64,000 bases of DNA from contig OZ241914.1 in NCBI GenBank assembly GCA_965203875.1, forward strand, positions 1,358,039-1,422,038. Reading direction: 5' to 3'. The notes below the pieces were generated by a model. That model did no database searches. It worked only from the letters and a program-made list of their open reading frames with translations, and was not told the DNA's origin. Shown here piece by piece: positions 1-64,000 of the stretch (positions within the stretch are counted from its first letter, which is position 1; the number at the start of each line of letters is the position of its first letter). The position numbers were made by a program, and so were the translations under genes. The stretch comes from Bdellovibrionales bacterium (lineage in GTDB: Bacteria; Bdellovibrionota; Bdellovibrionia; Bdellovibrionales; JAUICD01).

Positions 1-788
1 GATACTACGTCTTTACTGACAACTGACTTTTTATTTTTAGAAACTTGTGTTCTATTAGAAATCTCCCCAATTATTCTGCCATCCACAACAGAAATGGCAT
101 AAAATTTACTATTGATGACAGATTGATTTCGCTTTTTGCTATTGCTGGCAAATTTCAAATTTCCAACCATTACTACATCGTATCCAAATTCCTTGCCCAG
201 TTTAATATAATCACTAGTACTAAATGAAGGTTTGATTAATTTTTGAAGTTTTTTGTCATTTTTTGGACTGGATACTTGAATTTTTCCGCTCGAATCAGAA
301 AATTTATTTTTAACAATATCTACAACTGTTTTTGATAAATCATCCTCAGAATTCAACCACCATGCATGAGCCTGCCCATTTATTGCATCGGTAACACTAA
401 TCATTGGCAAGACACTAAGCTGGCCGTTATCTATCTTAAAAAGACCATCTTGTTTTAAAATTTGTCTTAGGTCATCATAAGAAATTTTAAAAGACACAAC
501 CATTTTATATTCATCACCGTCTTTTAACAAATTACCATTATTGATAACCGGTATGAATCTATTAACCTTTTTTTCTATAATCTTTTTAATTGCACTTTGG
601 TTGCTTCTGTATTTATCTACCCCTACCAAATCTAATATGGCTTCGGATGCAACTTTTTGTGTCATAGATTTTTGTATCTCAGCTTTAGCAAGAGAAGCGT
701 CAACAAGTTTGCTTACACCTTGAAGTGCAACAGTCTCTAAAGCATGTGCATTAGAACAAAATAATAAAATTATACCAAGCAGTCTCAT
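1..788 (-). CDS. Hypothetical secreted protein, partial (3' end runs off the window)
   Basis: My own minus-strand translation from the ATG at 788 (MRLLGIILLFCSNAHALETVALQG...) stays open to position 1. It is missing from the ORF track only because it has no stop in the window. The N-terminus is signal-peptide-like. No family recognised. Confidence 0.5.
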   Translation of the reverse strand, partial: MRLLGIILLFCSNAHALETVALQGVSKLVDASLAKAEIQKSMTQKVASEAILDLVGVDKYRSNQSAIKKIIEKKVNRFIPVINNGNLLKDGDEYKMVVSFKISYDDLRQILKQDGLFKIDNGQLSVLPMISVTDAINGQAHAWWLNSEDDLSKTVVDIVKNKFSDSSGKIQVSSPKNDKKLQKLIKPSFSTSDYIKLGKEFGYDVVMVGNLKFASNSKKRNQSVINSKFYAISVVDGRIIGEISNRTQVSKNKKSVVSKDVV

Positions 789-871
789 AAAACGTTATGA
801 CCAAAATTACCTTTATTGTTCTATCACATCACTACCTAGGTATCAACGGATGTTTAACATTTTGTGTAACT

Positions 872-912
872 AATAAAAAGATTTAAATTGGCTTCATTTA
901 AAATGAGCCAAT
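872..912 (-). terminator. Possible intrinsic terminator downstream of dnaE
   Basis: Imperfect hairpin ttggcttcat (888-897) / atgagccaa (903-911) overlapping the dnaE stop. On the minus strand it is followed by a short T-rich run (plus-strand ataaaaag, 873-880). Confidence 0.35.
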
Positions 913-3900
913 TAAAACACATCAATTGCTCCCAGTCTGGGAATATATGCAAACAATTCATTGATTAATTCTTTATTTGTGTCAACACCAGCAGGATTAT
1001 TTGAAACAACATCCACCGTTTGGCCATGCAATGACAGTCTAAACACTACCTGCTTACTTCCTTTATGTTTTTTCAAAATTTCCCTTATCTCCACAAATTT
1101 AGTGCTATCTTTAGCATCAACGTTCAAACATAAACCAGAAGTATCTGACAATACTTGATCTAAGGTATAAAATTTGTCAGCTATGACCTTAGAGGTTACA
1201 CCTTCATCGTCTGTGTGTGATTCAAAAAATACTATGCTGTCATCCTTGAGTTTATCTTTAATTTCAGAATATAAATTTGAAAATACAACAACTTCAGTAG
1301 TACCTGTCAAATCTTCAACAGAGACAAAAGCCATGACTTTAGCTTTTCTTGTAACTCTCTCGTTTACATTAGTAATTATACCACCTATACGCACAGAACT
1401 GTTGTTACTTGAATTTAATTTAGAAATGTCGTCTTTTGCAAATCTTTTTAAAATCTTCTCAAACCCTTTTAGAGGATGATCTGTAAAGAAAAACCCTAAC
1501 GAATTTTTTTCCTTTAAAAGAGTATCTAACCTGCTCCATCTTTGGCTATCTTTTTCTTTTGCAACAACTGCATCACTAGTATTTTCACCATCGAAAAGAT
1601 TACCCTGTCCTACTTGCCTATCTTTCATTTTTTTATCAGCTCTAGACATTATATGAGTATATGAATCCATAAGCTCGTCTCTAGGTGTATCGAAACAATC
1701 AAATGAGCCAGATAAAATAAGCTGCTCAATACTTTTCTTATTCATAACTTGAGGATCAACTTTTTCAAAAAACTCCATTACATCATTAAAACGACCCAAC
1801 TTGAGTTTCTCTCTAGTTTCTACTATTTTATCAGCCAAATACTTACCTACCATTTTGATAGCACCTAAACCAAAGTAAATTTCATTATCCACAATAGAAA
1901 AATCGTACTCAGACTTATTTATACAAGGTGGTTTAATTGTTATACCGTTTTGTTTAGCATCTCTAATATAGTAAATAATTTTACTTATGTTACCTAATTC
2001 TGCACTAAGCAAAGCCGTGTAAAATTCTAAAGGATAATATTTTTTTAGCCACGCAGTTTGAGCTGTAATTACACAATAAGCAGCAGCATGAGATTTGTTA
2101 AAACCATATTCAGCAAACCTAGCCATTAAATCAAATAGCTCTTCAGACAGTTGTTTGTTGTAGCCATTTTGTAATGCTCCGTTAATAAACCTCTTTTTTT
2201 GAATTTGCATATCTCTTTTATTTTTCTTACCCATAGCTCTTCTTAATATATCAGCTTCACCCAGTGAGTAATTGGCAATTTTATAAGCTATTAATTGAAC
2301 TTGTTCTTGATACACAATAATTCCGTAGGTCGATTTTAAAATATCTTCTAGCTCCTTGAACATATATTTAATTTTTCTATTGTCATGTTTCCTGCTAATG
2401 TATTCATCCAGCATACGCATAGGCCCAGGTCTATACAGAGCATTAATTGCGGTTATGTCGTCAAATGAAGTTGGTTTAACTCTTAAAATCAACTCGGTGA
2501 TACCAGCACTTTCAAACTGAAAAATACCAGCAGTACTACCACTTGATATCATTTTATAAATACCTTCATCGTGTAAAGAAATATCTTTAGTGGTTATATC
2601 CTTGCCTTTGTGTTTTTTAATCAGTTCAAAAGTTCTGTTGATATAGGTAAGAGTCTTTAAACCAAGAAAATCAAACTTTACAAGTCCCATACTTTCAGAT
2701 GATCTCATGTCATACTGAATGATGGTCTCCCCCTCCTTACCCTTATAAAGTGGAGCATGATCGAATAAAGAAATATTAGATATTATAATTCCAGCAGCAT
2801 GCACGCTCACATGGCGATTCAAACCTTCGATCTGTAGTGCTGTATTAATTAACTGATTGATTTTGGGATCTTCTTCCATCATCTCAACTAATCTTGGTTC
2901 TTTTTCTAAAGCACTACTTATTGTGATACCCAGCTCTTCTGGAATTAATCTAGCTACATCATCTACATCAGCATATTCCATGCTCAACACACGACCCACA
3001 TCTCTAATAGCAGCCCTGGCTTGTAATTTTCCATAAGTCATAATTTGAGATACACGATCAGAACCATACTTGTTCACAACATACTCAATTACTTCACTGC
3101 GCCTTTTTCTACAAAAATCTATATCAAAATCAGGTATAGAAACTCTTTGGCTATTTAAAAATCTCTCAAATATTAAATCATGCTTTATGGGATCAAGATC
3201 TGTTATCATAAGACTATAAGCCACAAGACTACCCGCACCTGAACCCCGCCCAGGACCTACAGGAATATTATTTTGCTTAGCCCAATTTATAAAATCTTGC
3301 ACAATTAAAAAGTATCCAACAAATCCTGTTGAATTTATAATTTTAAGTTCACTATCCATCCTTTCATAATAAATATCTTTGTTGTTTACTTTTTCATGCA
3401 AGTTTTCAGCCTCAACAAATCTTTTCTCTAAACCTTCATACGCACACTTTTTTAACGCTTCATACATTGTAGATTTACCGCTAACTTTAAAAGTAGGCAT
3501 GTTATATTTAATCGATCCGTCCTTATTTAAAAACTCAATTTCAAAGTTACACATATTGGCTATTTTTAGAGAATTATCAGTTGCTTTGGGAAAATCTGAA
3601 AATAATTTTTTCATTTCATCAGGAGATTTAAAATAATTTTCCTTAGAAATTCCAAACCTAGAATCACGATCATCTAGAGTTCTGTTAGTGCCTATGCAAC
3701 AGAGCACGTCTCTGGCAAGATGATCTTCTCTACTAGTAAAGTACACATCATTGGTAGCTACCAAAGGAACTTTTTTAGACTCCGATGCTTCAAAAAGAAA
3801 TTCATTAATTTTTTTATTCTCTGGTGAAATGTTTTGCATTTCTAAAAAAATATTGTCGTGATAAACGCTTTTTAAAAAGTCTATTCTCTCAAGAGCACGA

Positions 3901-4346
3901 TCTTTGCCACAGGTTAAAAAATTACTTACAACTTCCCCTCTCATGCCACCTGTTAGACATATCAAATCTTTGGAATATTTTTGCAAAGTTTCATAGTCGA
4001 TCCTAGGTTTATAATAAAACCCTTCTCTATAACCAGTGGTGCTTATCTTACATAGCTCCTGATATCCTTCATAACTTTTAGCAAGCAAAACTAATCTGGT
4101 ATTAGTTTTATTTTTTTTATTAAAACGACCATCAACTGCGATATATACGTCCATGCCTATTATTGGCTTAATCCCATGCTTTTTACATGAGTTATACCAA
4201 TCAATCACGCCAAACATATTTCCGTTGTCAGTAATGGCAGCTGCCGGCATTTTGTATTTCTCACATAATTCTATTAGATCAGAAACTCTGCAACTACTCT
4301 CTAATAATGAATAATGTGTATGTGTGTGCAGGTGTACAAAACTCAT
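912..4346 (-). CDS. dnaE: DNA polymerase III alpha subunit
   Basis: 1144 aa. N-terminal PHP domain (FVHLHTHTHYSLLES), a polymerase core (GRGSGAGSLVAYSL, PDFDIDF) and a C-terminal OB region, with full-length DnaE architecture. Confidence 0.97.
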   Translation of the reverse strand: MSFVHLHTHTHYSLLESSCRVSDLIELCEKYKMPAAAITDNGNMFGVIDWYNSCKKHGIKPIIGMDVYIAVDGRFNKKNKTNTRLVLLAKSYEGYQELCKISTTGYREGFYYKPRIDYETLQKYSKDLICLTGGMRGEVVSNFLTCGKDRALERIDFLKSVYHDNIFLEMQNISPENKKINEFLFEASESKKVPLVATNDVYFTSREDHLARDVLCCIGTNRTLDDRDSRFGISKENYFKSPDEMKKLFSDFPKATDNSLKIANMCNFEIEFLNKDGSIKYNMPTFKVSGKSTMYEALKKCAYEGLEKRFVEAENLHEKVNNKDIYYERMDSELKIINSTGFVGYFLIVQDFINWAKQNNIPVGPGRGSGAGSLVAYSLMITDLDPIKHDLIFERFLNSQRVSIPDFDIDFCRKRRSEVIEYVVNKYGSDRVSQIMTYGKLQARAAIRDVGRVLSMEYADVDDVARLIPEELGITISSALEKEPRLVEMMEEDPKINQLINTALQIEGLNRHVSVHAAGIIISNISLFDHAPLYKGKEGETIIQYDMRSSESMGLVKFDFLGLKTLTYINRTFELIKKHKGKDITTKDISLHDEGIYKMISSGSTAGIFQFESAGITELILRVKPTSFDDITAINALYRPGPMRMLDEYISRKHDNRKIKYMFKELEDILKSTYGIIVYQEQVQLIAYKIANYSLGEADILRRAMGKKNKRDMQIQKKRFINGALQNGYNKQLSEELFDLMARFAEYGFNKSHAAAYCVITAQTAWLKKYYPLEFYTALLSAELGNISKIIYYIRDAKQNGITIKPPCINKSEYDFSIVDNEIYFGLGAIKMVGKYLADKIVETREKLKLGRFNDVMEFFEKVDPQVMNKKSIEQLILSGSFDCFDTPRDELMDSYTHIMSRADKKMKDRQVGQGNLFDGENTSDAVVAKEKDSQRWSRLDTLLKEKNSLGFFFTDHPLKGFEKILKRFAKDDISKLNSSNNSSVRIGGIITNVNERVTRKAKVMAFVSVEDLTGTTEVVVFSNLYSEIKDKLKDDSIVFFESHTDDEGVTSKVIADKFYTLDQVLSDTSGLCLNVDAKDSTKFVEIREILKKHKGSKQVVFRLSLHGQTVDVVSNNPAGVDTNKELINELFAYIPRLGAIDVF

Positions 4347-4347
4347 A

Positions 4348-5832
4348 TCACTCCCACTCTATAGTACTTGGTGGTTTGGATGTTACGTCGTATAAAACCC
4401 TGTTGATGCCAGGTACATTATTTACTATTAGGTTAGAAACTTTTTTCATAAATTTGGGATCAAATTCATACCAATCAGCAGTCATGCCATCATCGGATAC
4501 AACAGCTCTGATACAAATAGTATACTCATACGATCTTTTATCGCCCTGAACTCCCACTGTTTTGACAGGAATCAAAACACAAAAAGCTTGCCATATTTTA
4601 TCATATAAACCATCTTTTTTAAGTGCATCTATAAAAACTTTATCTGCTCTTTTTAAAATAGATAATTTTTCATAAGTCACTTCACCTGGTATTCTTACAG
4701 CAAGGCCGGGGCCAGGAAATGGATGCCTTTTTAATATCCAGTTAGGTATACCAAGTGTAAGACCCAGTTTACGCACTTCATCTTTAAACAAAGATTTTAG
4801 TGGCTCAAGTAAGTTGATACCTAAAACTTTAGGCAAACCTCCTACATTATGGTGGCTTTTTATAACTGCACCACCACTTTCTATTACGTCAGGATATAAT
4901 GTTCCCTGAGACAACCATTTATAGTGTCTGTCTTTTGTAAAATTCTTAAAAGTGTCAATAAAAGTTTTGCCTATTATTTTTCTCTTTTCTTCTGGATCAG
5001 TTACACCTCTAAGAGCTTGAATAAAATCTTTCTTTGCATCTATCACGTGAATATCTATTTTTAGCTTCTTATAAATGTCTACAACTTCTTCCGGCTCACC
5101 TTCTCTTAAAAGGCCATTATCTACAAATACAAAGGATACTTGGTTACCTAACTTTTTTTTAAGTACACATGCAGTGACAGTGGAATCAACGCCACCGCTC
5201 ACCGCACACAGAACTTTGTCATCTAGTTTAACGGTCTGTTCTATTTTTTTATAAATATTTTGATTGATGTTTTGCTCTGGCTTTATTTTTGCTACTTCAA
5301 ATAAAAAATACTTTAGTACCTCAGAACCATATTCGGTGTGGGTAACTTCTGGATGAAATTGTACAGCCATAACCCTGCCATTTGTCATAGCAGCAATGAC
5401 TCCATCTTGACTTTTGGCAGAAACTTCAAAACCAGAGGGAATATTAATTACACTATCTCTGTGACTCATCCAAACATTATGTTCCTTTGGTACTCCCTTA
5501 GGCGGCTGAAGGTTCCAAATAATTCTTTGCATACCAAACTCTGAACTACCGCCAGTTTCAACCGAACCACCAAACTGCTTTGCTATCAAATGCATGCCAT
5601 AGCAAACTCCAAACACATAAGTACGTTTACACAATTCTTTTATGTCTATGGTTTTATCTAATAAAACACAACCAGGGCCTCCGCTTAATATAACTACCTC
5701 CGGTTTTAGTTTATCTAAAGTATTATCGGACCAGGAGTTATGATGAATAACCTCTGAATGCACCCCAAGCTGGCTAATTCTTCTGGATATTAGCCTGGTA
5801 TACTGAGACCCAAAATCTAAGACTAGAACCAA
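4348..5832 (-). CDS. guaA: GMP synthase (glutamine-hydrolysing)
   Basis: GATase-1 N-terminal domain plus an ATP-PPase P-loop (SGGVDSTV) and the typical C-terminal end ...PPSTIEWE. TTG start preceded by GGAGG. Confidence 0.95.
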   Translation of the reverse strand: MVLVLDFGSQYTRLISRRISQLGVHSEVIHHNSWSDNTLDKLKPEVVILSGGPGCVLLDKTIDIKELCKRTYVFGVCYGMHLIAKQFGGSVETGGSSEFGMQRIIWNLQPPKGVPKEHNVWMSHRDSVINIPSGFEVSAKSQDGVIAAMTNGRVMAVQFHPEVTHTEYGSEVLKYFLFEVAKIKPEQNINQNIYKKIEQTVKLDDKVLCAVSGGVDSTVTACVLKKKLGNQVSFVFVDNGLLREGEPEEVVDIYKKLKIDIHVIDAKKDFIQALRGVTDPEEKRKIIGKTFIDTFKNFTKDRHYKWLSQGTLYPDVIESGGAVIKSHHNVGGLPKVLGINLLEPLKSLFKDEVRKLGLTLGIPNWILKRHPFPGPGLAVRIPGEVTYEKLSILKRADKVFIDALKKDGLYDKIWQAFCVLIPVKTVGVQGDKRSYEYTICIRAVVSDDGMTADWYEFDPKFMKKVSNLIVNNVPGINRVLYDVTSKPPSTIEWE

Positions 5833-5843
5833 TGAACCTCCAC

Positions 5844-7301
5844 CTAGTTTATACCTTGTCTGTAATTTGGAGCTTCCTTAGTTATCATCACATCGTGTAC
5901 ATGAGATTCAATAAAACCTTGGTGACTTATCTGTACAAATTCAGCTTTGCTTTGAAGTTCTAAAATAGTTTTGGCACCCAAATAACCCATACCTGATTTT
6001 AAACCTCCAACTAACTGATGTATTACACCGCTAGCAGAACCTCTGTATGGAACTTGACTTTCTATTCCCTCAGGAATAGGTTTGCCAACACTAGAATCTT
6101 GGTTATACCTATTAGCACCACCAGTTTTCATAGCACCTACACTCCCCATACCTCGATACACTTTATAAGTTTTACCTTGATAAAGAACGGTTTCACCCAA
6201 AGCTTCATCTGTTCCAGCAAGTAAACTACCTACCATTACCGCATTAGCACCCAAAGCAAGTGCCTTGGTAATATCCCCAGAATACTTAATTCCGCCGTCA
6301 GCAATAATAGAAACATTACGTTTTTTTGCAACACCTGCACAATTACAAATAGCAGACACTTGAGGTACACCAACTCCAGCTATAACTCTTGTGGTACACA
6401 CACTACCTGGGCCTACACCAACTTTGATAATATCTGCACCAGCATCTATTAAATCACTAGTTGCATTTTTGGTTACAACATTTCCAGCCACGATCACTGC
6501 ATCTTTGCTTTTGGCTTTTATATATTTAATCATTTTTATTACAGCTTTAGAATGGCCGTGTGCTTTGTCGATAACTAAAATGTCATTGCCTACGCTAATC
6601 AACTCGTCTACCCTGCTATACGATTCTGGATCAGTTCCAACCGCAGCACCTGATAATAAACGTCCGTGGGTATCTTTAGATGCATTTGGATATTTACGAG
6701 CTTTTTCTATATCTTTTACAGTTATTAAACCTTTAAGCTTCCCACTTTTATCTACCACAGGTAATTTTTCTATTCTGTATTTTCTAAGTTCTTTTTCTGC
6801 ATCTACAATAGTAGTACCCACTTTAGCTGTAATCAGATTGTCCTTGGTCATAACATTTGAAATAGGTTGATCTATGTTGGTTTCAAATCTTAAATCTCTG
6901 TTGGTTAATATACCTACCAAGTTCTGTTTTACTGTTATAGGAACACCACTTATTTTATACTCTTTCATCAAGTTTAAAGCTTCAGAGACTGGTGCATCTG
7001 GAGGCAAAGTTAAAGGGTCTTGTATCATTCCACTTTCGTATTTTTTTACCTTAGAAACTTCCAAAGCCTGTTCTTCTACGCCCAAATTTCTATGTATCAC
7101 ACCAAAACCACCATTTTGAGCCATAACAACAGCAATTTTATGATCAGTCACAGTGTCCATAGCAGAAGAAATTATTGGAACATTTAAATATATATCTTTT
7201 GCAAGATTAACCTTAGTACTCACTTCAGAAGGATTGATTTCAGAATATTGAGGTACCAGTAAAATATCATCAAACGTTAAAGTATTTTTTAAGTTATCCA
7301 A
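5844..7301 (-). CDS. guaB: IMP dehydrogenase
   Basis: 485 aa with a CBS pair inserted in a TIM barrel, the catalytic loop [11 protein letters not shown] and GGIKYSGDI. Confidence 0.95.
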
Positions 7302-7794
7302 ATTTATTCTCCTTGTACCACGAAGAGTACATTACGTAGTTATCAGCAGATTTTTTTAAAAATTCTAACTCTTGTTTGTTTAACTTACGAACCACCTTAG
7401 CAGGACGACCCAAAATTAAAACACCTTCATCAAAAACACTTCCTTGAGTTATCAAACTTCCAGCACCTACAATAGAGTTTTTCTCAATCACAACATTATC
7501 CATTACAATGCTGCCCATACCTATAAGACAGGTAGATTTGACCTGACACCCATGTAATATAACAGCATGCCCTACGGTTACATTATCACCTAGTACCACA
7601 CCACATTTTTTATAAGTGCCATGGAATACACAGTTGTCCTGAATATTTGTTCTATTACCAACAACTATCGGAAAAACATCACCTCTTAAAACCGCACCAA
7701 ACCAAACAGAGGAATCATCACCTATGCTCACATCTCCTATCACCCGAGCCGTGTCTGCCACAAAAGCACTTTTAGAGACTTTGCTAGCTTGCAA
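7294..7794 (-). CDS. Gamma-carbonic-anhydrase-like left-handed beta-helix (hexapeptide repeat) protein
   Basis: 166 aa with hexapeptide repeats throughout and a YrdA/PaaY-like pattern (IGDDSSVWFGAVLRGD...GHAVILHGC). Confidence 0.8.
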   Translation of the reverse strand: MQASKVSKSAFVADTARVIGDVSIGDDSSVWFGAVLRGDVFPIVVGNRTNIQDNCVFHGTYKKCGVVLGDNVTVGHAVILHGCQVKSTCLIGMGSIVMDNVVIEKNSIVGAGSLITQGSVFDEGVLILGRPAKVVRKLNKQELEFLKKSADNYVMYSSWYKENKFG

Positions 7795-9109
7795 TTAAAA
7801 CTCCTTTTGCATTATGTGAATGAGATTTATCAATTCTAACTCGCACGGTTTGCCCTATAAGATCTTTATCACTTTTAAAATGAACGATTTTATTCTTGGT
7901 GGTTCTGCCAAAGTGGTTACCTTTTTTGTCAACACCTTCTACTAAAATATCACAAGTTTTATCTAGATAATCTAAAGCAATCTTTTGTGCAATTTGATCA
8001 TGCTTTTCAAAGAGCTTTGATAATCGTTTTGATTTGTCCGCATCCGTTAATTGATCATCATAAAGCCTAGCTTTAGTAAATGGCCTTGGACTATATTTAA
8101 ATGCAAATAAAGTTTCATAGGGCACTTCGTCTAACAAACTAAGAGTGTCTTCAAACTGACTATCTGTCTCTCCAGGAAATCCAACAATGATATCAGTAGA
8201 CAGGGCTACACCTGGAAGATCTTTTAAAATCATACTAACTTTATCCATATATTCTTGCCTGGTATAACCCCTGTTCATCCTATCCAGAACTTTGGAGTTT
8301 CCAGATTGAACAGGTAGATGTATGTAATCACAAATTCTAGGTCTGTACTCAGCCATTACATCGACCAGCTCTTGGTCAAAATCTTTAGGATGACTAGTGG
8401 TGTATCGGATTCGCTCTACGCTGGTTTTTTCACACACAAGTTTTAATAAATTAGCAAAGTTTTTGTTATTTTCAGAAAGATAGGAATTAACATTCTGACC
8501 AAGTAAAGTTACCTCTTTAATCCCTCTTTTTACTAAGGCGTTTATGTCATCCACGATTTCCATCTCGCATCTGCTTCTCAATCTACCTCTGGTAAAGGGA
8601 ACCACACAAAAAGTGCAAAAATTATCACACCCCTTGGTTATGTTCACAAACGCACTTACACCAGGATTTCTGATCAATGTAGACGTAGTATACTTATCCC
8701 GATTATGTAGCCTGGCTTTTGATACTCTGGATTTTTTTGCATCACATATAATTGAAGGCAGCTCATCTATGTTGTCAGGGCCGAATACAAAGTCCAACAA
8801 AGGAATGTCCTTTAAAAGTTTGGATTTTTCCTGCTGCCCAACACACCCGCCAACACCAATCAAAAGTTCAGGCTTATTAGATTTAAGCTCCCTATACCTA
8901 CCAATCTCACTATAAATCTTATGAACAGGCTTTTCTCTAACACTACACGAATTTAATATAATCAAGCTGGCCAACTTAGGTGACGTAACAGGAGTGTAAT
9001 TTTCCATCTCCAGAATACAATACATCCTCTCGCTGTCAGCTACGTTCATCTGACAACCATAAGTGGAAATGAATACACCTAGAGGATCAGAAGCTATAGA
9101 ACTACCCAT
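7784..9109 (-). CDS. miaB: tRNA (i6A37) methylthiotransferase
   Basis: N-terminal TYGCQMNVADSE, a radical-SAM CDNFCTFCVVP motif and a C-terminal TRAM-like end. Confidence 0.88.
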   Translation of the reverse strand: MGSSIASDPLGVFISTYGCQMNVADSERMYCILEMENYTPVTSPKLASLIILNSCSVREKPVHKIYSEIGRYRELKSNKPELLIGVGGCVGQQEKSKLLKDIPLLDFVFGPDNIDELPSIICDAKKSRVSKARLHNRDKYTTSTLIRNPGVSAFVNITKGCDNFCTFCVVPFTRGRLRSRCEMEIVDDINALVKRGIKEVTLLGQNVNSYLSENNKNFANLLKLVCEKTSVERIRYTTSHPKDFDQELVDVMAEYRPRICDYIHLPVQSGNSKVLDRMNRGYTRQEYMDKVSMILKDLPGVALSTDIIVGFPGETDSQFEDTLSLLDEVPYETLFAFKYSPRPFTKARLYDDQLTDADKSKRLSKLFEKHDQIAQKIALDYLDKTCDILVEGVDKKGNHFGRTTKNKIVHFKSDKDLIGQTVRVRIDKSHSHNAKGVLIAS

Positions 9110-9152
9110 GCATAATCCATACAGCCAACCAAGTTATTTATCAAATACAAAA

Positions 9153-9578
9153 TTACCGCTTAGAGTATTGGAATCTCTTTCTGGCACCACGCAGACCGTA
9201 TTTTTTACGCTCCACCATTCTGGCATCTCTGGTTAAAAAACCCATTTTTTTGAACTCACCTCTAAGCTCAGGATCTAGCTCCACCAACGCTCTAGAAAGA
9301 CCATGTCTTATAGCACCAGCCTGCCCAGATTCACCGCCCCCAGATACTGTTATTTTTATATCCACCTTACCCATCAGCTTAGACAACATCAAAGGCTCCA
9401 GAGCCTGGTACACCGAAGTTTTTCTCTTTAAATATTGATCCATAGGTTTTTTATTAACGGTCATAGAACCTGGATTATTTTTTAGAAACACTCTGGCAGA
9501 ACTGGTCTTCCTCCTACCAGTTGCGTAATAAGTTTTGGTAGTTTCTTTTGATGTCTGTGTAGTCTTTCTAGTAGTCAT
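9153..9578 (-). CDS. rpsI: 30S ribosomal protein S9
   Basis: [16 protein letters not shown] ... [18 protein letters not shown], the canonical S9 C-terminus. Confidence 0.95.
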
Positions 9579-9582
9579 AACT

Positions 9583-10026
9583 CTATCCTAAAATAGCCGG
9601 CTTCTGTGCTTTGTGAGGATGTTCGCTATCAGCGTACACCTTTAGTTTTTTAAAAATCATATTGGCAAGCTTATTTTTAGGTAACATGCCTTTGACAGCT
9701 TTATACACCACTTGCTCTGGCTTTGTATCCAAAAATCTTCCTGCACTTTTTTGCTTTACACTACCTACATACCTAGAACTAGTGTAATAAATTTTGTTTT
9801 TTAACTTTTGACCCGTAAGCTTTACTTTACTGGCATTTATTACAACAACAAAATCCCCTGTGTCTACATGAGGAGTATAAGTAGGCTTATCCTTTCCTCT
9901 TAAAACATTGGAAACTTTGGTAGCAAGTCTACCCAAAGTTTGACCACTGGCATCCACCAAGTACCACTTTCGCTTGTTTATGTACTCAGAAGCCCTTGCA
10001 CTATAAGTTTTAAAATTACTCATCAA
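9583..10026 (-). CDS. rplM: 50S ribosomal protein L13
   Basis: [19 protein letters not shown]..., in the conserved rplM-rpsI pair. Confidence 0.95.
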
Positions 10027-10096
10027 GCAAGGGTTCTACCCAAAAACTACATGTGGTGTCAACAACAATGACTTAAGACATATGATTAAACTATAA

Positions 10097-10561
10097 TTAA
10101 AACAAAAGATTCAAATCTGGGCATTCTTCTAGAATTAAATCAAACGCTTTTTTCTGAATATCAAACATAATCTTTTCTTTTTCACCACCACACTCATGTT
10201 CATAACCTAGAAGGTGTAATATTCCATGCAACATCAAAAACACTACCTCTTTTATAAATGGTTCTTTTATAACATCTACACACAGTACAATCTCTCCCAG
10301 TGATCCAGCTTCTATACCTTCAAAGCTCAGCACATCTGTAGGTCCGTCTACCTTCCTAAATTTTTTATTAAGATATGCCATGTCGGACTTATTACTAAAT
10401 ACTACTATTAGGCTTCTAAATTTATCAGGTATCTCAACGCCCAGCTTCCTTAAAACCACCGTTATATTAGTCGCATGCCAAGATATTATAGTATCTGAGA
10501 CATTGCGATCGCTCCGATTAACCACAAATATTTCCACTAACCTTAAGTTATTCTTGACCAT
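10097..10561 (-). CDS. ybeY: rRNA maturation endoribonuclease YbeY
   Basis: 154 aa with the zinc motif HGILHLLGYEH. Confidence 0.85.
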   Translation of the reverse strand: MVKNNLRLVEIFVVNRSDRNVSDTIISWHATNITVVLRKLGVEIPDKFRSLIVVFSNKSDMAYLNKKFRKVDGPTDVLSFEGIEAGSLGEIVLCVDVIKEPFIKEVVFLMLHGILHLLGYEHECGGEKEKIMFDIQKKAFDLILEECPDLNLLF

Positions 10562-10593
10562 GTGGTTTGTGAAGTGATTATGCTAAGCTCTAA

Positions 10594-10986
10594 ATGCAAA
10601 CTCCACCTAAAAATTTAAGAAACTTCAAATCTCTAGTGAAGATATTCCAAATCTTACATGGTCCAAACGGCTGCCCCTGGGATAAGGCTCAAACTCACAA
10701 GAGCTTGACTAAATATATTAAAGAAGAATCAAACGAACTGGTAGAGGCAGTAGAGTCTGGCAATATTGAACACATTATTGAAGAGTTAGGTGATGTACTC
10801 CTTTTGGTAATGTTGAATGCAGAAATTGCCAAAAAAGAAGGTAATTTTGACATATATGACGTTATAGAAAAATTAAGTAAAAAGCTTATACACAGACATC
10901 CACACGTGTTCTCAGATAAAAAAATATCCACTCCAAAAGAAGCTTTAAAAACTTGGAATGATCAAAAAAAGTTGGAAGAATGTTAG
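10594..10986 (+). CDS. mazG: MazG-type nucleoside triphosphate pyrophosphohydrolase
   Basis: 130 aa; CPWDKAQTHKSL..EESNEL..A.....EELGDVLL...HRHPHVF is the MazG fold signature. Confidence 0.8.
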   Translation: MQTPPKNLRNFKSLVKIFQILHGPNGCPWDKAQTHKSLTKYIKEESNELVEAVESGNIEHIIEELGDVLLLVMLNAEIAKKEGNFDIYDVIEKLSKKLIHRHPHVFSDKKISTPKEALKTWNDQKKLEEC

Positions 10987-11600
10987 GCTCCTTTGTAGAT
11001 CCAAGAGCCAAGTGCGTAAAGTTCATTTTATTTGCAAACCTTTTGGTATTTTGCGTATGGCAACTGACTTTTAAACCACCTGTACATAAGTTTATGTTAT
11101 CAAACTTTTTGATAAGTCCTTTACATTTGCAAGAAGGACTGTTGTTGAACTTGATAACGGCAGCCTTTTCGCACAATGCTCTTTGGCACTTTTTATTAAA
11201 TATGTTCGTGCTGATTAGCTTTGGACCAATTATAGAAATTCTAGTGGGAAGAAAAAAATTCCTGTTGTTTTATTTTTGTGCTGCCATTGTCAGCTCACTT
11301 AGCCACTGCATGGTATCATACTACATGCTAAAGTCTCCAGACTCCATGGCACTAGGAGCTTCTGGTGCTATATCGGGTTTGGTTTTACTGTTTTCTCTAA
11401 TGTACCCAAAAGAAAAACTCTACATACTGGGATTAATTCCAATGCCAGCAATAATAGCTGCTTTAGCATTTGTAGGTATCGACATTTGGGGACTTACCCT
11501 ACAGACCCAGGGAAGTGGGCACCTAATAGGTCATGGTGCACATTTAGGTGGAGCTTTGTGTGGAGTTGTCTTTTTTACCATGCTTAAGCTTAGAAAATAG
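10980..11600 (+). CDS. Rhomboid-family intramembrane serine protease
   Basis: Multi-TM protein with GASGAISG (catalytic Ser) and a downstream HLGGALCG (catalytic His). The exact start is uncertain. Confidence 0.75.
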   Translation: MLGSFVDPRAKCVKFILFANLLVFCVWQLTFKPPVHKFMLSNFLISPLHLQEGLLLNLITAAFSHNALWHFLLNMFVLISFGPIIEILVGRKKFLLFYFCAAIVSSLSHCMVSYYMLKSPDSMALGASGAISGLVLLFSLMYPKEKLYILGLIPMPAIIAALAFVGIDIWGLTLQTQGSGHLIGHGAHLGGALCGVVFFTMLKLRK

Positions 11601-13130
11601 CTTGATTTTATAGTAAGAAACTTCTTCTGACTTCACCCACCATGACAATACAAAATAACAACAGGTACCAATAGCAACACAAAACATCAACAGACATGCC
11701 CTTTGTATAAAATTATCTACACCAAACTGATTTTTTATCAAAAATAATAGAGCACCCATGAGTCCAGCCGCAATAGAGCTTTTTAAAAAAAATAAAACAA
11801 AATTACTTTGAAAGCTGCCAACTAAAAATCTATAAGCCATTAGAAGCAACAGCACATTTATAAATGCAGCTATTGCTGATGATATTACCAGTCCTTGTAT
11901 ACCAGCCCTATCAATAAAAAACCCTGCCATTGTGATATGTATACCTAGGCAGGCGGCAGACACTAAGGCAGGTAGCCATACATTGTGTATGGCATAAAAC
12001 ACAGGTTGCAACACCCTTATAGCAGCGTAAAATATTATAGAAACACCATAGACTTGTAAGACCAGGCTGGTGTTATACACATCATGCTCTGTAAAGTTAC
12101 CTCTCATAAAAATTGTACTGACTAAAAGATCGGATAATACAAAAAGACCAACACCTGAAGGTATAGCCAAGAATAACACCTGCCTTAATCCCTCTTGCAC
12201 GGTGCTGGATAGTTTGTGTAAATCTCCTTTTGCGTAGTAATTTGATAATACCGGCAAAAGTGCGGTCCCCATACTGACGGCCACTAAAGATAATGGAAAT
12301 TCTAAAAGTCTATCAGCCCAAAACAACCATGAATTAGCTCCTTCAGGCAATGTACTAGCAAACCTGGTATTAACCAGCACGGTCAACTGTAATACGCCCA
12401 ATCCTACAAGAGATGGAAGAAATTTTAAGAAAACTCTTCTTGCATGCACAAATCTTAGATCAAAATCTAATTTTGGTAAAAAACCCAGCTTATATACATA
12501 TGGAATTACCACCATTAGTTGCAGTAGACCTCCTGCTATCACAGCCCATGCTAAGTTGGAGCCTTCAACAGAAAACCACTCGGATGGCAAAAATATAAAA
12601 ACTATGATTGCCAAGTTTAATAGTGTCGGAGCAAACGCAGGAGTCAAAAATTTTTCAAAACTGTTTTGTATGGACATAAAAAATGCATACATGCATACCA
12701 GAACAACAAAGCTCAACATTATTCTGGCAAAATCTATGGTTACATCCACCTTATGCGGTATACTGGAATAGTTCTGACCGTAAGTAAGCCAACCTATTAC
12801 CTCTGGTGTGAAGATAATTCCCAGTATAGTGATGGTTATAAGAATTATCAGAAGTATACTAAATACCACGTTGACCAGCTTTTTAGCTTCACCAGTATTT
12901 TTGCTGGATATTAGTTCGACAAAAACCGGAATAAAACTAGCTTGCATAGAACCTTCACCAAAGAGCCTTCTAAACATATTGGGAATTCTAAAGGCCACAA
13001 GCCATGCGTCAGTAGTAAACCTACTAAAGAAACTGGCTAGGAGTACATCCCTGATTAAGCCAAATATCCTACTGCAAAACGTGCCTCCACCAACGATAAA
13101 GGCCATATTGAATATGTTTTTCTTAGCCAC
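11544..13130 (-). CDS. murJ: Lipid II flippase MurJ (MviN)
   Basis: 528 aa, polytopic, with the N-terminus GGGTFCSRIFGLIRDVLLASFF..TDAWLVAFRIPNMFRRLFGEG typical of MurJ. Confidence 0.9.
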   Translation of the reverse strand: MAKKNIFNMAFIVGGGTFCSRIFGLIRDVLLASFFSRFTTDAWLVAFRIPNMFRRLFGEGSMQASFIPVFVELISSKNTGEAKKLVNVVFSILLIILITITILGIIFTPEVIGWLTYGQNYSSIPHKVDVTIDFARIMLSFVVLVCMYAFFMSIQNSFEKFLTPAFAPTLLNLAIIVFIFLPSEWFSVEGSNLAWAVIAGGLLQLMVVIPYVYKLGFLPKLDFDLRFVHARRVFLKFLPSLVGLGVLQLTVLVNTRFASTLPEGANSWLFWADRLLEFPLSLVAVSMGTALLPVLSNYYAKGDLHKLSSTVQEGLRQVLFLAIPSGVGLFVLSDLLVSTIFMRGNFTEHDVYNTSLVLQVYGVSIIFYAAIRVLQPVFYAIHNVWLPALVSAACLGIHITMAGFFIDRAGIQGLVISSAIAAFINVLLLLMAYRFLVGSFQSNFVLFFLKSSIAAGLMGALLFLIKNQFGVDNFIQRACLLMFCVAIGTCCYFVLSWWVKSEEVSYYKIKLFSKLKHGKKDNSTQSST

Positions 13131-13201
13131 CTAAAAACCTTGCTTATTTGTCTTGGTTGCGATAGAGCTTGTCTTGAACATTTTACTTTGAGGAAGTTTC
13201 G

Positions 13202-13480
13202 ATGCCAAACATAAAATCTGCAAAGAAAAGAGCAAGGCAAAATTTAACAAGAAGAATGCGTAATAAAAGCATCCTTAGTGCCGTTAGAACCTTGGAAAAA
13301 AAATTACTGAAGGCTATCAGCTCTGAAACCAGAGTTCCTGCCGAGGAGCTACTAAGAACCTATACCAGTAAAATTTCTAAAGCCAAATCTAAAGGTGTTT
13401 TAAAAGCAAAAACAGCATCCAGAAAAATAAGCCGCCTGGCAATAAAAGTATTCAAAACAAAACAAGCCAGCACAGGCTAA
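13202..13480 (+). CDS. rpsT: 30S ribosomal protein S20
   Basis: MPNIKSAKKRARQ..., a basic protein of 92 aa. Confidence 0.9.
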   Translation: MPNIKSAKKRARQNLTRRMRNKSILSAVRTLEKKLLKAISSETRVPAEELLRTYTSKISKAKSKGVLKAKTASRKISRLAIKVFKTKQASTG

Positions 13481-13496
13481 CCAACCTAACATTTTT

Positions 13497-13697
13497 TAAT
13501 TTCAGCATGCAACAAAGATAGGTGTAGAGCTGGGGTTTGGTGTATCAGTAGCTATAAACAGCAGCTGTTGGAGCTTACCTTGGACGTTGCACAACATTTT
13601 ATCAAACAATAGCTTAGCTTCACTAAGACCTTTGGTCTGAACATTACGCCAGCTATTATTTGATAAAATTGAAAACCTTTATGATTGAAGACCTTTA
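13497..13697 (-). repeat. SR-1 structured intergenic repeat (one unit plus an extra left flank), minus orientation, abutting the mutase stop codon
   Basis: The reverse complement reads TAAaggtcttcaatcat-aaaggttttcaatttt-atcaaataatagct-[core with agacc-aaa-ggtct]-agctattgtttgat-aaaatgttgtgcaacgtccaagg. The TAA is the stop of 13695..15233. Boundaries are approximate. Confidence 0.8.
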
Positions 13698-15233
13698 GAT
13701 AGTCACAGTTTCTTTGTGCTTGCCAAAAACACTCCTTAACGCATCAGATATTTCACCAAGCGTTAACCCTTCCTCCACAGCCTCAATAAAAACTGGCATT
13801 AAATTACTCTCGTTTTGAGCAGCATTTTTTACCTTTTCCACAGCTTTTGAAACTTTGTTTTTATCTCGAGCTTTCTTAAATCTAACAGTTCTGTCTATCT
13901 GAGCTTTGCTAACCTCACTATCCAATTTCAACGGCTCTATTTTACTAGCACTACTATCAGCATACTTATTAACTCCAACCTGTATAAGATCTCCTTTTTC
14001 TAATGCAGTTTGAGTTTTATAACTGGCATCCTGTATCTCACTCTGGAGCCACCCAGTTTCTATGCATCTAACCACACCACCTAAATTCTTAATCCTTTGA
14101 ATATAGCCTTTGGCCTCTTCTAAAATTTGCGAAGTCATTTTTTCCACCAAGTAAGAACCACCCAAAGGATCTACGTGTTCAGGAATTCCAGTCTCATGTG
14201 CAATAATTTGCTGGGTTCTAAGAGCAGTTGTAGCAGCTAAATCGGTGGGAAGTCCTAACGCCTCATCCATCGAATTGGTATGCAAACTCTGTGTACCACC
14301 CAAAACAGCAGCCATCGCCTGAAGTGCAACTCTGGTCACATTATTCAAAGGTTGCATCGAGGTCAAAGTAGAACCAGCGGTTTGACTATGAAACCTCAAC
14401 TTACAAATATTTTCATCACTAGAACCAAATTCATTTTTTACAGTATTTGCCCACAACACCCTGGCCGCTCTAAACTTTGCTATCTCTTCAAAAAAATTAT
14501 TATGCACGTTGAAGAAAAAACTCATTCTATTTATAAAACCAAGATCAAGGCCAGCCTTTAATGCAGCATCAACATAAGTAATGGCATTTGCAATGGTAAA
14601 CGCCAACTCCTGTACAGCAGTACTACCTGCCTCTCTTATGTGATACCCAGATACACTTATCGTATTCCAGTTAGGTATATTTTTTGAAAACTTAAATATA
14701 TCAGTGATAATTCTAAGACTAGCTTCTGGCGGATAAATATAAGTGCCTCTAGCTATATACTCCTTTAAAATATCGTTTTGTATAGTGCCTTTCAAAGACT
14801 TAATATCTATGCTTCTTTTCTTAGCTACAGCAATGTAAAGAGCAAGCAAAATACCAGCCGTAGCATTGATTGTCATAGAGGTAGAAATCTTATCTAATGG
14901 TATGTCATCAAATAATATCTCCATATCTTGGATAGTGTCTATAGCAACACCTACTCTACCCACCTCACCTGTGGACATTATGTGATCCGAGTCGTAACCC
15001 ATTTGAGTGGGCAAGTCGAATGCAACACTCAAGCCAGTTGCACCTTTTTTTAAAAGATCAAGATAGCGTTTGTTACTACTAGCAGCATCTCCAAACCCAG
15101 AATACTGCCTCATAGTCCAAAGTTTACCACGATACATAGAACTATGTATGCCTCTTAAGTACGGGTACTGGCCTGGCAAACTATCTTTTGTATTTGAATC
15201 CATCTTATCCATATTTAAAGAAGTAAAAAACAC
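13695..15233 (-). CDS. Methylmalonyl-CoA mutase, catalytic (N-terminal, substrate-binding) subunit without a B12-binding domain
   Basis: 512 aa with mutase TIM-barrel signatures ([35 protein letters not shown]). It ends before any cobalamin-binding DxHxxG domain. Confidence 0.9.
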
Positions 15234-15242
15234 ACTCCAGCA

Positions 15243-15770
15243 TTAGTTTTCAAATAAAACTAATACTTCCCCTGCTTCTACATTTTGTCCTTTTTTAATT
15301 AATACGTCCTTAATAACAGCATCATTTGGTGCTCTCATTTCGTTTTCCATCTTCATAGCTTCCATTATTAAAATAGGCTGGCCTGATTTGACATGATCTG
15401 ACTTTTTGACCAACACATCTATAATTTTTCCTGGCATGCCAGATGTTAAAGTGTTCTGACCGCCTATGCTACTTACACCCTTAATACTTTCCTGTAATAA
15501 CATCTGTTCATTGTATAGAAGTATCTCTCTAAAAGAACCTCTGGTAAAAACCTTAGTGGACGATCCTTTCTGAACTACGTTGATCATGTAAGATACGTTA
15601 TTAAATAAAAAACTAATTGCATCATCTACCTTTATATAATCCCACTTCATAACTTCATGTATTTCTTTTTTATTATTTTTAACGTCCAGCATTTCTAGAA
15701 CCCAGGAGTTCTTTTTTTCAACTATATCTATCTCGTATGTGGTGTTTTTCAACTCAGCTTTAAAAAGCAT
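15243..15770 (-). CDS. Biotin carboxyl carrier (biotinyl-domain) protein
   Basis: C-terminal biotinyl domain with the EAMKMENE motif. Overlaps the upstream biotin carboxylase by 11 nt, which suggests translational coupling. Confidence 0.85.
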   Translation of the reverse strand: MLFKAELKNTTYEIDIVEKKNSWVLEMLDVKNNKKEIHEVMKWDYIKVDDAISFLFNNVSYMINVVQKGSSTKVFTRGSFREILLYNEQMLLQESIKGVSSIGGQNTLTSGMPGKIIDVLVKKSDHVKSGQPILIMEAMKMENEMRAPNDAVIKDVLIKKGQNVEAGEVLVLFEN

Positions 15771-17244
15771 CTTCCCTACCTGATAATTTCCAACGACTTG
15801 GCTTGTTGTTTAACTTTCTATTTTTCGAGCTTTCATAACTTTCAATAACAGCGGCAATTAAGAACGCCCTATCATCGACGAAATGGAATAAGTGTTTAGA
15901 TTTATCAAAATCTTTTGTTAAAAATTCAGTTGTATATGTTCCATCCAAAAATTTCTTTTCTTTCAAAATTGATCTTAAAAGAACGATATTGGTTTTAACT
16001 CCAGAAACATTAAACTCAGCCAAAGCCATCTGCATTCTATTTACAGCTTCATCTCTGGTTCTGCCCCAAACAATTAATTTTCCTATCATAGGGTCATAGT
16101 AAATGGGAATTTTATAATCTGCGTAGGCATAGGTATCAACTCTTATAAATGGTCCGGACGGAAGCTTACATCTTTTAATAAGACCTGGGCTGGGCAAAAA
16201 AGTATTAGGATCTTCTGCACAAACTCTGGCCTCTATAGCGTGGCCGCTCATTTTTATGTTTTTTTGTTCAACGCTTAGCTTGTTCCCTGCGGCAACTTTT
16301 ATTTGTTCTTTTACCAAATCAAATCCTGTTATCATTTCAGTAACTGGGTGTTCCACTTGCAACCTGGTATTCATCTCCATAAAGAAAAATTCTTTGGTAA
16401 CATTGTCAAATATGAACTCAAAAGTTCCAGCACCAACATATCCGATTTTTTTGACAGCGTTTACCGAAACTTCGCCCATTTTTTTTCGTACATGATCATC
16501 AATCGCTATGCTGGGAGCCTCTTCAATTATTTTTTGGTGTCTTCTTTGAATACTGCACTCTCTATCAAAAAAATGTACCGCATTTTTAAATTGGTCGCCA
16601 AATACTTGAATCTCGATGTGTTTAGGGCTTTGTACAAATTTTTCTACATAAACATCATCATTTAAGAAGTATTGCTTAGCTTCTGATTTTGCAGACCTAT
16701 AATTGATCTTCAAGTCACCTTCGTTATGAACAACTCTCATGCCTTTACCTCCGCCACCGCCAGAGGCTTTTATTATTATTGGATAACCAATTTTTTTGGC
16801 GACTTTTTTTAGCTCATCTAAATCTGTTATGACATCAGTACTTCCTGGAACAGTTGGTACGCCCGCACTTTGTATAGCTTTTTTAGCCAGCATTTTATCG
16901 CCCATAAGCTCTATACATTCGGGAGATGGACCTATTAAGGTTATATTGTTATCCTTAAGTGCTCTGGCAAACGAGGCATTTTCGCTTAAAAAACCATATC
17001 CTGGATGAACAGCGTCTGCACCCGATTTGGATACAGCTCTGAGTATAGAATCTATGTTTAGGTATGATTCTCTGCTGGGAGCTTTTCCTATATAATAGGC
17101 TTCGTCAGCAAGTAAGACGTGTAGACTTTTTCTATCCGCATCGCTGTATACAGCAGCTGCTGTTATACCCATCTGCCTGCATGTCCTAATAACTCTAATT
17201 GCTATCTCTCCACGATTAGCTATTAGTATTTTTTTAAAAGACAA
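15760..17244 (-). CDS. Biotin carboxylase subunit of an acyl-CoA (propionyl/acetyl-CoA) carboxylase
   Basis: KILIANRGEIAIRVIRT, an ATP-grasp domain (GGGGKGMRVV) and EMNTRLQVEHPVTE. TTG start with an upstream GGAGGT. Confidence 0.92.
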   Translation of the reverse strand: MSFKKILIANRGEIAIRVIRTCRQMGITAAAVYSDADRKSLHVLLADEAYYIGKAPSRESYLNIDSILRAVSKSGADAVHPGYGFLSENASFARALKDNNITLIGPSPECIELMGDKMLAKKAIQSAGVPTVPGSTDVITDLDELKKVAKKIGYPIIIKASGGGGGKGMRVVHNEGDLKINYRSAKSEAKQYFLNDDVYVEKFVQSPKHIEIQVFGDQFKNAVHFFDRECSIQRRHQKIIEEAPSIAIDDHVRKKMGEVSVNAVKKIGYVGAGTFEFIFDNVTKEFFFMEMNTRLQVEHPVTEMITGFDLVKEQIKVAAGNKLSVEQKNIKMSGHAIEARVCAEDPNTFLPSPGLIKRCKLPSGPFIRVDTYAYADYKIPIYYDPMIGKLIVWGRTRDEAVNRMQMALAEFNVSGVKTNIVLLRSILKEKKFLDGTYTTEFLTKDFDKSKHLFHFVDDRAFLIAAVIESYESSKNRKLNNKPSRWKLSGREDAF

Positions 17245-17277
17245 AAATTACCTCCACAAAAAATTAAAGACTATTTG

Positions 17278-18828
17278 TTATAAGGGTATGTTTCCATGCT
17301 TTTTAGATGGATTTTTTTGTTTTTTACTTTCCAGCATATCCAAATACTGTATTATTCTTCTTCTGGTTTGTGAAGGCTCTATAACTTCATCGATGTATCC
17401 TAGATCAGCAGCACAGTATGGGTTTGCAAATTTATTTTTGTAATCTTCTGTGAGTTCAGCCTTGGCTTTTTCTGGATTCTTAGCATTTTTTATTTTATCT
17501 CTAAAAATAATATTTACCGCACCTTCTGCACCCATGACTGCAATTTCTGCAGTTGGATAGGCTAAGTTTACGTCGGCTCTTAAATGCTTAGATGCCATAA
17601 CATCATATGCTCCACCGTATGCTTTTCTGGTAATAACAGTTATTTTAGGCACGGTGGCTTCTGCGTAGGAATAAAGTAGCTTAGCTCCATGGGTTATAAT
17701 ACCATTCCATTCTTGATCTGTGCCTGGTAAAAACCCTGGTACATCTACTAGAGTAACTAGTGGTATGTTGAACGCATCACAAAATCTTACAAATCTGGCT
17801 GCTTTAATTGAAGCTTCAATGTTTAAACACCCTGCCAGTACTTGCGGTTGGTTTGCAACTATTCCAACATTTCTGCCGTTGAACCTAGCAAAGCCTACAA
17901 CGATATTTGTTGCAAAATGCTCGTGTACTTCCAGCAAAAATCCTTCGTCCACAATGATCTTGATAAGCTCTTTCATATCGTACGGTTTTACAGCACTTGA
18001 TGGAACTAATGAGTTTAGCTTTTCATCTGTTCTGTTTGGATCATCGTTTGTCTTAAAGGTAGGTGCATCGTCTAAGTTGTTACTTGGAAGAAAATTTAAA
18101 AGCTCCCTTATCATCAATAGGCAATGCTTATCATCATTTGTTGCAAAGTGAGCAACACCAGATTTGGTGGAATGAGCTACTGCACCGCCCAGTTGTTCTT
18201 TGGATACCTCTTCGTGTGTGACAGTTTTTATAACATCAGGGCCTGTGACAAACATATAACTGGTGTCTTTTACCATGAAAATAAAATCTGTAATGCTAGG
18301 ACTGTACACTGCACCTCCAGCACAAGGTCCCATCACCGCACTGATTTGAGGAATGGTTCCAGAGGCCATGGTGTTTTGCAAAAATATATCGGCATAACCA
18401 CCTAGTGCTTCTACACCCTCCTGTATTCTGGCACCACCAGAGTCGTTCAAGCCTATAATAGGACAGCCATTTGTAATAGCCATTTTTAGTATTTTACAAA
18501 TTTTAAGAGCATGGGTTCTGGATAAGCTGCCACCAAATACGGTGAAATCTTGGCTGTACACAAATACAACTCTACCGTTTACTTTTCCATGTCCGGTTAT
18601 TACACCGTCACCTAAAAATTTCTTTTCTTTCATGCCAAAGTTTTCGCACTTGTGTGTAACAAATTTGTCTACTTCAACAAAGCTGCCTGCATCTAGCAGC
18701 ACGTCTAATCTTTGACGTGCGGTAAGACGTCCACCGGACTTTTGTTTTTCCATCCGTTCTTTTCCGCCACCTTCTAATGCAAGTTTATTTTTTTCTAAAA
18801 GCTCGTCTAGTAACTTGGTACTATCCAT
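17278..18828 (-). CDS. pccB: Propionyl-CoA carboxylase beta chain / methylmalonyl-CoA carboxyltransferase
   Basis: Carboxyltransferase fold ([47 protein letters not shown]). I moved the start to the ATG at 18828, which has GGAGGA upstream. The ORF-track start at 18915 would overlap asnS by 77 nt. Confidence 0.9.
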
Positions 18829-18838
18829 TATTCCTCCG

Positions 18839-20125
18839 TTAAGGGTAATTTCGCCCGTACATCCGGGCAAATGGTATGGTTTCTCTAACGTGTGACAGGC
18901 CGCAAATCCATGCAACCGTACGCTCTATACCCAAGCCAAAGCCAGATGAAACAAATGATCCGTACTTTCTTAAATCTATGTACCAAGCAAAATGTTTTAA
19001 ACTTAGTTTATGATCTTTTATACTTTTTAATAAAACATCCAGATCGTCTTCTCTTTGACTACCCCCAAGTAGTTCTCCATAACCTTCTGGTGCTATTAGA
19101 TCACAGTTTTTGGTTTCTTTCTTGGATAAATCTTTTTTCATATAAAATGGAGTTATATTAGAAGGGTAGTTGTGTATGAATACGGGTTTTCCAAAATACT
19201 CCCCTATTAAAGTTTCGTCCTTTGCACCAAATCTACTGCCGGGCTTAAATTCAGGCAGTTTGTCTTGTATAATCTCGCAAGCTCTTTTATATGAAACCCT
19301 TTCAAAGTCAGCATTTAAATAATTTTGTAAGTTATCGGTATTTCGCTCTAGAACAGCCAGTTCCTTATCACAAGATTGTAGAACTTTTTTAAGTATGTGC
19401 TTTAGCATTGTTTCTGCCAGGTCCATATTGCCTATGTGATCTAAAAATGCTACTTCTGGTTCTAGCATCCAAAATTCTATCAAATGTCTTCTGGTCTTGG
19501 ATTTTTCAGCTCTAAAGGTGGGTCCTAGGCAGTACACTTTACCAAACGCTGCGGCGGCTGCTTCCATGTATAGTTGTCCGCTTTGGGACAGATAAGATTC
19601 TTCATCGAAGTATTGGGTTTTGAATAACTCTGAAGTACCTTCGCATGCATTTGGTGTAAATATAGGTGCATCTACGAGCGTGAAATGTCTGCCATTGAAA
19701 AATTCTCTGATTGCAGAAACTACACAAGCTCTTACTTTGATTATGGAGTGTTGTCTTTTTGATCTAAGCCATAGGTGTCTATGGTCCATCAAAAACTCAA
19801 CTCCATGTTCTTTGGGTGTTATTGGGTAATCTTTTGTTATGCTGAGTATATCTAGTTTGGTGACAGAAAGCTCAAAATCTCCTGGAGATCTTTTATCCTC
19901 TTTGACTATTCCAGTAACTTTTACTGTGGATTCTTGGGTTAGCTCCTGAAATTTATCGAAGTTGGCTTGACTGCAGTTGGTGGCCAAAAATACGCACTGG
20001 CATATTCCGGTTCCATCTCGAAGGAGCAAAAACCGTATTTTCCCTGAAGATCTCAAGGAATACACCCACCCATGTAGTGCTATTTCCTTGTCTTTGTAAT
20101 TTCCCAGCTCGTTTATATAGACCAC
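18839..20125 (-). CDS. asnS: Asparagine--tRNA ligase
   Basis: 428 aa, class IIb. It has an OB-fold N-terminus and motif 2/3 regions ([31 protein letters not shown]). Confidence 0.92.
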
Positions 20126-20303
20126 TCCAATCTATCTACAATCAAGCACACCTTAAATTCAAGCTAAAGGATCAAAGTAGCAGGTAAGGGTTAAGATTTT
20201 TTTTAAAATAACCGTTTAGTGGTAATACGCAGGGTCATTACGGCCTAGAGCAGGCTGTTTTGTGTATGACCTTTGTATGGCCGTTGGCTAGAAGCAAGGA
20301 GGA

Positions 20304-21893
20304 TTGAAGGTGTATAAATTTTATTTATTGATAGTATTTGTTTTAGGTTCAGCTGGGTTTTTGCATGCTGCAGATCCTAACAAGGAAAATTGCCAAACAG
20401 ACGACAGTGTAATTGTCAATGTAGCTTTGCTTGAAGCTGCAAAAGACGGAGATCTGGATTGTGTCGATAGGTTTACTGAGCCTGATTTTGATGTAAATAT
20501 GACAGGCAAAAGAGGTGAGTACGCAGATAAAACTCCTCTAATGGTTGCTGCTATGTCTGGCAAAATTGAAGTGGTGAGATTTTTGCATGAAAAAAGAGAT
20601 GACCTGGATGTAGATAAAGTTGATGGTGAGGATAAAACCGCTCTATTTTTAGCAGTTGAGGAAGGCCACAGAGAAATAGCTACTTTCCTAGCACCTCTTA
20701 GTGAAGATATAAATAAAAGGTATGGTTCAATAGAAGTTACGGTTCTTCATCATGCCATAGGTAGTGGGGATACCCAGCTTGCTTCTTATTTTCTTGGTAA
20801 TAAAGGCATAGATATCAATGCTCAAAATAAGGATGGGGATACTCCTTTGATGTGGGCTGCTGCTCGTGGTCAGGTAGAAATAGTGCACAAAATTTTAAAT
20901 AATAGAAGTGTCGATATAGGATTAGAGAATAATAGAGGTTTAACAGCTAGATATATGATTAGCACATATAATGTTGAGAGTATGAGAAACAGGCAAGCTA
21001 TATTAGATATGTTTAACCAATATGAAGGTGCGGTGGAAAAATTAGCTGTTGAAGCAGAATTTATAACAGCGGCAAAACAGGGTAACCTATCGAGGGTTCA
21101 GAGTATTTTTGCTGCAAAACAGGCAGAATTCGATATTAACAAAAAAGAATCCTTGGAAGGAAGTACGGCTTTAATATCGGCTATAGCTTGGGAGCGTCCT
21201 AACACAGCTAGATGGTTACTTGCTCAGTCAGGAATAGACGTAAATCTGGCTGATAATAGAGGAAACACTCCTTTAATGCATGCGGTGATAGTTCAGAACG
21301 AGGAATTGTTTTTTGAAATTGTACATAGAGAAGATATTAAAGTACACCACAAAAACCAAGAAGGCTTAGCTGCCATAGATATTGCAGAAAAGAAAAATAA
21401 TTCTAGAATAGTCACATTATTAAGAGACAAAATCGATAGAGATAATGCCAAGTTATTTCGTGCAGTAGAACGTGGTAACGTAGTTTCAATAGCCAATGCA
21501 TTAGACACTGGTATAGATATAAACGCCAGAAAAAATGACGGAGCAGGTAAGACCGCTCTGATTACAGCAGCAGGTTCAAGTTACAGTAAATCAAATACTA
21601 CAGTGCTTAATACCCTGCTTGCAAAATCTGGTATAGATGTAAATAAGCAATCTAATGGAGGTGTTACTCCAATCATGGCTGCGGTGTCGCAAGGTAATGA
21701 GGCAGCGGCAAATATGCTTCTTAGGGTGGAAGGAATAGATCTAAGTTTAAAAAATAACCAAGGTGAGACTGTGTTTGATTTGGCACAAAAGAGTGCAGTG
21801 CCTGGTATAGTTACCGCTTTTGAAGAGAGAAGCCAGAGTAAAGGTTTTAGCTTAAGAGGTGTTAGATCATTTTTCAAAGGGTTGTTTAAGTAA
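20304..21893 (+). CDS. Secreted ankyrin-repeat protein
   Basis: The N-terminus has a signal peptide (LLIVFVLGSAGFLHA/ADP). At least 10 ANK-type repeats follow (e.g. GDTPLMWAAARGQVEIVHKIL, GNTPLMHAVIVQNEELF, GVTPIMAAVSQGNEAAANMLL). The start may be the GTG at 20310, which is better spaced from AAGGAGG than the TTG at 20304. Confidence 0.88.
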   Translation: MKVYKFYLLIVFVLGSAGFLHAADPNKENCQTDDSVIVNVALLEAAKDGDLDCVDRFTEPDFDVNMTGKRGEYADKTPLMVAAMSGKIEVVRFLHEKRDDLDVDKVDGEDKTALFLAVEEGHREIATFLAPLSEDINKRYGSIEVTVLHHAIGSGDTQLASYFLGNKGIDINAQNKDGDTPLMWAAARGQVEIVHKILNNRSVDIGLENNRGLTARYMISTYNVESMRNRQAILDMFNQYEGAVEKLAVEAEFITAAKQGNLSRVQSIFAAKQAEFDINKKESLEGSTALISAIAWERPNTARWLLAQSGIDVNLADNRGNTPLMHAVIVQNEELFFEIVHREDIKVHHKNQEGLAAIDIAEKKNNSRIVTLLRDKIDRDNAKLFRAVERGNVVSIANALDTGIDINARKNDGAGKTALITAAGSSYSKSNTTVLNTLLAKSGIDVNKQSNGGVTPIMAAVSQGNEAAANMLLRVEGIDLSLKNNQGETVFDLAQKSAVPGIVTAFEERSQSKGFSLRGVRSFFKGLFK

Positions 21894-22140
21894 AGGTCTT
21901 CAATTAATAAGGCCCTTCGTTTTTGAATTAAAGGTCTTCAATTCTATCAAATACTTGCTAGTGTAGTGGAAAGACCGGAGGTCTTGTAGCGGAACTAGGC
22001 AAGGATTTGATAGAATGTTGCCCAACGTTCAAGGTATATTACGAAAGCTTTTGTTCATAGCAGAAAGATCAGGCCGAAAGTGGAGCCAAGGGGCATTTAT
22101 TAAAAAAGCCAAAGCAACGTTCAAAGTATATTCCAAACAA
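21891..22140 (+). repeat. SR-1 structured intergenic repeat array (partial flank plus two units), starting on the ankyrin gene's TAA stop
   Basis: TAAaggtcttcaatt at 21891. A full unit spans 21930-22048 (aaaggtcttcaatt / ctatcaaatacttgc / core with aagacc-gga-ggtctt / gcaaggatttgataga / atgttgcccaacgttcaaggtatatt). A second, flank-less unit runs to about 22140. Confidence 0.85.
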
Positions 22141-22170
22141 ATTTTCTAAGATCCAAAGTTTTTAATATAA

Positions 22171-22252
22171 CAAATCTAAGCATAGAGCTTGCCGAGGTAC
22201 GCTGCTCCCCAGAGCAGCTTGAAAGCCTCTCTAAGCTCTATGCTTAGATTTG
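22171..22252. repeat. SR-2 element: a 42-bp conserved core flanked by perfect 20-bp inverted repeats
   Basis: caaatctaagcatagagctt (22171-22190) and aagctctatgcttagatttg (22233-22252) are exact reverse complements. The core is gccgaggtacgctgctc-ccca-gagcagcttgaaagcctctct. Confidence 0.9.
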
Positions 22253-22394
22253 TTTAAACTCTCCCTCTTATAAGCAGTAAATTGTGAATACTTAATACAT
22301 ATAAATACTACATTTTTATAGTGAAATTGAATTTTTTAACTAAATTATAAACAAATATGCTAATATCACTCTCTAAAGAAGCAACACGATATCC

Positions 22395-25298
22395 ATGAAA
22401 CTCAAGTTTATTAGACATATTAAAAAAGCAAGTACTTTTAAGAAAGTTGTTAAGACAAAAGTACTTTTATTTTCTGTAACATCATTTTTTATAACATTTG
22501 GTGTACTTAGTGTTTTTACTTACGCTAAAGCTCAAACTACTTCCTACACAGAGCCTAGCTTGGATGATCTAAGATTAGCTAATAAAGCTGTCTCCTCTTG
22601 CAGAGTCTTACAAGATGTTATTAGTGAAAATAGTCAGGTTGAAGACATCCCAGCTACTAAAGTTTTTGTTGAACTACAAAGAACAGAAGATGGGGATCTT
22701 CTAATAGACGATGAAGCTTGTAGAGAAAGTATTTTAGAGTTTGTTAAAAGTTTATGCACTTCTAGTTCTTCTAAGAACAATCTTTATTGTGAAAGATTAG
22801 GGATTAAGAAAAGTGAAAGTACTTTCGACTCAAATGAAGGTGCTAATACTAGTACTAATGATAATACTAATGGTAATGAAGTTGATCGTATAAGCGACTA
22901 TAAAAAAAGCGATTATAAGAAATTTGGTCAGTCGGCTATAGATAATTTAGGTATAGATCTATCAGACGATATAAGTTTTGAATCAAGTTTAGATGAAAAA
23001 GATCAACGGGAAGAAAGTAAGCTTAAGTTTTTGGCAGCTGGTACATTATTTTCTTTAAGTCCTGTAAAAAAGCTTAGAGTTGCTTCATTCGTTGGTAAGA
23101 ACTTAGCTATTAGAATAAAACCTGTTCTTAACGGAGCATTGTTAGTATTGGCTACCCTAGGTTTATCGTCTTGTAATGATGCTACAGGTCCTGAGCCAGT
23201 TAAACCTCCAACTGTAGTAGATACTCCTTGTACTAGAAGAGAAAGTGGTTATTTTCAATTATCAGGTGCTAATGTTGCTTGTATAAAGCTTCCTACCCTA
23301 ACTTATTCTTTTTTAACTAGCACAGGCGAAGAATCGGATTCTTCAAACGGTGATCCGGACACTACAATAAGAATAAAGTTTGATTCAGAAGTTGTTTTTA
23401 TAGACAACAACGAATGGCAAGAACTAACTCCAGAAAATGTCTTACAAATGCTGGAAATTAAAAAAAATAACACAGAAACTGATCTTACAACCCCAGAAGG
23501 CTCTATAAATCAGGATAACATATCCATAACCACAGAAAGCTCTAATACAGTTATAACTATAAAACCTCCAAATAGTTCTAATGGCAAAATCTATCATGCT
23601 GGGGAGTATTCTATGTTAACCAAAAACTATGCTCCAAAGACAGATGCTTCAAAAGTACAACAAAGTACTAATATAAATACTTATCTTGAAAGTATAAAAG
23701 AAGAATCCTCATTTAGTGTTACTGGCAATAATCCATGTGTTAGAGGCGAAACAGGTTACTTTTATTTTAGAGATTCTAACAACATGGCTAGATGTGAAAA
23801 CCTAATACCTAATATAAGTTATACTTTTAGTAAAAATAATGATCCTCAAGCTATCCTAAACATAAGCTTTGATTCTGATGTTGTGTACATAGACAACAAC
23901 GGTTGGTCTGAAATAGATAACAACAATATTTTAGACATGCTAGCCATCAATCCTGTTGATACTGGTACTGATGTTGATTATACGATTTATACTGGCGATT
24001 TATTAGTAGAAGATGGTCCTATTGATCAGGAACAAATCACCGTAACCAAAACAAATACTGGCATCACCATTGAAATAGATCCTCCTAACACTGGGTTGCA
24101 TTGGCGCAAGGTACATAAAATTGGGTTGTATCAAGCTGGTAACTACATGCTTTCTGCTAGTAATTATATTAGAAGATCAGATATTGATATAGTGATTCAA
24201 AACAACGCACTGGATGATTATCTAGATGCCGCAAAAGGTAGTAGTGGTACAGAGTTTTCTATTGATGCTGTCTCTAACTTATCCTGTGGATCAGAAACAT
24301 TTCAAGGTTATATGCCTACAACATCTATTGAAGACGAACACCAAGAGCCATCTTTTTGTGGAGCCTATGTGCATGAACTTCCACCTGAATTAGCTATAGC
24401 AGCACATCACCATTATCAACCCAGAAGAGCTGATCCTAATACAACCTATGTAATAGATATTGGCTTTGTAATGTCCGAAAGATATTCTACACCTGGTTGG
24501 GATGATTTTATAACGAACCATGTGCTTACTCATGTGAATGATATTTATCAAAGATCAGGAGTTAACGTAGAATTTAGAGCTAAAAGTGTTGTACCTTTTC
24601 AAGATTATAGGCACTATATACGCTGTCAGATTGATGCTCTAGATTTAAATAATAGATATGCTATATCCCGTGTTAATTTTGATTTGATTTCTATAATACG
24701 AAAGAATCATGGAGTTGATCTGATTTATACAATACAAAATTTTGAAGAAGAGACAAGAATTGCTGGGTTTGCTTCTGTTCGATTTAATGATCATTCATTG
24801 GAGGAAGCCAGAATATATGCCACTAGTGGTACGGTAGATCCTGGTTCTCATAACAAAGAAATACCTGACATGTTTGATCAACAGTACAGATTCATACATG
24901 TCCTAACACATGAACTGGGCCATAACCTAGGATTACTTCATAACAAGGAAGATTATGAAACATTCCCTGTTGAGAGCATTTTTCATCCTAAAGGGTATGG
25001 ATATATAGGGTCAGCTAATGCAATAGACGGACAAGCTTTAAGATATGGAACAGTGATGTCGATTCGTATAGACGACGTGCCTTTTTTCAGTGCTAATAAA
25101 GTGGTAACAAAAGAGGAATTATGTATAGACGAAGACAGGTACGACAATAAACTTGGCGGTGGATTTTGTACAGCCAGTTACGATAAACTAGCTGATGAAC
25201 AGCTTCGTTTAGGTGATGAGCAAGCAGACGCTTCGGAGGCTTTGCAGTACACAATAGAGGATGCCTCTAAGTATCACTGTGGTTCAGGATCATGTTAG
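22395..25298 (+). CDS. Multidomain metzincin zinc metalloprotease (reprolysin/ADAM-like catalytic motif) with an internal lipobox-like segment
   Basis: 967 aa. The order is a signal peptide (..FTYAKA/QT), a 4-Cys N-domain, then a hydrophobic stretch ending LATLGLSSC (Cys260). Two modules of about 175 aa follow. The C-terminal domain carries HELGHNLGLLH (HExxHxxGxxH) and a downstream YGTVMS (candidate Met-turn). Confidence 0.85.
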   Translation: MKLKFIRHIKKASTFKKVVKTKVLLFSVTSFFITFGVLSVFTYAKAQTTSYTEPSLDDLRLANKAVSSCRVLQDVISENSQVEDIPATKVFVELQRTEDGDLLIDDEACRESILEFVKSLCTSSSSKNNLYCERLGIKKSESTFDSNEGANTSTNDNTNGNEVDRISDYKKSDYKKFGQSAIDNLGIDLSDDISFESSLDEKDQREESKLKFLAAGTLFSLSPVKKLRVASFVGKNLAIRIKPVLNGALLVLATLGLSSCNDATGPEPVKPPTVVDTPCTRRESGYFQLSGANVACIKLPTLTYSFLTSTGEESDSSNGDPDTTIRIKFDSEVVFIDNNEWQELTPENVLQMLEIKKNNTETDLTTPEGSINQDNISITTESSNTVITIKPPNSSNGKIYHAGEYSMLTKNYAPKTDASKVQQSTNINTYLESIKEESSFSVTGNNPCVRGETGYFYFRDSNNMARCENLIPNISYTFSKNNDPQAILNISFDSDVVYIDNNGWSEIDNNNILDMLAINPVDTGTDVDYTIYTGDLLVEDGPIDQEQITVTKTNTGITIEIDPPNTGLHWRKVHKIGLYQAGNYMLSASNYIRRSDIDIVIQNNALDDYLDAAKGSSGTEFSIDAVSNLSCGSETFQGYMPTTSIEDEHQEPSFCGAYVHELPPELAIAAHHHYQPRRADPNTTYVIDIGFVMSERYSTPGWDDFITNHVLTHVNDIYQRSGVNVEFRAKSVVPFQDYRHYIRCQIDALDLNNRYAISRVNFDLISIIRKNHGVDLIYTIQNFEEETRIAGFASVRFNDHSLEEARIYATSGTVDPGSHNKEIPDMFDQQYRFIHVLTHELGHNLGLLHNKEDYETFPVESIFHPKGYGYIGSANAIDGQALRYGTVMSIRIDDVPFFSANKVVTKEELCIDEDRYDNKLGGGFCTASYDKLADEQLRLGDEQADASEALQYTIEDASKYHCGSGSC
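24909..24941 (+). other. Metzincin zinc-binding motif HELGHNLGLLH
   Basis: Codons cat gaa ctg ggc cat aac cta gga tta ctt cat, read directly from the sequence. Confidence 0.9.
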
Positions 25299-25327
25299 GT
25301 TAAGGTGATCAAGTTTTTATCCATCTA

Positions 25328-28300
25328 CTAATAACAGGTGCCTGTCTGTTGGTGACAACGGTTGTAGTCTGTCCACCAACAGTCACTATTTCTATCACAA
25401 CTAGCAGAAATTCCACAAGTTTTTCTTCCATATGAGATTCCACTATGGCATTGACCTTGGCCTCTACATCTTGTTCCACCTGTGCATCGACCACTTCTGC
25501 AATATGCACCACATGTATTTTTATCATCTGAGTCACAGATTACTCCTCCACTGTAGCAGGTTCCAGCTGCTGTATTATTATGAGTTCTGTATCCACAATT
25601 TTTATTCCCAACTTCACTTCGATAGTTTCTATTAACGTCTTGACAAGTCTCTGGGTCATCAGAATCAGTCCAACAAGTTTTTACACCACACACACTTGTT
25701 GAAGTACTGCCACTACCTTGATTTGTGGTATTTGGATGAGTACTTGGACAAGATACTTCACTTGATGTTTTAGCTACACGTGTACCGCATTGATCAGGAT
25801 TACACTTATAACAATCATTTGGGATGCAGGTAGGACCACTTCCATTCCAGCATGTTTTTACACCACATACTAGCGGTGTTTTTTTAGTACTCTTACAAGT
25901 TTGTTTTGAAGTATATGGATGAGTACTTGGACAAGATACTTCACTTGCTGTTTTAGCTACACGTGTACCGCATTGATCAGGATTACACTTATAACAATCA
26001 TTTGGGATGCAGGTAGGACCGCTTCCATTCCAGCATGTTTTTACACCACATACTCTGGTTGAACGACTATTACAAGTTTGTTGTGAAGTATTTGGATGAG
26101 TACTTGGACAAGATACTTCACGTGCTGTTTTAGCTACACAACTGTTACCACTACATTTTTGACAAGGATTGCAATCACACCGGGGAGGATCTACACAACT
26201 ACCACTTCCATTACAAACTTTGCCACCAGTACATTTGCTAGTTGGTGATCCACATCCATCAGAAGGACATTTCTTGCATGCATTTCTATCTTCAGTAGTT
26301 AAAGTACAAGGTGTCCCATTATTACAGCTTCCATTCACACAGAGGTTACATGTACCAGTACAATCTGAGGGTCCGCTACACTGAGGAGGATCTACACACC
26401 TACCACTTCCATTACAAATTTTGTTAAGAGCAATGCATCTATTAGTTGGTGAACCACATCCGTTAGAAGGACATACCATACAATTATTAGTGTCTGCTGT
26501 GCAGTAATCGGTACCTCCACGATAGCAAGTTTCTGGGTCAGGGTCTGGGTCAGATAATGTGCTGTCATCGTTACCAGTGCTATCATCTACGCCGCTATCA
26601 TCACCAGTATTTCCACCGCCTCCAGTGGATTTACACTTGTAACAATATGTATCGCATACACCGATAGCTTCAGGAGTTTTACCATCATCAGTACAGGCTG
26701 ATGAACTACTTTCTTTATGAGTAGGATGATTTGAGCAGTTTACAGCTTGAGCTATGCACTTACCTCCAACACACTCTTGGCAGGAGTTACAATCTGAAGG
26801 ACCACTACAGGAATGTTGACTTACACATCGATCTGCCAGACTTGTATCTGCTGAACAAACTTTTCCAAGTGCTGCACAAGCAGCATTATCGCAGGCACAA
26901 CCATTATTTACGCAAATATTACCAGGATTACAGCAAATAGCATTATTACGACAACTAGCATGATTAGCTGGACATTCACAACGGCCAGTAGCACTATTAC
27001 ACCTCTGAATACCAGTGCATGTTACCCCAGCACATGGATCCGTTGTAGTAGTCGTAGAGAAAATAAGTGCATCTTCTTGAGGCGATGGAGAGTAGTTACC
27101 ATACTCGTCCACTAACCTAAGCTCTATACTATACTCAATACTAGAATCAGGTGCAGGCAACTCAGTAAATCTTAAATGTAACTCCCTATCTTTACTACGA
27201 TCACCACCTTCAGGATCACTAGGATCACTCGCATATAGCTGGGCAGTCACAGGATGTGTATCATCACCAATAGTAAAGGAACTACCAGATAAATCATCAC
27301 ATAAAAACCAATCTCCAACTGGATGATCTATACCACTAATCTTTTTGTTCAAACGACATAAAAATACTCCCTTACTAAAACTGGAATTTAAACAATATCC
27401 TGCATCATTACCATCTGGACACCTATAACCCCTATCCCATACACGACCTTCTAGCTTAAACCTACATGTCGTAGAATTATCAGAATTTGTAGTACATTGA
27501 AGGGTAGTGGTCGTTGTTGAAGTTGATGAACTGTCTGAAGAATCAGCCTCAGAATTAGACACAGAAGATAGAGATATTGTAGATGGATTATGCTTATTAT
27601 TAGCTTTATTAGCCAGATTACTAACTAAGTTGTTACTAACTAACTTGTTGTTATTAGCTTTGCTACTAACTAACTTGTTGTTATTTTTGTTACTAGCTAA
27701 ATTAGCTTGAAAGCTATTATCAGGTGGTTGAGTCGTAGTAACTGAAGTAGTCTTTACTATTGTCTTATTGCGTGCTGTTACATACCTCTGAGAATAAGAA
27801 AATACCTTCTCAGCTCTGCATCTGATAGGATCATAACTAGATACTGCCTTCCTCTCCTCAACCTCCACAAATAACTTAAATCCAAGATCATGACGAATAT
27901 TAGCCTCAGGCAAACCTGATAAACTAGAAGCAAGCTTATAACCTAACTTACTCTTATCTGAATTCTCAGGTTTATCATAAACAGAACGAGGACGAACAAA
28001 AATAGGATGTATAGCCTTACTCTTATGCCTGTTACAACTATCTGTCTTCTCATTCTTGCTTATATCCCAAGGCCTTATACCAATACGAACATCATACTTA
28101 GACTTAGCTATGTAATTACTTACAGGAGTATAACTACTCACAGGCTCAACTGGACCAAAGGATAAGGACGATATATCAGATAAACGCTCACTTAACAAAA
28201 ATAACGACTCTCCGGTCAACCTATCCCACTTATATCCATCTGAAGATGAACCATTGTTGTCTGCTAGCCCTTGATGAGCTGTCCGTTTATCTTCATCCTT

Positions 28301-28510
28301 AAGCTTACGATATTTATTAGGATTCTCTTCAACCCACTTGTCTAAATCACCTAACTTTATCAAAGGAGCAGAAGACTCATGAGACTTAAACTCCATCTTC
28401 ACTAGATCAAAAGTCAAAGCTGAACTGTTACTAATTTGAGCATCTGATGGACATATAGAAATAGGATTAGTAGAAGATGTCTTTAAATACTTATTATACA
28501 AGTCCTCCAA
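25328..28510 (-). CDS. Giant Cys-rich / EGF-like repeat surface protein body, probably the 3' part of a phase-variable fusion with the pilin-like ORF upstream
   Basis: The ORF-track start is a TTG with no signal peptide. The same frame is actually open from 28684, so it runs through the G13 tract. The C-terminal 560 aa are dominated by Cys-rich modules (DPCAGVTCTGIQRCNSATGRCEC; CPSxGCGSPTxxC..CNGSGxCVDPPxC; three copies of VAKTxxEVSCPSTHP..CGVKTCWNGSGPTCIPNDCYKCNPDQCGTR). Confidence 0.8.
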   Translation of the reverse strand: MEDLYNKYLKTSSTNPISICPSDAQISNSSALTFDLVKMEFKSHESSAPLIKLGDLDKWVEENPNKYRKLKDEDKRTAHQGLADNNGSSSDGYKWDRLTGESLFLLSERLSDISSLSFGPVEPVSSYTPVSNYIAKSKYDVRIGIRPWDISKNEKTDSCNRHKSKAIHPIFVRPRSVYDKPENSDKSKLGYKLASSLSGLPEANIRHDLGFKLFVEVEERKAVSSYDPIRCRAEKVFSYSQRYVTARNKTIVKTTSVTTTQPPDNSFQANLASNKNNNKLVSSKANNNKLVSNNLVSNLANKANNKHNPSTISLSSVSNSEADSSDSSSTSTTTTTLQCTTNSDNSTTCRFKLEGRVWDRGYRCPDGNDAGYCLNSSFSKGVFLCRLNKKISGIDHPVGDWFLCDDLSGSSFTIGDDTHPVTAQLYASDPSDPEGGDRSKDRELHLRFTELPAPDSSIEYSIELRLVDEYGNYSPSPQEDALIFSTTTTTDPCAGVTCTGIQRCNSATGRCECPANHASCRNNAICCNPGNICVNNGCACDNAACAALGKVCSADTSLADRCVSQHSCSGPSDCNSCQECVGGKCIAQAVNCSNHPTHKESSSSACTDDGKTPEAIGVCDTYCYKCKSTGGGGNTGDDSGVDDSTGNDDSTLSDPDPDPETCYRGGTDYCTADTNNCMVCPSNGCGSPTNRCIALNKICNGSGRCVDPPQCSGPSDCTGTCNLCVNGSCNNGTPCTLTTEDRNACKKCPSDGCGSPTSKCTGGKVCNGSGSCVDPPRCDCNPCQKCSGNSCVAKTAREVSCPSTHPNTSQQTCNSRSTRVCGVKTCWNGSGPTCIPNDCYKCNPDQCGTRVAKTASEVSCPSTHPYTSKQTCKSTKKTPLVCGVKTCWNGSGPTCIPNDCYKCNPDQCGTRVAKTSSEVSCPSTHPNTTNQGSGSTSTSVCGVKTCWTDSDDPETCQDVNRNYRSEVGNKNCGYRTHNNTAAGTCYSGGVICDSDDKNTCGAYCRSGRCTGGTRCRGQGQCHSGISYGRKTCGISASCDRNSDCWWTDYNRCHQQTGTCY
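25690..26150 (-). repeat. In-gene tandem repeat, period 183/177 bp, about 3 copies
   Basis: tacttggacaagatacttcac recurs at 25741, 25924 and 26101. Copies 1 and 2 are nearly identical over more than 120 bp (ttttagctacacgtgtaccgcattgatcaggattacacttataacaatcatttgggatgcaggtaggacc...). Boundaries are approximate. Confidence 0.9.
27596..27705 (-). repeat. Short in-gene tandem / low-complexity repeat encoding N/K/L/V/S-rich peptide
   Basis: ctaactaacttgttgttatt occurs twice among related ttagc/ttact units. The encoded peptide is NNNKLVSSKANNNKLVSNNLVSNLANKANNK. Confidence 0.7.
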
Positions 28511-28598
28511 AACTCCAACATCTGAACCATCATATAACCTATCTAAATGTAAAGTAACTCCACTAGATGAAGCACTTAATGGAGAATCTACAGAAGTA

Positions 28599-28889
28599 TT
28601 ATGACCAATCTTGCTTAAATTTTGGTCGCCCCCCCCCCCCCAAATTTTGGGTAGTAGAGGTAGTAGAAACAGTAGATATAGTAGCTACTTCTTTCTTAGG
28701 AGAAACCTTACTGCCATTCTTAGAAAAATGAGCCAATACATTACCAGCTACAGATGAACACATATAAGTATCATGCTTCCTCTGAGTTAAAGTCATCATA
28801 TTAGCCGACATAAACGTAACCACAAAACCTGTAGCTGATACCAACGCCAATCCTATCAATGTCTCCAACATCGTAAATCCCCCAGTCTT
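28599..28889 (-). CDS. Prepilin-type N-terminal (cleavage/methylation-like) domain ORF, truncated by frame at a G13 tract
   Basis: It encodes ..KTGGFTMLETLIGLALVSATGFVV.., a close match to the type IV pilin/pseudopilin G/FTLxE plus hydrophobic-helix signature. The only canonical start nearby is the ATG at 28871 (the M of FTMLE), preceded by GGGGGA. No start exists for a normal short leader. The ORF stops 8 codons after the G tract. Confidence 0.6.
   Translation of the reverse strand, partial: KTGGFTMLETLIGLALVSATGFVVTFMSANMMTLTQRKHDTYMCSSVAGNVLAHFSKNGSKVSPKKEVATISTVSTTSTTQNLGGGGRPKFKQDWS
28629..28641 (-). repeat. Homopolymeric tract: C13 on the plus strand, G13 on the coding strand
   Basis: Counted directly: ...ggtcg cc cccccccccc c aaatt... 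It sits exactly at the junction of the two overlapping reading frames. Confidence 0.95.
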
Positions 28890-29222
28890 GCGACTGGACG
28901 CATTTGCTGGCTTACAGCCAGCCGCTTGAACAAAAGCTAACAGTAAACTACGAAAACCTATTGTTCGATAACAACTTTCAGTTGGAGGCTTTTGCAACCT
29001 AACGGCTGCAGAACTTCGGAGTAACCAAGTTTTTCGTGATTCACATAAGCTTTTGAACCATCCATGGCGACTGGACGCATTTGCTGGCCAACCTACGGTT
29101 GGATCAGTTTGCTGGCCTTCGGCCAGCCTCTTAAACGAAAAATTAACTTGCGACTGCGGAGCTTTATAAAAACCAACCTTCGGCCCAATCAATCTGCCGG
29201 CTTTCAGCCGGCCCTTTAAAAG
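28890..29222. repeat. SR-3 cluster of REP-like short GC-rich hairpins
   Basis: gcgactggacgcatttgctgg occurs twice (28890, 29066). Hairpins present are gctggct-tac-agccagc, ccaacc-tac-ggttgg, gctggcc-ttc-ggccagc and gccggc-tttc-agccggc. The same family is found at 63706-63906. Confidence 0.85.
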
Positions 29223-29485
29223 AAAAGTATTTTTAAAACGAATAAATAAAGATCTTAAAAAAAACAAAATAAAAACCTAAAACTTAAAACCAAACTTACC
29301 AAACTCTAAATTCTACGACAAAAAACCCTTTTCACAAAGAAAAACAAAACTAAGTCCAGAAAAATACCCCTCACACACATATAAATTATCACATTGAGAC
29401 AGTACCTTCTGATACAGTACCTTTCATTTACAAAAAGGTAACCACGACATATTAAGCAGACTAAAATATGCAAGCTACAACAATA

Positions 29486-29565
29486 AAAGATGGGTGTATG
29501 GTTTAGAGAGGCTTTCAAGCTGCTCGAAAGAGCAGCGTACCTCGACAAACCATACACCCATCTTT
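29486..29565. repeat. SR-2 element (opposite orientation): a 42-bp conserved core flanked by perfect 19-bp inverted repeats
   Basis: aaagatgggtgtatggttt (29486-29504) and aaaccatacacccatcttt (29547-29565) are exact reverse complements. The reverse complement of the core is gtcgaggtacgctgctc-tttc-gagcagcttgaaagcctctct. This nearly matches the 22191-22232 core except for the loop. Confidence 0.9.
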
Positions 29566-29601
29566 GTTCTAGTAATAAACTTCCAAAAAATTTTTTGGAG
29601 T

Positions 29602-30102
29602 CTACCTTGATGATAAGCTGCTTTGGCATTTTACAAAGCTATCTTGGAAGCTACATAGTTTACGTGTTCTGCTCCCTTGATGAGTGGAGTCTTCATAGAA
29701 AAAACTTTTGTCATCTCTCCATCTGATATACTTTGTTATTGCCCCATGAGTGTTTATTTTTTGCCACGTTAGTATTTTTTTATCTTTTATGACTACAAAA
29801 TAAAGACTTCCCCACCAATTTCTATCATATTCCATATATACAACTTTTTGATTAGGTTTGTGGATATTTGTACAAACAGTAATATCAGGATTACTATATC
29901 TTCTAATATAACTGTCCTTTTGCCTTCTTGAAATAGACAAGTTATTGTAATGCGTACCTATCTCTTCTATAAACCTTTGTTTGAGTTTGCTTACAACGGT
30001 ACTATCTGTGTCTATGTTTTCTGACCTGCATATGGAAGATTTGGCTTCAACTATGTAAAACAAAAATAACATAATACATAAAATAAAATATTTTGGACCC
30101 AT
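29602..30102 (-). CDS. Small hypothetical secreted protein
   Basis: I prefer the internal ATG at 30102, giving MGPKYFILCIMLFLFYIVEA/KS, a plausible signal peptide. No family recognised. Confidence 0.5.
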   Translation of the reverse strand: MGPKYFILCIMLFLFYIVEAKSSICRSENIDTDSTVVSKLKQRFIEEIGTHYNNLSISRRQKDSYIRRYSNPDITVCTNIHKPNQKVVYMEYDRNWWGSLYFVVIKDKKILTWQKINTHGAITKYIRWRDDKSFFYEDSTHQGSRTRKLCSFQDSFVKCQSSLSSR

Positions 30103-30169
30103 AGATAATGTGAAATTATATAATATTTCTTTTGTGAGATGAATAAATAATATACGCATAAAATAAAGA

Positions 30170-30246
30170 TGGTGATTCGGCCAGGACTCGAACCTGGAAC
30201 CCTCTGCTTAGAAGGCAGATGCTCTATCCAATTGAGCTACCGAACC
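30170..30246 (-). tRNA. tRNA-Arg (anticodon TCT)
   Basis: The reverse complement is ggttcggtagctcaattggatagagcatctgccttctaagcagagggttccaggttcgagtcctggccgaatcacca. It forms a cloverleaf with a 7-bp acceptor stem, anticodon loop CT-TCT-AA, T-loop TTCGAGT and an encoded CCA. Confidence 0.95.
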
Positions 30247-30340
30247 AAAAAACTAATTTATATTAAACCATAATTATACTTTCAAGTTAATTCTTGTAAG
30301 TTCCTTGACTCTGGTATTTTCTTAGTTGTAGTTAAGGTTT

Positions 30341-31192
30341 ATGAAAGCCATAATTCCCGTTGCTGGTTTAGGGACTAGGCTTCTGCCTGCCAGTAAAAAC
30401 ATCCCAAAGGAAATGCTACCTATAGTAGACAAGCCGTCAATTCTTTATGTGGTTGATGAAGCGGTGGCAGCTGGAATTGATGTCATAATATTTGTGCAAG
30501 GCCGTGGTAAGCATTCCATAGAAGATCTGTTTGATGTATCGTTCGAGCTGGAACATAGTTTAAAAAGAGCAAAAAAACTTTCCTATTTAAAGACAATTCA
30601 GGATATTTACAACAAAGTTGATATTGTGTCAGTGAGGCAAAAAAAGCCCCTTGGACTAGGGCATGCTGTTTACTGTGCCAGGCCTGTGATTGGAAATGAG
30701 CCATTTGCCGTCCTACTGCCAGATGAAATAATGATCCAACATAACACAACCAAAGCACTCATTTCAGTGTATAAAAAATACGAACAGCATACAGTTTCAG
30801 TTTTAAAGGTAGATCCTTCTGAGACAAGCAAGTATGGAATTGCTGATGTCAAACCTTTTAAGGATGATTTATACAAGGTCACAAAGGTTGTCGAAAAACC
30901 TAAAGTTAGCAAAAGCAACTGGATTTTACCCGGCCGGTATGTTTTTACCAGTGAAGTATTTGATATTATAAATGACCTTCCTACCAATAATTCAGAAGAG
31001 ATTGGTTTGGCTGAAGCTTTAAATACTATAGCTCTTAGAAAGAATTTGATTGCACAAGAATGTAAAAGCCTAAGGTTTGATGTAGGTGATAAGTTAGGTT
31101 TTTTAAAGGCAAACATTAGAATGAGCCTGGAACATTCGGAGATTTCAGACGGTGTTAAAAATTATCTAAAAATCTTAACTGATAAATTATAA
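30341..31192 (+). CDS. galU: UTP--glucose-1-phosphate uridylyltransferase
   Basis: KAIIPVAGLGTRLLPASKNIPKEMLPIVDKP, 283 aa. Confidence 0.92.
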   Translation: MKAIIPVAGLGTRLLPASKNIPKEMLPIVDKPSILYVVDEAVAAGIDVIIFVQGRGKHSIEDLFDVSFELEHSLKRAKKLSYLKTIQDIYNKVDIVSVRQKKPLGLGHAVYCARPVIGNEPFAVLLPDEIMIQHNTTKALISVYKKYEQHTVSVLKVDPSETSKYGIADVKPFKDDLYKVTKVVEKPKVSKSNWILPGRYVFTSEVFDIINDLPTNNSEEIGLAEALNTIALRKNLIAQECKSLRFDVGDKLGFLKANIRMSLEHSEISDGVKNYLKILTDKL

Positions 31193-31201
31193 TATCCACA
31201 C

Positions 31202-32692
31202 TTATAGTACTTCATCCATACTTTCTATGCGTGTTTGGTTATAAAAATACATCAATATTGAATTATGCATCCAAGGCGATCTAATATCATAAGGTACAAC
31301 CGCACCACTTTCTGTTGGTTTTTTATTAGGATCGTCCCATCCTCTGTGAGCCAAATGTATCGCACATTTTTGGCACATGCCTCTGCCATGTCCATACGCT
31401 AGTATTGTTCCACCGACATCTTTTTTTGTTTTTATCTTGCCTTTGGCATATTGACAATCTACCAATGAAGGAACTTGTCTAGGTTCTTGTTCAATAAGTA
31501 CATCTTTTCTGGGCGGATTGTGATCATCTAAAGTTCTTTGATTAGTACAACCAAAGTATTCGGTAAAGGCAGGTCTTAGTCCTGACTCAGATTCCACAAC
31601 TAAAATTTTATTCTTTGTGTCTCTAACGACTTTTTCAAAAAGTTTTATTTCAGCTTTAACACCAGGGTATACCTGATGTGCTGTTGTTGGCAAAAGGTCC
31701 CAAGTTCTGGGGTTATATTTTTTTGTTCTGGCTTCACTAGCTTTTAACACAGCATATGTTCTGGCTGCTATTACCTGTGCCTTTTTGGCTTCAGTATTTC
31801 CTCTCCCTTCTCTAAGTTCGCTGGAGATAACCGAGTGCATATAGTCGTACATATCAACCAAATTAACCACCGTCCATATTCTGGCTCTACTGGTTAAATA
31901 TCTGTGAGCATAGTTTATTTCAAAACTACCGCGATAAAAGTGGTTATTATTTTTCCCAAAATTGACCTTGCTAAATCCTGCTTTAAAATATTGATCATCG
32001 GTTGAACCATGTGCCAAAGATTCTAATCTCGATGAGTTGGTAGGGCTTATTAGTATTGAGCTCGAGGATGATTTTAATTTTCCTAAACTTAACTCTTCTT
32101 TACCTAAGTTACTGAATGAATCTTTGGTAAGCATCAACTTATTTTTTTCAGAAAGTAAATTTGTTGGATCTTCAAAATAAAATTCTATTTTTTTGAACTC
32201 ACCGTGCTGTTTAACTACCTTGCCGGTTGTCCAATCGATCTCTTGCACGTTTAATAGGTTATTATTTTCTATCGAGGTAAATTGGTTGATACCTTTTTTT
32301 ATTCTACTTGTTCTTTCAACTGGAAAAATTTTTACTCTGATAGTCTGGTACTCTTTTATACCGCCATCTAATGTTTTGATTGCACGTTCTAATTCTTTAA
32401 TTTCTTTTTCTAAAACAAGTTTTTTGTTATTTAGCTCACTCTTTAGTATAGAATTCTCATTGTTCTTTGGCATAGCTATAAATTCATCCTCTTGTTCAAC
32501 TTGTTCTGTTGAAATATCTAAACCTATTTGTGAGCTTATAAGTTTTAGAATGTTACTTTTGTGGGATTGTCTTAGTTCAGGCAGACTATCTATGTAGTTT
32601 AAAGTATCTTCTGGTATAACTATTTCGTCTTGATTTATTTTCAAATATACTATGATCGAGCAAATAATCACAACAAGTGCTAGTTTTTTCAT
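31202..32692 (-). CDS. SpoIID/LytB-domain protein (peptidoglycan-remodelling family), paralogue 1
   Basis: N-terminal anchor/signal and a coiled-coil. The C-terminal half carries AQVIAARTYAV ... TTAHQVYPG ... YGHGRGMCQKCAIHLAHRGW, a SpoIID-like pattern. Confidence 0.7.
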   Translation of the reverse strand: MKKLALVVIICSIIVYLKINQDEIVIPEDTLNYIDSLPELRQSHKSNILKLISSQIGLDISTEQVEQEDEFIAMPKNNENSILKSELNNKKLVLEKEIKELERAIKTLDGGIKEYQTIRVKIFPVERTSRIKKGINQFTSIENNNLLNVQEIDWTTGKVVKQHGEFKKIEFYFEDPTNLLSEKNKLMLTKDSFSNLGKEELSLGKLKSSSSSILISPTNSSRLESLAHGSTDDQYFKAGFSKVNFGKNNNHFYRGSFEINYAHRYLTSRARIWTVVNLVDMYDYMHSVISSELREGRGNTEAKKAQVIAARTYAVLKASEARTKKYNPRTWDLLPTTAHQVYPGVKAEIKLFEKVVRDTKNKILVVESESGLRPAFTEYFGCTNQRTLDDHNPPRKDVLIEQEPRQVPSLVDCQYAKGKIKTKKDVGGTILAYGHGRGMCQKCAIHLAHRGWDDPNKKPTESGAVVPYDIRSPWMHNSILMYFYNQTRIESMDEVL

Positions 32693-32759
32693 AACAAAAA
32701 TTTTAACACATCTAAAAGTAAGTTTTGAAACAAGTCTACACTAAAGGCTTACTTTGGGC

Positions 32760-34469
32760 TTAGTCCAGAGCATCTGTTAGTTTATAGATATTAGATTCAT
32801 TGTAGAAGTACTGTAGTATATCTCTGTGATTCCAAGGTGCTGTATAGTTTGATGGATAAGTGGCTTCTTCTGTTGGACGTTTTGTATTATCATCCCAACC
32901 TCTGGTAGCCAGGTGGATAGCACACTCTTGGCACATTCCTCTACCATGCCCGTATGCTCTTACTCTACCCAGCATATCTTTTTTAACTCTCATTTGACTT
33001 CTAGAATATCTACAGTTTACAGTTTCTGGCACCATCCTAGATGTTAACTCTGGAGCACATACTGTTGGGTTACTCTGTCTACAGGTTGGTGGATACAACG
33101 TTCTTTCGTTTGTACAACCAAAATATTCCGAGGCAACTAGTCTTGTATCTCCATCTGTATTTTTTGTCGCTAGTATATCGTGCCTGGTGTCTATAACCGC
33201 CTGTCTAAAATGTGATATTTCAGCTTTGACTCCTAGGTATGCTTGATTAGCTGTTGTTGGTAGAACATCCCATAGTCTGGGTATTCTACCCGTCCTGGCT
33301 ACCTCTGCTATGCCCACAGTATATGTTCTAGTTGCAATTACTTGTGCTGATCTTGCTTGATCATAGCCGTCTCTATCAACGGCTGATTTTGCCAGCTCTT
33401 TAGATGAAACGGAAGTTACGTAATCTTCCATGTCAACTAGATTTATAATCGACCATATTCTATACCTTGGGTTAGTTCTATATCTATGTGCATAAGCAAC
33501 TTCAAAGTCACCTCTATAAAAGTAACTGTGCTCCTGTACATCTGATCCATTTCTGTTAAAGCTGCCTTGCCATTTTACGTTTGTAAAACCTGCTTGAAGA
33601 TATACTTCATCTTCTTCCTCTGTTCCGTCAAAATCGATTCCTTCTTCATTTGGTCTAGTGGTGGGTGTAATTATTAGAGATCTGGATTTATATTTGTTGG
33701 TGTTGTTTGCACCTGACCCATCTGCTAATGTATTTAAACTAACAGTTGTGCTATTACCAGATTTGTTTGTTAATGTGGCTACATTTGTACCGGAAAGTTG
33801 ATCAGCTGGCTGTCCGAATGTGAGATCCACTTTTTGAAAGTTACCAAATTCTTTTACAATGTCACCTGTAGACATATCCATTTCGCTGACATCAAATCCG
33901 TTGTAGTTTTCTAACGTGACATTTCTTAAATGTTGTCTAGGAACCCAAGGGTATGGTTCATAAATGCGATTATTTATTTTTTCTATAGGAAAAACTTTAA
34001 CCTTAACTACTTGATAACTTTTATAACCCTCCGACATTGTTTGTAGTGCTCTGCTGTACTCCATAATTTGCAGCCCAAGTATCGAGTTAATATTTTCACT
34101 TCTATCCAAATCTGGTGCATCATTCATAGGTGGCCTAGCTATTCTGGTTTTATCTTGAGGCATAAGTTCCTCATATGATTTTATGTTAGGACGAGCTATT
34201 ATAGGATTACTATCAGTTGTACTAGTTGTGTAATGCATAATATTTGTTGCAGGTCTACTAATACCTTTTGGTTTATTCTGCATTGATCTTAATCTACTAA
34301 GAGTTCTTGTATGTGATTGTCTAAGAGCAGGTCTTGTTTGTGAAAATTTCCAATCCATTTCTGAAGCTTGATGATTCACATACACTACGCTATAGCTTGG
34401 ATCTGTTGCACAGTTTGGAAATACCAAAGATAGTATTAGCACTAGGTTTAATAAAAATATACGCTTCAT
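32760..34469 (-). CDS. SpoIID/LytB-domain protein, paralogue 2
   Basis: Collinear with 31202..32692 (AQVIATRTYTV, TTANQAYLG, YGHGRGMCQECAIHLATRGW) and has a signal peptide. Confidence 0.7.
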   Translation of the reverse strand: MKRIFLLNLVLILSLVFPNCATDPSYSVVYVNHQASEMDWKFSQTRPALRQSHTRTLSRLRSMQNKPKGISRPATNIMHYTTSTTDSNPIIARPNIKSYEELMPQDKTRIARPPMNDAPDLDRSENINSILGLQIMEYSRALQTMSEGYKSYQVVKVKVFPIEKINNRIYEPYPWVPRQHLRNVTLENYNGFDVSEMDMSTGDIVKEFGNFQKVDLTFGQPADQLSGTNVATLTNKSGNSTTVSLNTLADGSGANNTNKYKSRSLIITPTTRPNEEGIDFDGTEEEDEVYLQAGFTNVKWQGSFNRNGSDVQEHSYFYRGDFEVAYAHRYRTNPRYRIWSIINLVDMEDYVTSVSSKELAKSAVDRDGYDQARSAQVIATRTYTVGIAEVARTGRIPRLWDVLPTTANQAYLGVKAEISHFRQAVIDTRHDILATKNTDGDTRLVASEYFGCTNERTLYPPTCRQSNPTVCAPELTSRMVPETVNCRYSRSQMRVKKDMLGRVRAYGHGRGMCQECAIHLATRGWDDNTKRPTEEATYPSNYTAPWNHRDILQYFYNESNIYKLTDALD

Positions 34470-34666
34470 AATTTCTTAACTCTCAATAAATACTATCAAA
34501 TAAGAGAAAAATTGATACTTGGACCAGACCTATAAACAGTATGTATTTGATACAATACCAAATCTTTTTTTAAGCCATACAATTATAGATGTCTTTTAAC
34601 TAGGTTTATCAAGCTGCATTTATAGCTTGTCAAAAGCTATAGTGATACTTTAGTCTTACCAGTGCA

Positions 34667-35236
34667 ATGAGACAAATATCTGAAATCAAAATAAGCATAG
34701 AAGACACCCCTAACCCTTGTACAAAAAAATTCTTATTTAGCAAGGTTATATCTGAAAAAACTTTTGAGTTCAAGGAAGCTTTAGAGGCAGCACCTTCTCC
34801 TTTAGCAATGAAGATATTTGGTTTTCCCTGGGCTGAGTCTGTTATGATCGGACCAAATTTTGTATCTGTCAGTAAGCAAGATTGGGTTGATTGGGAAATA
34901 ATTCAAGAGCCACTTTCACAGATTTTATTAGATCACATAAAATCTGGTGAGGATATAATCACTTCATCTATAAAAACCGAAGATGAGAATAGTGTATTAG
35001 CAACGGATTCTGATGAAGTTAAAACCATAAAAAATGTTTTAAATCAGTACATCAGGCCTGCTGTAATGATGGATGGTGGAGATGTCATTTTTAAAAAATA
35101 TGAGGATAGGATACTGTATTTAGATCTTATAGGTGCTTGTTCAGGGTGCCCTAGCTCAACACAAACCTTAAAAGGTGGAGTTGAGAGAATTTTAAAGAAA
35201 TATCTGCCTGATATCGCAGGGGTTGTAGCAATTTAA
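34667..35236 (+). CDS. Nfu/NifU-like Fe-S cluster scaffold/carrier protein
   Basis: An Nfu_N-like N-terminal half plus a NifU C-terminal domain with the CSGCPSS (CxxC) motif. Confidence 0.8.
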   Translation: MRQISEIKISIEDTPNPCTKKFLFSKVISEKTFEFKEALEAAPSPLAMKIFGFPWAESVMIGPNFVSVSKQDWVDWEIIQEPLSQILLDHIKSGEDIITSSIKTEDENSVLATDSDEVKTIKNVLNQYIRPAVMMDGGDVIFKKYEDRILYLDLIGACSGCPSSTQTLKGGVERILKKYLPDIAGVVAI

Positions 35237-35284
35237 TACATATAAGGTATTGACACCTGTTACATTGATACACATGTTTTCTAC

Positions 35285-37426
35285 ATGAGTGATGAAAAGA
35301 AGTTTTTAGAAAAACACGGACGCAATCTTGTAGCAGAAGCTTCAAAAGGTAAGCTTGATCCGGTTATAGGAAGAAATGATGAGATAAGAAGAGTTATTAG
35401 AGTCTTATCCAGAAAAACCAAGAATAACCCAGTCCTAATAGGAGAGCCTGGTGTTGGAAAAACAGCCATTGCAGAAGGATTAGCTCAAAGAATTGTAGCA
35501 GAGGACGTACCAGACGGGTTAAAAGATAAAAAGGTATTTTCTTTAGATGTAAGCTCACTTATTGCTGGTGCAAAATTCATGGGTGAATTTGAAGAGCGTC
35601 TAAAAGGTGTATTAAATGAAGTCAAAAATGCAGATGGTCAAATTATTTTATTCATAGATGAGTTACATACAATAGTAGGAGCTGGAAAGACAAACGGTGC
35701 CATGGACGCCGGACAAATACTTAAACCAATGCTTGCCAGAGGAGAACTTCGCTGCATAGGTGCTACAACACTAGATGAGTATAGACAATACATCGAAAAA
35801 GATGCTGCACTTGAAAGAAGATTTCAGCCTGTCAAAATTGAACCACCCAACGTAGATGATGCAATTTCGATATTAAGAGGACTAAAAGAAAGATTTGAAG
35901 TATATCATGGTGTTAAGATTCATGATTCTGCAATTGTAGCTGCATCTAAGTTATCTGATAGATACATAACTGGAAGATTTTTACCCGATAAAGCCATTGA
36001 TCTCATAGATGAGGCGTGTGCAATGATCAGGACAGAATTAGATTCAAGCCCTACCGAATTGGACATAAAAAATAGAAAACTAATGCAGTTAGAAATAGAA
36101 AAAAGAGCGTTAAAAAACGAAAGTGATCAGGCAAGTAAAGCAAGGTTAAAAGATGTCATAGAAGAGTTAAAATCAACAAAAGCACAAGCTGTCGAACTTG
36201 AAAACAAATGGAAAAAAGAAATTAAAGAATTAAAAGCAATACGAGATCTTAGAAAAAAAATAGAGAGTGTAAAAAACCAAATTGCTCTATACGAAAGAGA
36301 GTATAACTTAGCAAAAGTAGCCGAACTAAAATTTGGTCTATTGCCGAACTTAGTAAAAAATTTGGAGAATGCAGAAAAAGAAACAAAGTTAGAATTAATT
36401 TTTGAATCTGTGACAGAAAACCATATAGCAAATGTTGTGTCCAAATGGACAGGTATACCTGTTACCAACTTATTAAAAAAAGAGCGTATAAAATTATTAG
36501 AGTTAGCTAAAAAACTACACCAAAAAATAGTAGGCCAAGATCAAGCTGTAAAACTTGTATCAGACAGTATAATTAGAGCTAGATCAGGCATAAAAGATCC
36601 AAATAGACCAATAGGGTCATTTATTTTCTTAGGACCAACTGGTGTTGGAAAAACGGAACTTGCCAGAGTGTTAGCAGCAGAGCTTGAAAAAAAAGTTGTT
36701 AGAATCGACATGAGTGAACTTATGGACAAACACTCAGTAAGCAAACTAATAGGTGCACCTCCAGGTTATGTTGGCTATGATGAAGGAGGCAAACTAACAG
36801 AAGCTGTGAGAAGAAATCCATATTCAATAATACTGTTTGATGAAATGGAAAAAGCTCACAAAGATGTACTAAATTTATTACTTCAAATATTGGATTATGG
36901 AAATGTTACAGACTCTCAAGGCAGAGAAGTAGACTTTAGAAATACCGTGATAATAATGACATCCAATATAGGTTCACATAGTCTACTTAAATGTAAAAAC
37001 ACAATAACAGACAGTATAAAAGCCGAGGTTTTTGAACAGCTTAATAGAGAGTTTAGGCCTGAATTTCTAAATAGAATAGATGAAATAGTTTTGTTTACTC
37101 CTTTGAATGAACAAGAGTTGGAACAAATATTAGATATGCTTGTAGATCAAATTCAGAAAAGACTTGAAGATAAGGATATACATATAGAGCTATCCACAAG
37201 TGCTAAAAAACACTTTTTACAAAAAGGATACGATCCCGTATATGGAGCAAGACCATTGAAACGAGTTTTACAAAGAGAGCTTGAAACCTTTGTAGCTAAT
37301 CAAATGATATCTGGACAAATCACAAAAGGTAATTATGTAGTTTCATACAACAACGGAAAACTTGAAAGCTCAATCTATCATGGAGATTCATCCAACCCTT
37401 CGGTTGAGAAGCTTATTGGATGTTAA
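35285..37426 (+). CDS. clpB: ClpB-type disaggregase lacking the N-terminal domain
   Basis: 713 aa. It starts at the NBD1 linker ([41 protein letters not shown]). It has the coiled-coil M-domain and NBD2 ([24 protein letters not shown]). No N-domain coding capacity lies between it and nfu (48 bp). Confidence 0.9.
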
Positions 37427-37563
37427 ATCTTTGTCTCAATCTATTTAAGTGCTCCAGGTTAAATATCCCACTTTAAAACAGTTAGAAAAGGTTGTAGATT
37501 TTTTAGACTTTTGTACTGTATGTTAGTTGGCTTAGAAAAAACCTACATGGTATATTATAGTTT

Positions 37564-38037
37564 ATGGGATTTTTGTTGATAGTAAGTATGTCATTGCCAA
37601 ATGCATTTGCAGACTTCAAATTTGATGATGTAGAAGAAGAGCTTAGAGCTATTAATGATAGTAACTATATAGAGCACCTAAAGGCTGAAAAATTACGTGC
37701 TAACAAACAGAGCGTAGCCAGAAAAGAACATACGCTATTAAGAAAAAAAACAGAGCAACTATACAAAAACTCAATAAAAGAGCATGTTAAACTTCGATCT
37801 TCTAGACCCAAGACAGATGATTCAAAATTAGAAGAGTTACATAATAAACAAGAGTTACTTAAAATTGAACAGCATAAAAAATTAAGAAAAGATTTTGTCT
37901 TACAAAGAAAAAATCAGCAAAAAAATACTGAAGTAAAAAACAAACTTATTAAAGCTAACCTTAAGAAAAATGCTCATATTTTAAATAGAGATAAGCCTAA
38001 GTTAGAACGAGTAGAAAAACATAAAAGGAAGTACTGA
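37564..38037 (+). CDS. Hypothetical Lys/Glu-rich coiled-coil protein
   Basis: 157 aa with a short hydrophobic N-terminus followed by highly charged sequence. Its stop overlaps the GTG start of the next gene. Confidence 0.45.
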   Translation: MGFLLIVSMSLPNAFADFKFDDVEEELRAINDSNYIEHLKAEKLRANKQSVARKEHTLLRKKTEQLYKNSIKEHVKLRSSRPKTDDSKLEELHNKQELLKIEQHKKLRKDFVLQRKNQQKNTEVKNKLIKANLKKNAHILNRDKPKLERVEKHKRKY

Positions 38038-38038
38038 G

Positions 38039-39307
38039 GTGATATTAATTATATTTTTGATTTTTATACAAACAGTAAAAGCTGACTTAGAAATCATGTA
38101 TGTATCTGGTGTATCAAAGTACATACCAGGTGAAAATAAAATTTTTGCAGGTACTGCTGGAGAAGAATGTAGAGGTAATACAAGTACTTGTGATAGTTGT
38201 ACAGGCTGGGGAGATAAGCTAGCTCCAGAAGCATGTAATGCAAAACGCATTAATGATCAAGGAGGGAGTTTATCATTTGAATTTCGTGGTCCTACTTATG
38301 GCACACCTGTAATTACAGATAATGACAAAACTACTAATTTAGCTATTGGACCTGATTCTGAAAATGGCACCTACTACATTGCTATACCGTGGGATGTACT
38401 TTGCGAGCATATAATTTCAAATAACAACTGTGACTCTAGAGATGGAGATGGAACAATCTATGTTGGTATAGACAAAAATGAAGATGGAATACTAGGTTCT
38501 GAGGAAGAAAGCATAGCGATGAATATAGTGATCTTATCTGGAATGGAAGGTGCTGTAGACATGATTAGACAAGAAAATGGTATAGGTGAATTTAAAGTCT
38601 ATCCAGGTGACAAAAAAGTTTATTTATTAGATGGTATGTTGCCCTATGGAAATTTCCCTTACTATAATGGCACAACTACCTTCGAGGAAATACGATTATA
38701 CTATGAAGAGACGAATCGTGGATGCGGTGACGTTACACAAATTAGCAACACATCTAGATATGTTTCAACCAAAATTTTAGATCTCACCAGTGAAGAAGAG
38801 TTTCAAGTGGAACATCAGTATTTTAAAAACTTTGAAAATAAAAAAACATTTTTATTTAAATTAGCGTTAGTAGATGAAGCAGGTAATATAGGACTATTCA
38901 CGCCTGATGCCGCTTGCAATAGTGATCATATAGCTACACCAGACAACGTGTACGGCATGCTTGGTTCAAATAAATGTTTTATAGTTGAAACAGCTATGGG
39001 CAGCTCTATGTATCCACACGTCAGCACACTTAGACAATTCAGAGACAAAAAACTTATGGCAAACACATTGGGTAGAAGTATAGTAGATGCATACTATAGC
39101 TACTCACCATACATGACAAAATTTATAAAAAAAAACAAAGCTCTAAAGATATTTAGCAGAATATTGTTGTTACCATTAATAACCTTTGCGTATCTTGGTA
39201 TTTACTTAGGTTTTATTGGTACGTTTGTTATATATGCTCTGTTACTCGTTAGTTGCATGGCTCTTCGGCCAGTTCAACATCAGGGTTATAATCGTGTGTG
39301 TAGTTAG
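38039..39307 (+). CDS. Secreted protein with a C-terminal CF(I/V)xTAxGS...LRQFRD...YYxxSP module plus a TM helix
   Basis: Signal peptide (IFLIFIQTVKA/DLE). The C-terminus reads NKCFIVETAMGSSMYPHVSTLRQFRDKKLMANTLGRSIVDAYYSYSPYMTKFI, followed by a hydrophobic helix. Confidence 0.65.
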   Translation: MILIIFLIFIQTVKADLEIMYVSGVSKYIPGENKIFAGTAGEECRGNTSTCDSCTGWGDKLAPEACNAKRINDQGGSLSFEFRGPTYGTPVITDNDKTTNLAIGPDSENGTYYIAIPWDVLCEHIISNNNCDSRDGDGTIYVGIDKNEDGILGSEEESIAMNIVILSGMEGAVDMIRQENGIGEFKVYPGDKKVYLLDGMLPYGNFPYYNGTTTFEEIRLYYEETNRGCGDVTQISNTSRYVSTKILDLTSEEEFQVEHQYFKNFENKKTFLFKLALVDEAGNIGLFTPDAACNSDHIATPDNVYGMLGSNKCFIVETAMGSSMYPHVSTLRQFRDKKLMANTLGRSIVDAYYSYSPYMTKFIKKNKALKIFSRILLLPLITFAYLGIYLGFIGTFVIYALLLVSCMALRPVQHQGYNRVCS

Positions 39308-40304
39308 TACACCAGTATCCTACGCTAACAACTTGGCCTGTATACAATGGCGGGCTAAAAAACAGCTTACTACCCTGTAAGTATGGATGGCCCTCATCGC
39401 TTACATAAGTGTCAGGCAAAGTTAAAACAAAGCACTTATCTTCATTCCTGTTTTCATAAGGTTCGCATGATAACTGGATTGATTGAATAGCAATATCCTC
39501 TGCAATTCTATCTAAAATATTTCTGTAGTTACTAGAGTAGATACATGCTACTGATCCATTTGTTTGTTCTGATGCTTCCATGTACAACTTTCCTACGCTT
39601 GGATTAGCAGTTCCATCTGCAAATAAACTCCTACGACAATTTGGTTTTCCTGTGTCTACTATAGAATGTACCGTGAAGTGTTTTTGTTTTCCAAATCTTC
39701 TGTGTACAGCTGTAACTAGGTCATCTGCATCTTTGTATCCACTGTTGTAATCTATACATGTGAAAGTTTGCTCGTAGTCAGCAGCTTTACAACCACTGTC
39801 TTCATCACTGACAAATAGAACTACAAGCTCTGCATCAGATCTAAAAAATCCCTGATTTCCTTCTATGGCTGCTATAGCTCTTTCTATGCCTTTTTCATCT
39901 CCGTAGAGGTATCTCTTTTTTATGTCATTTGAGTTTGTTTCTTTATCGGATATGTCTTGAATGATTTGGTAAAAATCTCCAGTTCTAATTCTGGTGTTAT
40001 TATCAGGGTTACTGTGCGGGTTTTCATGTAGGTATGTTGTTATTATACCTACTTTGTAGTCAAAGTTAGATAACCTGTTTAAAAAACCTCTAAAACCATT
40101 TTTTAATTTTTGCTGTTCATCTAGCATAGATCTTGAGTTGTCTAAAACAACAAGTATATCGACAATATTTGGTGGTATTGTTTGTTCATAATTTTGTGGT
40201 TTATATTGAATAGAGCTAGTAAATTCCACATCTGAACATGCAACAAAGCCAACAAGTAGCCCTACTACAAAAAGGCCTAGAAAAAGTGTGTTGAGTTTAA
40301 TCAT
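39249..40304 (-). CDS. von Willebrand factor A (VWA) domain lipoprotein
   Basis: Lipobox LLVGFVAC and the MIDAS motif DILVVLDNSRSM (DxSxS). Its 3' end overlaps the convergent gene by 59 bp. Confidence 0.75.
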   Translation of the reverse strand: MIKLNTLFLGLFVVGLLVGFVACSDVEFTSSIQYKPQNYEQTIPPNIVDILVVLDNSRSMLDEQQKLKNGFRGFLNRLSNFDYKVGIITTYLHENPHSNPDNNTRIRTGDFYQIIQDISDKETNSNDIKKRYLYGDEKGIERAIAAIEGNQGFFRSDAELVVLFVSDEDSGCKAADYEQTFTCIDYNSGYKDADDLVTAVHRRFGKQKHFTVHSIVDTGKPNCRRSLFADGTANPSVGKLYMEASEQTNGSVACIYSSNYRNILDRIAEDIAIQSIQLSCEPYENRNEDKCFVLTLPDTYVSDEGHPYLQGSKLFFSPPLYTGQVVSVGYWCTNYTHDYNPDVELAEEPCN

Positions 40305-40366
40305 GATAAAATCCTATCACGTACGATCGGAAAAATTGATTTTTTTGTTAAATTAGTATGCCTAAA

Positions 40367-41326
40367 TCAAGACTGTTGGCCTGCCCATACCTTTGCAAAA
40401 TAGGTCAGAATCATATCAGCCCCAGCTCGTTTGATTGACAGTAAAATCTCATTCATAGCCTTGTTACGGTCTATCCATCCATTTTGGCTAGCTGCCATTA
40501 CCATGGAGTATTCTCCACTTACATTATAAGCTGCTACTGGTAGACGGGTATTTTGTTTAATATCAGAAATAATGTCTAAATAACTCAAAGCAGGTTTACA
40601 CATCAGGATATCTGCACCTTCTTTAGCATCTAGAAGAGCTTCCATAACAGCTTCTTTCCTGTTAGCAGGATTCATCTGATAAGTTTTTTTGTCATACTTC
40701 TTAGGTTGAGACTGAAGGGCGTCTCTAAAAGGAGAGTAAAAGCAACTGGCATACTTTGTGGTGTATGACATTATGGATACTTCGCTAAAACCATTTTTAT
40801 CCAGATGATTTCTTATGTGTAAAACTCTACCATCCATCATATCAGATGGCCCCAATATATCAGCACCTGCTCTGGCTTGTGCAAGTGACATTTTGGATAA
40901 GATTTCTAAAGTCTTATCATTATCAATTTTATCTTCTACCAAAAGTCCATCGTGTCCGTCTGAACTATAAGGGTCCATAGCAACGTCTGTTATTATCAGT
41001 GCATCAGGGATTTTTGATTTAATTTTCTCAATAGTTTTTAAATAAAAATTGTCGTTATATGAAAGAGTTGCTGTTTTATCTTTTTTGTTTTCAGGAATTA
41101 ATGGGAACAAAACAAAAGCATTGATCCCAAGGTTCATGCATTCTTTAATCTCTTCACACGCTTCGTCTGGTCCATATCTAAATATACCCGGCATCGAAGG
41201 TATTGGTGTTTTAGAATCTTCAGTAAGAAATATAGGATAGATTAGATCCTTAACATGCAGTCTGGTCTCTTGTACTAGATCCCTTACCACTTGATTTTTT
41301 CTGTTTCTTCTAGGTCTTATTATCAT
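40367..41326 (-). CDS. hemB: Porphobilinogen synthase (delta-aminolevulinate dehydratase)
   Basis: RPRRNRKNQVVRDLVQETRL at the N-terminus and a TIM-barrel ALAD pattern, 319 aa. Confidence 0.92.
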   Translation of the reverse strand: MIIRPRRNRKNQVVRDLVQETRLHVKDLIYPIFLTEDSKTPIPSMPGIFRYGPDEACEEIKECMNLGINAFVLFPLIPENKKDKTATLSYNDNFYLKTIEKIKSKIPDALIITDVAMDPYSSDGHDGLLVEDKIDNDKTLEILSKMSLAQARAGADILGPSDMMDGRVLHIRNHLDKNGFSEVSIMSYTTKYASCFYSPFRDALQSQPKKYDKKTYQMNPANRKEAVMEALLDAKEGADILMCKPALSYLDIISDIKQNTRLPVAAYNVSGEYSMVMAASQNGWIDRNKAMNEILLSIKRAGADMILTYFAKVWAGQQS

Positions 41327-41482
41327 ATCAATTGAACTTTGGTATTATATTCATGAACAAATTAATTTCAACAGAAAATAAAGTCTTTAGGTTAGTTATC
41401 ATGTGGTCTTTTGACTATTTTTTAATGTGAAATTGGTAAATGAGTCTGTCCTAAATTAACCTGTTAGCTTGAAGAGGAAATT

Positions 41483-42484
41483 GTGTCAAACATAAATGTA
41501 GATCTTGATAAATATAAATTGGATTGCATAATAGGTCAAAGCCTTCCTATTATGAAAGTCATGCAACTCATAGACAGGGTTGCATCTTCATGTGCAAATG
41601 TACTAATCACAGGCGAAAGTGGAACAGGAAAGGAGTTGGTAGCTCAAGCACTTCATTACAATTCCGAACGATCCAAGGAACCATTGATAGCAATAAACTG
41701 CACCGCAATACCATCGGAGCTATTAGAAAGTGAATTGTTTGGACATGTAAAAGGTGCATTTACTGGTGCTACATCTGATAGAGTGGGTAGATTTGAAAAA
41801 GCAAAGAGGGGCACAATATTTCTAGACGAAATAGGGGACATGAGTCCTAGCCTACAGGCCAAACTGCTGAGAGTTTTGCAGGATAGAAAATTTGAACCAG
41901 TTGGTGATAGTAGGCCAAGACAATTTAATGCAAGGGTAATAACGGCTACAAATATAGATCTAGAGCGTGCGATAAAAGAAAATAGATTTAGAAGGGATTT
42001 ATATTATAGGCTAAATGTCATACCAATAAAAATGCCCTCTCTAAGAGAACGACCATCAGATATACCCATATTAACACATTATTTTTTAAAAATATTTACA
42101 AGACAAAATCACAAACAAATAAATGGAATTAGCAAAAGTGCTATGGATCAACTGTGTGCGTATCCTTGGCCTGGAAATATAAGGGAGTTAGAAAACTTAA
42201 TAGAACGATTGGTCATCATAAAAGATCATGGATTAATTGAATTAGCTGATATACCTGCAAAATACATAACCAACCAAAAAGTAAATCCAGATGATAAATT
42301 GCTAACTTATGTTCCTAACTCAGGGATAGATCTTAATGAAGCAATTGCTAGGTATGAAAATATGCTTTTGGTGGATGCTCTAAATAAGGTAAATTGGAAT
42401 AAGAACAGAGCAGCCAGCTTACTAAAATTGAACAGAACCACCTTGGTAGAAAAGATCAAAAGAAAAAAGTTGAAGCAAGTTTAA
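41483..42484 (+). CDS. Sigma-54-dependent transcriptional activator (AAA+ and HTH only, no sensory/receiver domain)
   Basis: GESGTGKELVAQALH (Walker A), the GAFTGA loop (KGAFTGA), an RFRRDLYYRL arginine-finger region and a C-terminal Fis-type HTH (NKNRAASLLKLNRTTL). The AAA+ core starts about 15 aa from the N-terminus. Confidence 0.9.
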   Translation: MSNINVDLDKYKLDCIIGQSLPIMKVMQLIDRVASSCANVLITGESGTGKELVAQALHYNSERSKEPLIAINCTAIPSELLESELFGHVKGAFTGATSDRVGRFEKAKRGTIFLDEIGDMSPSLQAKLLRVLQDRKFEPVGDSRPRQFNARVITATNIDLERAIKENRFRRDLYYRLNVIPIKMPSLRERPSDIPILTHYFLKIFTRQNHKQINGISKSAMDQLCAYPWPGNIRELENLIERLVIIKDHGLIELADIPAKYITNQKVNPDDKLLTYVPNSGIDLNEAIARYENMLLVDALNKVNWNKNRAASLLKLNRTTLVEKIKRKKLKQV

Positions 42485-42722
42485 AGGTTTTCAATTTTTA
42501 ATAAGTGTACATAGCGAAACGGCCCGACTGTAGGTCAAAGTGTAGCTATGTATACTTATTAAAAATGTTTACCAGCTCTCAAGGTATACTCCAAAATATT
42601 TGCTAAAGGTCTTCAATTTTATCTAATATTTGATTAGCAAAGCGGTAAGCCAGAAAGCTTAAAGCGTAGCTAAGAAAATATTTGATAAAAAGTTGTGCAA
42701 CGTTCAAGGTATATTCCAAAAG
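42482..42722 (+). repeat. SR-1 structured intergenic repeat, two tandem units, starting on the activator's TAA stop
   Basis: Unit 1 (42482-42596): TAAaggttttcaattttt / aataagtgtacatagc / core / gctatgtatacttatt / aaaaatgtttaccagctctcaaggtatactcc. Unit 2 (42604-42722): aaaggtcttcaatttt / atctaatatttgattagc / core with taagc-cagaaa-gctta / gctaagaaaatatttgat / aaaaagttgtgcaacgttcaaggtatattcc. Confidence 0.9.
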
Positions 42723-42752
42723 ATTCACATAAAGCCTTTAAAATTCTCATCT

Positions 42753-43625
42753 TTACAAAGACACCCAATCAGTGGGTTTTAAAAACTTAAAAAGTTTTTT
42801 TTCTTCTTTACCTATATTATTTTCATGCCTGTAATACCACCTAGCATGTCTGGGTAAAGGCATTAAAATTGATTCAACTCTTCCCTTGGTTTTCAATCCG
42901 AATAGTGTTCCTCTGTCATAGAGCAAATTAAACTCAACATATCTACCTTGTCTCCATTGCTGGAATTCTTTGTGGTGTTTGGTATAAGGTATATCCTTTC
43001 TCTTTTTTACAATGGCATCATAGGAATCTACAAAAGAATCTCCACAGGATTGTACCATTTTAAACACATCTTTAGCTTGCTGATAATCAAAAAATATCCC
43101 ACCAATTCCTCTAGTTTCATTTCTATGAGGTAAGTAAAAATATTCATCGCACTGTTTTTTAAATATATCGTACTTTCCATAAGGAGAAAGGGCGTGCTGA
43201 TAGGTTTTATGAAAGTGTTTACAATCTTCTTCAAAAATATAGTAAGGAGTTAGATCTGCACCACCACCATACCACGTATCATTTCCTCTTTTGATGAACC
43301 TATAGTTACAATGAACTGTTGGAACAAATGGATTTTTAGGGTGCATTACTACTGATATACCTGTGGCATAAAAATCAAGGCCACTTCCGAGTTTAAGCTT
43401 ATTTGCAAATTGAGCATCCAGCTTACCCTGTACTTCAGAAAAATTAATACATCCTTTTTCTAAAAAAGTGCCATCTTCGATAACTCTGGTCTCTCCACCA
43501 CCTGTAATCTCTGGTTTTTTCCACTTATCTATAACAAAAGGTTTTGTTTCTATTGTTTGAACCCAATTGCAGATTACATTTTGTAGATTCTTAAAATATG
43601 TTTTTTCTGGATTATATGGAGCCAT
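42753..43625 (-). CDS. hemF: Oxygen-dependent coproporphyrinogen III oxidase
   Basis: GGGADLTPYY, YFYLPHRNETRGIGGIFFD and RQGRYVEFNLLYDRGTLFGL match the HemF signature blocks. Confidence 0.92.
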   Translation of the reverse strand: MAPYNPEKTYFKNLQNVICNWVQTIETKPFVIDKWKKPEITGGGETRVIEDGTFLEKGCINFSEVQGKLDAQFANKLKLGSGLDFYATGISVVMHPKNPFVPTVHCNYRFIKRGNDTWYGGGADLTPYYIFEEDCKHFHKTYQHALSPYGKYDIFKKQCDEYFYLPHRNETRGIGGIFFDYQQAKDVFKMVQSCGDSFVDSYDAIVKKRKDIPYTKHHKEFQQWRQGRYVEFNLLYDRGTLFGLKTKGRVESILMPLPRHARWYYRHENNIGKEEKKLFKFLKPTDWVSL

Positions 43626-44589
43626 TACTTAATCTATTTGCTATTTGAAAACCGTTTAGTGCGGCACCTTTTTGTAGGTTATCCGACACAACCCACATTA
43701 TCCATGTATAAGGGTCGTCTACATCCTGACGCAGCCTACTTACAAAAACCTCAGGTTTACCTGAAGCATACTTGTTGGTATGAAAACCTTTATCCAAATA
43801 TACAACTCCTTCTGTTGACTGTAGTACTTTAACTATATCCTTTCTATTTTGTTTAGCTTTTAATGTGAACCATACAGCTTCACCATGTCCTTTCATAGTT
43901 GGAGTTCTTACACAAAATGCACTTACCGTTATTTTAGGATCAAGTATTTTTTTAGTTTCGTTTCTCATTTTTAATTCTTCACTAGAACAGCCGTTTTCTA
44001 ACATATCTCCTATCTGAGGTATGTTGTTAAAAGCCAGGTTGTCTTTTGTAGATTCTAAGTTGTTTAATTGGTCCAACGACATATCGACCAAATCTTTTGT
44101 TCTCTTTGAGCCAGCTCCGCTTATTGATTGATATGTGGCAACTTTGATTGTGCGAACACCAAAAGTTTTATGTATCTTGTTTAATGCAACCACCATTTGT
44201 ATAGTGGAGCAGTTGGGATTGGATATTACACAAGGCTTTTTTAATGAATTCAATATATCACCGTTTACTTCAGGAACAATCAAAGGTACTTTTTTATCCA
44301 TTCTAAAAGCACTCGAATTATCAATTACAAAAGCTCCAGAATCTACAGCTTGCAAAGCCCATCTTTTGCTAACACCTGCACCGGCTGAAAAAAATGCTAT
44401 CTCTAATTTGTCAAAGCAGCCAGGCTCTAGTACATCAATTTTTAATTCCTTGCCGTTTAGTATAACTTTGTTGTTCTTGGATTTTGGGCTTGCAAAAAGT
44501 TTAACGTTATTGTGAGTTTTATGTTCTAGTAGTTTTAGAAATTCTTGTCCAACCAGACCAGTGGCTCCAACAATTGCTAGATTTTTCAT
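43612..44589 (-). CDS. asd: Aspartate-semialdehyde dehydrogenase
   Basis: MKNLAIVGATGLVGQ (Rossmann fold) and NPNCSTIQM (catalytic Cys). The start is set at the ATG at 44589. The ORF-track start at 44625 would overlap pssA. Confidence 0.9.
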   Translation of the reverse strand: MKNLAIVGATGLVGQEFLKLLEHKTHNNVKLFASPKSKNNKVILNGKELKIDVLEPGCFDKLEIAFFSAGAGVSKRWALQAVDSGAFVIDNSSAFRMDKKVPLIVPEVNGDILNSLKKPCVISNPNCSTIQMVVALNKIHKTFGVRTIKVATYQSISGAGSKRTKDLVDMSLDQLNNLESTKDNLAFNNIPQIGDMLENGCSSEELKMRNETKKILDPKITVSAFCVRTPTMKGHGEAVWFTLKAKQNRKDIVKVLQSTEGVVYLDKGFHTNKYASGKPEVFVSRLRQDVDDPYTWIMWVVSDNLQKGAALNGFQIANRLSNGSI

Positions 44590-44593
44590 AGAG

Positions 44594-45346
44594 CTAACCT
44601 TTGCTTTTATTAAACATCCATCCAAACAACATATAAGCTGAAAAGAAGGCCAGTAGCATGAATTCAGGGTGGATAACTAGCAGAATAAAACACAATACTC
44701 CGACCACTAGATGATAAAAAGATCGTTTTTTTAAAACCATGCCCTTAAAGTTTCCATAGCTAAAGTCAGATACCATAAGAAACGCAAGTAAAAATGTTAA
44801 AAAGATCAGTCCTACCTGCTTATACATCTCTATATTATTCTCTATAAAAAACAGCACTCCCGAGGCAATAACTCCAGCAGCCATGGTGGATGGCAGCCCA
44901 CGAAAATTACTTTCATTCAATCTACTTATATTAAATCTTGCCAATCGCAAAGCAGTACAAGATACGTACAAAAAACTTGTTATCCAACCAAATTTATCAA
45001 AGGGCTTTAATGCCCAGAAATACATAAGCAAAGACGGAGCCAGTCCAAAACTTATCAAATCGCATAATGAATCGTACTGTGCACCAAAATCTGAATCTGT
45101 GTTGGTTAGCTTTGCAATTCTTCCATCAACAAGATCAAAAACGGCTGCTATAACTATAGAATAACACGCAACTTTAAAGTTACTATTTATAGAAGATAGT
45201 ATACTAAAAAAGCCAAAGAACAAATTCCCAGTGGTTAGCAAGTTAGGTAAAACAGACACACTGGTACCTGCCAGCGTATTTTTGGCCTTCATGGAAGACT
45301 TGGTGTTCTTTTTATCCATGTAATGAATATTGCTTTCTTTTTTCAC
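44594..45346 (-). CDS. pssA: CDP-diacylglycerol--serine O-phosphatidyltransferase
   Basis: CDP-alcohol phosphatidyltransferase motif DLVDGRIAKLTNTDSDFGAQYDSLCDLISFG in a polytopic protein. Confidence 0.85.
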   Translation of the reverse strand: MKKESNIHYMDKKNTKSSMKAKNTLAGTSVSVLPNLLTTGNLFFGFFSILSSINSNFKVACYSIVIAAVFDLVDGRIAKLTNTDSDFGAQYDSLCDLISFGLAPSLLMYFWALKPFDKFGWITSFLYVSCTALRLARFNISRLNESNFRGLPSTMAAGVIASGVLFFIENNIEMYKQVGLIFLTFLLAFLMVSDFSYGNFKGMVLKKRSFYHLVVGVLCFILLVIHPEFMLLAFFSAYMLFGWMFNKSKG

Positions 45347-45978
45347 ATCACTCCAAAAGATTTAAATAAAATCCAAATACCACATCCGCTTAAAGTAGGC
45401 ATCATAAAATTATCATTGATCTTAAATATTGAAACAAGTTCGGCAGTTGCACCTATTAATCCAGCCAACAAACCCATAACTATCAGTCTTTCAAAGGAAA
45501 ATTTATCTAAAAAACTTAAGCAAAGGCATGAAATAAGTGCACATACTAAAAAACAAGAAATACTGCCTTGCAAACTTTTATTACCCACTATCTTGTCTTT
45601 GCCATATTTAAGACCAACAAAATTAGAAGCTGGATCTCCTAATGCAAGCATCAAAATCGAAATGACAGCTACTTCTTTGGGAAAAACACACATGCTGACA
45701 AAGCTACCCATGAGAGCATATGATGCTCCTGATAACTGCATCTTTTCTTCTTCTCTTATAAGTTTACCAAACATAACTTCTGCAAGTTTTTGAAGAAATG
45801 GTACCATTCTTCTTAGAAAATCCAGAAATATTAAGATCAAACAAAAAGTACCTAGATAAGTTACTGCAAGATGAAAATCCAAATACCAGACGCTGAATGC
45901 AATAGAGGACACACATATCACATGGAATATATTTCTAGGCAGCTGATTAGGATGCGTAAACTCGGATGACATGTTCAA
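45343..45978 (-). CDS. Polytopic membrane protein of the CTP-dependent diacylglycerol/polyprenol (dolichol/phytol) kinase - CdsA-like superfamily
   Basis: 211 aa, multi-TM, with an LALGDPASNFVGLKYGK motif. Sits in an operon position next to pssA. Confidence 0.55.
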   Translation of the reverse strand: MNMSSEFTHPNQLPRNIFHVICVSSIAFSVWYLDFHLAVTYLGTFCLILIFLDFLRRMVPFLQKLAEVMFGKLIREEEKMQLSGASYALMGSFVSMCVFPKEVAVISILMLALGDPASNFVGLKYGKDKIVGNKSLQGSISCFLVCALISCLCLSFLDKFSFERLIVMGLLAGLIGATAELVSIFKINDNFMMPTLSGCGIWILFKSFGVM

Positions 45979-47327
45979 TTTTTAAAATAACTATTGTCTT
46001 TGATAATCCCTACAACTTCACTTGGCACATGCTTGGTCCAAGATGAGTCATTGGATCTAATTTTTGAAATTATGTCTTGGTCTTTTGGAACATTGAGATT
46101 TTCTAAAAACGTTATTTGCTTTACACTGACTAGATAATCAAACAATTTTTTTTGAGATACCTCAAATTTAATACCAGTATTATACATGTACACATAGCCG
46201 CTACTTCCTAAAAACTTTCCTATTCTATACATCAACCCACGGTCTGAATCGTTAGCAAACATACGCCCCACCCTTCTATCTGATAGAATAAATGCGTAGA
46301 GTTTGGCTCTTTCTTTTTGCATCCTATATCCTAAATCTGATATTGATTTGTAGTTTGACACCATTACATTAAAACCTAATTTACTTAAAATATTTGTTCT
46401 GGCTAAAAAATCAGAGGCTTCTAGTTTAACGGTTTCTTTTAAATCTGACATAGTCATTTCCATAACCGAAATTGCATCTTCTTTGCGAACTTTGTGATCT
46501 TTTAAAAAGACATCCGCTACTTTGTTTTGAATCTCTACTTGCGTGTTTGTAATTGGTCTAAAATCACCTCTTTGAATTAGAACATTTTTTTTATACAGCA
46601 TATCTGAAGGCTGGCATACCTTGCCCTGAGGTCCGAATAAAATCAGTTTGGACAAACCCAGTTTGGCTAACTCTAAACTGAGTAATCTATTATCTACGTC
46701 TAAAAAAGCTTCCCCTGTGCATCTGATCATATCTATTTCAACATTACTTGTAGATAAATTGTCAGCCATAGATTCCAGCATACGCTTTGGAGTCTCATAA
46801 AAATAAAGGGATGCATATACAAGATTGATTCCTACACGTCCTACAGTCTCTTGCTGTAAGTTGGTATGAGGATCATTTAAGTTTATATGTATAACTATTT
46901 CGCTGGGCTTGGAAAGAGGCTTGTGCTGAAATTTTATACCAAGCCATCCATGTCCTTTAGCTATCTTGTTATTGCTTGTAGCTACCGTATTGGCAAAGAC
47001 AAAGAACCTAGTTTGCGGACCTCTTTTTTTGCCAAGTCTATCTTCCATTAGTTGGTATTCATGGTTCAACATTTTGATAAGTCGACTTTCGCATACGTAG
47101 CGATTTGATTTTTCCCTCCCGTATATTTCATCACTAAAAGTGGTGTCGTATGCAGACATAGTTTTTGCTATTGTGTTAGAAGAGCTTCCTGCTTTGAAAA
47201 ACCATCTGGCTACCTCTTGTCCGGCACCGATCTCTGCAAAACTACCAAATGTGGTTATGTCACCGTTGATTAGTGAAGCCTTGTCCATCTCTGTTAAATT
47301 TTTGGTATTTTTCATAAGAACCTTCAA
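45975..47327 (-). CDS. Conserved-looking hypothetical protein (450 aa), family not recognised
   Basis: Long clean ORF with a 4-nt overlap to the downstream gene. The N-terminal GSFAEIGAGQEVARWFF block looks conserved, but I cannot name a family. Confidence 0.6.
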   Translation of the reverse strand: MKVLMKNTKNLTEMDKASLINGDITTFGSFAEIGAGQEVARWFFKAGSSSNTIAKTMSAYDTTFSDEIYGREKSNRYVCESRLIKMLNHEYQLMEDRLGKKRGPQTRFFVFANTVATSNNKIAKGHGWLGIKFQHKPLSKPSEIVIHINLNDPHTNLQQETVGRVGINLVYASLYFYETPKRMLESMADNLSTSNVEIDMIRCTGEAFLDVDNRLLSLELAKLGLSKLILFGPQGKVCQPSDMLYKKNVLIQRGDFRPITNTQVEIQNKVADVFLKDHKVRKEDAISVMEMTMSDLKETVKLEASDFLARTNILSKLGFNVMVSNYKSISDLGYRMQKERAKLYAFILSDRRVGRMFANDSDRGLMYRIGKFLGSSGYVYMYNTGIKFEVSQKKLFDYLVSVKQITFLENLNVPKDQDIISKIRSNDSSWTKHVPSEVVGIIKDNSYFKN

Positions 47328-47420
47328 GTTTTATGCTCATTATCTATATGTTGTTTTCAAATGTTGCAAGAAATACTGTACATTTGTGCCTTACTGTGAG
47401 CAAACTTTGGCCAAAGGAAT

Positions 47421-48230
47421 ATGATGGACGATATAAAAAACCTAGATATTATTAAAAATCTGGATGATAGATTGAATAGGCTAAAGTCAAATCTGGAAAA
47501 ACAGCTCCAGTTAGCCAAGGATATTCAAAAACTAAGCTCCATAGTTGAGTTTCCTCATATAAAGGGTTTTGATTTTAGTACAAGACATATAGCAAGTGCT
47601 GTATCTGGTGGGGACTATTTTGATGTTTTGGAAATAAAAAATTCAGTGCTTATTTTGCTCAGTGCTGCATCAAACCACTCCACTGCGGCCATGTTACTTA
47701 GAAGGGTTATAAATTTTGACGCCAAAAAGGACGGTGATTCTATTGTAAATCACATACGCCTTGGGCTGCAGGAGGAGATGAATCCCCAGGATAACTTGAG
47801 TATCATGCTGATGCTCATCGATAAGAAACAAACCAGTTTAAGCTATTGCAACGTAGGCGATAACGTGGGTTGGATTCAGACGGAAGATAATTTGGTTAGG
47901 CTGGCTAGACTGGGAGAAAGACTCTCTGGTGATAACTTTACTTTTCCAAAAGATGTTCAAGAAGAAATATCCTTTGGTTCAAGAGTGATACTTGTTAGTT
48001 ATGGTTTAATTTTGTGTACTAATGAATTTGGCGAACCTTTTGGAGTAACTAAGATGGAAAGCATGATTGCGGAAGGTCAAGGTAAAAATGCACATGATCT
48101 AAAGCATGAGATTCTATTTGCCTTACACAAACACACTAACGGTGATTTTAATAGAGATGCCACTTTGGTTATAGTTGATGTAAAAGAGGACGCAAGACAG
48201 TACAAACTCAGGTTAGTAACTGATGGTTGA
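47421..48230 (+). CDS. PP2C-type (SpoIIE/RsbU-like) serine phosphatase domain protein
   Basis: A coiled-coil N-terminus followed by ASAVSGGDYFDV and a terminal DATLVIVDV, typical of SpoIIE-family phosphatases. Confidence 0.65.
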   Translation: MMDDIKNLDIIKNLDDRLNRLKSNLEKQLQLAKDIQKLSSIVEFPHIKGFDFSTRHIASAVSGGDYFDVLEIKNSVLILLSAASNHSTAAMLLRRVINFDAKKDGDSIVNHIRLGLQEEMNPQDNLSIMLMLIDKKQTSLSYCNVGDNVGWIQTEDNLVRLARLGERLSGDNFTFPKDVQEEISFGSRVILVSYGLILCTNEFGEPFGVTKMESMIAEGQGKNAHDLKHEILFALHKHTNGDFNRDATLVIVDVKEDARQYKLRLVTDG

Positions 48231-48287
48231 CAAAAACCTGACTATGTTTGATATTGGGTCTCGTACCTTTAATACAAGATATGTTTT

Positions 48288-49379
48288 ATGAATTATGATA
48301 AAGCCATAGATAGAGGCTTGGAAGGCGTGGTTGCCTGTACCACGTCTATTTCTTCGATAGTGGCCAGCAACTTAGCTTATAGAGGCTATAGGATTGAAGA
48401 CCTAGTTTCCTACTCTTTTGAAGAAGTAGTTTTTTTACTATGGAATAACAAATTACCCACTTCAGAAGAGTTGGCAACATTTAAAAAATCTCTTTTAGCA
48501 AAAATAACCTTAGATGATTCTTTGGTAAGCCAACTAAAGAGGCTGCCTACTAACTGCCATCCTATGTCTTTTTTAACAACTGCTGTATCAATTATTTCAC
48601 TTCATGCTGATAGAAATGAAGATAAACTCCAATCTTGTTACAACCTAGTAGCTAAGATGGGAATGTTGGTTGCCTTGTTTGACAGATTAAGAAATTCTAA
48701 AGATATGATTAAGCCTAGATTGGATAAGACAATAGCCTGGAATTTTTTGTACTGTATTAGTGGAAAAGAACCAAAAGATTATATGGTAGATGTGTTCGAT
48801 AAATGTCTTATCTTACATGCTGATCATGAGTTAAATTGCTCCACTTTTGCTGCAAGAGTTACTACTTCTTCATTAAGTGACATATATTCCGCAGTGACAA
48901 GTGCGATCGGCACACTTAAAGGACCTTTACACGGCGGTGCCAATGAGCAAGTTATGTCTATGTTAAAGAAAATTGGAAGTGTTTCCAATGCTAGGCCTTG
49001 GGTTGAAAAAGCTCTTTTGAATAAAGAGCGTATCATGGGGTTCGGACACCGTGTTTATAAAAACGGTGATCCCAGAGCTGGTGTGCTAAAAGAAATGAGT
49101 CGAAAACTTTCTGAAAAATCTGAATCTGTTTGGTTTGAAATTTCAAAAGAGGTTGAAAAGATAGTAAAAGAAAAGAAAAGGCTCTTGCCAAACGTAGATT
49201 TTTATTCTGCGACCGTATATTACTCGATGGGGATTCCGACTGATTTATATACCCCTATATTTGCTACCTCCAGAGTTTCAGGTTGGCTAGCACATATTTT
49301 GGAACAATATTCTAACAACAGAATATATAGACCTAGAGGAAAATACGTAGGACCTACCGTAAGAGAGCTGGACAAGTAA
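48288..49379 (+). CDS. Citrate synthase / 2-methylcitrate synthase (short type)
   Basis: GFGHRVYKNGDPRA, HADHELNCSTF and GPLHGGANE are citrate-synthase active-site blocks. 363 aa. Confidence 0.9.
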   Translation: MNYDKAIDRGLEGVVACTTSISSIVASNLAYRGYRIEDLVSYSFEEVVFLLWNNKLPTSEELATFKKSLLAKITLDDSLVSQLKRLPTNCHPMSFLTTAVSIISLHADRNEDKLQSCYNLVAKMGMLVALFDRLRNSKDMIKPRLDKTIAWNFLYCISGKEPKDYMVDVFDKCLILHADHELNCSTFAARVTTSSLSDIYSAVTSAIGTLKGPLHGGANEQVMSMLKKIGSVSNARPWVEKALLNKERIMGFGHRVYKNGDPRAGVLKEMSRKLSEKSESVWFEISKEVEKIVKEKKRLLPNVDFYSATVYYSMGIPTDLYTPIFATSRVSGWLAHILEQYSNNRIYRPRGKYVGPTVRELDK

Positions 49380-49405
49380 GCATTATTTTTGATGGAGTTT
49401 TTAAT

Positions 49406-50221
49406 ATGCCCTTGGGTTTGGATGAAAAGTTGGCCGGAACGTCCCAATTTTTATTATCTAAAACCAAATACAGGCCCAAGATTGCTCTGGTTCTAGGTTC
49501 TGGGTTTGGCTCCTTTAATTTGGATAAATCTGTAAGTATTAAGTTTAAAGATATTCCGCATTTTATCCCTACCAGTGTTGAGGGCCATCCAGGTGAGTTA
49601 GTTTTTGGCCTGTTAGATGAAGTAGAATTTTTAGTCTTAAGAGGCAGGCTTCACCTTTATGAAGGATATAGTGTGGATAAAGTAGTCTATCCTATTAGGA
49701 CACTAGCAACATTAGGTATTAACAGGTTAATCCTTTCTAATGCTGCTGGAGGAATTAATCCTTTGCTGAAGAAATCGGATTTTATGGTCATTGTAGATCA
49801 TATAAATTTAACCGGCACAAACCCGCTCGTCGGTAAAAAAGACGGAGTTAAATTTTTGGACATGACTTATGCTTATGATCCTTCGTTAACCAAAAAGCTG
49901 GAGGATTCTTTAAGTGATTTGAATTTGGGATATCAAAAAGGTGTTTATTGTGGTGTTTTAGGTCCTAGTTATGAAACACCTTCTGAGGTAAAACTTTTAA
50001 AGATTATAGGTGCGGATGCGGTTGGAATGAGCACAGTAAATGAATGTATAGCTGCCAACGAAATGGGTTTAAAGGTAGCTGGAATTAGTTGCATTACCAA
50101 TGCTGCCCCAGGCACTACAAAAGAAATACTTAGCCATGAAGATGTATGTAAGGTGAGTCAATCTATATCTAGTAATTTTGATAAATTAATAAGAACTTTT
50201 GTCAAAAAGATAAACCATTGA
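49406..50221 (+). CDS. Purine nucleoside phosphorylase (trimeric PunA-type)
   Basis: GPSYETPSEVKLLKIIGADAVGMSTVNE, 271 aa. Confidence 0.88.
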   Translation: MPLGLDEKLAGTSQFLLSKTKYRPKIALVLGSGFGSFNLDKSVSIKFKDIPHFIPTSVEGHPGELVFGLLDEVEFLVLRGRLHLYEGYSVDKVVYPIRTLATLGINRLILSNAAGGINPLLKKSDFMVIVDHINLTGTNPLVGKKDGVKFLDMTYAYDPSLTKKLEDSLSDLNLGYQKGVYCGVLGPSYETPSEVKLLKIIGADAVGMSTVNECIAANEMGLKVAGISCITNAAPGTTKEILSHEDVCKVSQSISSNFDKLIRTFVKKINH

Positions 50222-50227
50222 TATATG

Positions 50228-51343
50228 CTATCTTGTAAATTGTTTTTTTGCCAGTGTGATGGCCTCTTGTTTAGTACTAATTTTACAGTTTAATTGTGCT
50301 TTCCTTATATAAGTTAGAACTTCTGCAAATTTTGTATTTGATATAGGGAGTGCCTTTAGGTCATCACCGTTTATCAACGGTTGTTCATAAGGATATTTTT
50401 TTTTAATTTCAGTTAGTAATTCTATTTCTTTTATTCTGTTTTCTGATTTTAAAATGTCTATTAAGCTGCTGTACCAATCTGTCAAAACTAGATTTCTTAA
50501 TGTGTATAATTCCTCATTTAACAAATCTTTGTTAGCACCATTGCAAAGCTCATCTATAGTTTTTTTTATTTTTTTTGAATTACAAAAATACTCTTTTATA
50601 ACACCTCTTCTAAGTAAAATGGCAAGCCTGGCTTCCAGATCACCCGATAATTTTACATCGTTTTTGACAAAGTCTTCCGGTATTAATGCTGATAGAGTTT
50701 TAATACCTTGTTCTGCCTTATTGGACATGATTATTTTGTGAAATTCTTGTTCGAATCTTTCCTTACTAACGTTTTTGATTTCTTTATTTAAAGTTTTTAT
50801 TGCCTTAAATGTTTCTTCTTCAATTTTCCAGTTCAGTTGACAGCTAAACCTTATTGCTCTGAGTATTCTTAGTTTATCTTCTGTAAATCTTTCTATAGGA
50901 TCACCTACAGCTCTTATTATTTTTTTTTGTATATCCTGAATGCCACCTACGTGATCGATTACTTTATTGTTTGTAAGATCAAAGAATAGAGCGTTGCAGG
51001 TAAAATCTCTCCTTAATGCATCAGATTTGGGGTCGCCAAATTCTATTCTGGATGGATGTCTGCCATCATAGTTGTAGTCTTTTCTGAAAGTTGTTATTTC
51101 GTAGGGGATACTGTTTAGCTTGACCGTTATTGTGCCAAAGCTTTTTCCTATGTTGGATGTATGCTCAAAGATATTTTCTACTTCGTCAGGTTTGGCGTTG
51201 GTTGCAAAATCGATGTCGTATGGTTGTCTGTTGATTATGGTATCTCTTACACATCCTCCTGCCAGATATACTATAAAGTTATTTTCTGTTAATTTTTTGT
51301 GAATGTAGTGCGTATTATCTTTATGTTGTGAAGGCAAGTTCAT
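50228..51343 (-). CDS. cca: CCA-adding tRNA nucleotidyltransferase / poly(A) polymerase family
   Basis: YLAGGCVRDTIINRQPYDIDFAT head-domain motif and RDFTCNALF. Confidence 0.85.
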   Translation of the reverse strand: MNLPSQHKDNTHYIHKKLTENNFIVYLAGGCVRDTIINRQPYDIDFATNAKPDEVENIFEHTSNIGKSFGTITVKLNSIPYEITTFRKDYNYDGRHPSRIEFGDPKSDALRRDFTCNALFFDLTNNKVIDHVGGIQDIQKKIIRAVGDPIERFTEDKLRILRAIRFSCQLNWKIEEETFKAIKTLNKEIKNVSKERFEQEFHKIIMSNKAEQGIKTLSALIPEDFVKNDVKLSGDLEARLAILLRRGVIKEYFCNSKKIKKTIDELCNGANKDLLNEELYTLRNLVLTDWYSSLIDILKSENRIKEIELLTEIKKKYPYEQPLINGDDLKALPISNTKFAEVLTYIRKAQLNCKISTKQEAITLAKKQFTR

Positions 51344-52203
51344 AAATACCTTCGATATAGTTCTGGCAATTTTTTTAAGGATTCTAAATCTACTATGTCT
51401 TTAGTTTTTTCTAGAAGATTATTCATAACATTTAATCTTAAAAGTGCATATGCTTCTTTTTGAATTTTATCTGAGGTGTACCGTTTAAAATTTTTAGATA
51501 CGTTCGATATGATGTAGCTAACTACCTCATCTATGCCTTTTTTTAAAACCGTGGATGTTTCAAAAACTCTTACAGTTTTCTTGGTTGAGATTCCTGTAAG
51601 CTCATTTTTTAACAATGATGCACCTTCTCTATCTGACTTATTTACTATAAAAAAAGAGGCTATCTCCATCAGCCCTGCTTTCATAGCTTGAATACTGTCT
51701 CCACTTTCAGGCGTCAATACAACACCTACGCTGTCTGCAGCATACATGATTTCCCATTCTGTCTGACCTACCCCGACTGTCTCTACAAACACTATGTCAA
51801 AACCTGCACAGTCAAATGCACGAAGAAGTAAATAGCTTATGGCACAAATGCCACCTATATCTCCTCTGGTACCTATCGACCTTACGAATACGTTTTTATG
51901 ATCTTTATACCTAATCCTATCTCCTAGCACTGCTCCGTTTGAAAAAGGACTGGTAGGATCTATTGCCAGCACACCTACTTTAAATTTATCCAAGTGAGGT
52001 AGGAAGCAATTTATTAAACTAGATTTTCCACTGCCAGGAGGGCCGGTAATGCCCAGCCTAAATGCATTGTGCTTGGGTTTTAATAAATACTGTGAATTAA
52101 GTACCTCAGGACCTGTGTTTTCAATGAATGTCAAAAGTTTAGAAAATGTTCTTTGATCCTTGTAGGCTCCTTTACATAGCAAATCTAAAGCTTTTAACAT
52201 CAC
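51340..52203 (-). CDS. meaB: Methylmalonyl-CoA mutase-associated G-protein chaperone (MeaB/ArgK)
   Basis: GITGPPGSGKSSLI (P-loop), VETVGVGQ and NKSD. Confidence 0.88.
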   Translation of the reverse strand: MMLKALDLLCKGAYKDQRTFSKLLTFIENTGPEVLNSQYLLKPKHNAFRLGITGPPGSGKSSLINCFLPHLDKFKVGVLAIDPTSPFSNGAVLGDRIRYKDHKNVFVRSIGTRGDIGGICAISYLLLRAFDCAGFDIVFVETVGVGQTEWEIMYAADSVGVVLTPESGDSIQAMKAGLMEIASFFIVNKSDREGASLLKNELTGISTKKTVRVFETSTVLKKGIDEVVSYIISNVSKNFKRYTSDKIQKEAYALLRLNVMNNLLEKTKDIVDLESLKKLPELYRRYL

Positions 52204-52381
52204 GGAATAATACCACGAAGCCTGTAAAAAGCCTAGGTATCTAACACTACAGAATTTAACAAGTATTCCGATCTTAGATTCAGGACGTAAGGCCTGTTGA
52301 GAAAATTTTGGCTTTATATGATCCTGTTATTGGTGAGGAGTTTAATGGTCGGCCTACTTAGGTTGTATTTGTCGGTTAAGT

Positions 52382-53521
52382 ATGTTTTCTAACAAGCAAA
52401 AATTAGTTTTTATTGTGGTAACAGCCTTGGTTGTTGGTGTGATTGGTATGATTTTTTCTAGCGGAAGAGATAAAGAAGAATATGACGACAAAAGATATTT
52501 AGGAGCCTTAGGTAAAAGAACAAATAGAGATAATACTGTTTGGTTAAATAAAGCTATCTCATTTAAAAAAACAACCAGAGAAACAGAGCCTGAAATTATC
52601 GAAGAACAACCAGAACTTAAGCCAGAACCTAAAAAAAAAGAAGCTAAGAAAGATAAGAAAAAAGCAAAAAAAAATGCCAAGAAAAAAGACGCTGAAAAGA
52701 AAGGGCCAGTAATGGTAAGAATGGGTGGTGGTCCGGTAGGTGAGGGTGCACAATCTCAGGACAACACAGGTGCAGTGGCTAATGAGGATTCTCCAGCCAA
52801 TAATCCTGTTCCAGCTGCTCCCTATGCTGCAACAGGAGGTGGTATTATGGATCCTGCTGCCACAGACAACTCCATGGGTTTTGGTAATCCGACCAACAAT
52901 CCGGATTATTGGACTAGCGTATTGATGGATTCACCATCATTAAGTAATTTGGAAAAATTAGTAGATGCATACAGATCCAACAGTATATCCGATGCCACTT
53001 TTTATTCGGTAGTATCGAACATGTTAGAAGATGACAATAGGCTTGTCAGACACTACGGGCTTTTGAGTTTATCCAGAACCCCAAGTGCAAGAAGCTTTAG
53101 AGAACTGGTAGAATTTAAAAATAATTCTCAGTATGAGGGTGCAACCAGTAAAGTAGATAGATCTCTAAAGTTATACACTCTATATAGACATGCCAACGTG
53201 GTGAACACAGTACTAGAAGATGAAGATGCTAATGTAAAATTGGAGGCTATAAAAATTGGAAAAGAGTCGGCCGAAAGAAGCCTGGCATCTGTAGATGATA
53301 CTTCTAAACCGGAAGAAGAACCAGAGTCTGTAGATAATATGGGAAGACCTGTAAGAGAACTTAGCAGCGTGAAAGCAGCTATAGATCCTGCCATATACGA
53401 AGAAATTGCGATTAAGATAGAAAGCATTTCTAGATCAGAACAGGATACACAAATTATAAACTCTGCTCAGGATGCACACAGCTCAATCAACAAATTGTTA
53501 GAGCAATACAAGGAAGAATAA
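52382..53521 (+). CDS. Hypothetical membrane-anchored protein with a Lys-rich low-complexity region
   Basis: N-terminal TM helix (LVFIVVTALVVGVIGMIF) and a KKKEAKKDKKKAKKNAKKK tract. The C-terminal half is possibly helical-repeat. Confidence 0.5.
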   Translation: MFSNKQKLVFIVVTALVVGVIGMIFSSGRDKEEYDDKRYLGALGKRTNRDNTVWLNKAISFKKTTRETEPEIIEEQPELKPEPKKKEAKKDKKKAKKNAKKKDAEKKGPVMVRMGGGPVGEGAQSQDNTGAVANEDSPANNPVPAAPYAATGGGIMDPAATDNSMGFGNPTNNPDYWTSVLMDSPSLSNLEKLVDAYRSNSISDATFYSVVSNMLEDDNRLVRHYGLLSLSRTPSARSFRELVEFKNNSQYEGATSKVDRSLKLYTLYRHANVVNTVLEDEDANVKLEAIKIGKESAERSLASVDDTSKPEEEPESVDNMGRPVRELSSVKAAIDPAIYEEIAIKIESISRSEQDTQIINSAQDAHSSINKLLEQYKEE

Positions 53522-53600
53522 AAGTCTTCATTTTCAAATGACTCGAAGGCTCCGCTTCAAGTCTCACACTCATCTTTGTTGCATATGAGGTATCAGTTTT
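53519..53600 (+). repeat. Degenerate SR-1-like fragment starting on the TAA stop of 52382..53521
   Basis: TAAaagtcttcatttt... The tail ...catctttgttgcat also occurs at the distal end of the 13.5-kb copy. Weakly conserved. Confidence 0.5.
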
Positions 53601-53631
53601 TTTAAGGCTTCCAGGTTGAAACAAAGCCATC

Positions 53632-54387
53632 TTAGTCTTTCACTTTTACGATTGGTATAATACTTGAAAGACAGTCTTTTCTTCTGATTATACTAAGCAA
53701 AGTAATTGGCAGCACTCCTGTTATGGTCATAACCAGGCACCTAAAAAATACTCTGATTGGATAAAACATGCTACTTCGGTGTTTAGTGTATCCAAGTTTC
53801 ATATCCACAGCCCACTCACCTAAAGTGCAAAATGTTACACTTCTAGAAAGTACAAGGTAAAACATGGAGATTGAAACAAACAAAACGGCCATCATCCCCT
53901 GTGTCATAGGATCAGACATAATGTTTGTGGAAAACACGCTGGTATTTAAATCTGTCACAACAAAAAGTGCAACAGACGCTGTAAGAAACAACCCGGACAC
54001 AATAAAAAAATCAAACAATAGTGCAACCAGACTGTGGCAACTTTTGACCTCAACTACTTTGTTAGTTTCCTCTGCTGTAGGCTGTTTAGATTCTTCAGTC
54101 GTGGTATCAAATTGAATGAGCGGATTTTTTAAAGCTGGAACATAACGGCCCGGCCTGTTTTTAACACCCACACCTGCTTTGCCTATACCAGGTAAATTAT
54201 CAGGTAAATCTTGATCCATATAATCTTCTTTAGTGCCAAAAGGATTAGACTCAGAATCTGGCATACTCAAAGCCAGCTTTTTATCAACAAAGCCGGCTTT
54301 TTTGACCTCCGAATCCAGATCAACCTTTTTCTTATGAAACCCCAAACCTTCGGATAAAGGCTTGAGCTTAAAATCCTCAAAATCCAT
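53632..54387 (-). CDS. Hypothetical membrane protein (3 hydrophobic helices in the C-terminal half)
   Basis: 251 aa with a charged N-terminal half followed by three TM-like segments. Possibly RDD-like, but not confirmed. Confidence 0.5.
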   Translation of the reverse strand: MDFEDFKLKPLSEGLGFHKKKVDLDSEVKKAGFVDKKLALSMPDSESNPFGTKEDYMDQDLPDNLPGIGKAGVGVKNRPGRYVPALKNPLIQFDTTTEESKQPTAEETNKVVEVKSCHSLVALLFDFFIVSGLFLTASVALFVVTDLNTSVFSTNIMSDPMTQGMMAVLFVSISMFYLVLSRSVTFCTLGEWAVDMKLGYTKHRSSMFYPIRVFFRCLVMTITGVLPITLLSIIRRKDCLSSIIPIVKVKD

Positions 54388-54630
54388 GAGAATAATATAG
54401 ACACCTTTGGTATCAAATAAAAGCTAAATTTACTTTGGCCAAAAATCCCAAAATAACGCTATTTGTTATTTCTATGTTTGGTGGCAGGTGGTGTTGTTTT
54501 TTATAAAGAAAATATAAATTAAAAGAAATAGTAAAAATAATGTGGACATGTGTATTTTTTTTAGTTAGTTTCCGACCGCTATTCGGGCATTTATCCGTGG
54601 CATTTTATCCGCATTTAGGAGGTATAGTTT

Positions 54631-55515
54631 ATGAGGATGTTTGTATCAACAGTATTTGTGTTTTGTTTTCTGGCGTTAAGTGTAAATGCCCAGGATGCAG
54701 CAGAAGGAATGGAGCCGGCAGCTCAAGAGTCGGCAGGTATGGATTCTGGTGGAGATTCTGAAGGGTTATTTAGTGGTACCCTCATAGACTACTGGGTTGA
54801 ATTGCCGAGGTCAAACTCACTTGAGACAGACAATGTTCAAGGACGCCACGGTATTCACAGAAATCCAGGTTACTTTTTGACTCTTCGTCCATATCGTACG
54901 CTAGATGACGGATCTAAGCTTGCTTTAGCTATGCAGCTTTTAAACGATGGTGACTACATAGTGGATGATCCTTACTTGATGTATAGCAGAAACCTATTAC
55001 AGGCAGGATCATTGAATTTGAGCGGTTATTTAAGGTATTACATCCCTGTTTCTCACGATGCTTTGGCCAATGACAGGATCTCTTATTTGAGAGCACTTGT
55101 AAGTGCTAAGTTTACTACTCCTGCTGATGGCGTGATGGTCGGTTTGAATGCTGAGCTAAGACATTATGCGTACAATGGTGATGGTACTAGAGCTGAAGGT
55201 GAGGCAGATACTCGTGACAATCATCGGTTGACCTTGTATGGCTCAATATCTGGATCAGTTGGTCCATTTTCGTTTTACACTTGGCATGGTCTAAGATTTA
55301 GAAGTACGAAAGCTGCCGATGGTCATGACCAGCATTATGCTTACAATGAAACTCTCTTGCTAACTGACATAGGCGATACTGGTTACAAAGCTGGTATAGG
55401 TGCGGTTGAGTACAGACCTATAATGGACAGTGCTGATTTAAGAGGTGAAGGTCAGAACTTCTTGTACAACAAAAATTACACCAACTATGTTCTGAACTTT
55501 AACGGTTCGTTCTAA
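54631..55515 (+). CDS. Putative outer-membrane beta-barrel protein
   Basis: Signal peptide (FCFLALSVNA/QD), alternating aromatic/Gly-rich strands and a C-terminal ...NFNGSF with terminal Phe. AGGAGG RBS. Confidence 0.55.
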   Translation: MRMFVSTVFVFCFLALSVNAQDAAEGMEPAAQESAGMDSGGDSEGLFSGTLIDYWVELPRSNSLETDNVQGRHGIHRNPGYFLTLRPYRTLDDGSKLALAMQLLNDGDYIVDDPYLMYSRNLLQAGSLNLSGYLRYYIPVSHDALANDRISYLRALVSAKFTTPADGVMVGLNAELRHYAYNGDGTRAEGEADTRDNHRLTLYGSISGSVGPFSFYTWHGLRFRSTKAADGHDQHYAYNETLLLTDIGDTGYKAGIGAVEYRPIMDSADLRGEGQNFLYNKNYTNYVLNFNGSF

Positions 55516-55538
55516 TACAAAATTGAAATTCTGTTATG

Positions 55539-55593
55539 ATGGCTAAAAGGTTACCACCTTTTAGCCATTGTGCTATTTCCCTATTTTTATTTT
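55539..55593 (+). terminator. Intrinsic terminator of the OMP gene
   Basis: Perfect 12-bp stem atggctaaaagg / ccttttagccat with a 6-nt loop, followed by a T-rich tract (ctatttttatttt). Confidence 0.75.
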
Positions 55594-55671
55594 GCTGATT
55601 TTTGTGGCCTGTGGTGTTACTTTCTAAGGTCGGTGTTATTTCGTAGCTTATTTAAGTATACTGGTTAGATA

Positions 55672-55764
55672 GGAGGGGTGGGTGAGTGGTTTAAACCAGC
55701 AGTTTGCTAAATTGTCGTACGGATTATATCCGTACCGAGAGTTCGAATCTCTCCCCCTCCGCCA
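55672..55764 (+). tRNA. tRNA-Ser (anticodon GCT)
   Basis: Perfect acceptor stem GGAGGGG/CCCCTCC, anticodon loop TT-GCT-AA, a long variable arm (gtacggat-tata-atccgtac), T-arm GAGAG-TTCGAAT-CTCTC and an encoded CCA. Confidence 0.95.
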
Positions 55765-55800
55765 CATACCCACAAAGTAGTGTGGCATAAAACTATTTTT
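55759..55800 (+). repeat. 42-bp direct repeat, left copy (last 6 nt of tRNA-Ser plus downstream hairpin/T-run)
   Basis: ccgccacatacccacaaagtagtgtggcataaaactattttt is identical to 57745-57786. Confidence 0.95.
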
Positions 55801-55912
55801 ATCCAAACATACCAAGCTTTCAGACTAGTATTTTGCCAAACATCCTGTTCTCATGAATAGTTTTTATCTTAAGTATTAAAGACAACAAGTAGTTTGACCG
55901 TAACGAGGTAAT

Positions 55913-57237
55913 ATGAGAAAGGGACTTCGTAAAAAAATTGAAGATGCCAAGAAAATGCATTCCCAAAAAATACAGAGTAACCGAATTTACCTTGGGGACA
56001 ACTTAGAGATAATGAAATCCCTCGAAAGTGGTAAAATCGATCTGATCTATATCGACCCTCCATTTTGTGCTCAAAATGTTTTGGAATCAAAAGCCTGGGG
56101 TAAAAAAATATCCTTTAATGACAAATGGGGAGGTGGTATCCATTCCTATATCAAATGGCTTGTCCCTAGACTTCGTCAGTGTCACCGGCTTTTAAAAGAT
56201 GTCGGAATTTTTGTTTTGCATTTGGATTGGAGAAGTGTTCACTATGCCCGGGTTGAACTTGATAAAATTTTTGGAGACAAACAATTCTTAAACCAAATAA
56301 TATGGCAATACAAAACTGGAGGAAATTCAAAAAAATTTTTTGCAAGAAAGCATGATGTTTTGTTGATATACTCTAAATCGAATAAGTGGATATATAATGT
56401 ACAAAAAGAAAAATCTTATACAAAGGCAAAAAATAGGCAGGCAGGTATTGTAAACCTAGGTCAAGGAGAAGCAGAATTTTTTGAAGATAAAAATGGAGTT
56501 TTCAGTTGGATTAATATGAGAGATGTTTGGGACATTCCTTATATCAATTCTCAAGCACGAGAAAGACTTGGTTATCCGACGCAAAAACCATTGGCATTGC
56601 TTGAAAGAATAGTAACAGCATTTACAAACGAAGGAAATATTGTTGCCGATTTTTTCTGCGGCTGCGGTACAACTCTAGATGCAGCTCAAAATCTCAGTCG
56701 CAAATGGTTGGGTGCTGATATTTCTCCAGACGCTATTGCTGTTATTAAAGGGAGGATGCTTAGAGAACACAATATTAAAGTTGAAGTTGTCGATACAAAC
56801 CAGCTTACTAGGGAGGAAATCTATAAGCTAAAGCCTCTTGAATTTGAAAAGAAGATGGTGGAAATGCTAGGAGGAACGCCTAATACCAAACAGACTGGGG
56901 ACAGGGGTATCGACGGCTGGACGCACGATCACAGACCTATACAGGTGAAGATGTCCAAAAATGTAGGAAGACCTGTCATCGATAATTTTATAAAAATGTA
57001 AAACAAGGCAACGGGAAGGGAGTTATTATTGCCATGAGTTTTTCAAGAACGGCTCATGAGGAAGTTGCTAAACTTGCAAACGAAGAAGGATTGGAAATCG
57101 GTCTTATACCAAGTGACGATCTTATCAGGGATGCAGGAAATACCTCCAAAAGCAAACCTGAAAAAGCATTAGAAAGATCAAGAAAAGTCGTACCTAAAAG
57201 AAAGGACAGAAGAAAAAAGACGACAAAGTCGTCTTAG
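55913..57237 (+). pseudogene. Beta-class N6A/N4C DNA methyltransferase fused to an Mrr-like (PD-(D/E)xK) nuclease domain, split by a frameshift at A5 (56992-56996)
   Basis: DLIYIDPPF (motif IV) lies upstream of FFCGCGTT (motif I), which is the beta-class order. The C-terminus reads GDRGIDGW...IQVKMSKNVGRPVIDNFIKM*. The +1 frame continues KNVKQGNGKGVIIAMSFSRTAHEE..., which is open from 56986. One extra A restores a single 441-aa ORF. Confidence 0.75.
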
Positions 57238-57476
57238 GCTTTTGGAATAAGCGGGATAACATTTTCAGGAAAATAGAATTTGTAATAATCTTTGATTAGC
57301 CGTTCTCTTTCCTGCATTAATTCGTCCAACTCCTCTTCGTAAAGATCAAGCTTACCTTCATTGAAAAGCTCAATGGCATCTGAAATTTCGTCCATTTCTC
57401 TAGCTATTTGTTGGATATCCATCTGGGGTTTTATAAGCCAGAATGGCCTATGTATGTCAAATAACTTAACCTGCAA
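57234..57476 (-). CDS. Small acidic hypothetical protein inside the islet
   Basis: 80-aa ORF with helical/acidic composition. No family recognised. Confidence 0.35.
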   Translation of the reverse strand: MQVKLFDIHRPFWLIKPQMDIQQIAREMDEISDAIELFNEGKLDLYEEELDELMQERERLIKDYYKFYFPENVIPLIPKA

Positions 57477-57744
57477 TGACGCATACTACTGATATTCTGC
57501 TCATAAACCAAAAATTGCCATCTAGCAACGTGGCAAAAGCAAGCTTGATCAACTTTTCTTGCTTTAGTCTATCTCTTCTGATCCTTGCTACCAGTGACCA
57601 TGTTTCTTATGAAAAAAATTCACTAGGAAAACAAGATACTAAAGCCACTCTCATATCTTGGCCCCCCAGAGCCTATAGTGCAGTCCATTGAATGGTGGAC
57701 AACCTTACCTGTTGAAGTGTGTACCGTAAGACAATAGCTTGTGG

Positions 57745-57786
57745 CCGCCACATACCCACAAAGTAGTGTGGCATAAAACTATTTTT
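57745..57786 (+). repeat. 42-bp direct repeat, right copy
   Basis: Identical to 55759-55800 and lies 47 bp upstream of tRNA-Arg(ACG). Confidence 0.95.
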
Positions 57787-57833
57787 TGTGTAATTCTAAG
57801 TATTATTAATGTGGTTTAAGTGAAGTGTGCATT

Positions 57834-57910
57834 GCGCTCGTAGCTCAGTTGGATAGAGCTCCAGACTACGAATCTGGCGGTCGCATGTTCGAATCGTGCC
57901 GGGCGCACCA
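57834..57910 (+). tRNA. tRNA-Arg (anticodon ACG)
   Basis: gcgctcgtagctcagttggatagagctccagactacgaatctggcggtcgcatgttcgaatcgtgccgggcgcacca, with anticodon loop CT-ACG-AA, T-loop TTCGAAT and an encoded CCA. Confidence 0.95.
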
Positions 57911-57919
57911 AGTTTTATT

Positions 57920-59032
57920 ATGAGTAGTATTTCGCTAGTATTATCTGCTGGAGGAGCTAGAGGGGCGTATCAAGTTGGCGTTCTAAAAGCTTTAAAAGAA
58001 CTGTATTCGGGCAAGCGTATTCCTTTTGATGTTTTATGTGGCGTAAGCTCCGGTTCTATAAACACCGCAGCTTTAGCTTCACATGCCGATAACTTTGAAC
58101 ATGCAATAGATACACTTGAAGCAGTTTGGACCAATGTAACCTCAAGCAACGTTTTTAGAACCGACATACGAACGGTAAGTAGTATTGGCATGAAATGGCT
58201 TAAAGATCTTTCTTTGGGCGGTATTACTGGAGGCGGCTCCCCTAAGTCTCTGCTAGATACAGATCCTTTACAAAAACTTCTGGCTAAACACATACCAATA
58301 CACAGAATAAAGCAGAACGTAGACGCTGGGTATTTGAGAGCACTAACCGTAACCGCAACAAACTATTATACATCAAATGCAGTGACATTTGTTCAAGCTA
58401 AAAAAGATGTTCCGATGTGGAGGCGTACAAGGAGGATGGGTGAACACGCTGACATTGGTTTAGAGCATCTTATGGCTTCTTCATCCATCCCCATCTTTTT
58501 TCCTAGTGTCCAGATAGATGGACGGCATTTTGGAGACGGGTGTATTAGAAACACATGGCCCTTAAGCCCTGCTATCTACCTTGGTGCAAAAAAAATCCTA
58601 GCTGTTGGGGTTAGAAAAAGAACTTATGTTACAGAATCTAAAGATAAAAAACCCACACCTTCTGTAGCACACATTGCAGGTGTAATTTTAAATGCCGTTC
58701 TGTTAGATTCCATAGAGATAGACATAGTCAGAATGGATAAAATCAATCATGTTGTTAAACGCCTTCAGGATCAGTCAAAAAAATACCGACATATTGAGCA
58801 TCTTTGGATAAGCCCTTCTGAGGACATAGGTGAATTAGCCTTATCTTACTATAAAAAACTACCTAGAGTTATACGCTACCTACTTAAAGGATTAGGTCCT
58901 GATAAGCAAGTTACAGACATCGTAAGTTTTTTACTATTTGATCCTACCTATTGTAAAAAATTAATTGAACTTGGTTACAAAGATACAAAAGAGCGTTCTG
59001 GACAGATAATCCAGTTTCTAAAAACTGTTTGA
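57920..59032 (+). CDS. Patatin-like phospholipase
   Basis: LSAGGARGAY (oxyanion GGxRG), GVSSGS (GxSxG) and FGDGCIRN (catalytic Asp). The start is moved to the ATG at 57920, because the ORF-track start at 57896 lies inside the tRNA. Confidence 0.88.
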   Translation: MSSISLVLSAGGARGAYQVGVLKALKELYSGKRIPFDVLCGVSSGSINTAALASHADNFEHAIDTLEAVWTNVTSSNVFRTDIRTVSSIGMKWLKDLSLGGITGGGSPKSLLDTDPLQKLLAKHIPIHRIKQNVDAGYLRALTVTATNYYTSNAVTFVQAKKDVPMWRRTRRMGEHADIGLEHLMASSSIPIFFPSVQIDGRHFGDGCIRNTWPLSPAIYLGAKKILAVGVRKRTYVTESKDKKPTPSVAHIAGVILNAVLLDSIEIDIVRMDKINHVVKRLQDQSKKYRHIEHLWISPSEDIGELALSYYKKLPRVIRYLLKGLGPDKQVTDIVSFLLFDPTYCKKLIELGYKDTKERSGQIIQFLKTV

Positions 59033-59079
59033 CTTTATTGTGCTACGTGTTGCAAGGTACGAGAAATCCGGGGTTTTGA

Positions 59080-59460
59080 GTGTCTGAGAACAATGGCAAG
59101 TACATAACTGTTTGTTTTGTGATAGGTAGCGGCTGTGTTGCCTACGTTGCCAAAATATTGTTGGATGCACTTGCTTCAACTTGGGGCCTAGCTGCTAGGT
59201 ATGTTCAAGGTGATCTTGTCATACATGGTGTTCCTGTAGCTGTAGGTTTGATTTGTTTTATGGTTTTGCAGTTTAACCCCAGAACTGTTAAGTGGGCTGA
59301 CGAGATAATTGTAGAGGTTAAAAAAATCGTGTGGCCATCTAGAAGAGATACTGTGGCGACCAGTATAGTTGTGACATTTATGTTGATAATATCTGGCATA
59401 CTGTTAGGGGCATTTGATCTGGTCTCCAATTATTTAGTGAAATACATAATAGAGATGTAA
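59080..59460 (+). CDS. secE: Preprotein translocase subunit SecE
   Basis: 126 aa with 3 TM segments and a conserved ..[19 protein letters not shown].. block, positioned upstream of nusG. Confidence 0.85.
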
Positions 59461-59489
59461 AAGACTATAGAGATAAGGCAGAGAAAATT

Positions 59490-60059
59490 ATGAAGCAAAA
59501 AGAAAAAAAGCAAAGTTCTACTAAAAAGAAGTGGTATGTTGTGCACACTCAATCTGGATGTGAAGCTAAGGCAAAAGCTTCTATTGAGTTAAGAATTGCA
59601 CAGAACAATTTACAAGATAAATTTGGCGAAGTACTTGTGCCTTCTGAAAATGTCGTTGAGCTTGTTAAGAATCAAAAACAGACTAAGTCTAGGAAATTCT
59701 TTCCTGGCTATATCTTTGTTGAGATGGATTTAAATGAAGAAACTTGGCATTTGGTCAGAGGTTCTAATAAGGTAACTGGTTTTGTGGGTAAATCTGGTGG
59801 TGTAAGCAAACCTACTTCCATATCTGACAAGGAAGTGCAGAGAGTGACAAAGCAAATAGAAGTAGGAGCTACTAAGCCTAGACCAAAAATTACATTTCAA
59901 GAAGGAGATTCTGTCGTGGTTGTAGACGGGCCTTTTAATAACTTCAACGGAACCGTGGAAGATGTGAATGCTGAAAAAGGGAAAGTGAAGGTTTTGGTTA
60001 GCATATTTGGTAGACCTACACCAGTTGAGTTGGATTTCATACAAGTAGAAAAGACTTAA
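59490..60059 (+). CDS. nusG: Transcription termination/antitermination factor NusG
   Basis: [17 protein letters not shown]..., FPGYIFVEM and a KOW motif ([21 protein letters not shown]). Confidence 0.93.
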
Positions 60060-60069
60060 AGGAGTTTGT

Positions 60070-60498
60070 ATGGCAAAAAAAGTAAAGGGGTTTATTAAAC
60101 TACAAATTCCTGGAGGCAAAGCTAATCCTGCTCCGCCTGTTGGTCCGGCGTTGGGTCAGCACGGCGTTAACATAATGGATTTTTGTAAAGCATTTAACGA
60201 TAAAACTAAATCTCAAATGGACATGATAACTCCCGTAGTAATAACTGTTTATGAAGATAGAACTTTTACGTTTATCACTAAAACACCTCCTGCATCTGTT
60301 TTGATCAAGAAAGCACTTAATCTTGCTAGTGGATCAAAGATGCCACAGAAAGATAAAGTAGCTAAAATATCGATGGATGTTGTTAAAGGCATTGCAGAAA
60401 AAAAGTTGCCTGATTTAAACTGTCTGTCCGTTGAATCTGCAATATCGCAGGTGATAGGCACGGCAAAAAGTATGGGTATTGAGTTAGAAGGAAGTTAA
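60070..60498 (+). CDS. rplK: 50S ribosomal protein L11
   Basis: [35 protein letters not shown]. Confidence 0.96.
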
Positions 60499-60499
60499 T

Positions 60500-61186
60500 G
60501 TGAAAAAGTCAGGCGGTAAGAGAATAAGGAATTTGAAAAGCAAGTTGGAGTATAAGCCTCATCCTGTGGCCAAAGCTTTGGACATCGTTTTATCTTCGTC
60601 TAATACTAAATTTGATGAGTCTATAGATGTTGCTGTTCGTTTGGGTATAGATGTGAAAAATCCAGAGCATCAAGCCAGAGGTTCTGCTATTTTGCCGCAC
60701 GGTTTGGGCAAAAATATAAAATTATTGGTGATTGCTAAAGGTGAGAAAGTTTTGGAGGCTAAGAACGCTGGAGCTGATCATGTGGGTTCTGACGACATGA
60801 TTGATAAGATTAAAAATTCCTGGCTTGATTTTGATAAAATAATCGCAACTCCGGATATGATGGCATCTGTATCCAAGGTGGCTAAGATATTGGGACCTAA
60901 GGGTCTTATGCCAAACCCGAAAGTTGGTACCGTAACTTTTGATTTAGAAAAGACTATTAAGGCGGAAAAAAAGGGAAAGTTAAGTTTTAAATCTGACAAA
61001 TCTGGGATAGTGCATGGAGCGTTTGGAAAAAAGAGTATGGGTAAGGAAGCTCTGGAAGAAAATTTGCTTAGCTTCTTGGGTACTCTTCATAGAGGAAAAC
61101 CTTCTAATAGCAAGGGTGTGTACTTTAAGTCGGTAACTTTATCTTCTACAATGGGCCCTGGTGTACCTGTCGAGTATAAAGGTTAA
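60500..61186 (+). CDS. rplA: 50S ribosomal protein L1
   Basis: 228 aa with FDESIDVAVRLGID and GPKGLMPNPKVGTVT. Confidence 0.95.
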   Translation: MKKSGGKRIRNLKSKLEYKPHPVAKALDIVLSSSNTKFDESIDVAVRLGIDVKNPEHQARGSAILPHGLGKNIKLLVIAKGEKVLEAKNAGADHVGSDDMIDKIKNSWLDFDKIIATPDMMASVSKVAKILGPKGLMPNPKVGTVTFDLEKTIKAEKKGKLSFKSDKSGIVHGAFGKKSMGKEALEENLLSFLGTLHRGKPSNSKGVYFKSVTLSSTMGPGVPVEYKG

Positions 61187-61292
61187 AGATCTTCAATTTT
61201 ATCAAATGTTTGATTAGTGCAGCGGCAAGCCGTAAGGCCTAGAGCGTAGCTAGGAGAATATTAGAGCGCAGCTCTCAAGGTAGATTATAAAA
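61184..61292 (+). repeat. SR-1 unit (partly decayed) starting on the rplA TAA stop
   Basis: TAAagatcttcaatttt / atcaaatgtttgattag / core with gcc-gtaa-ggc ...agagcgtagc / decayed 3' arm / cagctctcaaggtagatt. Confidence 0.8.
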
Positions 61293-61376
61293 GAATTGTC
61301 TAAGGCCTCAAAGTTTTTGATAAGCACACACAGCAGCTTACCGTTTCAATTAGACAAACATCAGAATTACAAATTC

Positions 61377-62612
61377 TTATGTAGATGGACCGCATCGTGT
61401 AGACTCCACATGAAAGTAAGCATGCGATAGTGTCTCTGCTAACAGATCTCCACCACTGTCTTCATTACCACTTCCACCGTCGCCACTGTCCTTTATAAAT
61501 TGGTAAGCCAATGGTGCATCCTTTGAATATACATAGTTTTCAAATTCAATTCTATAACTACTATCTGTTCTATACATATCCTCTGGAGGCTTTATCCTAA
61601 TATAAGAATTGTTATTAATATCAGTACCGGCAGTAATTTTATTTAACGTTATATCACTACCTAATAAGTTATTGTCACTAAGCTCACAATCTGAATAATC
61701 ATCACTACTATCATCGTCACAGTTTTCGATCCTTCTAATGTCCACCATATCCAGTACACGCATAACAGAAATTGGTGCATGTCCTCTTTTATCTATATAA
61801 CTAACCAACCCATCAAAAGTAATTATAATTTCAGTACATGGGTTTACACTCATTACACCGTCAGTTTGATTCTTAAATCGTTTGCCACCAACTAAAAACT
61901 CCAGCTCTGCTGTTGGAAGTTTTATGCATGCAACCTCTTCTTTAGCACTACCTTCTTCTCCGTCGCTACCTTCTTCTTGCCTGGTCAACAAAATGTAACC
62001 GCTGTCCCCTCTATTACAAATTTGCTCAGGACCTGTAATATTATCACACGAAGCCAAACCCATAGTGGCAAGTATCAACATTGCACCACTTAAAACGGGT
62101 TTTACAAACTTAAAACCCCTAACAGGCGTGAAAAAAAGCAAAGAGCTAGCAACAGAAAATGAAAATTCTTTCTTACTACTAACATCTTGGTCCCAATCAT
62201 AAGAATCTAAATTTGAAATAGCAGACTTGCCAAAAGACTTATAGTTGCTGTCTTGAAGTATTCCCAATTTACTACAGTACAGTTGGTTTTGATAAGAAAC
62301 AGAAGAGCACAATGAATACACAAAATCTAGTATGGTATCCACACACTGCGTGTTCTCTATTAATAAATTTCCATCTTGGTCTGTTGCTTGTAATGCATCT
62401 AATATATCTTGCGATGGAACACTAGTATTGTGTGTAATCGAGTTTGCAACATCATTTAAAACTCCACATTGTGATAAGGCATCATGTAACAATTCTAAGT
62501 CTTGCTCACTAGGGGTGGTGTAACTTTCCATCCCTTGATCCAGGAAACTGTCCTGTGCATTTGCAAAAATTGAAAATAGAAAAGTTAATAAATATACCTT
62601 AAAGGCTCTCAA
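61377..62612 (-). CDS. Paralogue of the N-terminal two-thirds of 22395..25298 (signal peptide, 4-Cys domain, internal lipobox-like segment, one ~175-aa module; no protease domain)
   Basis: Collinear similarity to 22395..25298: SQCGVLNDV/SSCRVLQDV, LLIENTQCVDTILDFVYSLC/LLIDDEACRESILEFVKSLC, NQLYCSKLGI/NNLYCERLGI, KPVLSGAMLILATMGLASCDNITGPE/KPVLNGALLVLATLGLSSCNDATGPE and VACIKLPT. TTG start after GGAGGG. Confidence 0.8.
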   Translation of the reverse strand: MRAFKVYLLTFLFSIFANAQDSFLDQGMESYTTPSEQDLELLHDALSQCGVLNDVANSITHNTSVPSQDILDALQATDQDGNLLIENTQCVDTILDFVYSLCSSVSYQNQLYCSKLGILQDSNYKSFGKSAISNLDSYDWDQDVSSKKEFSFSVASSLLFFTPVRGFKFVKPVLSGAMLILATMGLASCDNITGPEQICNRGDSGYILLTRQEEGSDGEEGSAKEEVACIKLPTAELEFLVGGKRFKNQTDGVMSVNPCTEIIITFDGLVSYIDKRGHAPISVMRVLDMVDIRRIENCDDDSSDDYSDCELSDNNLLGSDITLNKITAGTDINNNSYIRIKPPEDMYRTDSSYRIEFENYVYSKDAPLAYQFIKDSGDGGSGNEDSGGDLLAETLSHAYFHVESTRCGPST

Positions 62613-62714
62613 GCATCCCTCCTAAAAAAAGACTCTCAACTTAACATTCGGATAGGGTACTTTAGATATTAAACCTTTACAGGATTATACTTTGATTTAA
62701 AAAAAATCTATTTG

Positions 62715-63061
62715 AAGGTCTAATCAAGAATTTGACAAAAGAAAACCCTTAGGGCATCTTTTTAGAATATACTTTGAGAACTGGTAAACATTTTATCAAA
62801 CAATAGCCTAGCTTCACTTTCGGCCTTTGGCCTTTCGCTACGCTTTAAGACAATGCTTTTATAGTGTACCTTGAACGAACGTTGCTTTGGCACTTTTAAT
62901 AAGCACACACTAGCTCCACTTTGACCTACGGTCGGGTCGTTATGCTCTGAACAAAAGCTTTCGGAATATACTTTGAACGTTGCACAAGGCCACAGCCTTT
63001 CAGAGCAGCAAAGCCACTCTTGCAGGCTGCGGCTCAAGGGCCTGATAATTGAAAACCCTTA
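62715..63061 (-). repeat. SR-1 array (about 3 units, rearranged), minus orientation, downstream of hsp20
   Basis: The reverse complement contains aagggttttcaatt..., three right flanks (caacgttcaaagtatattcc, caacgttcgttcaaggtacac, cagttctcaaagtatattc) and cores with gacc..ggtc and ggcc-aaa-ggcc. Confidence 0.8.
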
Positions 63062-63118
63062 ATCTTTAGACAAAAATCCAGAGCAATTCCAACACTAAAA
63101 TCCTGACTTTAAAGATAT

Positions 63119-63162
63119 AAACAAACAAGATAAGCAAAGGAGTTTTAAAGCTCCCTTGCTTA
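63119..63162 (-). terminator. Intrinsic terminator of hsp20
   Basis: 12-bp stem taagcaaaggag / ctcccttgctta (one G-U pair) with an 8-nt loop, followed on the minus strand by a T-rich run (tcttgtttgttt). Confidence 0.65.
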
Positions 63163-63172
63163 CCAAAAGTGT

Positions 63173-63649
63173 TTAATTCAACAGCTTAGCCCACACCCCT
63201 TCTTTTTTACCCGAAACAATGTTCACTTTCTTAGAACCATTCGCAGACGATTTAGCAATGGCAACCGTGAGCACTCCATTTTCATAATGTGCTTGAACAG
63301 AGTCCTCTTTAATACCGTGCGGAAGACTTATTGATCTTTCAAAGCGGCCATAGCTCTTTTCACTATAAGCACTTTCGTTATGCTCGCTTTTTCTTTCGCC
63401 ACTCACCTTGAGCGTTGCGTTGTGCACCTCAACCTTCAGATTTTTTTTATCAATACCAGGCAAATCAAAGCTGTATAAATAGTGGGTATCCTTTTCCACC
63501 ATGTCACACACAGGCATCGCACTGGAACGAACACCAGGGCTATTAAAAAGATCAAACACACCACCCAGATCGCCCGCTACATCCGCCAACATCGAAAATG
63601 GAGACCTAGCTAAACTCCTGGTAGAACCTATTTTTTCAACACTTCTCAT
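63173..63649 (-). CDS. Small heat-shock protein (Hsp20/alpha-crystallin family)
   Basis: 158 aa with an alpha-crystallin domain (YLYSFDLPGIDKKNLKVEV......GERK.....F.RSISLP......V.A.YENGVLTVAIAK). Confidence 0.9.
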   Translation of the reverse strand: MRSVEKIGSTRSLARSPFSMLADVAGDLGGVFDLFNSPGVRSSAMPVCDMVEKDTHYLYSFDLPGIDKKNLKVEVHNATLKVSGERKSEHNESAYSEKSYGRFERSISLPHGIKEDSVQAHYENGVLTVAIAKSSANGSKKVNIVSGKKEGVWAKLLN

Positions 63650-63705
63650 ACAAAACCTCCTTTTATTGTATAATCACAATATGTGTACGATTTTTTATAT
63701 GTCAA

Positions 63706-63906
63706 CCCAACCTGCGGTTGGATGCATTTGCAGCCTAACGGCTGCGGGACCTCTTAAGCAACCAAATCTGTTATACTTTGATAGAGGCTTGCAAACCTAC
63801 AGTTTGATCATTTTACTTGCCTACGGCTGATGCTTATTAAAATGATATTTGGTGACTAAAAAATGGATCAAACCGCAGGTTTGCTGGCTTACAGCCAGCC
63901 ATTTTG
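63706..63906. repeat. SR-3 cluster of REP-like hairpins
   Basis: ccaacc-tgc-ggttgg, atgcatttgcagcc-taac-ggctgc, caaacc-gca-ggtttg and gctggct-tac-agccagc, with the same linkers (catttgc / gtttgc) as at 28890-29222. Confidence 0.85.
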
Positions 63907-64000
63907 ACAAAAATGGTTATAAAATTTCATATAAAATACTAGGTAATGTTCTACGTATGCCAAAAAAGAATTTTGTTATTATAAAATGTGCACAGTCACC

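Follow-up and report, generated by a model that had tools for sequence, protein, structure and literature searches.

SR-1 is a family of intergenic repeats built around a hairpin whose three nested helices retain their pairing while the sequence drifts. The family represents a newly found relative of REP/REPIN-type repeats and not a new kind of system. The reading favored here, with a probability of roughly one half, is that SR-1 consists of lineage-specific, mosaic structured repeats comparable to REPINs and BIMEs, and that the hairpin acts in cis as RNA. The family was studied in a 64-kb stretch of DNA (the window), together with sequence from further strains and a sister species. The question at stake is whether REP-like repeats are kept for the host, through an RNA function, or for themselves, as transposition substrates; the stop-codon anchoring, strand-specific folding, and fast strain turnover of SR-1 make it useful in this respect. 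SR-1 offers a clean natural case of repeats with conserved structure and free sequence, and its conserved unpaired flanks point to a specific partner.

Unit Plan and Inventory

An SR-1 unit spans about 110 bases and consists of a long hairpin between conserved unpaired flanks (about 45 nt). The order of elements is a 5′ flank (consensus TAAAGGTCTTCAATTTT), the hairpin, a 3′ flank (..GTTGYSCARC..CAAGGTATAYTCC), and a linker. Arrays end with one more 5′-flank-like module, and the trailing modules at arrays B, C, and D have a common consensus of their own, TAAGGCYTYAAAGTTTT. The outer helix P1 (20-23 bp) encloses a purine-rich 3x3 loop (GAA/GUA), followed by the 2-bp helix P2 and the small hairpin P3. 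Variants of the loop are GAA/GUA, GUA/GAA, AAA/GUA, GCA/GUA, and GUA/GGA, with the middle pair swapping between A.U and U.A. A kink-turn was ruled out for this internal loop, which is symmetric and lacks the 3-nt bulge that precedes tandem sheared G.A/A.G pairs in that motif, GA not being invariant on both strands. The A tract 3′ of the P1 stem pairs with the T tract preceding the stem, and inspection revealed no pairing between the 5′ flank and the 3′ flank.

Searches with nhmmer identified five arrays in the window, with five complete and four partial units; overall, the partial units number about five (Table 1). A compound flank pattern matched five times in the window and not once in 100 shuffles. 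The composition of the arrays is mosaic, and truncated as well as GC-rich unit types are present. Nearly all long non-tRNA intergenic spacers of the window are SR-1. A preliminary description of this DNA had reported SR-1 units at 42482-42722, four arm pairs, and five inner hairpins; two units are indeed present there, head-to-tail, and all of the arms and hairpins could be located in the sequence. Its estimate of about 10 units in 64 kb holds if truncated units are counted, but not for complete units only.

Table 1. Positions of SR-1 arrays, their components, and lone flanks within the window.
Feature	Position	Strand	Description
Array A	13570-13697	-	Lone 5′ flank (13697-13681; TAA stop of the methylmalonyl-CoA mutase gene), then complete unit (13680-13570)
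Lone degenerate 5′ flank AATAGTCTTTAATTTT	17260-17275	-	2 nt past the stop of gene 17278-18915; weak call, 3 mismatches
Array B	21891-22163	+	3′ of the stop of an ankyrin-repeat gene
Array B stub	21891-21928	+	5′ flank stub and AAGGCCCTTCGTTTTTGAAT
Array B, complete unit	21929-22042	+	
Array B, Y unit	22043-22134	+	5′-truncated; then linker and terminal module to 22163
Unit C1	42482-42592	+	5′ flank TAAAGGTTTTCAATTTT, takes the TAA stop of the sigma-54 activator gene; 3′ flank GTTTACCAGCTCTCAAGGTATACTCC
Unit C1, helices			P1 arms ATTTTTAATAAGTGTACATAGC / GCTATGTATACTTATTAAAAAT; loop GAA/GUA; P2 AC/GU; P3 GACU-GUA-GGUC
C1-C2 linker	42593-42603	+	AAAATATTTGC
Unit C2	42604-42717	+	Own TAAAGGTCTTCAATTTT flank; 3′ flank GTTGTGCAACGTTCAAGGTATATTCC; P1 with tandem G.A/A.G mismatch; P3 UAAGC-CAGAAA-GCUUA
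Array C end	42718-42746	+	Linker AAAAGATTCACA and terminal 5′-flank-like module TAAAGCCTTTAAAATTC
hemF (convergent), stop	42753		Beyond array C
Lone degenerate 5′ flank TAAAAGTCTTCATTTTC	53519-53575	+	Takes the TAA stop of gene 52382-53521; then short hairpin and 3′-flank-like CGCTTCAAGTCTCAC
Array D	61184-61337	+	3′ of the rplA stop
Array D unit	61184-61288	+	3′ arm truncated; then linker
Array D terminal module	61301-61318	+	TAAGGCCTCAAAGTTTTT; then remnant 5′ arm (61319-61337)
Array E	62734-63061	-	Downstream of hsp20's own terminator
Array E, Z unit	63061-62963	-	5′ flank, GC-rich hairpin, 3′ flank
Array E, Y unit	62962-62861	-	5′-truncated; then linker
Array E, third unit	62850-62764	-	Without 5′ arm; then linker and terminal module to 62734

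Conservation of the Hairpin

Compared with dinucleotide shuffles, folding z scores range from -3.7 to -5.7 in all but one of the five units of the window; the value for the exception, unit D, in which the 3′ arm is truncated, is -0.6. The mean energy of the duplex between 5′ and 3′ arms is -20.4 kcal/mol for a unit's own arms, versus -9.0 kcal/mol for arms swapped with those of other units and -5.6 kcal/mol for shuffled arms, and none of 20000 permutations matched the energy sum of the own arms. This comparison of own and swapped arms is decisive: arm complementarity exceeds what palindromic AT-rich sequence would yield by chance.

Covariation was assessed on 11 non-redundant sense-strand loci from the window, a second strain, and the sister species. 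In this small sample (11 complete units, about 200 kb), aligned by a covariance model to which fitting favors structure somewhat, 90.3% of the paired cells hold a pair versus 69.3% in shuffles (0/500), and a two-sided change is seen in 20 of 26 pairs versus 12.3 ± 1.8 (0/500). Slid partners, used as a control, were 32-42% paired. These results bear out the preliminary description's claim of compensatory variation in two nested helices between conserved flanks, and they add a third, as P1, P2, and P3 all covary. Even the 2-bp P2 does so (A-U/G-C and C-G/U-G/U-A). Such compensatory variation of nested helices between conserved flanks indicates that the structure is under constraint. Decay or truncation affects several copies, namely D, the Y units, and R2/R3, the last of which contain A.C mismatches. 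Selection does not act on every copy.

Strand Specificity and Position at Stop Codons

The constraint is strand-specific, pairing being kept on the sense strand of the upstream gene. Among P1 mismatches, the ratio of G.U to A.C is 10:1 in the focal species and 14:4 overall, and U.G pairs are present in P2 and P3 as well; DNA hairpins, too, tolerate G.T best among mismatches. When both strands are folded as RNA, the sense strand gains 2-7.6 kcal/mol over its antisense counterpart in all eight focal units and is the more stable one in nine of 11 units overall, which identifies one strand as the folding strand. Units A and E2 have a common 3′ arm, and their 5′ arms differ by U.G->C-G and A-U->G.U. 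These changes are one-sided and keep the pairing only through wobble.

The leading 5′ flank of an array normally provides the stop codon of the co-oriented gene upstream or lies directly against it. In four of the five arrays it supplies that gene's TAA stop. The window has eight independent 5′ flanks that either lead an array or stand alone, and six of them begin 0-2 nt past the stop of a co-oriented gene; strain 2 provides a seventh case. The stem begins 9 nt past the stop in arrays C and D. The neighboring genes, among them rplA and those for methylmalonyl-CoA mutase, a sigma-54 activator, and hsp20, lie on both strands and are scattered over 50 kb. Arrays D and E are located about 1.5 kb apart in opposite orientations, each following its own upstream gene. 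Co-directional genes on both sides are found at arrays B and E only, so that orientation is tested independently of the stop-codon rule at these two arrays alone. N1 and R2/R3 sit in divergent promoter regions, not past a stop codon.

Variation Between Strains and Species

Arrays gain, lose, and reshuffle units between near-identical strains. Strains with 97-99% identity differ in presence or absence and in copy number at four of six comparable loci (B, D, E, and N1). In a sister strain, array B carries an extra copy, about 240 bp long, of the stub, the unit, and the Y unit. The site of array D holds only a lone 5′ flank in strains 2 and 3, and that of array E holds a single intact unit in strain 2. 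The presence or absence of the unit at rplA between strains indicates that it is dispensable. Filled sites have two bracketing 5′-flank-like modules and empty sites have one; the leading module agrees with the trailing one in 11 bases at E and at R1, a locus-specific variant among them. The rplA, hemF, NifU, and P0121 proteins differ in the sister strains. A paralogue search for gene 61377-62612 returned only two relatives.

At about 81% amino-acid identity, the sister species preserves the flanks, the GAA/GUA loop, P2, and an AAA-loop P3, with unrelated P1 sequences, and it also carries simpler hairpins between the same flanks. No further array was found in a left-hand extension (L054). In a more distant relative, a covariance-model match (L051, 305-400) proved to be an unrelated hairpin, AT-rich and perfectly paired, that lacks both the flanks and the loop.

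Database searches suggest that SR-1 is private to one uncultured bacterial lineage. Rfam 15 contains no match to SR-1, and only three tRNAs reach the gathering threshold in the whole window; in a permissive Rfam scan of 42440-42760, the best matches were generic long-hairpin miRNA models, far under threshold. Among GTDB genomes, in a set that does not include the source species, a two-flank pattern gave 46 matches, one per unrelated genome. None was confirmed by nhmmer, and these matches are therefore attributed to chance. The JGI metagenomes yielded no match with a pattern covering all five window units, nor with a second pattern common to the sister species. Plasmid and phage databases likewise contained no SR-1 match.

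Comparison With Known Repeats

REPINs are REP doublets that form hairpins and are mobilized by RAYT transposases; their conserved ends surround a less conserved spacer, which keeps a long hairpin via compensatory changes (Bertels and Rainey, 2011; PMC3116915). SR-1 resembles REPINs and BIMEs in being extragenic, about 100 nt long, and present in high copy number, in its location at gene 3′ ends, and in its presence or absence between strains. As in REPINs, the end regions are conserved and a hairpin is kept by compensatory change in the less conserved middle, and as in BIMEs, the units form mosaic tandem arrays. The preliminary description had named as candidates an RNA motif or a hairpin substrate, such as a REP/MITE-like element, of a single-strand transposase; the REP/RAYT reading is not supported. 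Unlike in REPINs, neither flank is an inverted copy of the other. When the 5′ flank (AAAGGTCTTCAATTTT) is set against the reverse-complemented 3′ flank (GGAATATACCTTGAACGTTGCACAACATTTT), only TTTT/A at the stem base is common to both. Neither flank has a REP palindrome, or any foldable palindrome. GTAG is not invariant; it lies inside the hairpin, not beside the stem, at the 3′ side of the internal loop in six of 11 units (GUAGC in five and GUAGA in one), the other five having GAAGC or GGAAC. Further differences from REPINs are that the variable part of SR-1 is the stem and the conserved part the unpaired flanks, that orientation follows the upstream gene, whose stop codon the element supplies, and that nested P2/P3 helices and a conserved 3x3 purine loop are present. 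No RAYT was found in the window, in about 11 kb of flanking sequence, or in contigs of relatives, and there is no sequence similarity. Nor is SR-1 a MITE: such elements have conserved terminal inverted repeats that match a transposase's ends and short target-site duplications specific to each locus, and the inverted repeats of SR-1 are the P1 arms only, which differ between copies.

Functionally, the closest elements to SR-1 are those of the REP/REPIN/BIME and BOX types. Pneumococcal BOX elements have a modular boxA-boxBn-boxC structure with a variable module number. SR-1 shares with BOX, ERIC, and Correia-type elements a modular build, variable module number, predicted stable RNA structures, an intergenic location (transcribed in the known families), and the lack of a transposase of its own. 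In those families, either the stem sequences are retained or terminal inverted repeats occur together with short target duplications. In contrast, SR-1 lacks terminal inverted repeats, its hairpin apart, and is anchored at stop codons; it has no sequence similarity to them. The MIRUs of Mycobacterium are intergenic tandem repeats that reach, at their ends, into the stop and start codons of the genes on either side. Like SR-1, they form head-to-tail tandem units of 50-100 nt in intergenic spacers, the first unit overlapping a stop codon, and their copy number varies between strains. Unlike SR-1, which begins with TAA and is non-coding, MIRUs do not form long hairpins whose arms covary, and they may contain short coupled ORFs.

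Possible Function and Alternative Explanations

SR-1 is probably co-transcribed as a 3′-UTR hairpin. Arrays would form part of a transcript, either as the upstream gene's 3′ UTR or as the 5′ leader of the next gene, and the RNA hairpin would constitute a cis barrier or processing site at the 3′ end, where it could shield the transcript from 3′ exonucleases or serve as a possible RNase III target. Alternatively, the stem may interfere with terminating ribosomes where it lies 9 nt past the stop (arrays C and D). Contacts with protein are probable at the conserved single-stranded flanks and at the GAA/GUA loop. Copy number may shift via recombination or slippage between the directly repeated 5′-flank modules, and spread to new stop codons may depend on some trans-acting function. 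A sigma-70 promoter in the 3′ flank was considered and dropped: array C has no sigma-70-like site, and the single consensus match, on the minus strand over the terminal module and linker of array D, lies in a region no richer in such matches than shuffles.

It is possible, at clearly less than even odds, that SR-1 is instead non-autonomous mobile DNA like REPINs or elements of the IS200/IS605 type. In that case, one DNA strand would fold, and a recombinase, of the HUH type or another, whose gene lies at some other place in the 1.2-1.6 Mb genome, would cut the conserved single-stranded flanks and insert the unit beside a short target, either TAA or a 5′ flank already present; pairing would then be kept because the enzyme needs the hairpin. 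The multi-copy nature of the family, its polymorphism between strains, the two modules at filled sites against one at empty sites, the 11 identical bases at E and R1, and its strand-specific folding are consistent with this explanation, as is the compensatory pattern shared with REPINs (PMC3116915). The polymorphisms are, however, equally explained by deletions or unequal crossovers between direct repeats, and the adjacent, oppositely oriented arrays D and E do not fit a lagging-strand-only rule. HUH enzymes recognize, and attC sites present, a hairpin of free sequence between conserved unpaired flanks, a logic that would suit SR-1. However, the flanks are not inverted repeats of each other, there is no REP pair, and GTAG is not invariant. 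The preliminary description had noted that no such transposase lies in the window, which is confirmed: no transposase, integrase, reverse transcriptase, or HUH enzyme was detectable there or in about 11 kb of flanking sequence from a sister strain, and contigs of relatives, about 70 kb in all, likewise yielded neither a transposase nor a recombinase. The modules that bracket filled sites might be target-site duplications. The 11 identical bases at E and R1 speak for this; against it, the trailing modules at B, C, and D follow their own consensus and therefore look like part of the element, not like fresh target duplications. The sequence outside the P1 arms is the same at all loci, which likewise argues against random target duplications.

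SR-1 might also represent the cassettes of an undescribed site-specific system, or else a new class of protein-bound 3′-UTR RNA motif, although we regard this as doubtful. As cassettes, folded single strands would be inserted at a 17-nt attachment motif with TAA, so that units would arrive precisely at stop codons and build up mosaic arrays. As an RNA motif, the flanks, the GAA/GUA loop, and the hairpin would control mRNA ends in a small-genome lineage related to Bdellovibrionota.

Correction of quasipalindromes by intramolecular template switching during replication is an established mutation mechanism in bacteria; it turns imperfect inverted repeats into perfect ones, changing both arms at once, and it could in principle produce arm complementarity as a by-product, without selection. 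Several P1 stems are almost perfectly Watson-Crick over at least 20 bp, and the arrays clearly undergo slippage and recombination. This explanation is nevertheless unlikely. Template switching yields Watson-Crick pairs and is strand-blind, so that it predicts neither the preponderance of G.U mismatches relative to A.C (10:1 in the focal species) nor the one-sided, wobble-keeping changes between units A and E2. It does not explain the conserved unpaired GAA/GUA loop with its A.U/U.A middle swap. P2 and the hairpins of 3-6 bp are too short to template repair; therefore, their covariation is unexplained as well.

It is very unlikely that the SR-1 hairpins serve the upstream genes as ordinary intrinsic terminators and share flanking sequence by chance. 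They are stable stem-loops right after stops, often between convergent genes, but an A tract, not a T tract, follows the stem. Canonical terminators with a stem and a T tract exist in this genome, for example between hsp20 and array E; a consensus scan recovered this one, at 63164-63129, and found none in arrays C, D, and E. Moreover, units occur in head-to-tail tandem and in 5′ regions (N1 and R2/R3), with their long conserved unpaired flanks. Finally, the idea that units are integron-type attC sites marking gene cassettes is effectively refuted by the gene context: units of about 110 nt with imperfect dyad symmetry, a start at the stop codon of the preceding ORF, strand-specific folding, and structure conserved above sequence (conserved ends with a variable yet paired center) recall the Vibrio cholerae repeats, but the neighbors are housekeeping genes, tandem units have no ORF between them, no intI, attI, integrase domain, or cassette array was found, the flanks are not complementary R'' (RYYYAAC)/R' (GTTRRRY) or R/L boxes, and the GTTRRRY motif is absent.

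SR-1 also gives rise to length variation at the strain level and to artefacts of assembly or annotation, such as the spurious ORF 62762-63037.

Architecture and distribution of SR-1 units

Units of SR-1, a structured repeat family of about 110 bases, share a constant plan. Each opens with a 5′ flank (TAAAGGTCTTCAATTTT) and runs into the outer helix P1 (20–23 bp), the base of which is formed by the TTTT and AAAA of the flanks; a symmetric, purine-rich 3×3 internal loop (GAA/GUA) is followed by the 2-bp helix P2 and the small hairpin P3, and the unit closes with a 3′ flank (AAAATGTTGTGCAACGTTCAAGGTATATTCC; variant ..ACCAGCTCTCAAGGTATACTCC). The arm pairs and inner hairpins quoted in the preliminary description were all located in the sequence. 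After every unit of array C comes an 11–12-nt linker, AAAAGATTnnC.

A pattern requiring both flanks matches the window five times, against none in 100 shuffles, and nhmmer recovers five complete and four partial units across five arrays. These arrays explain all five non-tRNA intergenic spacers of at least 190 bp in the window. Folding z-scores range from −3.7 to −5.7 for four of the five window units, the exception being D, with its truncated 3′ arm. A 91-aa ORF (62762–63037, minus strand) lies wholly inside array E and is almost certainly spurious.

SR-1 arrays, units, lone flanks and differences between strains
Feature	Window coordinates	Strand	Remarks
Array A	13570–13697	−	
Array B	21891–22163	+	
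Array C	42482–42746	+	
Array C interval	42482–42722		between the stop of the sigma-54 activator gene (41483–42484, +) and the convergent hemF stop (42753–43625, −)
Unit C1	42483–42592	+	head-to-tail with C2
Unit C2	42605–42717	+	head-to-tail with C1
Closing module of array C	42730–42746		another 5′-flank-like module
Array D	61184–61337	+	
Array E	62734–63061	−	
Lone degenerate 5′ flank			at stop of gene 52382–53521
Lone degenerate 5′ flank			2 nt past stop of gene 17278–18915
Lone degenerate 5′ flank, strain 2			3 nt past another stop
Locus B, strain 2			extra, diverged copy of stub (5′ flank), unit and Y unit (5′-truncated), about 240 bp
Locus D, strains 2 and 3			only TAAAGGTCTTCAATTTTT at rplA stop; spacer 33 bp vs 190 bp in the window
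Locus E, strain 2			one intact unit
Locus E, window and strain 3			Z unit (GC-rich hairpin), 5′-truncated Y unit, and unit with 5′ arm replaced at a shared TAGC motif
Locus N1			strain 2: present; strain 3: single 5′-flank-like module only

Relatives and turnover

The GTDB representative set yielded only chance matches to SR-1, and JGI metagenomes, plasmids and phages yielded none. Related sequence was reached via methylmalonyl-CoA mutase and L11 proteins: two further strains of the focal species, strains 2 and 3, at 97–99% DNA identity (ENA ERZ25067941 contig_1: L047, L052, L054; ERZ25070167: L053), a sister species at ~81% protein identity (ERZ25068966: L048, L050) and, at ~75%, a relative further removed (ERZ25084461: L049, L051). 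The nearest named homologues are Bdellovibrionales MAGs, and a Bdellovibrio MIDAS adhesin model partially matches one window protein. With contigs of 1.24 and 1.60 Mb, the genome is a small one; its G+C content is ~36%, and ankyrin-repeat proteins are among its products.

Three full units, R1–R3, were found in L050 of the sister species. They have in common with focal units the 5′ flank (AAAGGTCTTC), the GAA/GUA loop, P2 and the 3′ flank (GTTGCCCAGCTATGTAGGTATAAATAC); their P3 reads GYGC-AAA-GCAC, and their P1 sequences (CTGAAACTGAAAGTTGCC...) are unrelated to those of the focal species. Simpler hairpins also occur there between this same pair of flanks. Neither units nor gene-end 5′ flanks were found in the 40 kb sampled from the 75% relative, where a lone weak covariance-model match was rejected as an unrelated hairpin.

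Because the three focal strains group differently at loci D and E, several events or recombination are needed. Modules resembling the 5′ flank bracket filled sites, and one module remains at empty sites. Units inserting at a module of this kind would give that pattern, and so would hairpin-stimulated deletion between direct repeats. The trailing module has a consensus of its own at B, C and D (TAAGGCYTYAAAGTTTT) and matches the leading module over 11 nt at E and R1.

Covariation of the nested helices

Eleven complete units (A, B, X2, C1, C2, D, E2, N1, R1, R2 and R3), all from about 200 kb, were segmented by hand, with some judgement at the tops of P1 and in P3 of C1, R1 and D. On exchange of arms, mean duplex energy was −20.4 kcal/mol with a unit's own 3′ arm, −9.0 with those of other units, −6.3 between sequence classes and −5.6 with shuffled arms; eight of the 11 arms ranked their own partner first, and none of 20000 permutations reached the observed sum. 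The complementarity thus exceeds AT-rich chance. In a covariance-model alignment of 11 non-redundant sense-strand loci, which is fitted to the structure and whose shuffle control ignores relatedness, 90.3% of cells were paired (69.3% in column shuffles), 20 of 26 pairs showed two-sided changes (12.3 ± 1.8) and the covariation score was 0.56 (0.21), none of these values being reached in 500 shuffles. Sliding partners by 1–3 columns lowered the paired share to 32–42%. P2 covaries as well (A-U/G-C; C-G/U-G/U-A), and a double change from G-C to A-U there separates two recently duplicated array B units in strain 2. At the middle of the 3×3 loop, flanked by G·A and A·G, A·U and U·A swap between strands (GAA/GUA vs GUA/GAA). 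Arm exchange and alignment together uphold the preliminary claim of compensatory variation in nested helices between conserved flanks.

Strand and position relative to genes

Among P1 mismatches that one transition can create, G·U outnumbers A·C by 14 to 4 overall and by 10 to 1 in the focal species, whereas a strand-blind process is expected to give about 1:1; further U·G pairs are present in P2 and P3. Units A and E2 have an identical 3′ arm, and their 5′ arms differ by U·G to C-G and A-U to G·U. RNA folding makes the sense strand stabler than the antisense in nine of 11 units, including all eight from the focal species (by 2.1–7.6 kcal/mol); with DNA parameters the advantage is smaller, its direction unchanged. 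The G·U excess, the pairing kept through wobbles and the sense-strand stability therefore exclude double-strand or template-switch processes as the sole source of arm complementarity. Strand-specific folding fits RNA and single-stranded DNA alike.

In arrays A–D the leading 5′ flank contributes the stop codon, TAA, of the gene upstream in the same orientation (encoding a mutase, an ankyrin protein, the sigma-54 activator and RplA, respectively); this TAA belongs to the repeat, since internal units begin with TAAAGG too. With 54 genes in 64 kb, about 0.002 is the probability that a random site falls no more than 3 nt past the stop of a gene in its own orientation; six of the eight independent window sites do so. 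Arrays D and E, ~1.5 kb apart, have opposite orientations, each matching its own upstream gene. Exceptions are array E, which comes after the canonical terminator of hsp20 itself, and N1 (strain 2) and R2/R3 (sister species), which occupy divergent promoter regions and share the orientation of the gene that follows them, R2 ending 15 nt upstream of that gene's ATG. SR-1 hairpins have no T tract. A scan found no sigma-70-like site in array C and one consensus match in array D; this match is on the minus strand and covers the terminal module and linker, and such sites are no more frequent in the region than in its shuffles.

In most bacteria rplA is followed by rplJ-rplL-rpoB; here the neighbours downstream of rplA (60500–61186) are an SR-1 array and a lineage-specific gene in convergent orientation. 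Genes 22395–25298 and 61377–62612, each with an SR-1 array upstream, are paralogues (32% identity; shared part without known domain) that evolve fast between strains (92–97% vs 99–100% for neighbours) and have homologues only in the two related species.

Identity and proposed mechanism

In membership tests SR-1 was rejected as a terminator, as an attC site and as a MITE, and it belongs to no Rfam family. REPINs, extragenic elements of ~100 nt in which conserved ends enclose a spacer whose long hairpin is maintained through compensatory changes (PMC3116915), are the closest described phenomenon. However, SR-1 flanks are not inverted REPs, the defining symmetry of REPINs, and GTAG is not invariant; conversely, the nested helices, head-to-tail arrays, stop-codon anchoring and gene-linked orientation of SR-1 have no counterpart in REPINs. 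With that symmetry absent and the other classes rejected, SR-1 is filed as a new form of structured interspersed intergenic repeats, a class already known.

The most likely mechanism, with a probability of roughly one half, is that SR-1 would be transcribed along with the upstream gene and that its sense-strand RNA hairpin would be a cis-acting element of the mRNA 3′ end, arrays growing and shrinking through predicted recombination between 5′-flank modules. The flanks and GAA/GUA loop are probably protein contacts. In the main rival reading, which is less likely, the same strand may fold as DNA, on which a transposase or recombinase specific for single strands, itself unseen, would act. A domain search of the window and retrievable flanks found no encoded transposase, integrase, reverse transcriptase or HUH domain; the preliminary description had likewise noted no such transposase in the window. 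The cis-acting RNA and the DNA substrate are not mutually exclusive.

Other structured and variable elements

A long composite hairpin (22165–22262; strain 2: L047, about 2800–2710) lies between array B, which it directly follows, and gene 22395. Its outer stem of 22 bp encloses the hairpin GCTGCTC-CCCA-GAGCAGC; when the two 99%-identical strains are compared, A→G in the 5′ arm is matched by T→C in the 3′ arm, a compensatory change that marks a second structured element. Another repeat family (28890–29225 and 63708–63912) consists of small hairpins, rich in G+C and closed by GNRA-like loops (e.g., GGCTGGCTGTAAGCCAGC, CCAACCGTAGGTTGG), which are concentrated in 5′ regions of genes and resemble in style both the GC-rich Z unit and the P3 hairpins of SR-1.

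An exact 42-nt direct repeat (55759–55800 and 57745–57786), its first copy overlapping the 3′ end of tRNA-Ser (55672–55764), brackets a DNA methylase gene (55913–57001), whose counterpart in strains 2 and 3 is longer and carries an additional Mrr-like domain; the segment has the look of a small variable island that entered at the tRNA. Either phase variation or a fault in the assembly could account for a run of 12 G (about 28628–28639) within ORF 28599–29267. In the 1060-aa ORF 25328–28510, which has no Pfam match, 183-nt tandem repeats (25666–26139) constitute a repeated protein module.

What the first reader, a model, noticed from the sequence alone, without database searches (positions are those of the whole stretch)
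55759..57786. Integrase-less 2-kb islet at tRNA-Ser(GCT) bounded by 42-bp direct repeats that include the tRNA 3' end
The 42-mer ccgccacatacccacaaagtagtgtggcataaaactattttt occurs at 55759-55800, where its first 6 nt are the 3' end of the tRNA. It occurs again, identically, at 57745-57786.

This attL/attR-like geometry is what tRNA-targeting integrative elements leave behind. The 1944 bp between the copies encode only a broken methyltransferase-nuclease gene and an 80-aa ORF. My reading of 57477-57744 in all frames found no recombinase remnant.

It is likely a decayed or trans-mobilised islet. The repeat also contains the tRNA's terminator-like hairpin, so a duplication of the terminator region is the alternative explanation.
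Basis: partly seen in the sequence, partly recalled or inferred. Interest (0 to 1): 0.55.

Follow-up and report, generated by a model that had tools for sequence, protein, structure and literature searches.

The report
Repeat-flanked restriction-modification islet beside tRNA-Ser
A 2-kb stretch between two tRNA genes, bracketed by an exact 42-base repeat, is a horizontally mobile two-gene DNA-methylase/nuclease module with no recombinase of its own, and closely related strains carry a very different version of the gene in the same slot; this is a familiar pattern for restriction-modification genes, not a new kind of element.

Summary
An exact 42-mer lies at 55759-55800 and 57745-57786. Its first 6 nt are the 3' end of tRNA-Ser(GCT), and 1944 bp lie between the copies.

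The content is a conserved two-gene module, not debris:
- One gene fuses a beta-class N6-adenine methyltransferase to an Mrr-type nuclease and ends in a basic tail. It is interrupted only by a 1-nt deletion in a T-run, possibly an assembly error.
- The other is a convergent 62-aa two-helix protein. The two stop codons overlap by 4 nt.

The same module occurs elsewhere as a low-GC islet in a 65-80% GC genome, so it is horizontally mobile.

Two conspecific assemblies have both repeats and nearly identical flanks (97-99%). Their methylase-nuclease gene body, however, is a different allele (37% aa identity). Sister species carry type I hsdM-hsdS directly 3' of the same tRNA-Ser.

I found no integrase, no recombinase remnant, no empty site and no other copy of the 42-mer.

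The best reading is an old insertion of a restriction-modification (RM) module with a long target duplication, into the spacer between the two tRNA genes, followed by allelic substitution through homologous recombination. An att site served in trans by an integrase is not excluded. This is a new member of a known kind, of modest interest.

The parts
55672..55764 (+). tRNA-Ser(GCT), intact, with encoded CCA
   Evidence: ARAGORN; Rfam tRNA 54 bits
55759..55800 (+). Left copy of the 42-nt direct repeat: the last 6 nt of the tRNA plus 36 nt of trailer. Only 55759-55798 (40 nt) is shared with the conspecific strains. It contains the hairpin GCCACATAC/CCACAAA/GTAGTGTGGC.
55799..57103 (+). Strain-variable segment: the promoter region and most of the methylase-nuclease gene. 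It is replaced by a 44%-identical (effectively unrelated) 1396-bp segment in L001/L002.
   Evidence: Alignment A1; blastn breakpoints; per-segment identity
55913..57237 (+). Single-chain methyltransferase-nuclease gene: PF01555 N6_N4_Mtase plus PF04471 Mrr_cat plus a basic tail. It reads as 362 aa plus 67 aa because of one frameshift, and as 441 aa once repaired.
   Evidence: Pfam 1e-46 and 2.6e-6; PDB relatives M.RsrI, CcrM, M.MboIIA; PADLOC MTase_II; repair
56986..56989 (+). Frameshift site. This T4 run should be T5; adding one T restores ...VIDNFYKNVKQGNGKG..., which matches the family consensus.
57104..57146 (+). Transition zone coding the family-conserved C-terminal motif (I/V)PSDD(L/I)IRD(A/S)G. 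It is 69-71% identical between the alleles and is the inferred right-hand recombination junction.
57147..57237 (+). Basic KRK-rich C-terminal tail, 99% identical between strains. Among 120 homologues it is present only in the genes that are linked to the small ORF.
57217..57235 (.). 8-bp hairpin AAGACGAC-ttt-GTCGTCTT at the convergent gene junction, terminator-like on the - strand
57234..57422 (-). Small partner gene of 62 aa from the ATG (80 aa if read from the TTG at 57476). The predicted fold is a two-helix hairpin. Its stop codon overlaps the methylase stop codon by 4 nt.
   Evidence: 10 representative homologues; conserved motifs; same linkage and the same 4-nt overlap in L128, and linkage in L127; AF2 pLDDT 80
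57477..57744 (.). Non-coding stretch, 96-97% identical between strains. It holds no protein-family or RNA-family match and presumably carries the small gene's promoter.
57745..57786 (+). Right copy of the direct repeat. In L001/L002 it has a G>T change that breaks a stem pair of the hairpin.
57787..57833 (+). 47-nt leader of tRNA-Arg. Joined to a single repeat copy it gives the predicted empty-site spacer of about 81-83 nt.
   Evidence: Sequence; inference
57834..57910 (+). tRNA-Arg(ACG)

Best explanation
The interval is a restriction-modification (RM) type gene slot in the spacer of a tRNA-Ser(GCT)/tRNA-Arg(ACG) pair.

A two-gene module entered it without any recombinase of its own. The module consists of a beta-class N6-adenine methyltransferase fused to an Mrr-type PD-(D/E)xK nuclease with a basic tail, and a convergent 62-aa helical-hairpin partner.

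The 40-42-nt direct repeat is the duplicated target: the last 6 nt of tRNA-Ser plus the first 34-36 nt of its trailer. This is the 'insertion with long target duplication' geometry described for RM genes. It keeps the tRNA intact on the left and leaves a second trailer copy in front of tRNA-Arg.

The insertion predates the divergence of the three available strains. Since then the locus has behaved as a polymorphic slot. The gene body (55799-57103) has been exchanged for a 37%-identical allele by homologous recombination. That exchange is anchored on the left in tRNA-Ser plus the repeat, and on the right in the family-conserved SDDIIRD-coding motif, tail and small gene.

Shown: the repeat, the module and its horizontal mobility, the allele swap and its breakpoints, and the absence of a linked recombinase.

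Inferred: that the repeat arose at insertion, the mechanism of insertion, and that the fusion protein acts as a self-contained RM enzyme regulated or assisted by the small protein.
For: 1. The repeat is exact and unique, and it ends abruptly on both sides.
2. The cargo is RM-type only. Pfam finds N6_N4_Mtase plus Mrr_cat, with the nuclease motif GDRGIDG...IQVK present.
3. No recombinase was found anywhere I could look:
   - none in the precomputed Pfam annotations +-8 kb around the locus in the colinear contig L001;
   - no Tyr- or Ser-recombinase motifs in window ORFs (a crude test);
   - no remnant in 57420-57800.
4. The module is mobile as a unit. In L128 it is a 39-53% GC islet inside a 65-80% GC genome, with the same convergent 4-nt stop overlap, the same kind of tail, and no integrase or transposase nearby. 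In L127 the tailed methylase and the small gene are again linked.
5. Conspecific strains keep both repeats. Identity to the window is 99.4% for the left flank, 99.4% for the tail plus small ORF and 99.3% for the tRNA-Arg side, but 44% at nucleotide level in the gene body. The two alleles are 37% identical at amino-acid level. The window allele is closer to genes in other organisms (55-60%) than to the conspecific allele.
6. Sister species have hsdM-hsdS starting 14 nt after the same tRNA-Ser. If that block is re-inverted, the order is again OMP, tRNA-Ser, RM genes, tRNA-Arg, so the slot is older than the species.
7. The literature describes the same pattern. Furuta et al. 2010 (PMC2853133) report RM units of all types, including orphan methylase genes and solitary nucleases, flanked by repeats longer than 30 bp with no mobility gene. 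Their examples include 46-bp repeats overlapping 2-15 bp of the 3' end of the adjacent gene. They also report frequent allelic substitution of RM genes at one locus.
Against: - No empty site with a single 42-mer was found, and that is the defining evidence for a target duplication. Only three conspecific genomes exist in the collections. The sister species have a rearranged locus with no sequence alignable to the 42-mer.
- The other two occurrences of the module (L127, L128) have no flanking direct repeats. A long duplication is therefore not a regular signature of this module's insertion.
- The two alleles share exactly the same left junction, at the inner edge of the repeat. Site-specific recombination predicts that outcome directly. 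My model has to explain it through exchange between genomes that already share the locus.
- The 42-mer has a 9-7-10 palindromic layout. This fits a recombinase core site as well as it fits a hairpin.
- Only 64 kb of this genome could be searched for further copies.
Confidence: 0.5

Rival explanations
1. The islet is a cis- or trans-mobilisable islet (CIME-like). The 42-mers are attL/attR of a tyrosine integrase encoded elsewhere, on a cognate island, a phage or the host chromosome, which targets the extreme 3' end of tRNA-Ser. The islet has lost its integrase or never had one.
For: - The direct repeats include the tRNA 3' end.
- The asymmetric 3' end of tRNA genes is a recognised integration sublocation (bioRxiv 10.1101/2020.11.02.365908).
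- CIMEs are defined as elements that kept attL/attR but lost their integration and transfer genes (PMC6323972).
- The two different cargo alleles share an identical left junction at the inner edge of the repeat.
- The repeat has a 9-7-10 inverted-arm layout like a recombinase core site.
Against: - Only 6 of the 42 nt are tRNA. The other 36 nt are trailer with no counterpart even in sister species, which would be an odd attP.
- All 3919 Islander islands have crossovers in the T-stem or anticodon region (PMC4383910).
- No integrase lies within +-8 kb and there is no third copy in the window.
- Neither half of the 42-mer occurs in IMG/VR, and its 20-nt core is absent from the JGI metagenomes.
- The right boundary of the swapped segment lies 640 bp inside the right repeat, not at it.
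- The same module elsewhere has no flanking repeats.
- All conspecific strains are occupied; none shows an empty site.
Confidence: 0.17
2. The repeat is unrelated to how the genes arrived. It is a local duplication or gene conversion of the tRNA-Ser trailer hairpin, kept as a transcription stop or processing signal in front of tRNA-Arg. The RM genes have occupied the tRNA-Ser 3' flank since before the repeat existed.
For: - The 42-mer folds into a hairpin (-10.4 kcal/mol, z = -3.2) followed by a T-run.
- Sister species also have RM genes 3' of tRNA-Ser but no repeat, so occupancy of the slot does not require the repeat.
- Both copies are retained in three strains.
Against: - The repeat includes 6 nt of the mature tRNA, which a terminator has no use for.
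- The consensus scan does not call it a terminator. The T-run is 9 nt from the stem.
- In L001/L002 the right copy carries a stem-breaking G>T change, so the hairpin there is not obviously under constraint.
- A duplication that happens to bracket exactly the foreign module is the pattern expected from insertion.
Confidence: 0.15
3. The islet arrived by Campbell-type integration. A circular copy of the module already carrying one 42-mer, excised from another strain by recombination between its repeats and taken up as DNA, recombined by RecA with the resident trailer. The repeat then acts as a portable homology patch and spreads the islet within the species.
For: - 40-42 bp of perfect identity is long enough for RecA-dependent recombination (established knowledge).
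- It explains the shared junctions between alleles and needs no recombinase.
Against: - It does not explain how the first repeat pair arose.
- No circle, empty site or single-repeat variant was seen.
- It is better viewed as a way of spreading after the primary event than as a true alternative.
Confidence: 0.1

Closest known systems
RM gene units inserted with a long target duplication (Nobusato et al. 2000, Gene 259:99; Furuta, Abe & Kobayashi 2010, NAR 38:2428, PMC2853133)
   Same: - Cargo is RM-type only, the insert is small (2 kb), and there is no transposase or integrase.
- The direct repeats exceed 30 bp, are unique in the sequence searched, and overlap the 3' end of the adjacent gene by a few bases.
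   Different: - No empty-site genome is available, so the duplication is inferred and not demonstrated.
- The methylase and nuclease functions are fused in one polypeptide with a small third partner, not carried by separate R and M genes.
- The target is a tRNA trailer.
Allelic or cassette-like substitution of RM genes at one locus (Furuta et al. 2010; Sibley & Raleigh 2004, as cited there)
   Same: Flanks are nearly identical between strains while the RM gene between them is unrelated at the DNA level. Sister species have a different RM type (type I M+S) at the same tRNA flank.
   Different: - Here the two alleles belong to the same protein family (37% identity).
- The right junction lies inside the gene, at a conserved C-terminal motif, so a shared tail and partner gene are retained.
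tRNA-gene genomic islands (Islander definition, PMC4383910) and RM-plus-integrase units in tRNA genes (Furuta et al. 2010, Fig. 3c-e)
   Same: Direct repeats mark an insert next to an intact tRNA gene, and one repeat copy includes the tRNA 3' end.
   Different: - There is no integrase.
- The 'displaced fragment' contains only 6 nt of tRNA.
- The crossover would be neither in the T-stem nor in the anticodon region.
CIMEs, cis-mobilisable elements (ICEberg 2.0, PMC6323972)
   Same: A small element without integration or transfer genes, bounded by repeats that could be attL/attR.
   Different: No cognate integrase-bearing element with the same site is known or was found. The site is mostly non-conserved trailer.
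Xer-dependent integrase-less elements (IMEX elements, and pdif modules of Acinetobacter plasmids); this comparison rests on my own knowledge and was not checked in a paper here
   Same: Small recombinase-less modules bounded by short palindromic sites with two arms and a 6-8 nt spacer. The 42-mer has a 9-7-10 layout.
   Different: - The 42-mer has no similarity to dif.
- The location is a tRNA spacer, not the replication terminus or a plasmid.
- The repeats are direct and 42 nt long.
- The same layout is explained by a plain hairpin.

Membership tests
[quoted passage not shown] 2010 criteria) | The inserted sequence contains R and M gene homologues and no other mobile-element genes | tested here: met
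   The methylase domain and the Mrr-type nuclease domain sit in one ORF, next to a 62-aa ORF. No mobility-gene family was found. The paper also accepts orphan methylase genes and solitary nucleases.
[quoted passage not shown] 2010 criteria) | Insert shorter than 20 kb, flanked by direct repeats longer than 30 bp | tested here: met
   1944 bp lie between 42-nt repeats (40 nt in the other strains).
[quoted passage not shown] 2010 criteria) | A related genome shows the empty site with a single copy of the repeat | tested here: inconclusive
   All three conspecific assemblies are occupied. Sister species have a rearranged locus with no homologous trailer. The 20-mer core is absent from the JGI metagenomes.
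[quoted passage not shown] 2010 criteria) | The repeat sequence is not a multi-copy element of the genome | tested here: inconclusive
   There are only two copies in the 64-kb window and none in other fetched loci or in IMG/VR. The rest of the genome was not available.
Allelic substitution of RM genes | Flanks are homologous between conspecific genomes while the RM region is not alignable or is highly diverged | tested here: met
   Flanks are 97-99% identical and the gene body 44% at nucleotide level; the two alleles are 37% identical at amino-acid level.
tRNA-gene integrative island (Islander) | A tyrosine integrase gene inside the island | tested here: not met
tRNA-gene integrative island (Islander) | A displaced tRNA-gene fragment at the far end, with the crossover in the T-stem or anticodon region | tested here: not met
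   The far copy shares only CCGCCA with the tRNA. There is no similarity upstream of it.
CIME (cis-mobilisable element) | attL/attR identical to the att sites of a cognate integrase-encoding element | not testable with these tools
   This needs the complete genomes or mobilome of this lineage. Exact-match scans of IMG/VR and the JGI metagenomes found nothing.
Transposon / IS / MITE | Terminal inverted repeats, a short target-site duplication, and a transposase (or multiple copies) | tested here: not met
   There are no inverted repeats at the inner edges of the direct repeats, no transposase, and only one copy in the window.
Beta-class N6-adenine DNA methyltransferase (PF01555) | An N-terminal DPPF/Y catalytic motif and a C-terminal FxGxG SAM-binding motif, with a score above the Pfam cut-off | tested here: met
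   IYIDPPF and FFCGCGT are present. The score is 160 bits against a cut-off of 26.7. The nearest solved relatives are M.RsrI, CcrM and M.MboIIA. The methylated base and the recognition site were not tested.
Mrr_cat PD-(D/E)xK nuclease domain (PF04471) | Score above the Pfam cut-off, with the D...(E/Q)xK residues present | tested here: met
   The repaired ORF and the L002 allele both score 28 bits against a cut-off of 21. GDRGIDG...PIQVK is present. Activity was not tested.

The most novel reading that the evidence does not exclude
The 42-mer would be the site of a recombinase encoded elsewhere in the host: two inverted arms of 9 and 10 nt around a 7-nt spacer, anchored on the tRNA-Ser CCA end. 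The interval would then be a dedicated cassette slot in which single-chain methylase-nuclease genes are exchanged site-specifically. That would be an integron-like or pdif-module-like system for defence genes at a tRNA trailer. The conserved right arm (basic tail, 62-aa protein and 268-nt non-coding stretch) would be the part required in cis.
Probability: 0.07. Interest if true: 0.75.

Novelty: new member of a known kind. Interest (0 to 1): 0.35.

Why it matters
This is a clean example, in an uncultivated Bdellovibrionales-like lineage, of two behaviours long described for restriction-modification genes. They sit in small recombinase-less islets flanked by long direct repeats, and strains swap very different alleles at one locus.

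It also defines an uncharacterised two-gene module. A beta-class methylase is fused to an Mrr nuclease with a basic tail, and it is paired with a 62-aa helical protein through a conserved 4-nt stop overlap. The module crosses between very different genomes, from about 37% to about 70% GC. The small partner is a candidate regulator or inhibitor of the nuclease and could be tested.

There is also a practical point. The 'pseudogene' call rests on one homopolymer base in a MAG assembly and should not be taken as decay.

Tried and rejected
Searches for the source genome and for an empty site:
- Exact-protein look-ups of the window's own patatin, methylase and P0121 failed, because the source contig is not indexed. 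The organism name was therefore not recovered. L003 is the same contig as L048, a 'MAG: Bdellovibrionales bacterium', which gives the clade.
- The search for related loci with the patatin protein in genome contigs returned nothing.
- The second genome-contig scan used the tRNA-Ser 3' 24-mer. It hit more than 119 loci, but almost all were other serine isoacceptors in unrelated phyla. It showed only that Ser(GCT)/Arg(ACG or GCG) adjacency occurs in several phyla.
- The 42-mer core was absent from the JGI metagenomes, and both halves were absent from IMG/VR.
- blastn of the islet against plasmids and phages gave no match.
- P0006/L005 is not syntenic, and the P0003 look-up failed.

Searches around the small ORF:
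- Context searches by pattern failed in the metagenomes and in IMG/VR.
- A Foldseek search of its model found nothing below E=1, as expected for a two-helix hairpin.
- Pfam, NCBIfam, PADLOC and PHROGs gave nothing for it.

Ideas rejected:
- The right repeat is not preceded by a decayed tRNA-Ser copy, which rules out a tandem tRNA duplication. No similarity was found.
- The 26-nt repeat flanking the module in L128 is not a target duplication. It is palindromic, sits just upstream of two promoters, and one copy lies 900 bp outside the low-GC islet.
- The window holds no silent second copy of either allele.
Full report
**1. The observation**

The 42-mer CCGCCACATACCCACAAAGTAGTGTGGCATAAAACTATTTTT is present exactly twice, at 55759-55800 and 57745-57786. 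No further copy appears even with three mismatches allowed, and none appeared in 100 shuffles. ARAGORN and Rfam place tRNA-Ser(GCT) at 55672-55764 and tRNA-Arg(ACG) at 57834-57910. The left copy therefore begins 6 nt inside the tRNA (CC, discriminator G, CCA), and 1944 bp separate the copies.

Local alignment of 200 nt on either side of each copy finds nothing above shuffled controls. The repeat has sharp ends, and the right copy is not preceded by a decayed tRNA. The 42-mer folds into a hairpin (GCCACATAC / 7-nt loop / GTAGTGTGGC; -10.4 kcal/mol, z = -3.2). The T-run lies 9 nt further on, and a consensus terminator scan does not call it.

**2. What lies between the copies**

ORF 55913-57001 is a PF01555 N6_N4 DNA methylase (9e-47) with the start of an Mrr_cat nuclease domain. 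The next frame continues that domain to 57237. Adding a single T to the T4 run at 56986-56989 yields one 441-aa ORF. Its local sequence ...VIDNFYKNVKQGNGKG... matches the family consensus, and the ORF aligns end to end with an intact homologue (P0122, 60% identity).

The repaired protein scores above the Pfam cut-offs for both domains. It carries the DPPF and FxGxG motifs in the beta-class order, and its nearest solved relatives are M.RsrI, CcrM and M.MboIIA. PADLOC files it with REBASE-derived type II methylases.

The contigs that carry the related copies look like low-coverage long-read assemblies, judging from names such as 'contig_1' and 'ctg..._7x_l'; this is my inference. One of them (L001) has its own private frameshift relative to its near-identical twin L002. 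So the word 'broken' rests on one homopolymer base and may be an assembly error.

On the other strand, 57234-57422 encodes a 62-aa protein (80 aa if read from an upstream TTG). It is acidic and is predicted with good confidence as a two-helix hairpin. Its stop codon overlaps the methylase stop codon by 4 nt. An exhaustive profile-free search of 1.84 billion representative proteins found only ten relatives, all 54-91 aa. They share the motifs FNxGEIDL and YYKxxFPxNV(V/I)PL.

The remaining 268 nt (57477-57744) have no protein-family match in any frame (Pfam and PHROGs, E<=1) and no RNA-family match.

**3. The module is a unit that moves between genomes**

Among the 120 best homologues of the methylase-nuclease, the protein normally ends at ...SDDIIRDA(A/S). 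Only one other listed protein (P0128) and the conspecific allele carry an extra basic tail of about 30 aa.

P0128 lies on contig L127, where the small-ORF homologue P0249 sits 0.9 kb downstream on the opposite strand.

The closest small-ORF homologue (P0248, 66% identity) lies on contig L128. Its convergent neighbour there is an intact 428-aa tailed methylase-nuclease, 60% identical to the window's. The 4-nt stop overlap is the same, and nucleotide identity to the window's module is 67-71%. In L128 the pair forms a segment of about 1.6 kb at 39-53% GC inside a 65-80% GC genome. It lies between housekeeping genes on the mnmE side and mnmG, with no integrase or transposase in 15 kb.

All three contexts that could be inspected therefore link a tailed methylase-nuclease to this small gene. 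The pair has clearly crossed between very different hosts. Neither L127 nor L128 has direct repeats at the module's edges.

**4. Comparison with the same species**

The patatin gene downstream of tRNA-Arg led to two other assemblies of the same species, L001 and L002. Identity to the window is as follows.

| Segment (window coordinates) | Identity to L001/L002 |
|---|---|
| 49998-55798, upstream flank through the 40 shared nt of the left repeat | 99.2% |
| 55799-57103, gene body | 44% (no real DNA homology) |
| 57104-57146, transition zone | 69-71% |
| 57147-57476, tail and small gene | 99.4% |
| 57477-57744, non-coding stretch | 96-97% |
| 57745-57786, right repeat | 97.6% |
| 57787-57930, leader and tRNA-Arg region | 99.3% |
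| 57104-61210 overall | 97.2% |

Both repeat copies are present in L001 and L002 (40 nt shared, with one G>T change in the right copy).

Those strains encode a different member of the same family between the repeats. It is 465 aa in L002, intact there, and 37% identical at amino-acid level. The window's allele is closer to genes in other organisms (55-60%) than to this conspecific allele.

The left breakpoint coincides with the inner edge of the left repeat. The right breakpoint lies in the codons for the family-wide C-terminal motif (I/V)PSDD(I/L)IRD, followed by the shared tail. Only these three genomes of the species exist in the collection. No genome with an unoccupied site was available.

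**5. Comparison with sister species**

Two contigs whose patatin is about 70% identical (L003, which is the same contig as L048, a 'MAG: Bdellovibrionales bacterium'; and L007) share several neighbours with the window: the outer-membrane-like gene upstream and patatin, with secE-nusG-rplKA also visible in L003. In both, tRNA-Ser(GCT) lies on the opposite strand and is followed after only 14 nt by hsdM-hsdS, a type I methylase and specificity subunit with no hsdR nearby. Re-inverting that block restores the order seen in the window: upstream gene, tRNA-Ser, RM genes, tRNA-Arg.

The 3' flank of this tRNA-Ser is therefore an RM slot in both lineages, and different RM types occupy it. Nothing alignable to the 42-mer trailer exists in these species, so they cannot serve as an empty-site reference. 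A third relative (L004) has no tRNAs at this position.

**6. Is a site-specific recombinase involved?**

I found no positive evidence for one.
- The precomputed Pfam annotation of 17 kb around the locus in L001 lists no integrase.
- A crude motif scan of all window ORFs of at least 120 aa finds no tyrosine- or serine-recombinase signatures.
- The non-coding stretch holds no remnant.
- Neither half of the 42-mer occurs in 2.9 million viral contigs, and its 20-nt core does not occur in the JGI metagenome contigs.
- The islet has no match in plasmid or phage records.

By the Islander definition, a tRNA-gene island has an integrase and a displaced tRNA-gene fragment, with crossovers in the T-stem or anticodon region (PMC4383910). 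Here the 'fragment' is 6 nt long.

The extreme 3' end is a recognised third sublocation. Integrase-less elements that keep their att sites exist (CIMEs; PMC6323972). The 42-mer's 9-7-10 inverted-arm layout would suit a core site. The two alleles share an identical left junction. I therefore keep this rival at about 0.17.

**7. Best explanation**

The pattern matches two behaviours catalogued for RM genes by Furuta, Abe and Kobayashi (PMC2853133). The first is insertion of RM-only units bounded by unique direct repeats longer than 30 bp; their examples include 46-bp repeats overlapping 2-15 bp of a neighbouring gene's 3' end, and units made of an orphan methylase gene or a solitary nuclease. 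The second is allelic substitution of unrelated RM genes between conserved flanks.

I conclude that a recombinase-less methylase-nuclease module was inserted into the tRNA-Ser/tRNA-Arg spacer, duplicating 40-42 nt of target. This happened before the three strains diverged. The gene body has since been exchanged by homologous recombination, using tRNA-Ser plus the repeat on one side and the conserved C-terminal motif, tail and partner gene on the other.

The weakest link is the missing empty site. Without it, the origin of the duplication at insertion is inference (confidence 0.5). A duplication unrelated to insertion (0.15) and RecA-mediated Campbell-type integration of a repeat-bearing circle (0.1) remain possible.

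How the protein works is also inferred. The methylase domain presumably supplies sequence recognition and self-protection. The Mrr-type domain presumably supplies cleavage. The small partner, tied to the tailed subfamily by the conserved stop overlap, presumably has a regulatory or inhibitory role.

**8. Verdict**

The finding is a new member of a known kind. What is new is the polymorphic slot and the uncharacterised two-gene module. Interest is 0.35.

Noticed in passing
L127 2896-6149 and L006 4125-7242: A three-gene block is shared by two otherwise unrelated contexts (GC 35% and 44%): a 131-aa ORF, a Radical SAM protein (84% aa identity) and the methylase-Mrr fusion. In L006 it splits the yajC...secDF neighbourhood. 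Homology ends exactly at the SDDIIRD C-terminal motif. It may be a larger defence unit that uses the same methylase-nuclease.
   Followed up: partly
L128 about 8050-9650; repeats at 7089-7114 and 9637-9662: The module is a 39-53% GC islet in a 65-80% GC genome. A palindromic 26-nt repeat (CCCTGTAAAATCAGG...) sits just upstream of the -35 boxes of two flanking promoters. It looks like an operator, not like a target duplication.
   Followed up: partly
L003 3169-4865; L007 2776-4502: In sister species the hsdM start codon lies only 14 nt after the CCA of tRNA-Ser(GCT). The type I methylase must therefore be co-transcribed with the tRNA. No hsdR gene is nearby.
   Followed up: partly
L003 4878-7502; L007 4889-6954: The genes next to tRNA-Arg are built from tandem 171-174-nt repeats, each encoding an HTH_Tnp_1-like unit. 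They are multi-HTH repeat proteins, not ordinary transposases.
   Followed up: no
L003 11431-13343; L004 4813-6152: Sister species carry a separate N6_N4 methylase followed by an ankyrin-repeat gene directly after rplA. L001, which is colinear with the window, has an unannotated 421-aa gene on the opposite strand at that position.
   Followed up: no
window about 62720-62980, 22023-22137, 42506-42725, 13593-13638: A dispersed intergenic repeat family of about 50-105 nt, 75-87% identical, in both orientations.
   Followed up: no
window 57896-57920: Public gene calls start the patatin-like gene at a GTG that overlaps tRNA-Arg (378 aa). The ATG at 57920, just after the tRNA, is the more likely start (370 aa).
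   Followed up: no
window 55759-55800 and 57745-57786: The repeat has two inverted arms of 9 and 10 nt around a 7-nt spacer. Both a hairpin terminator and a tyrosine-recombinase core site have this layout, so sequence alone cannot separate the two.
   Followed up: partly
window 30170-30246: There is a third tRNA gene, tRNA-Arg(TCT), on the minus strand. I did not examine its surroundings for islands.
   Followed up: no
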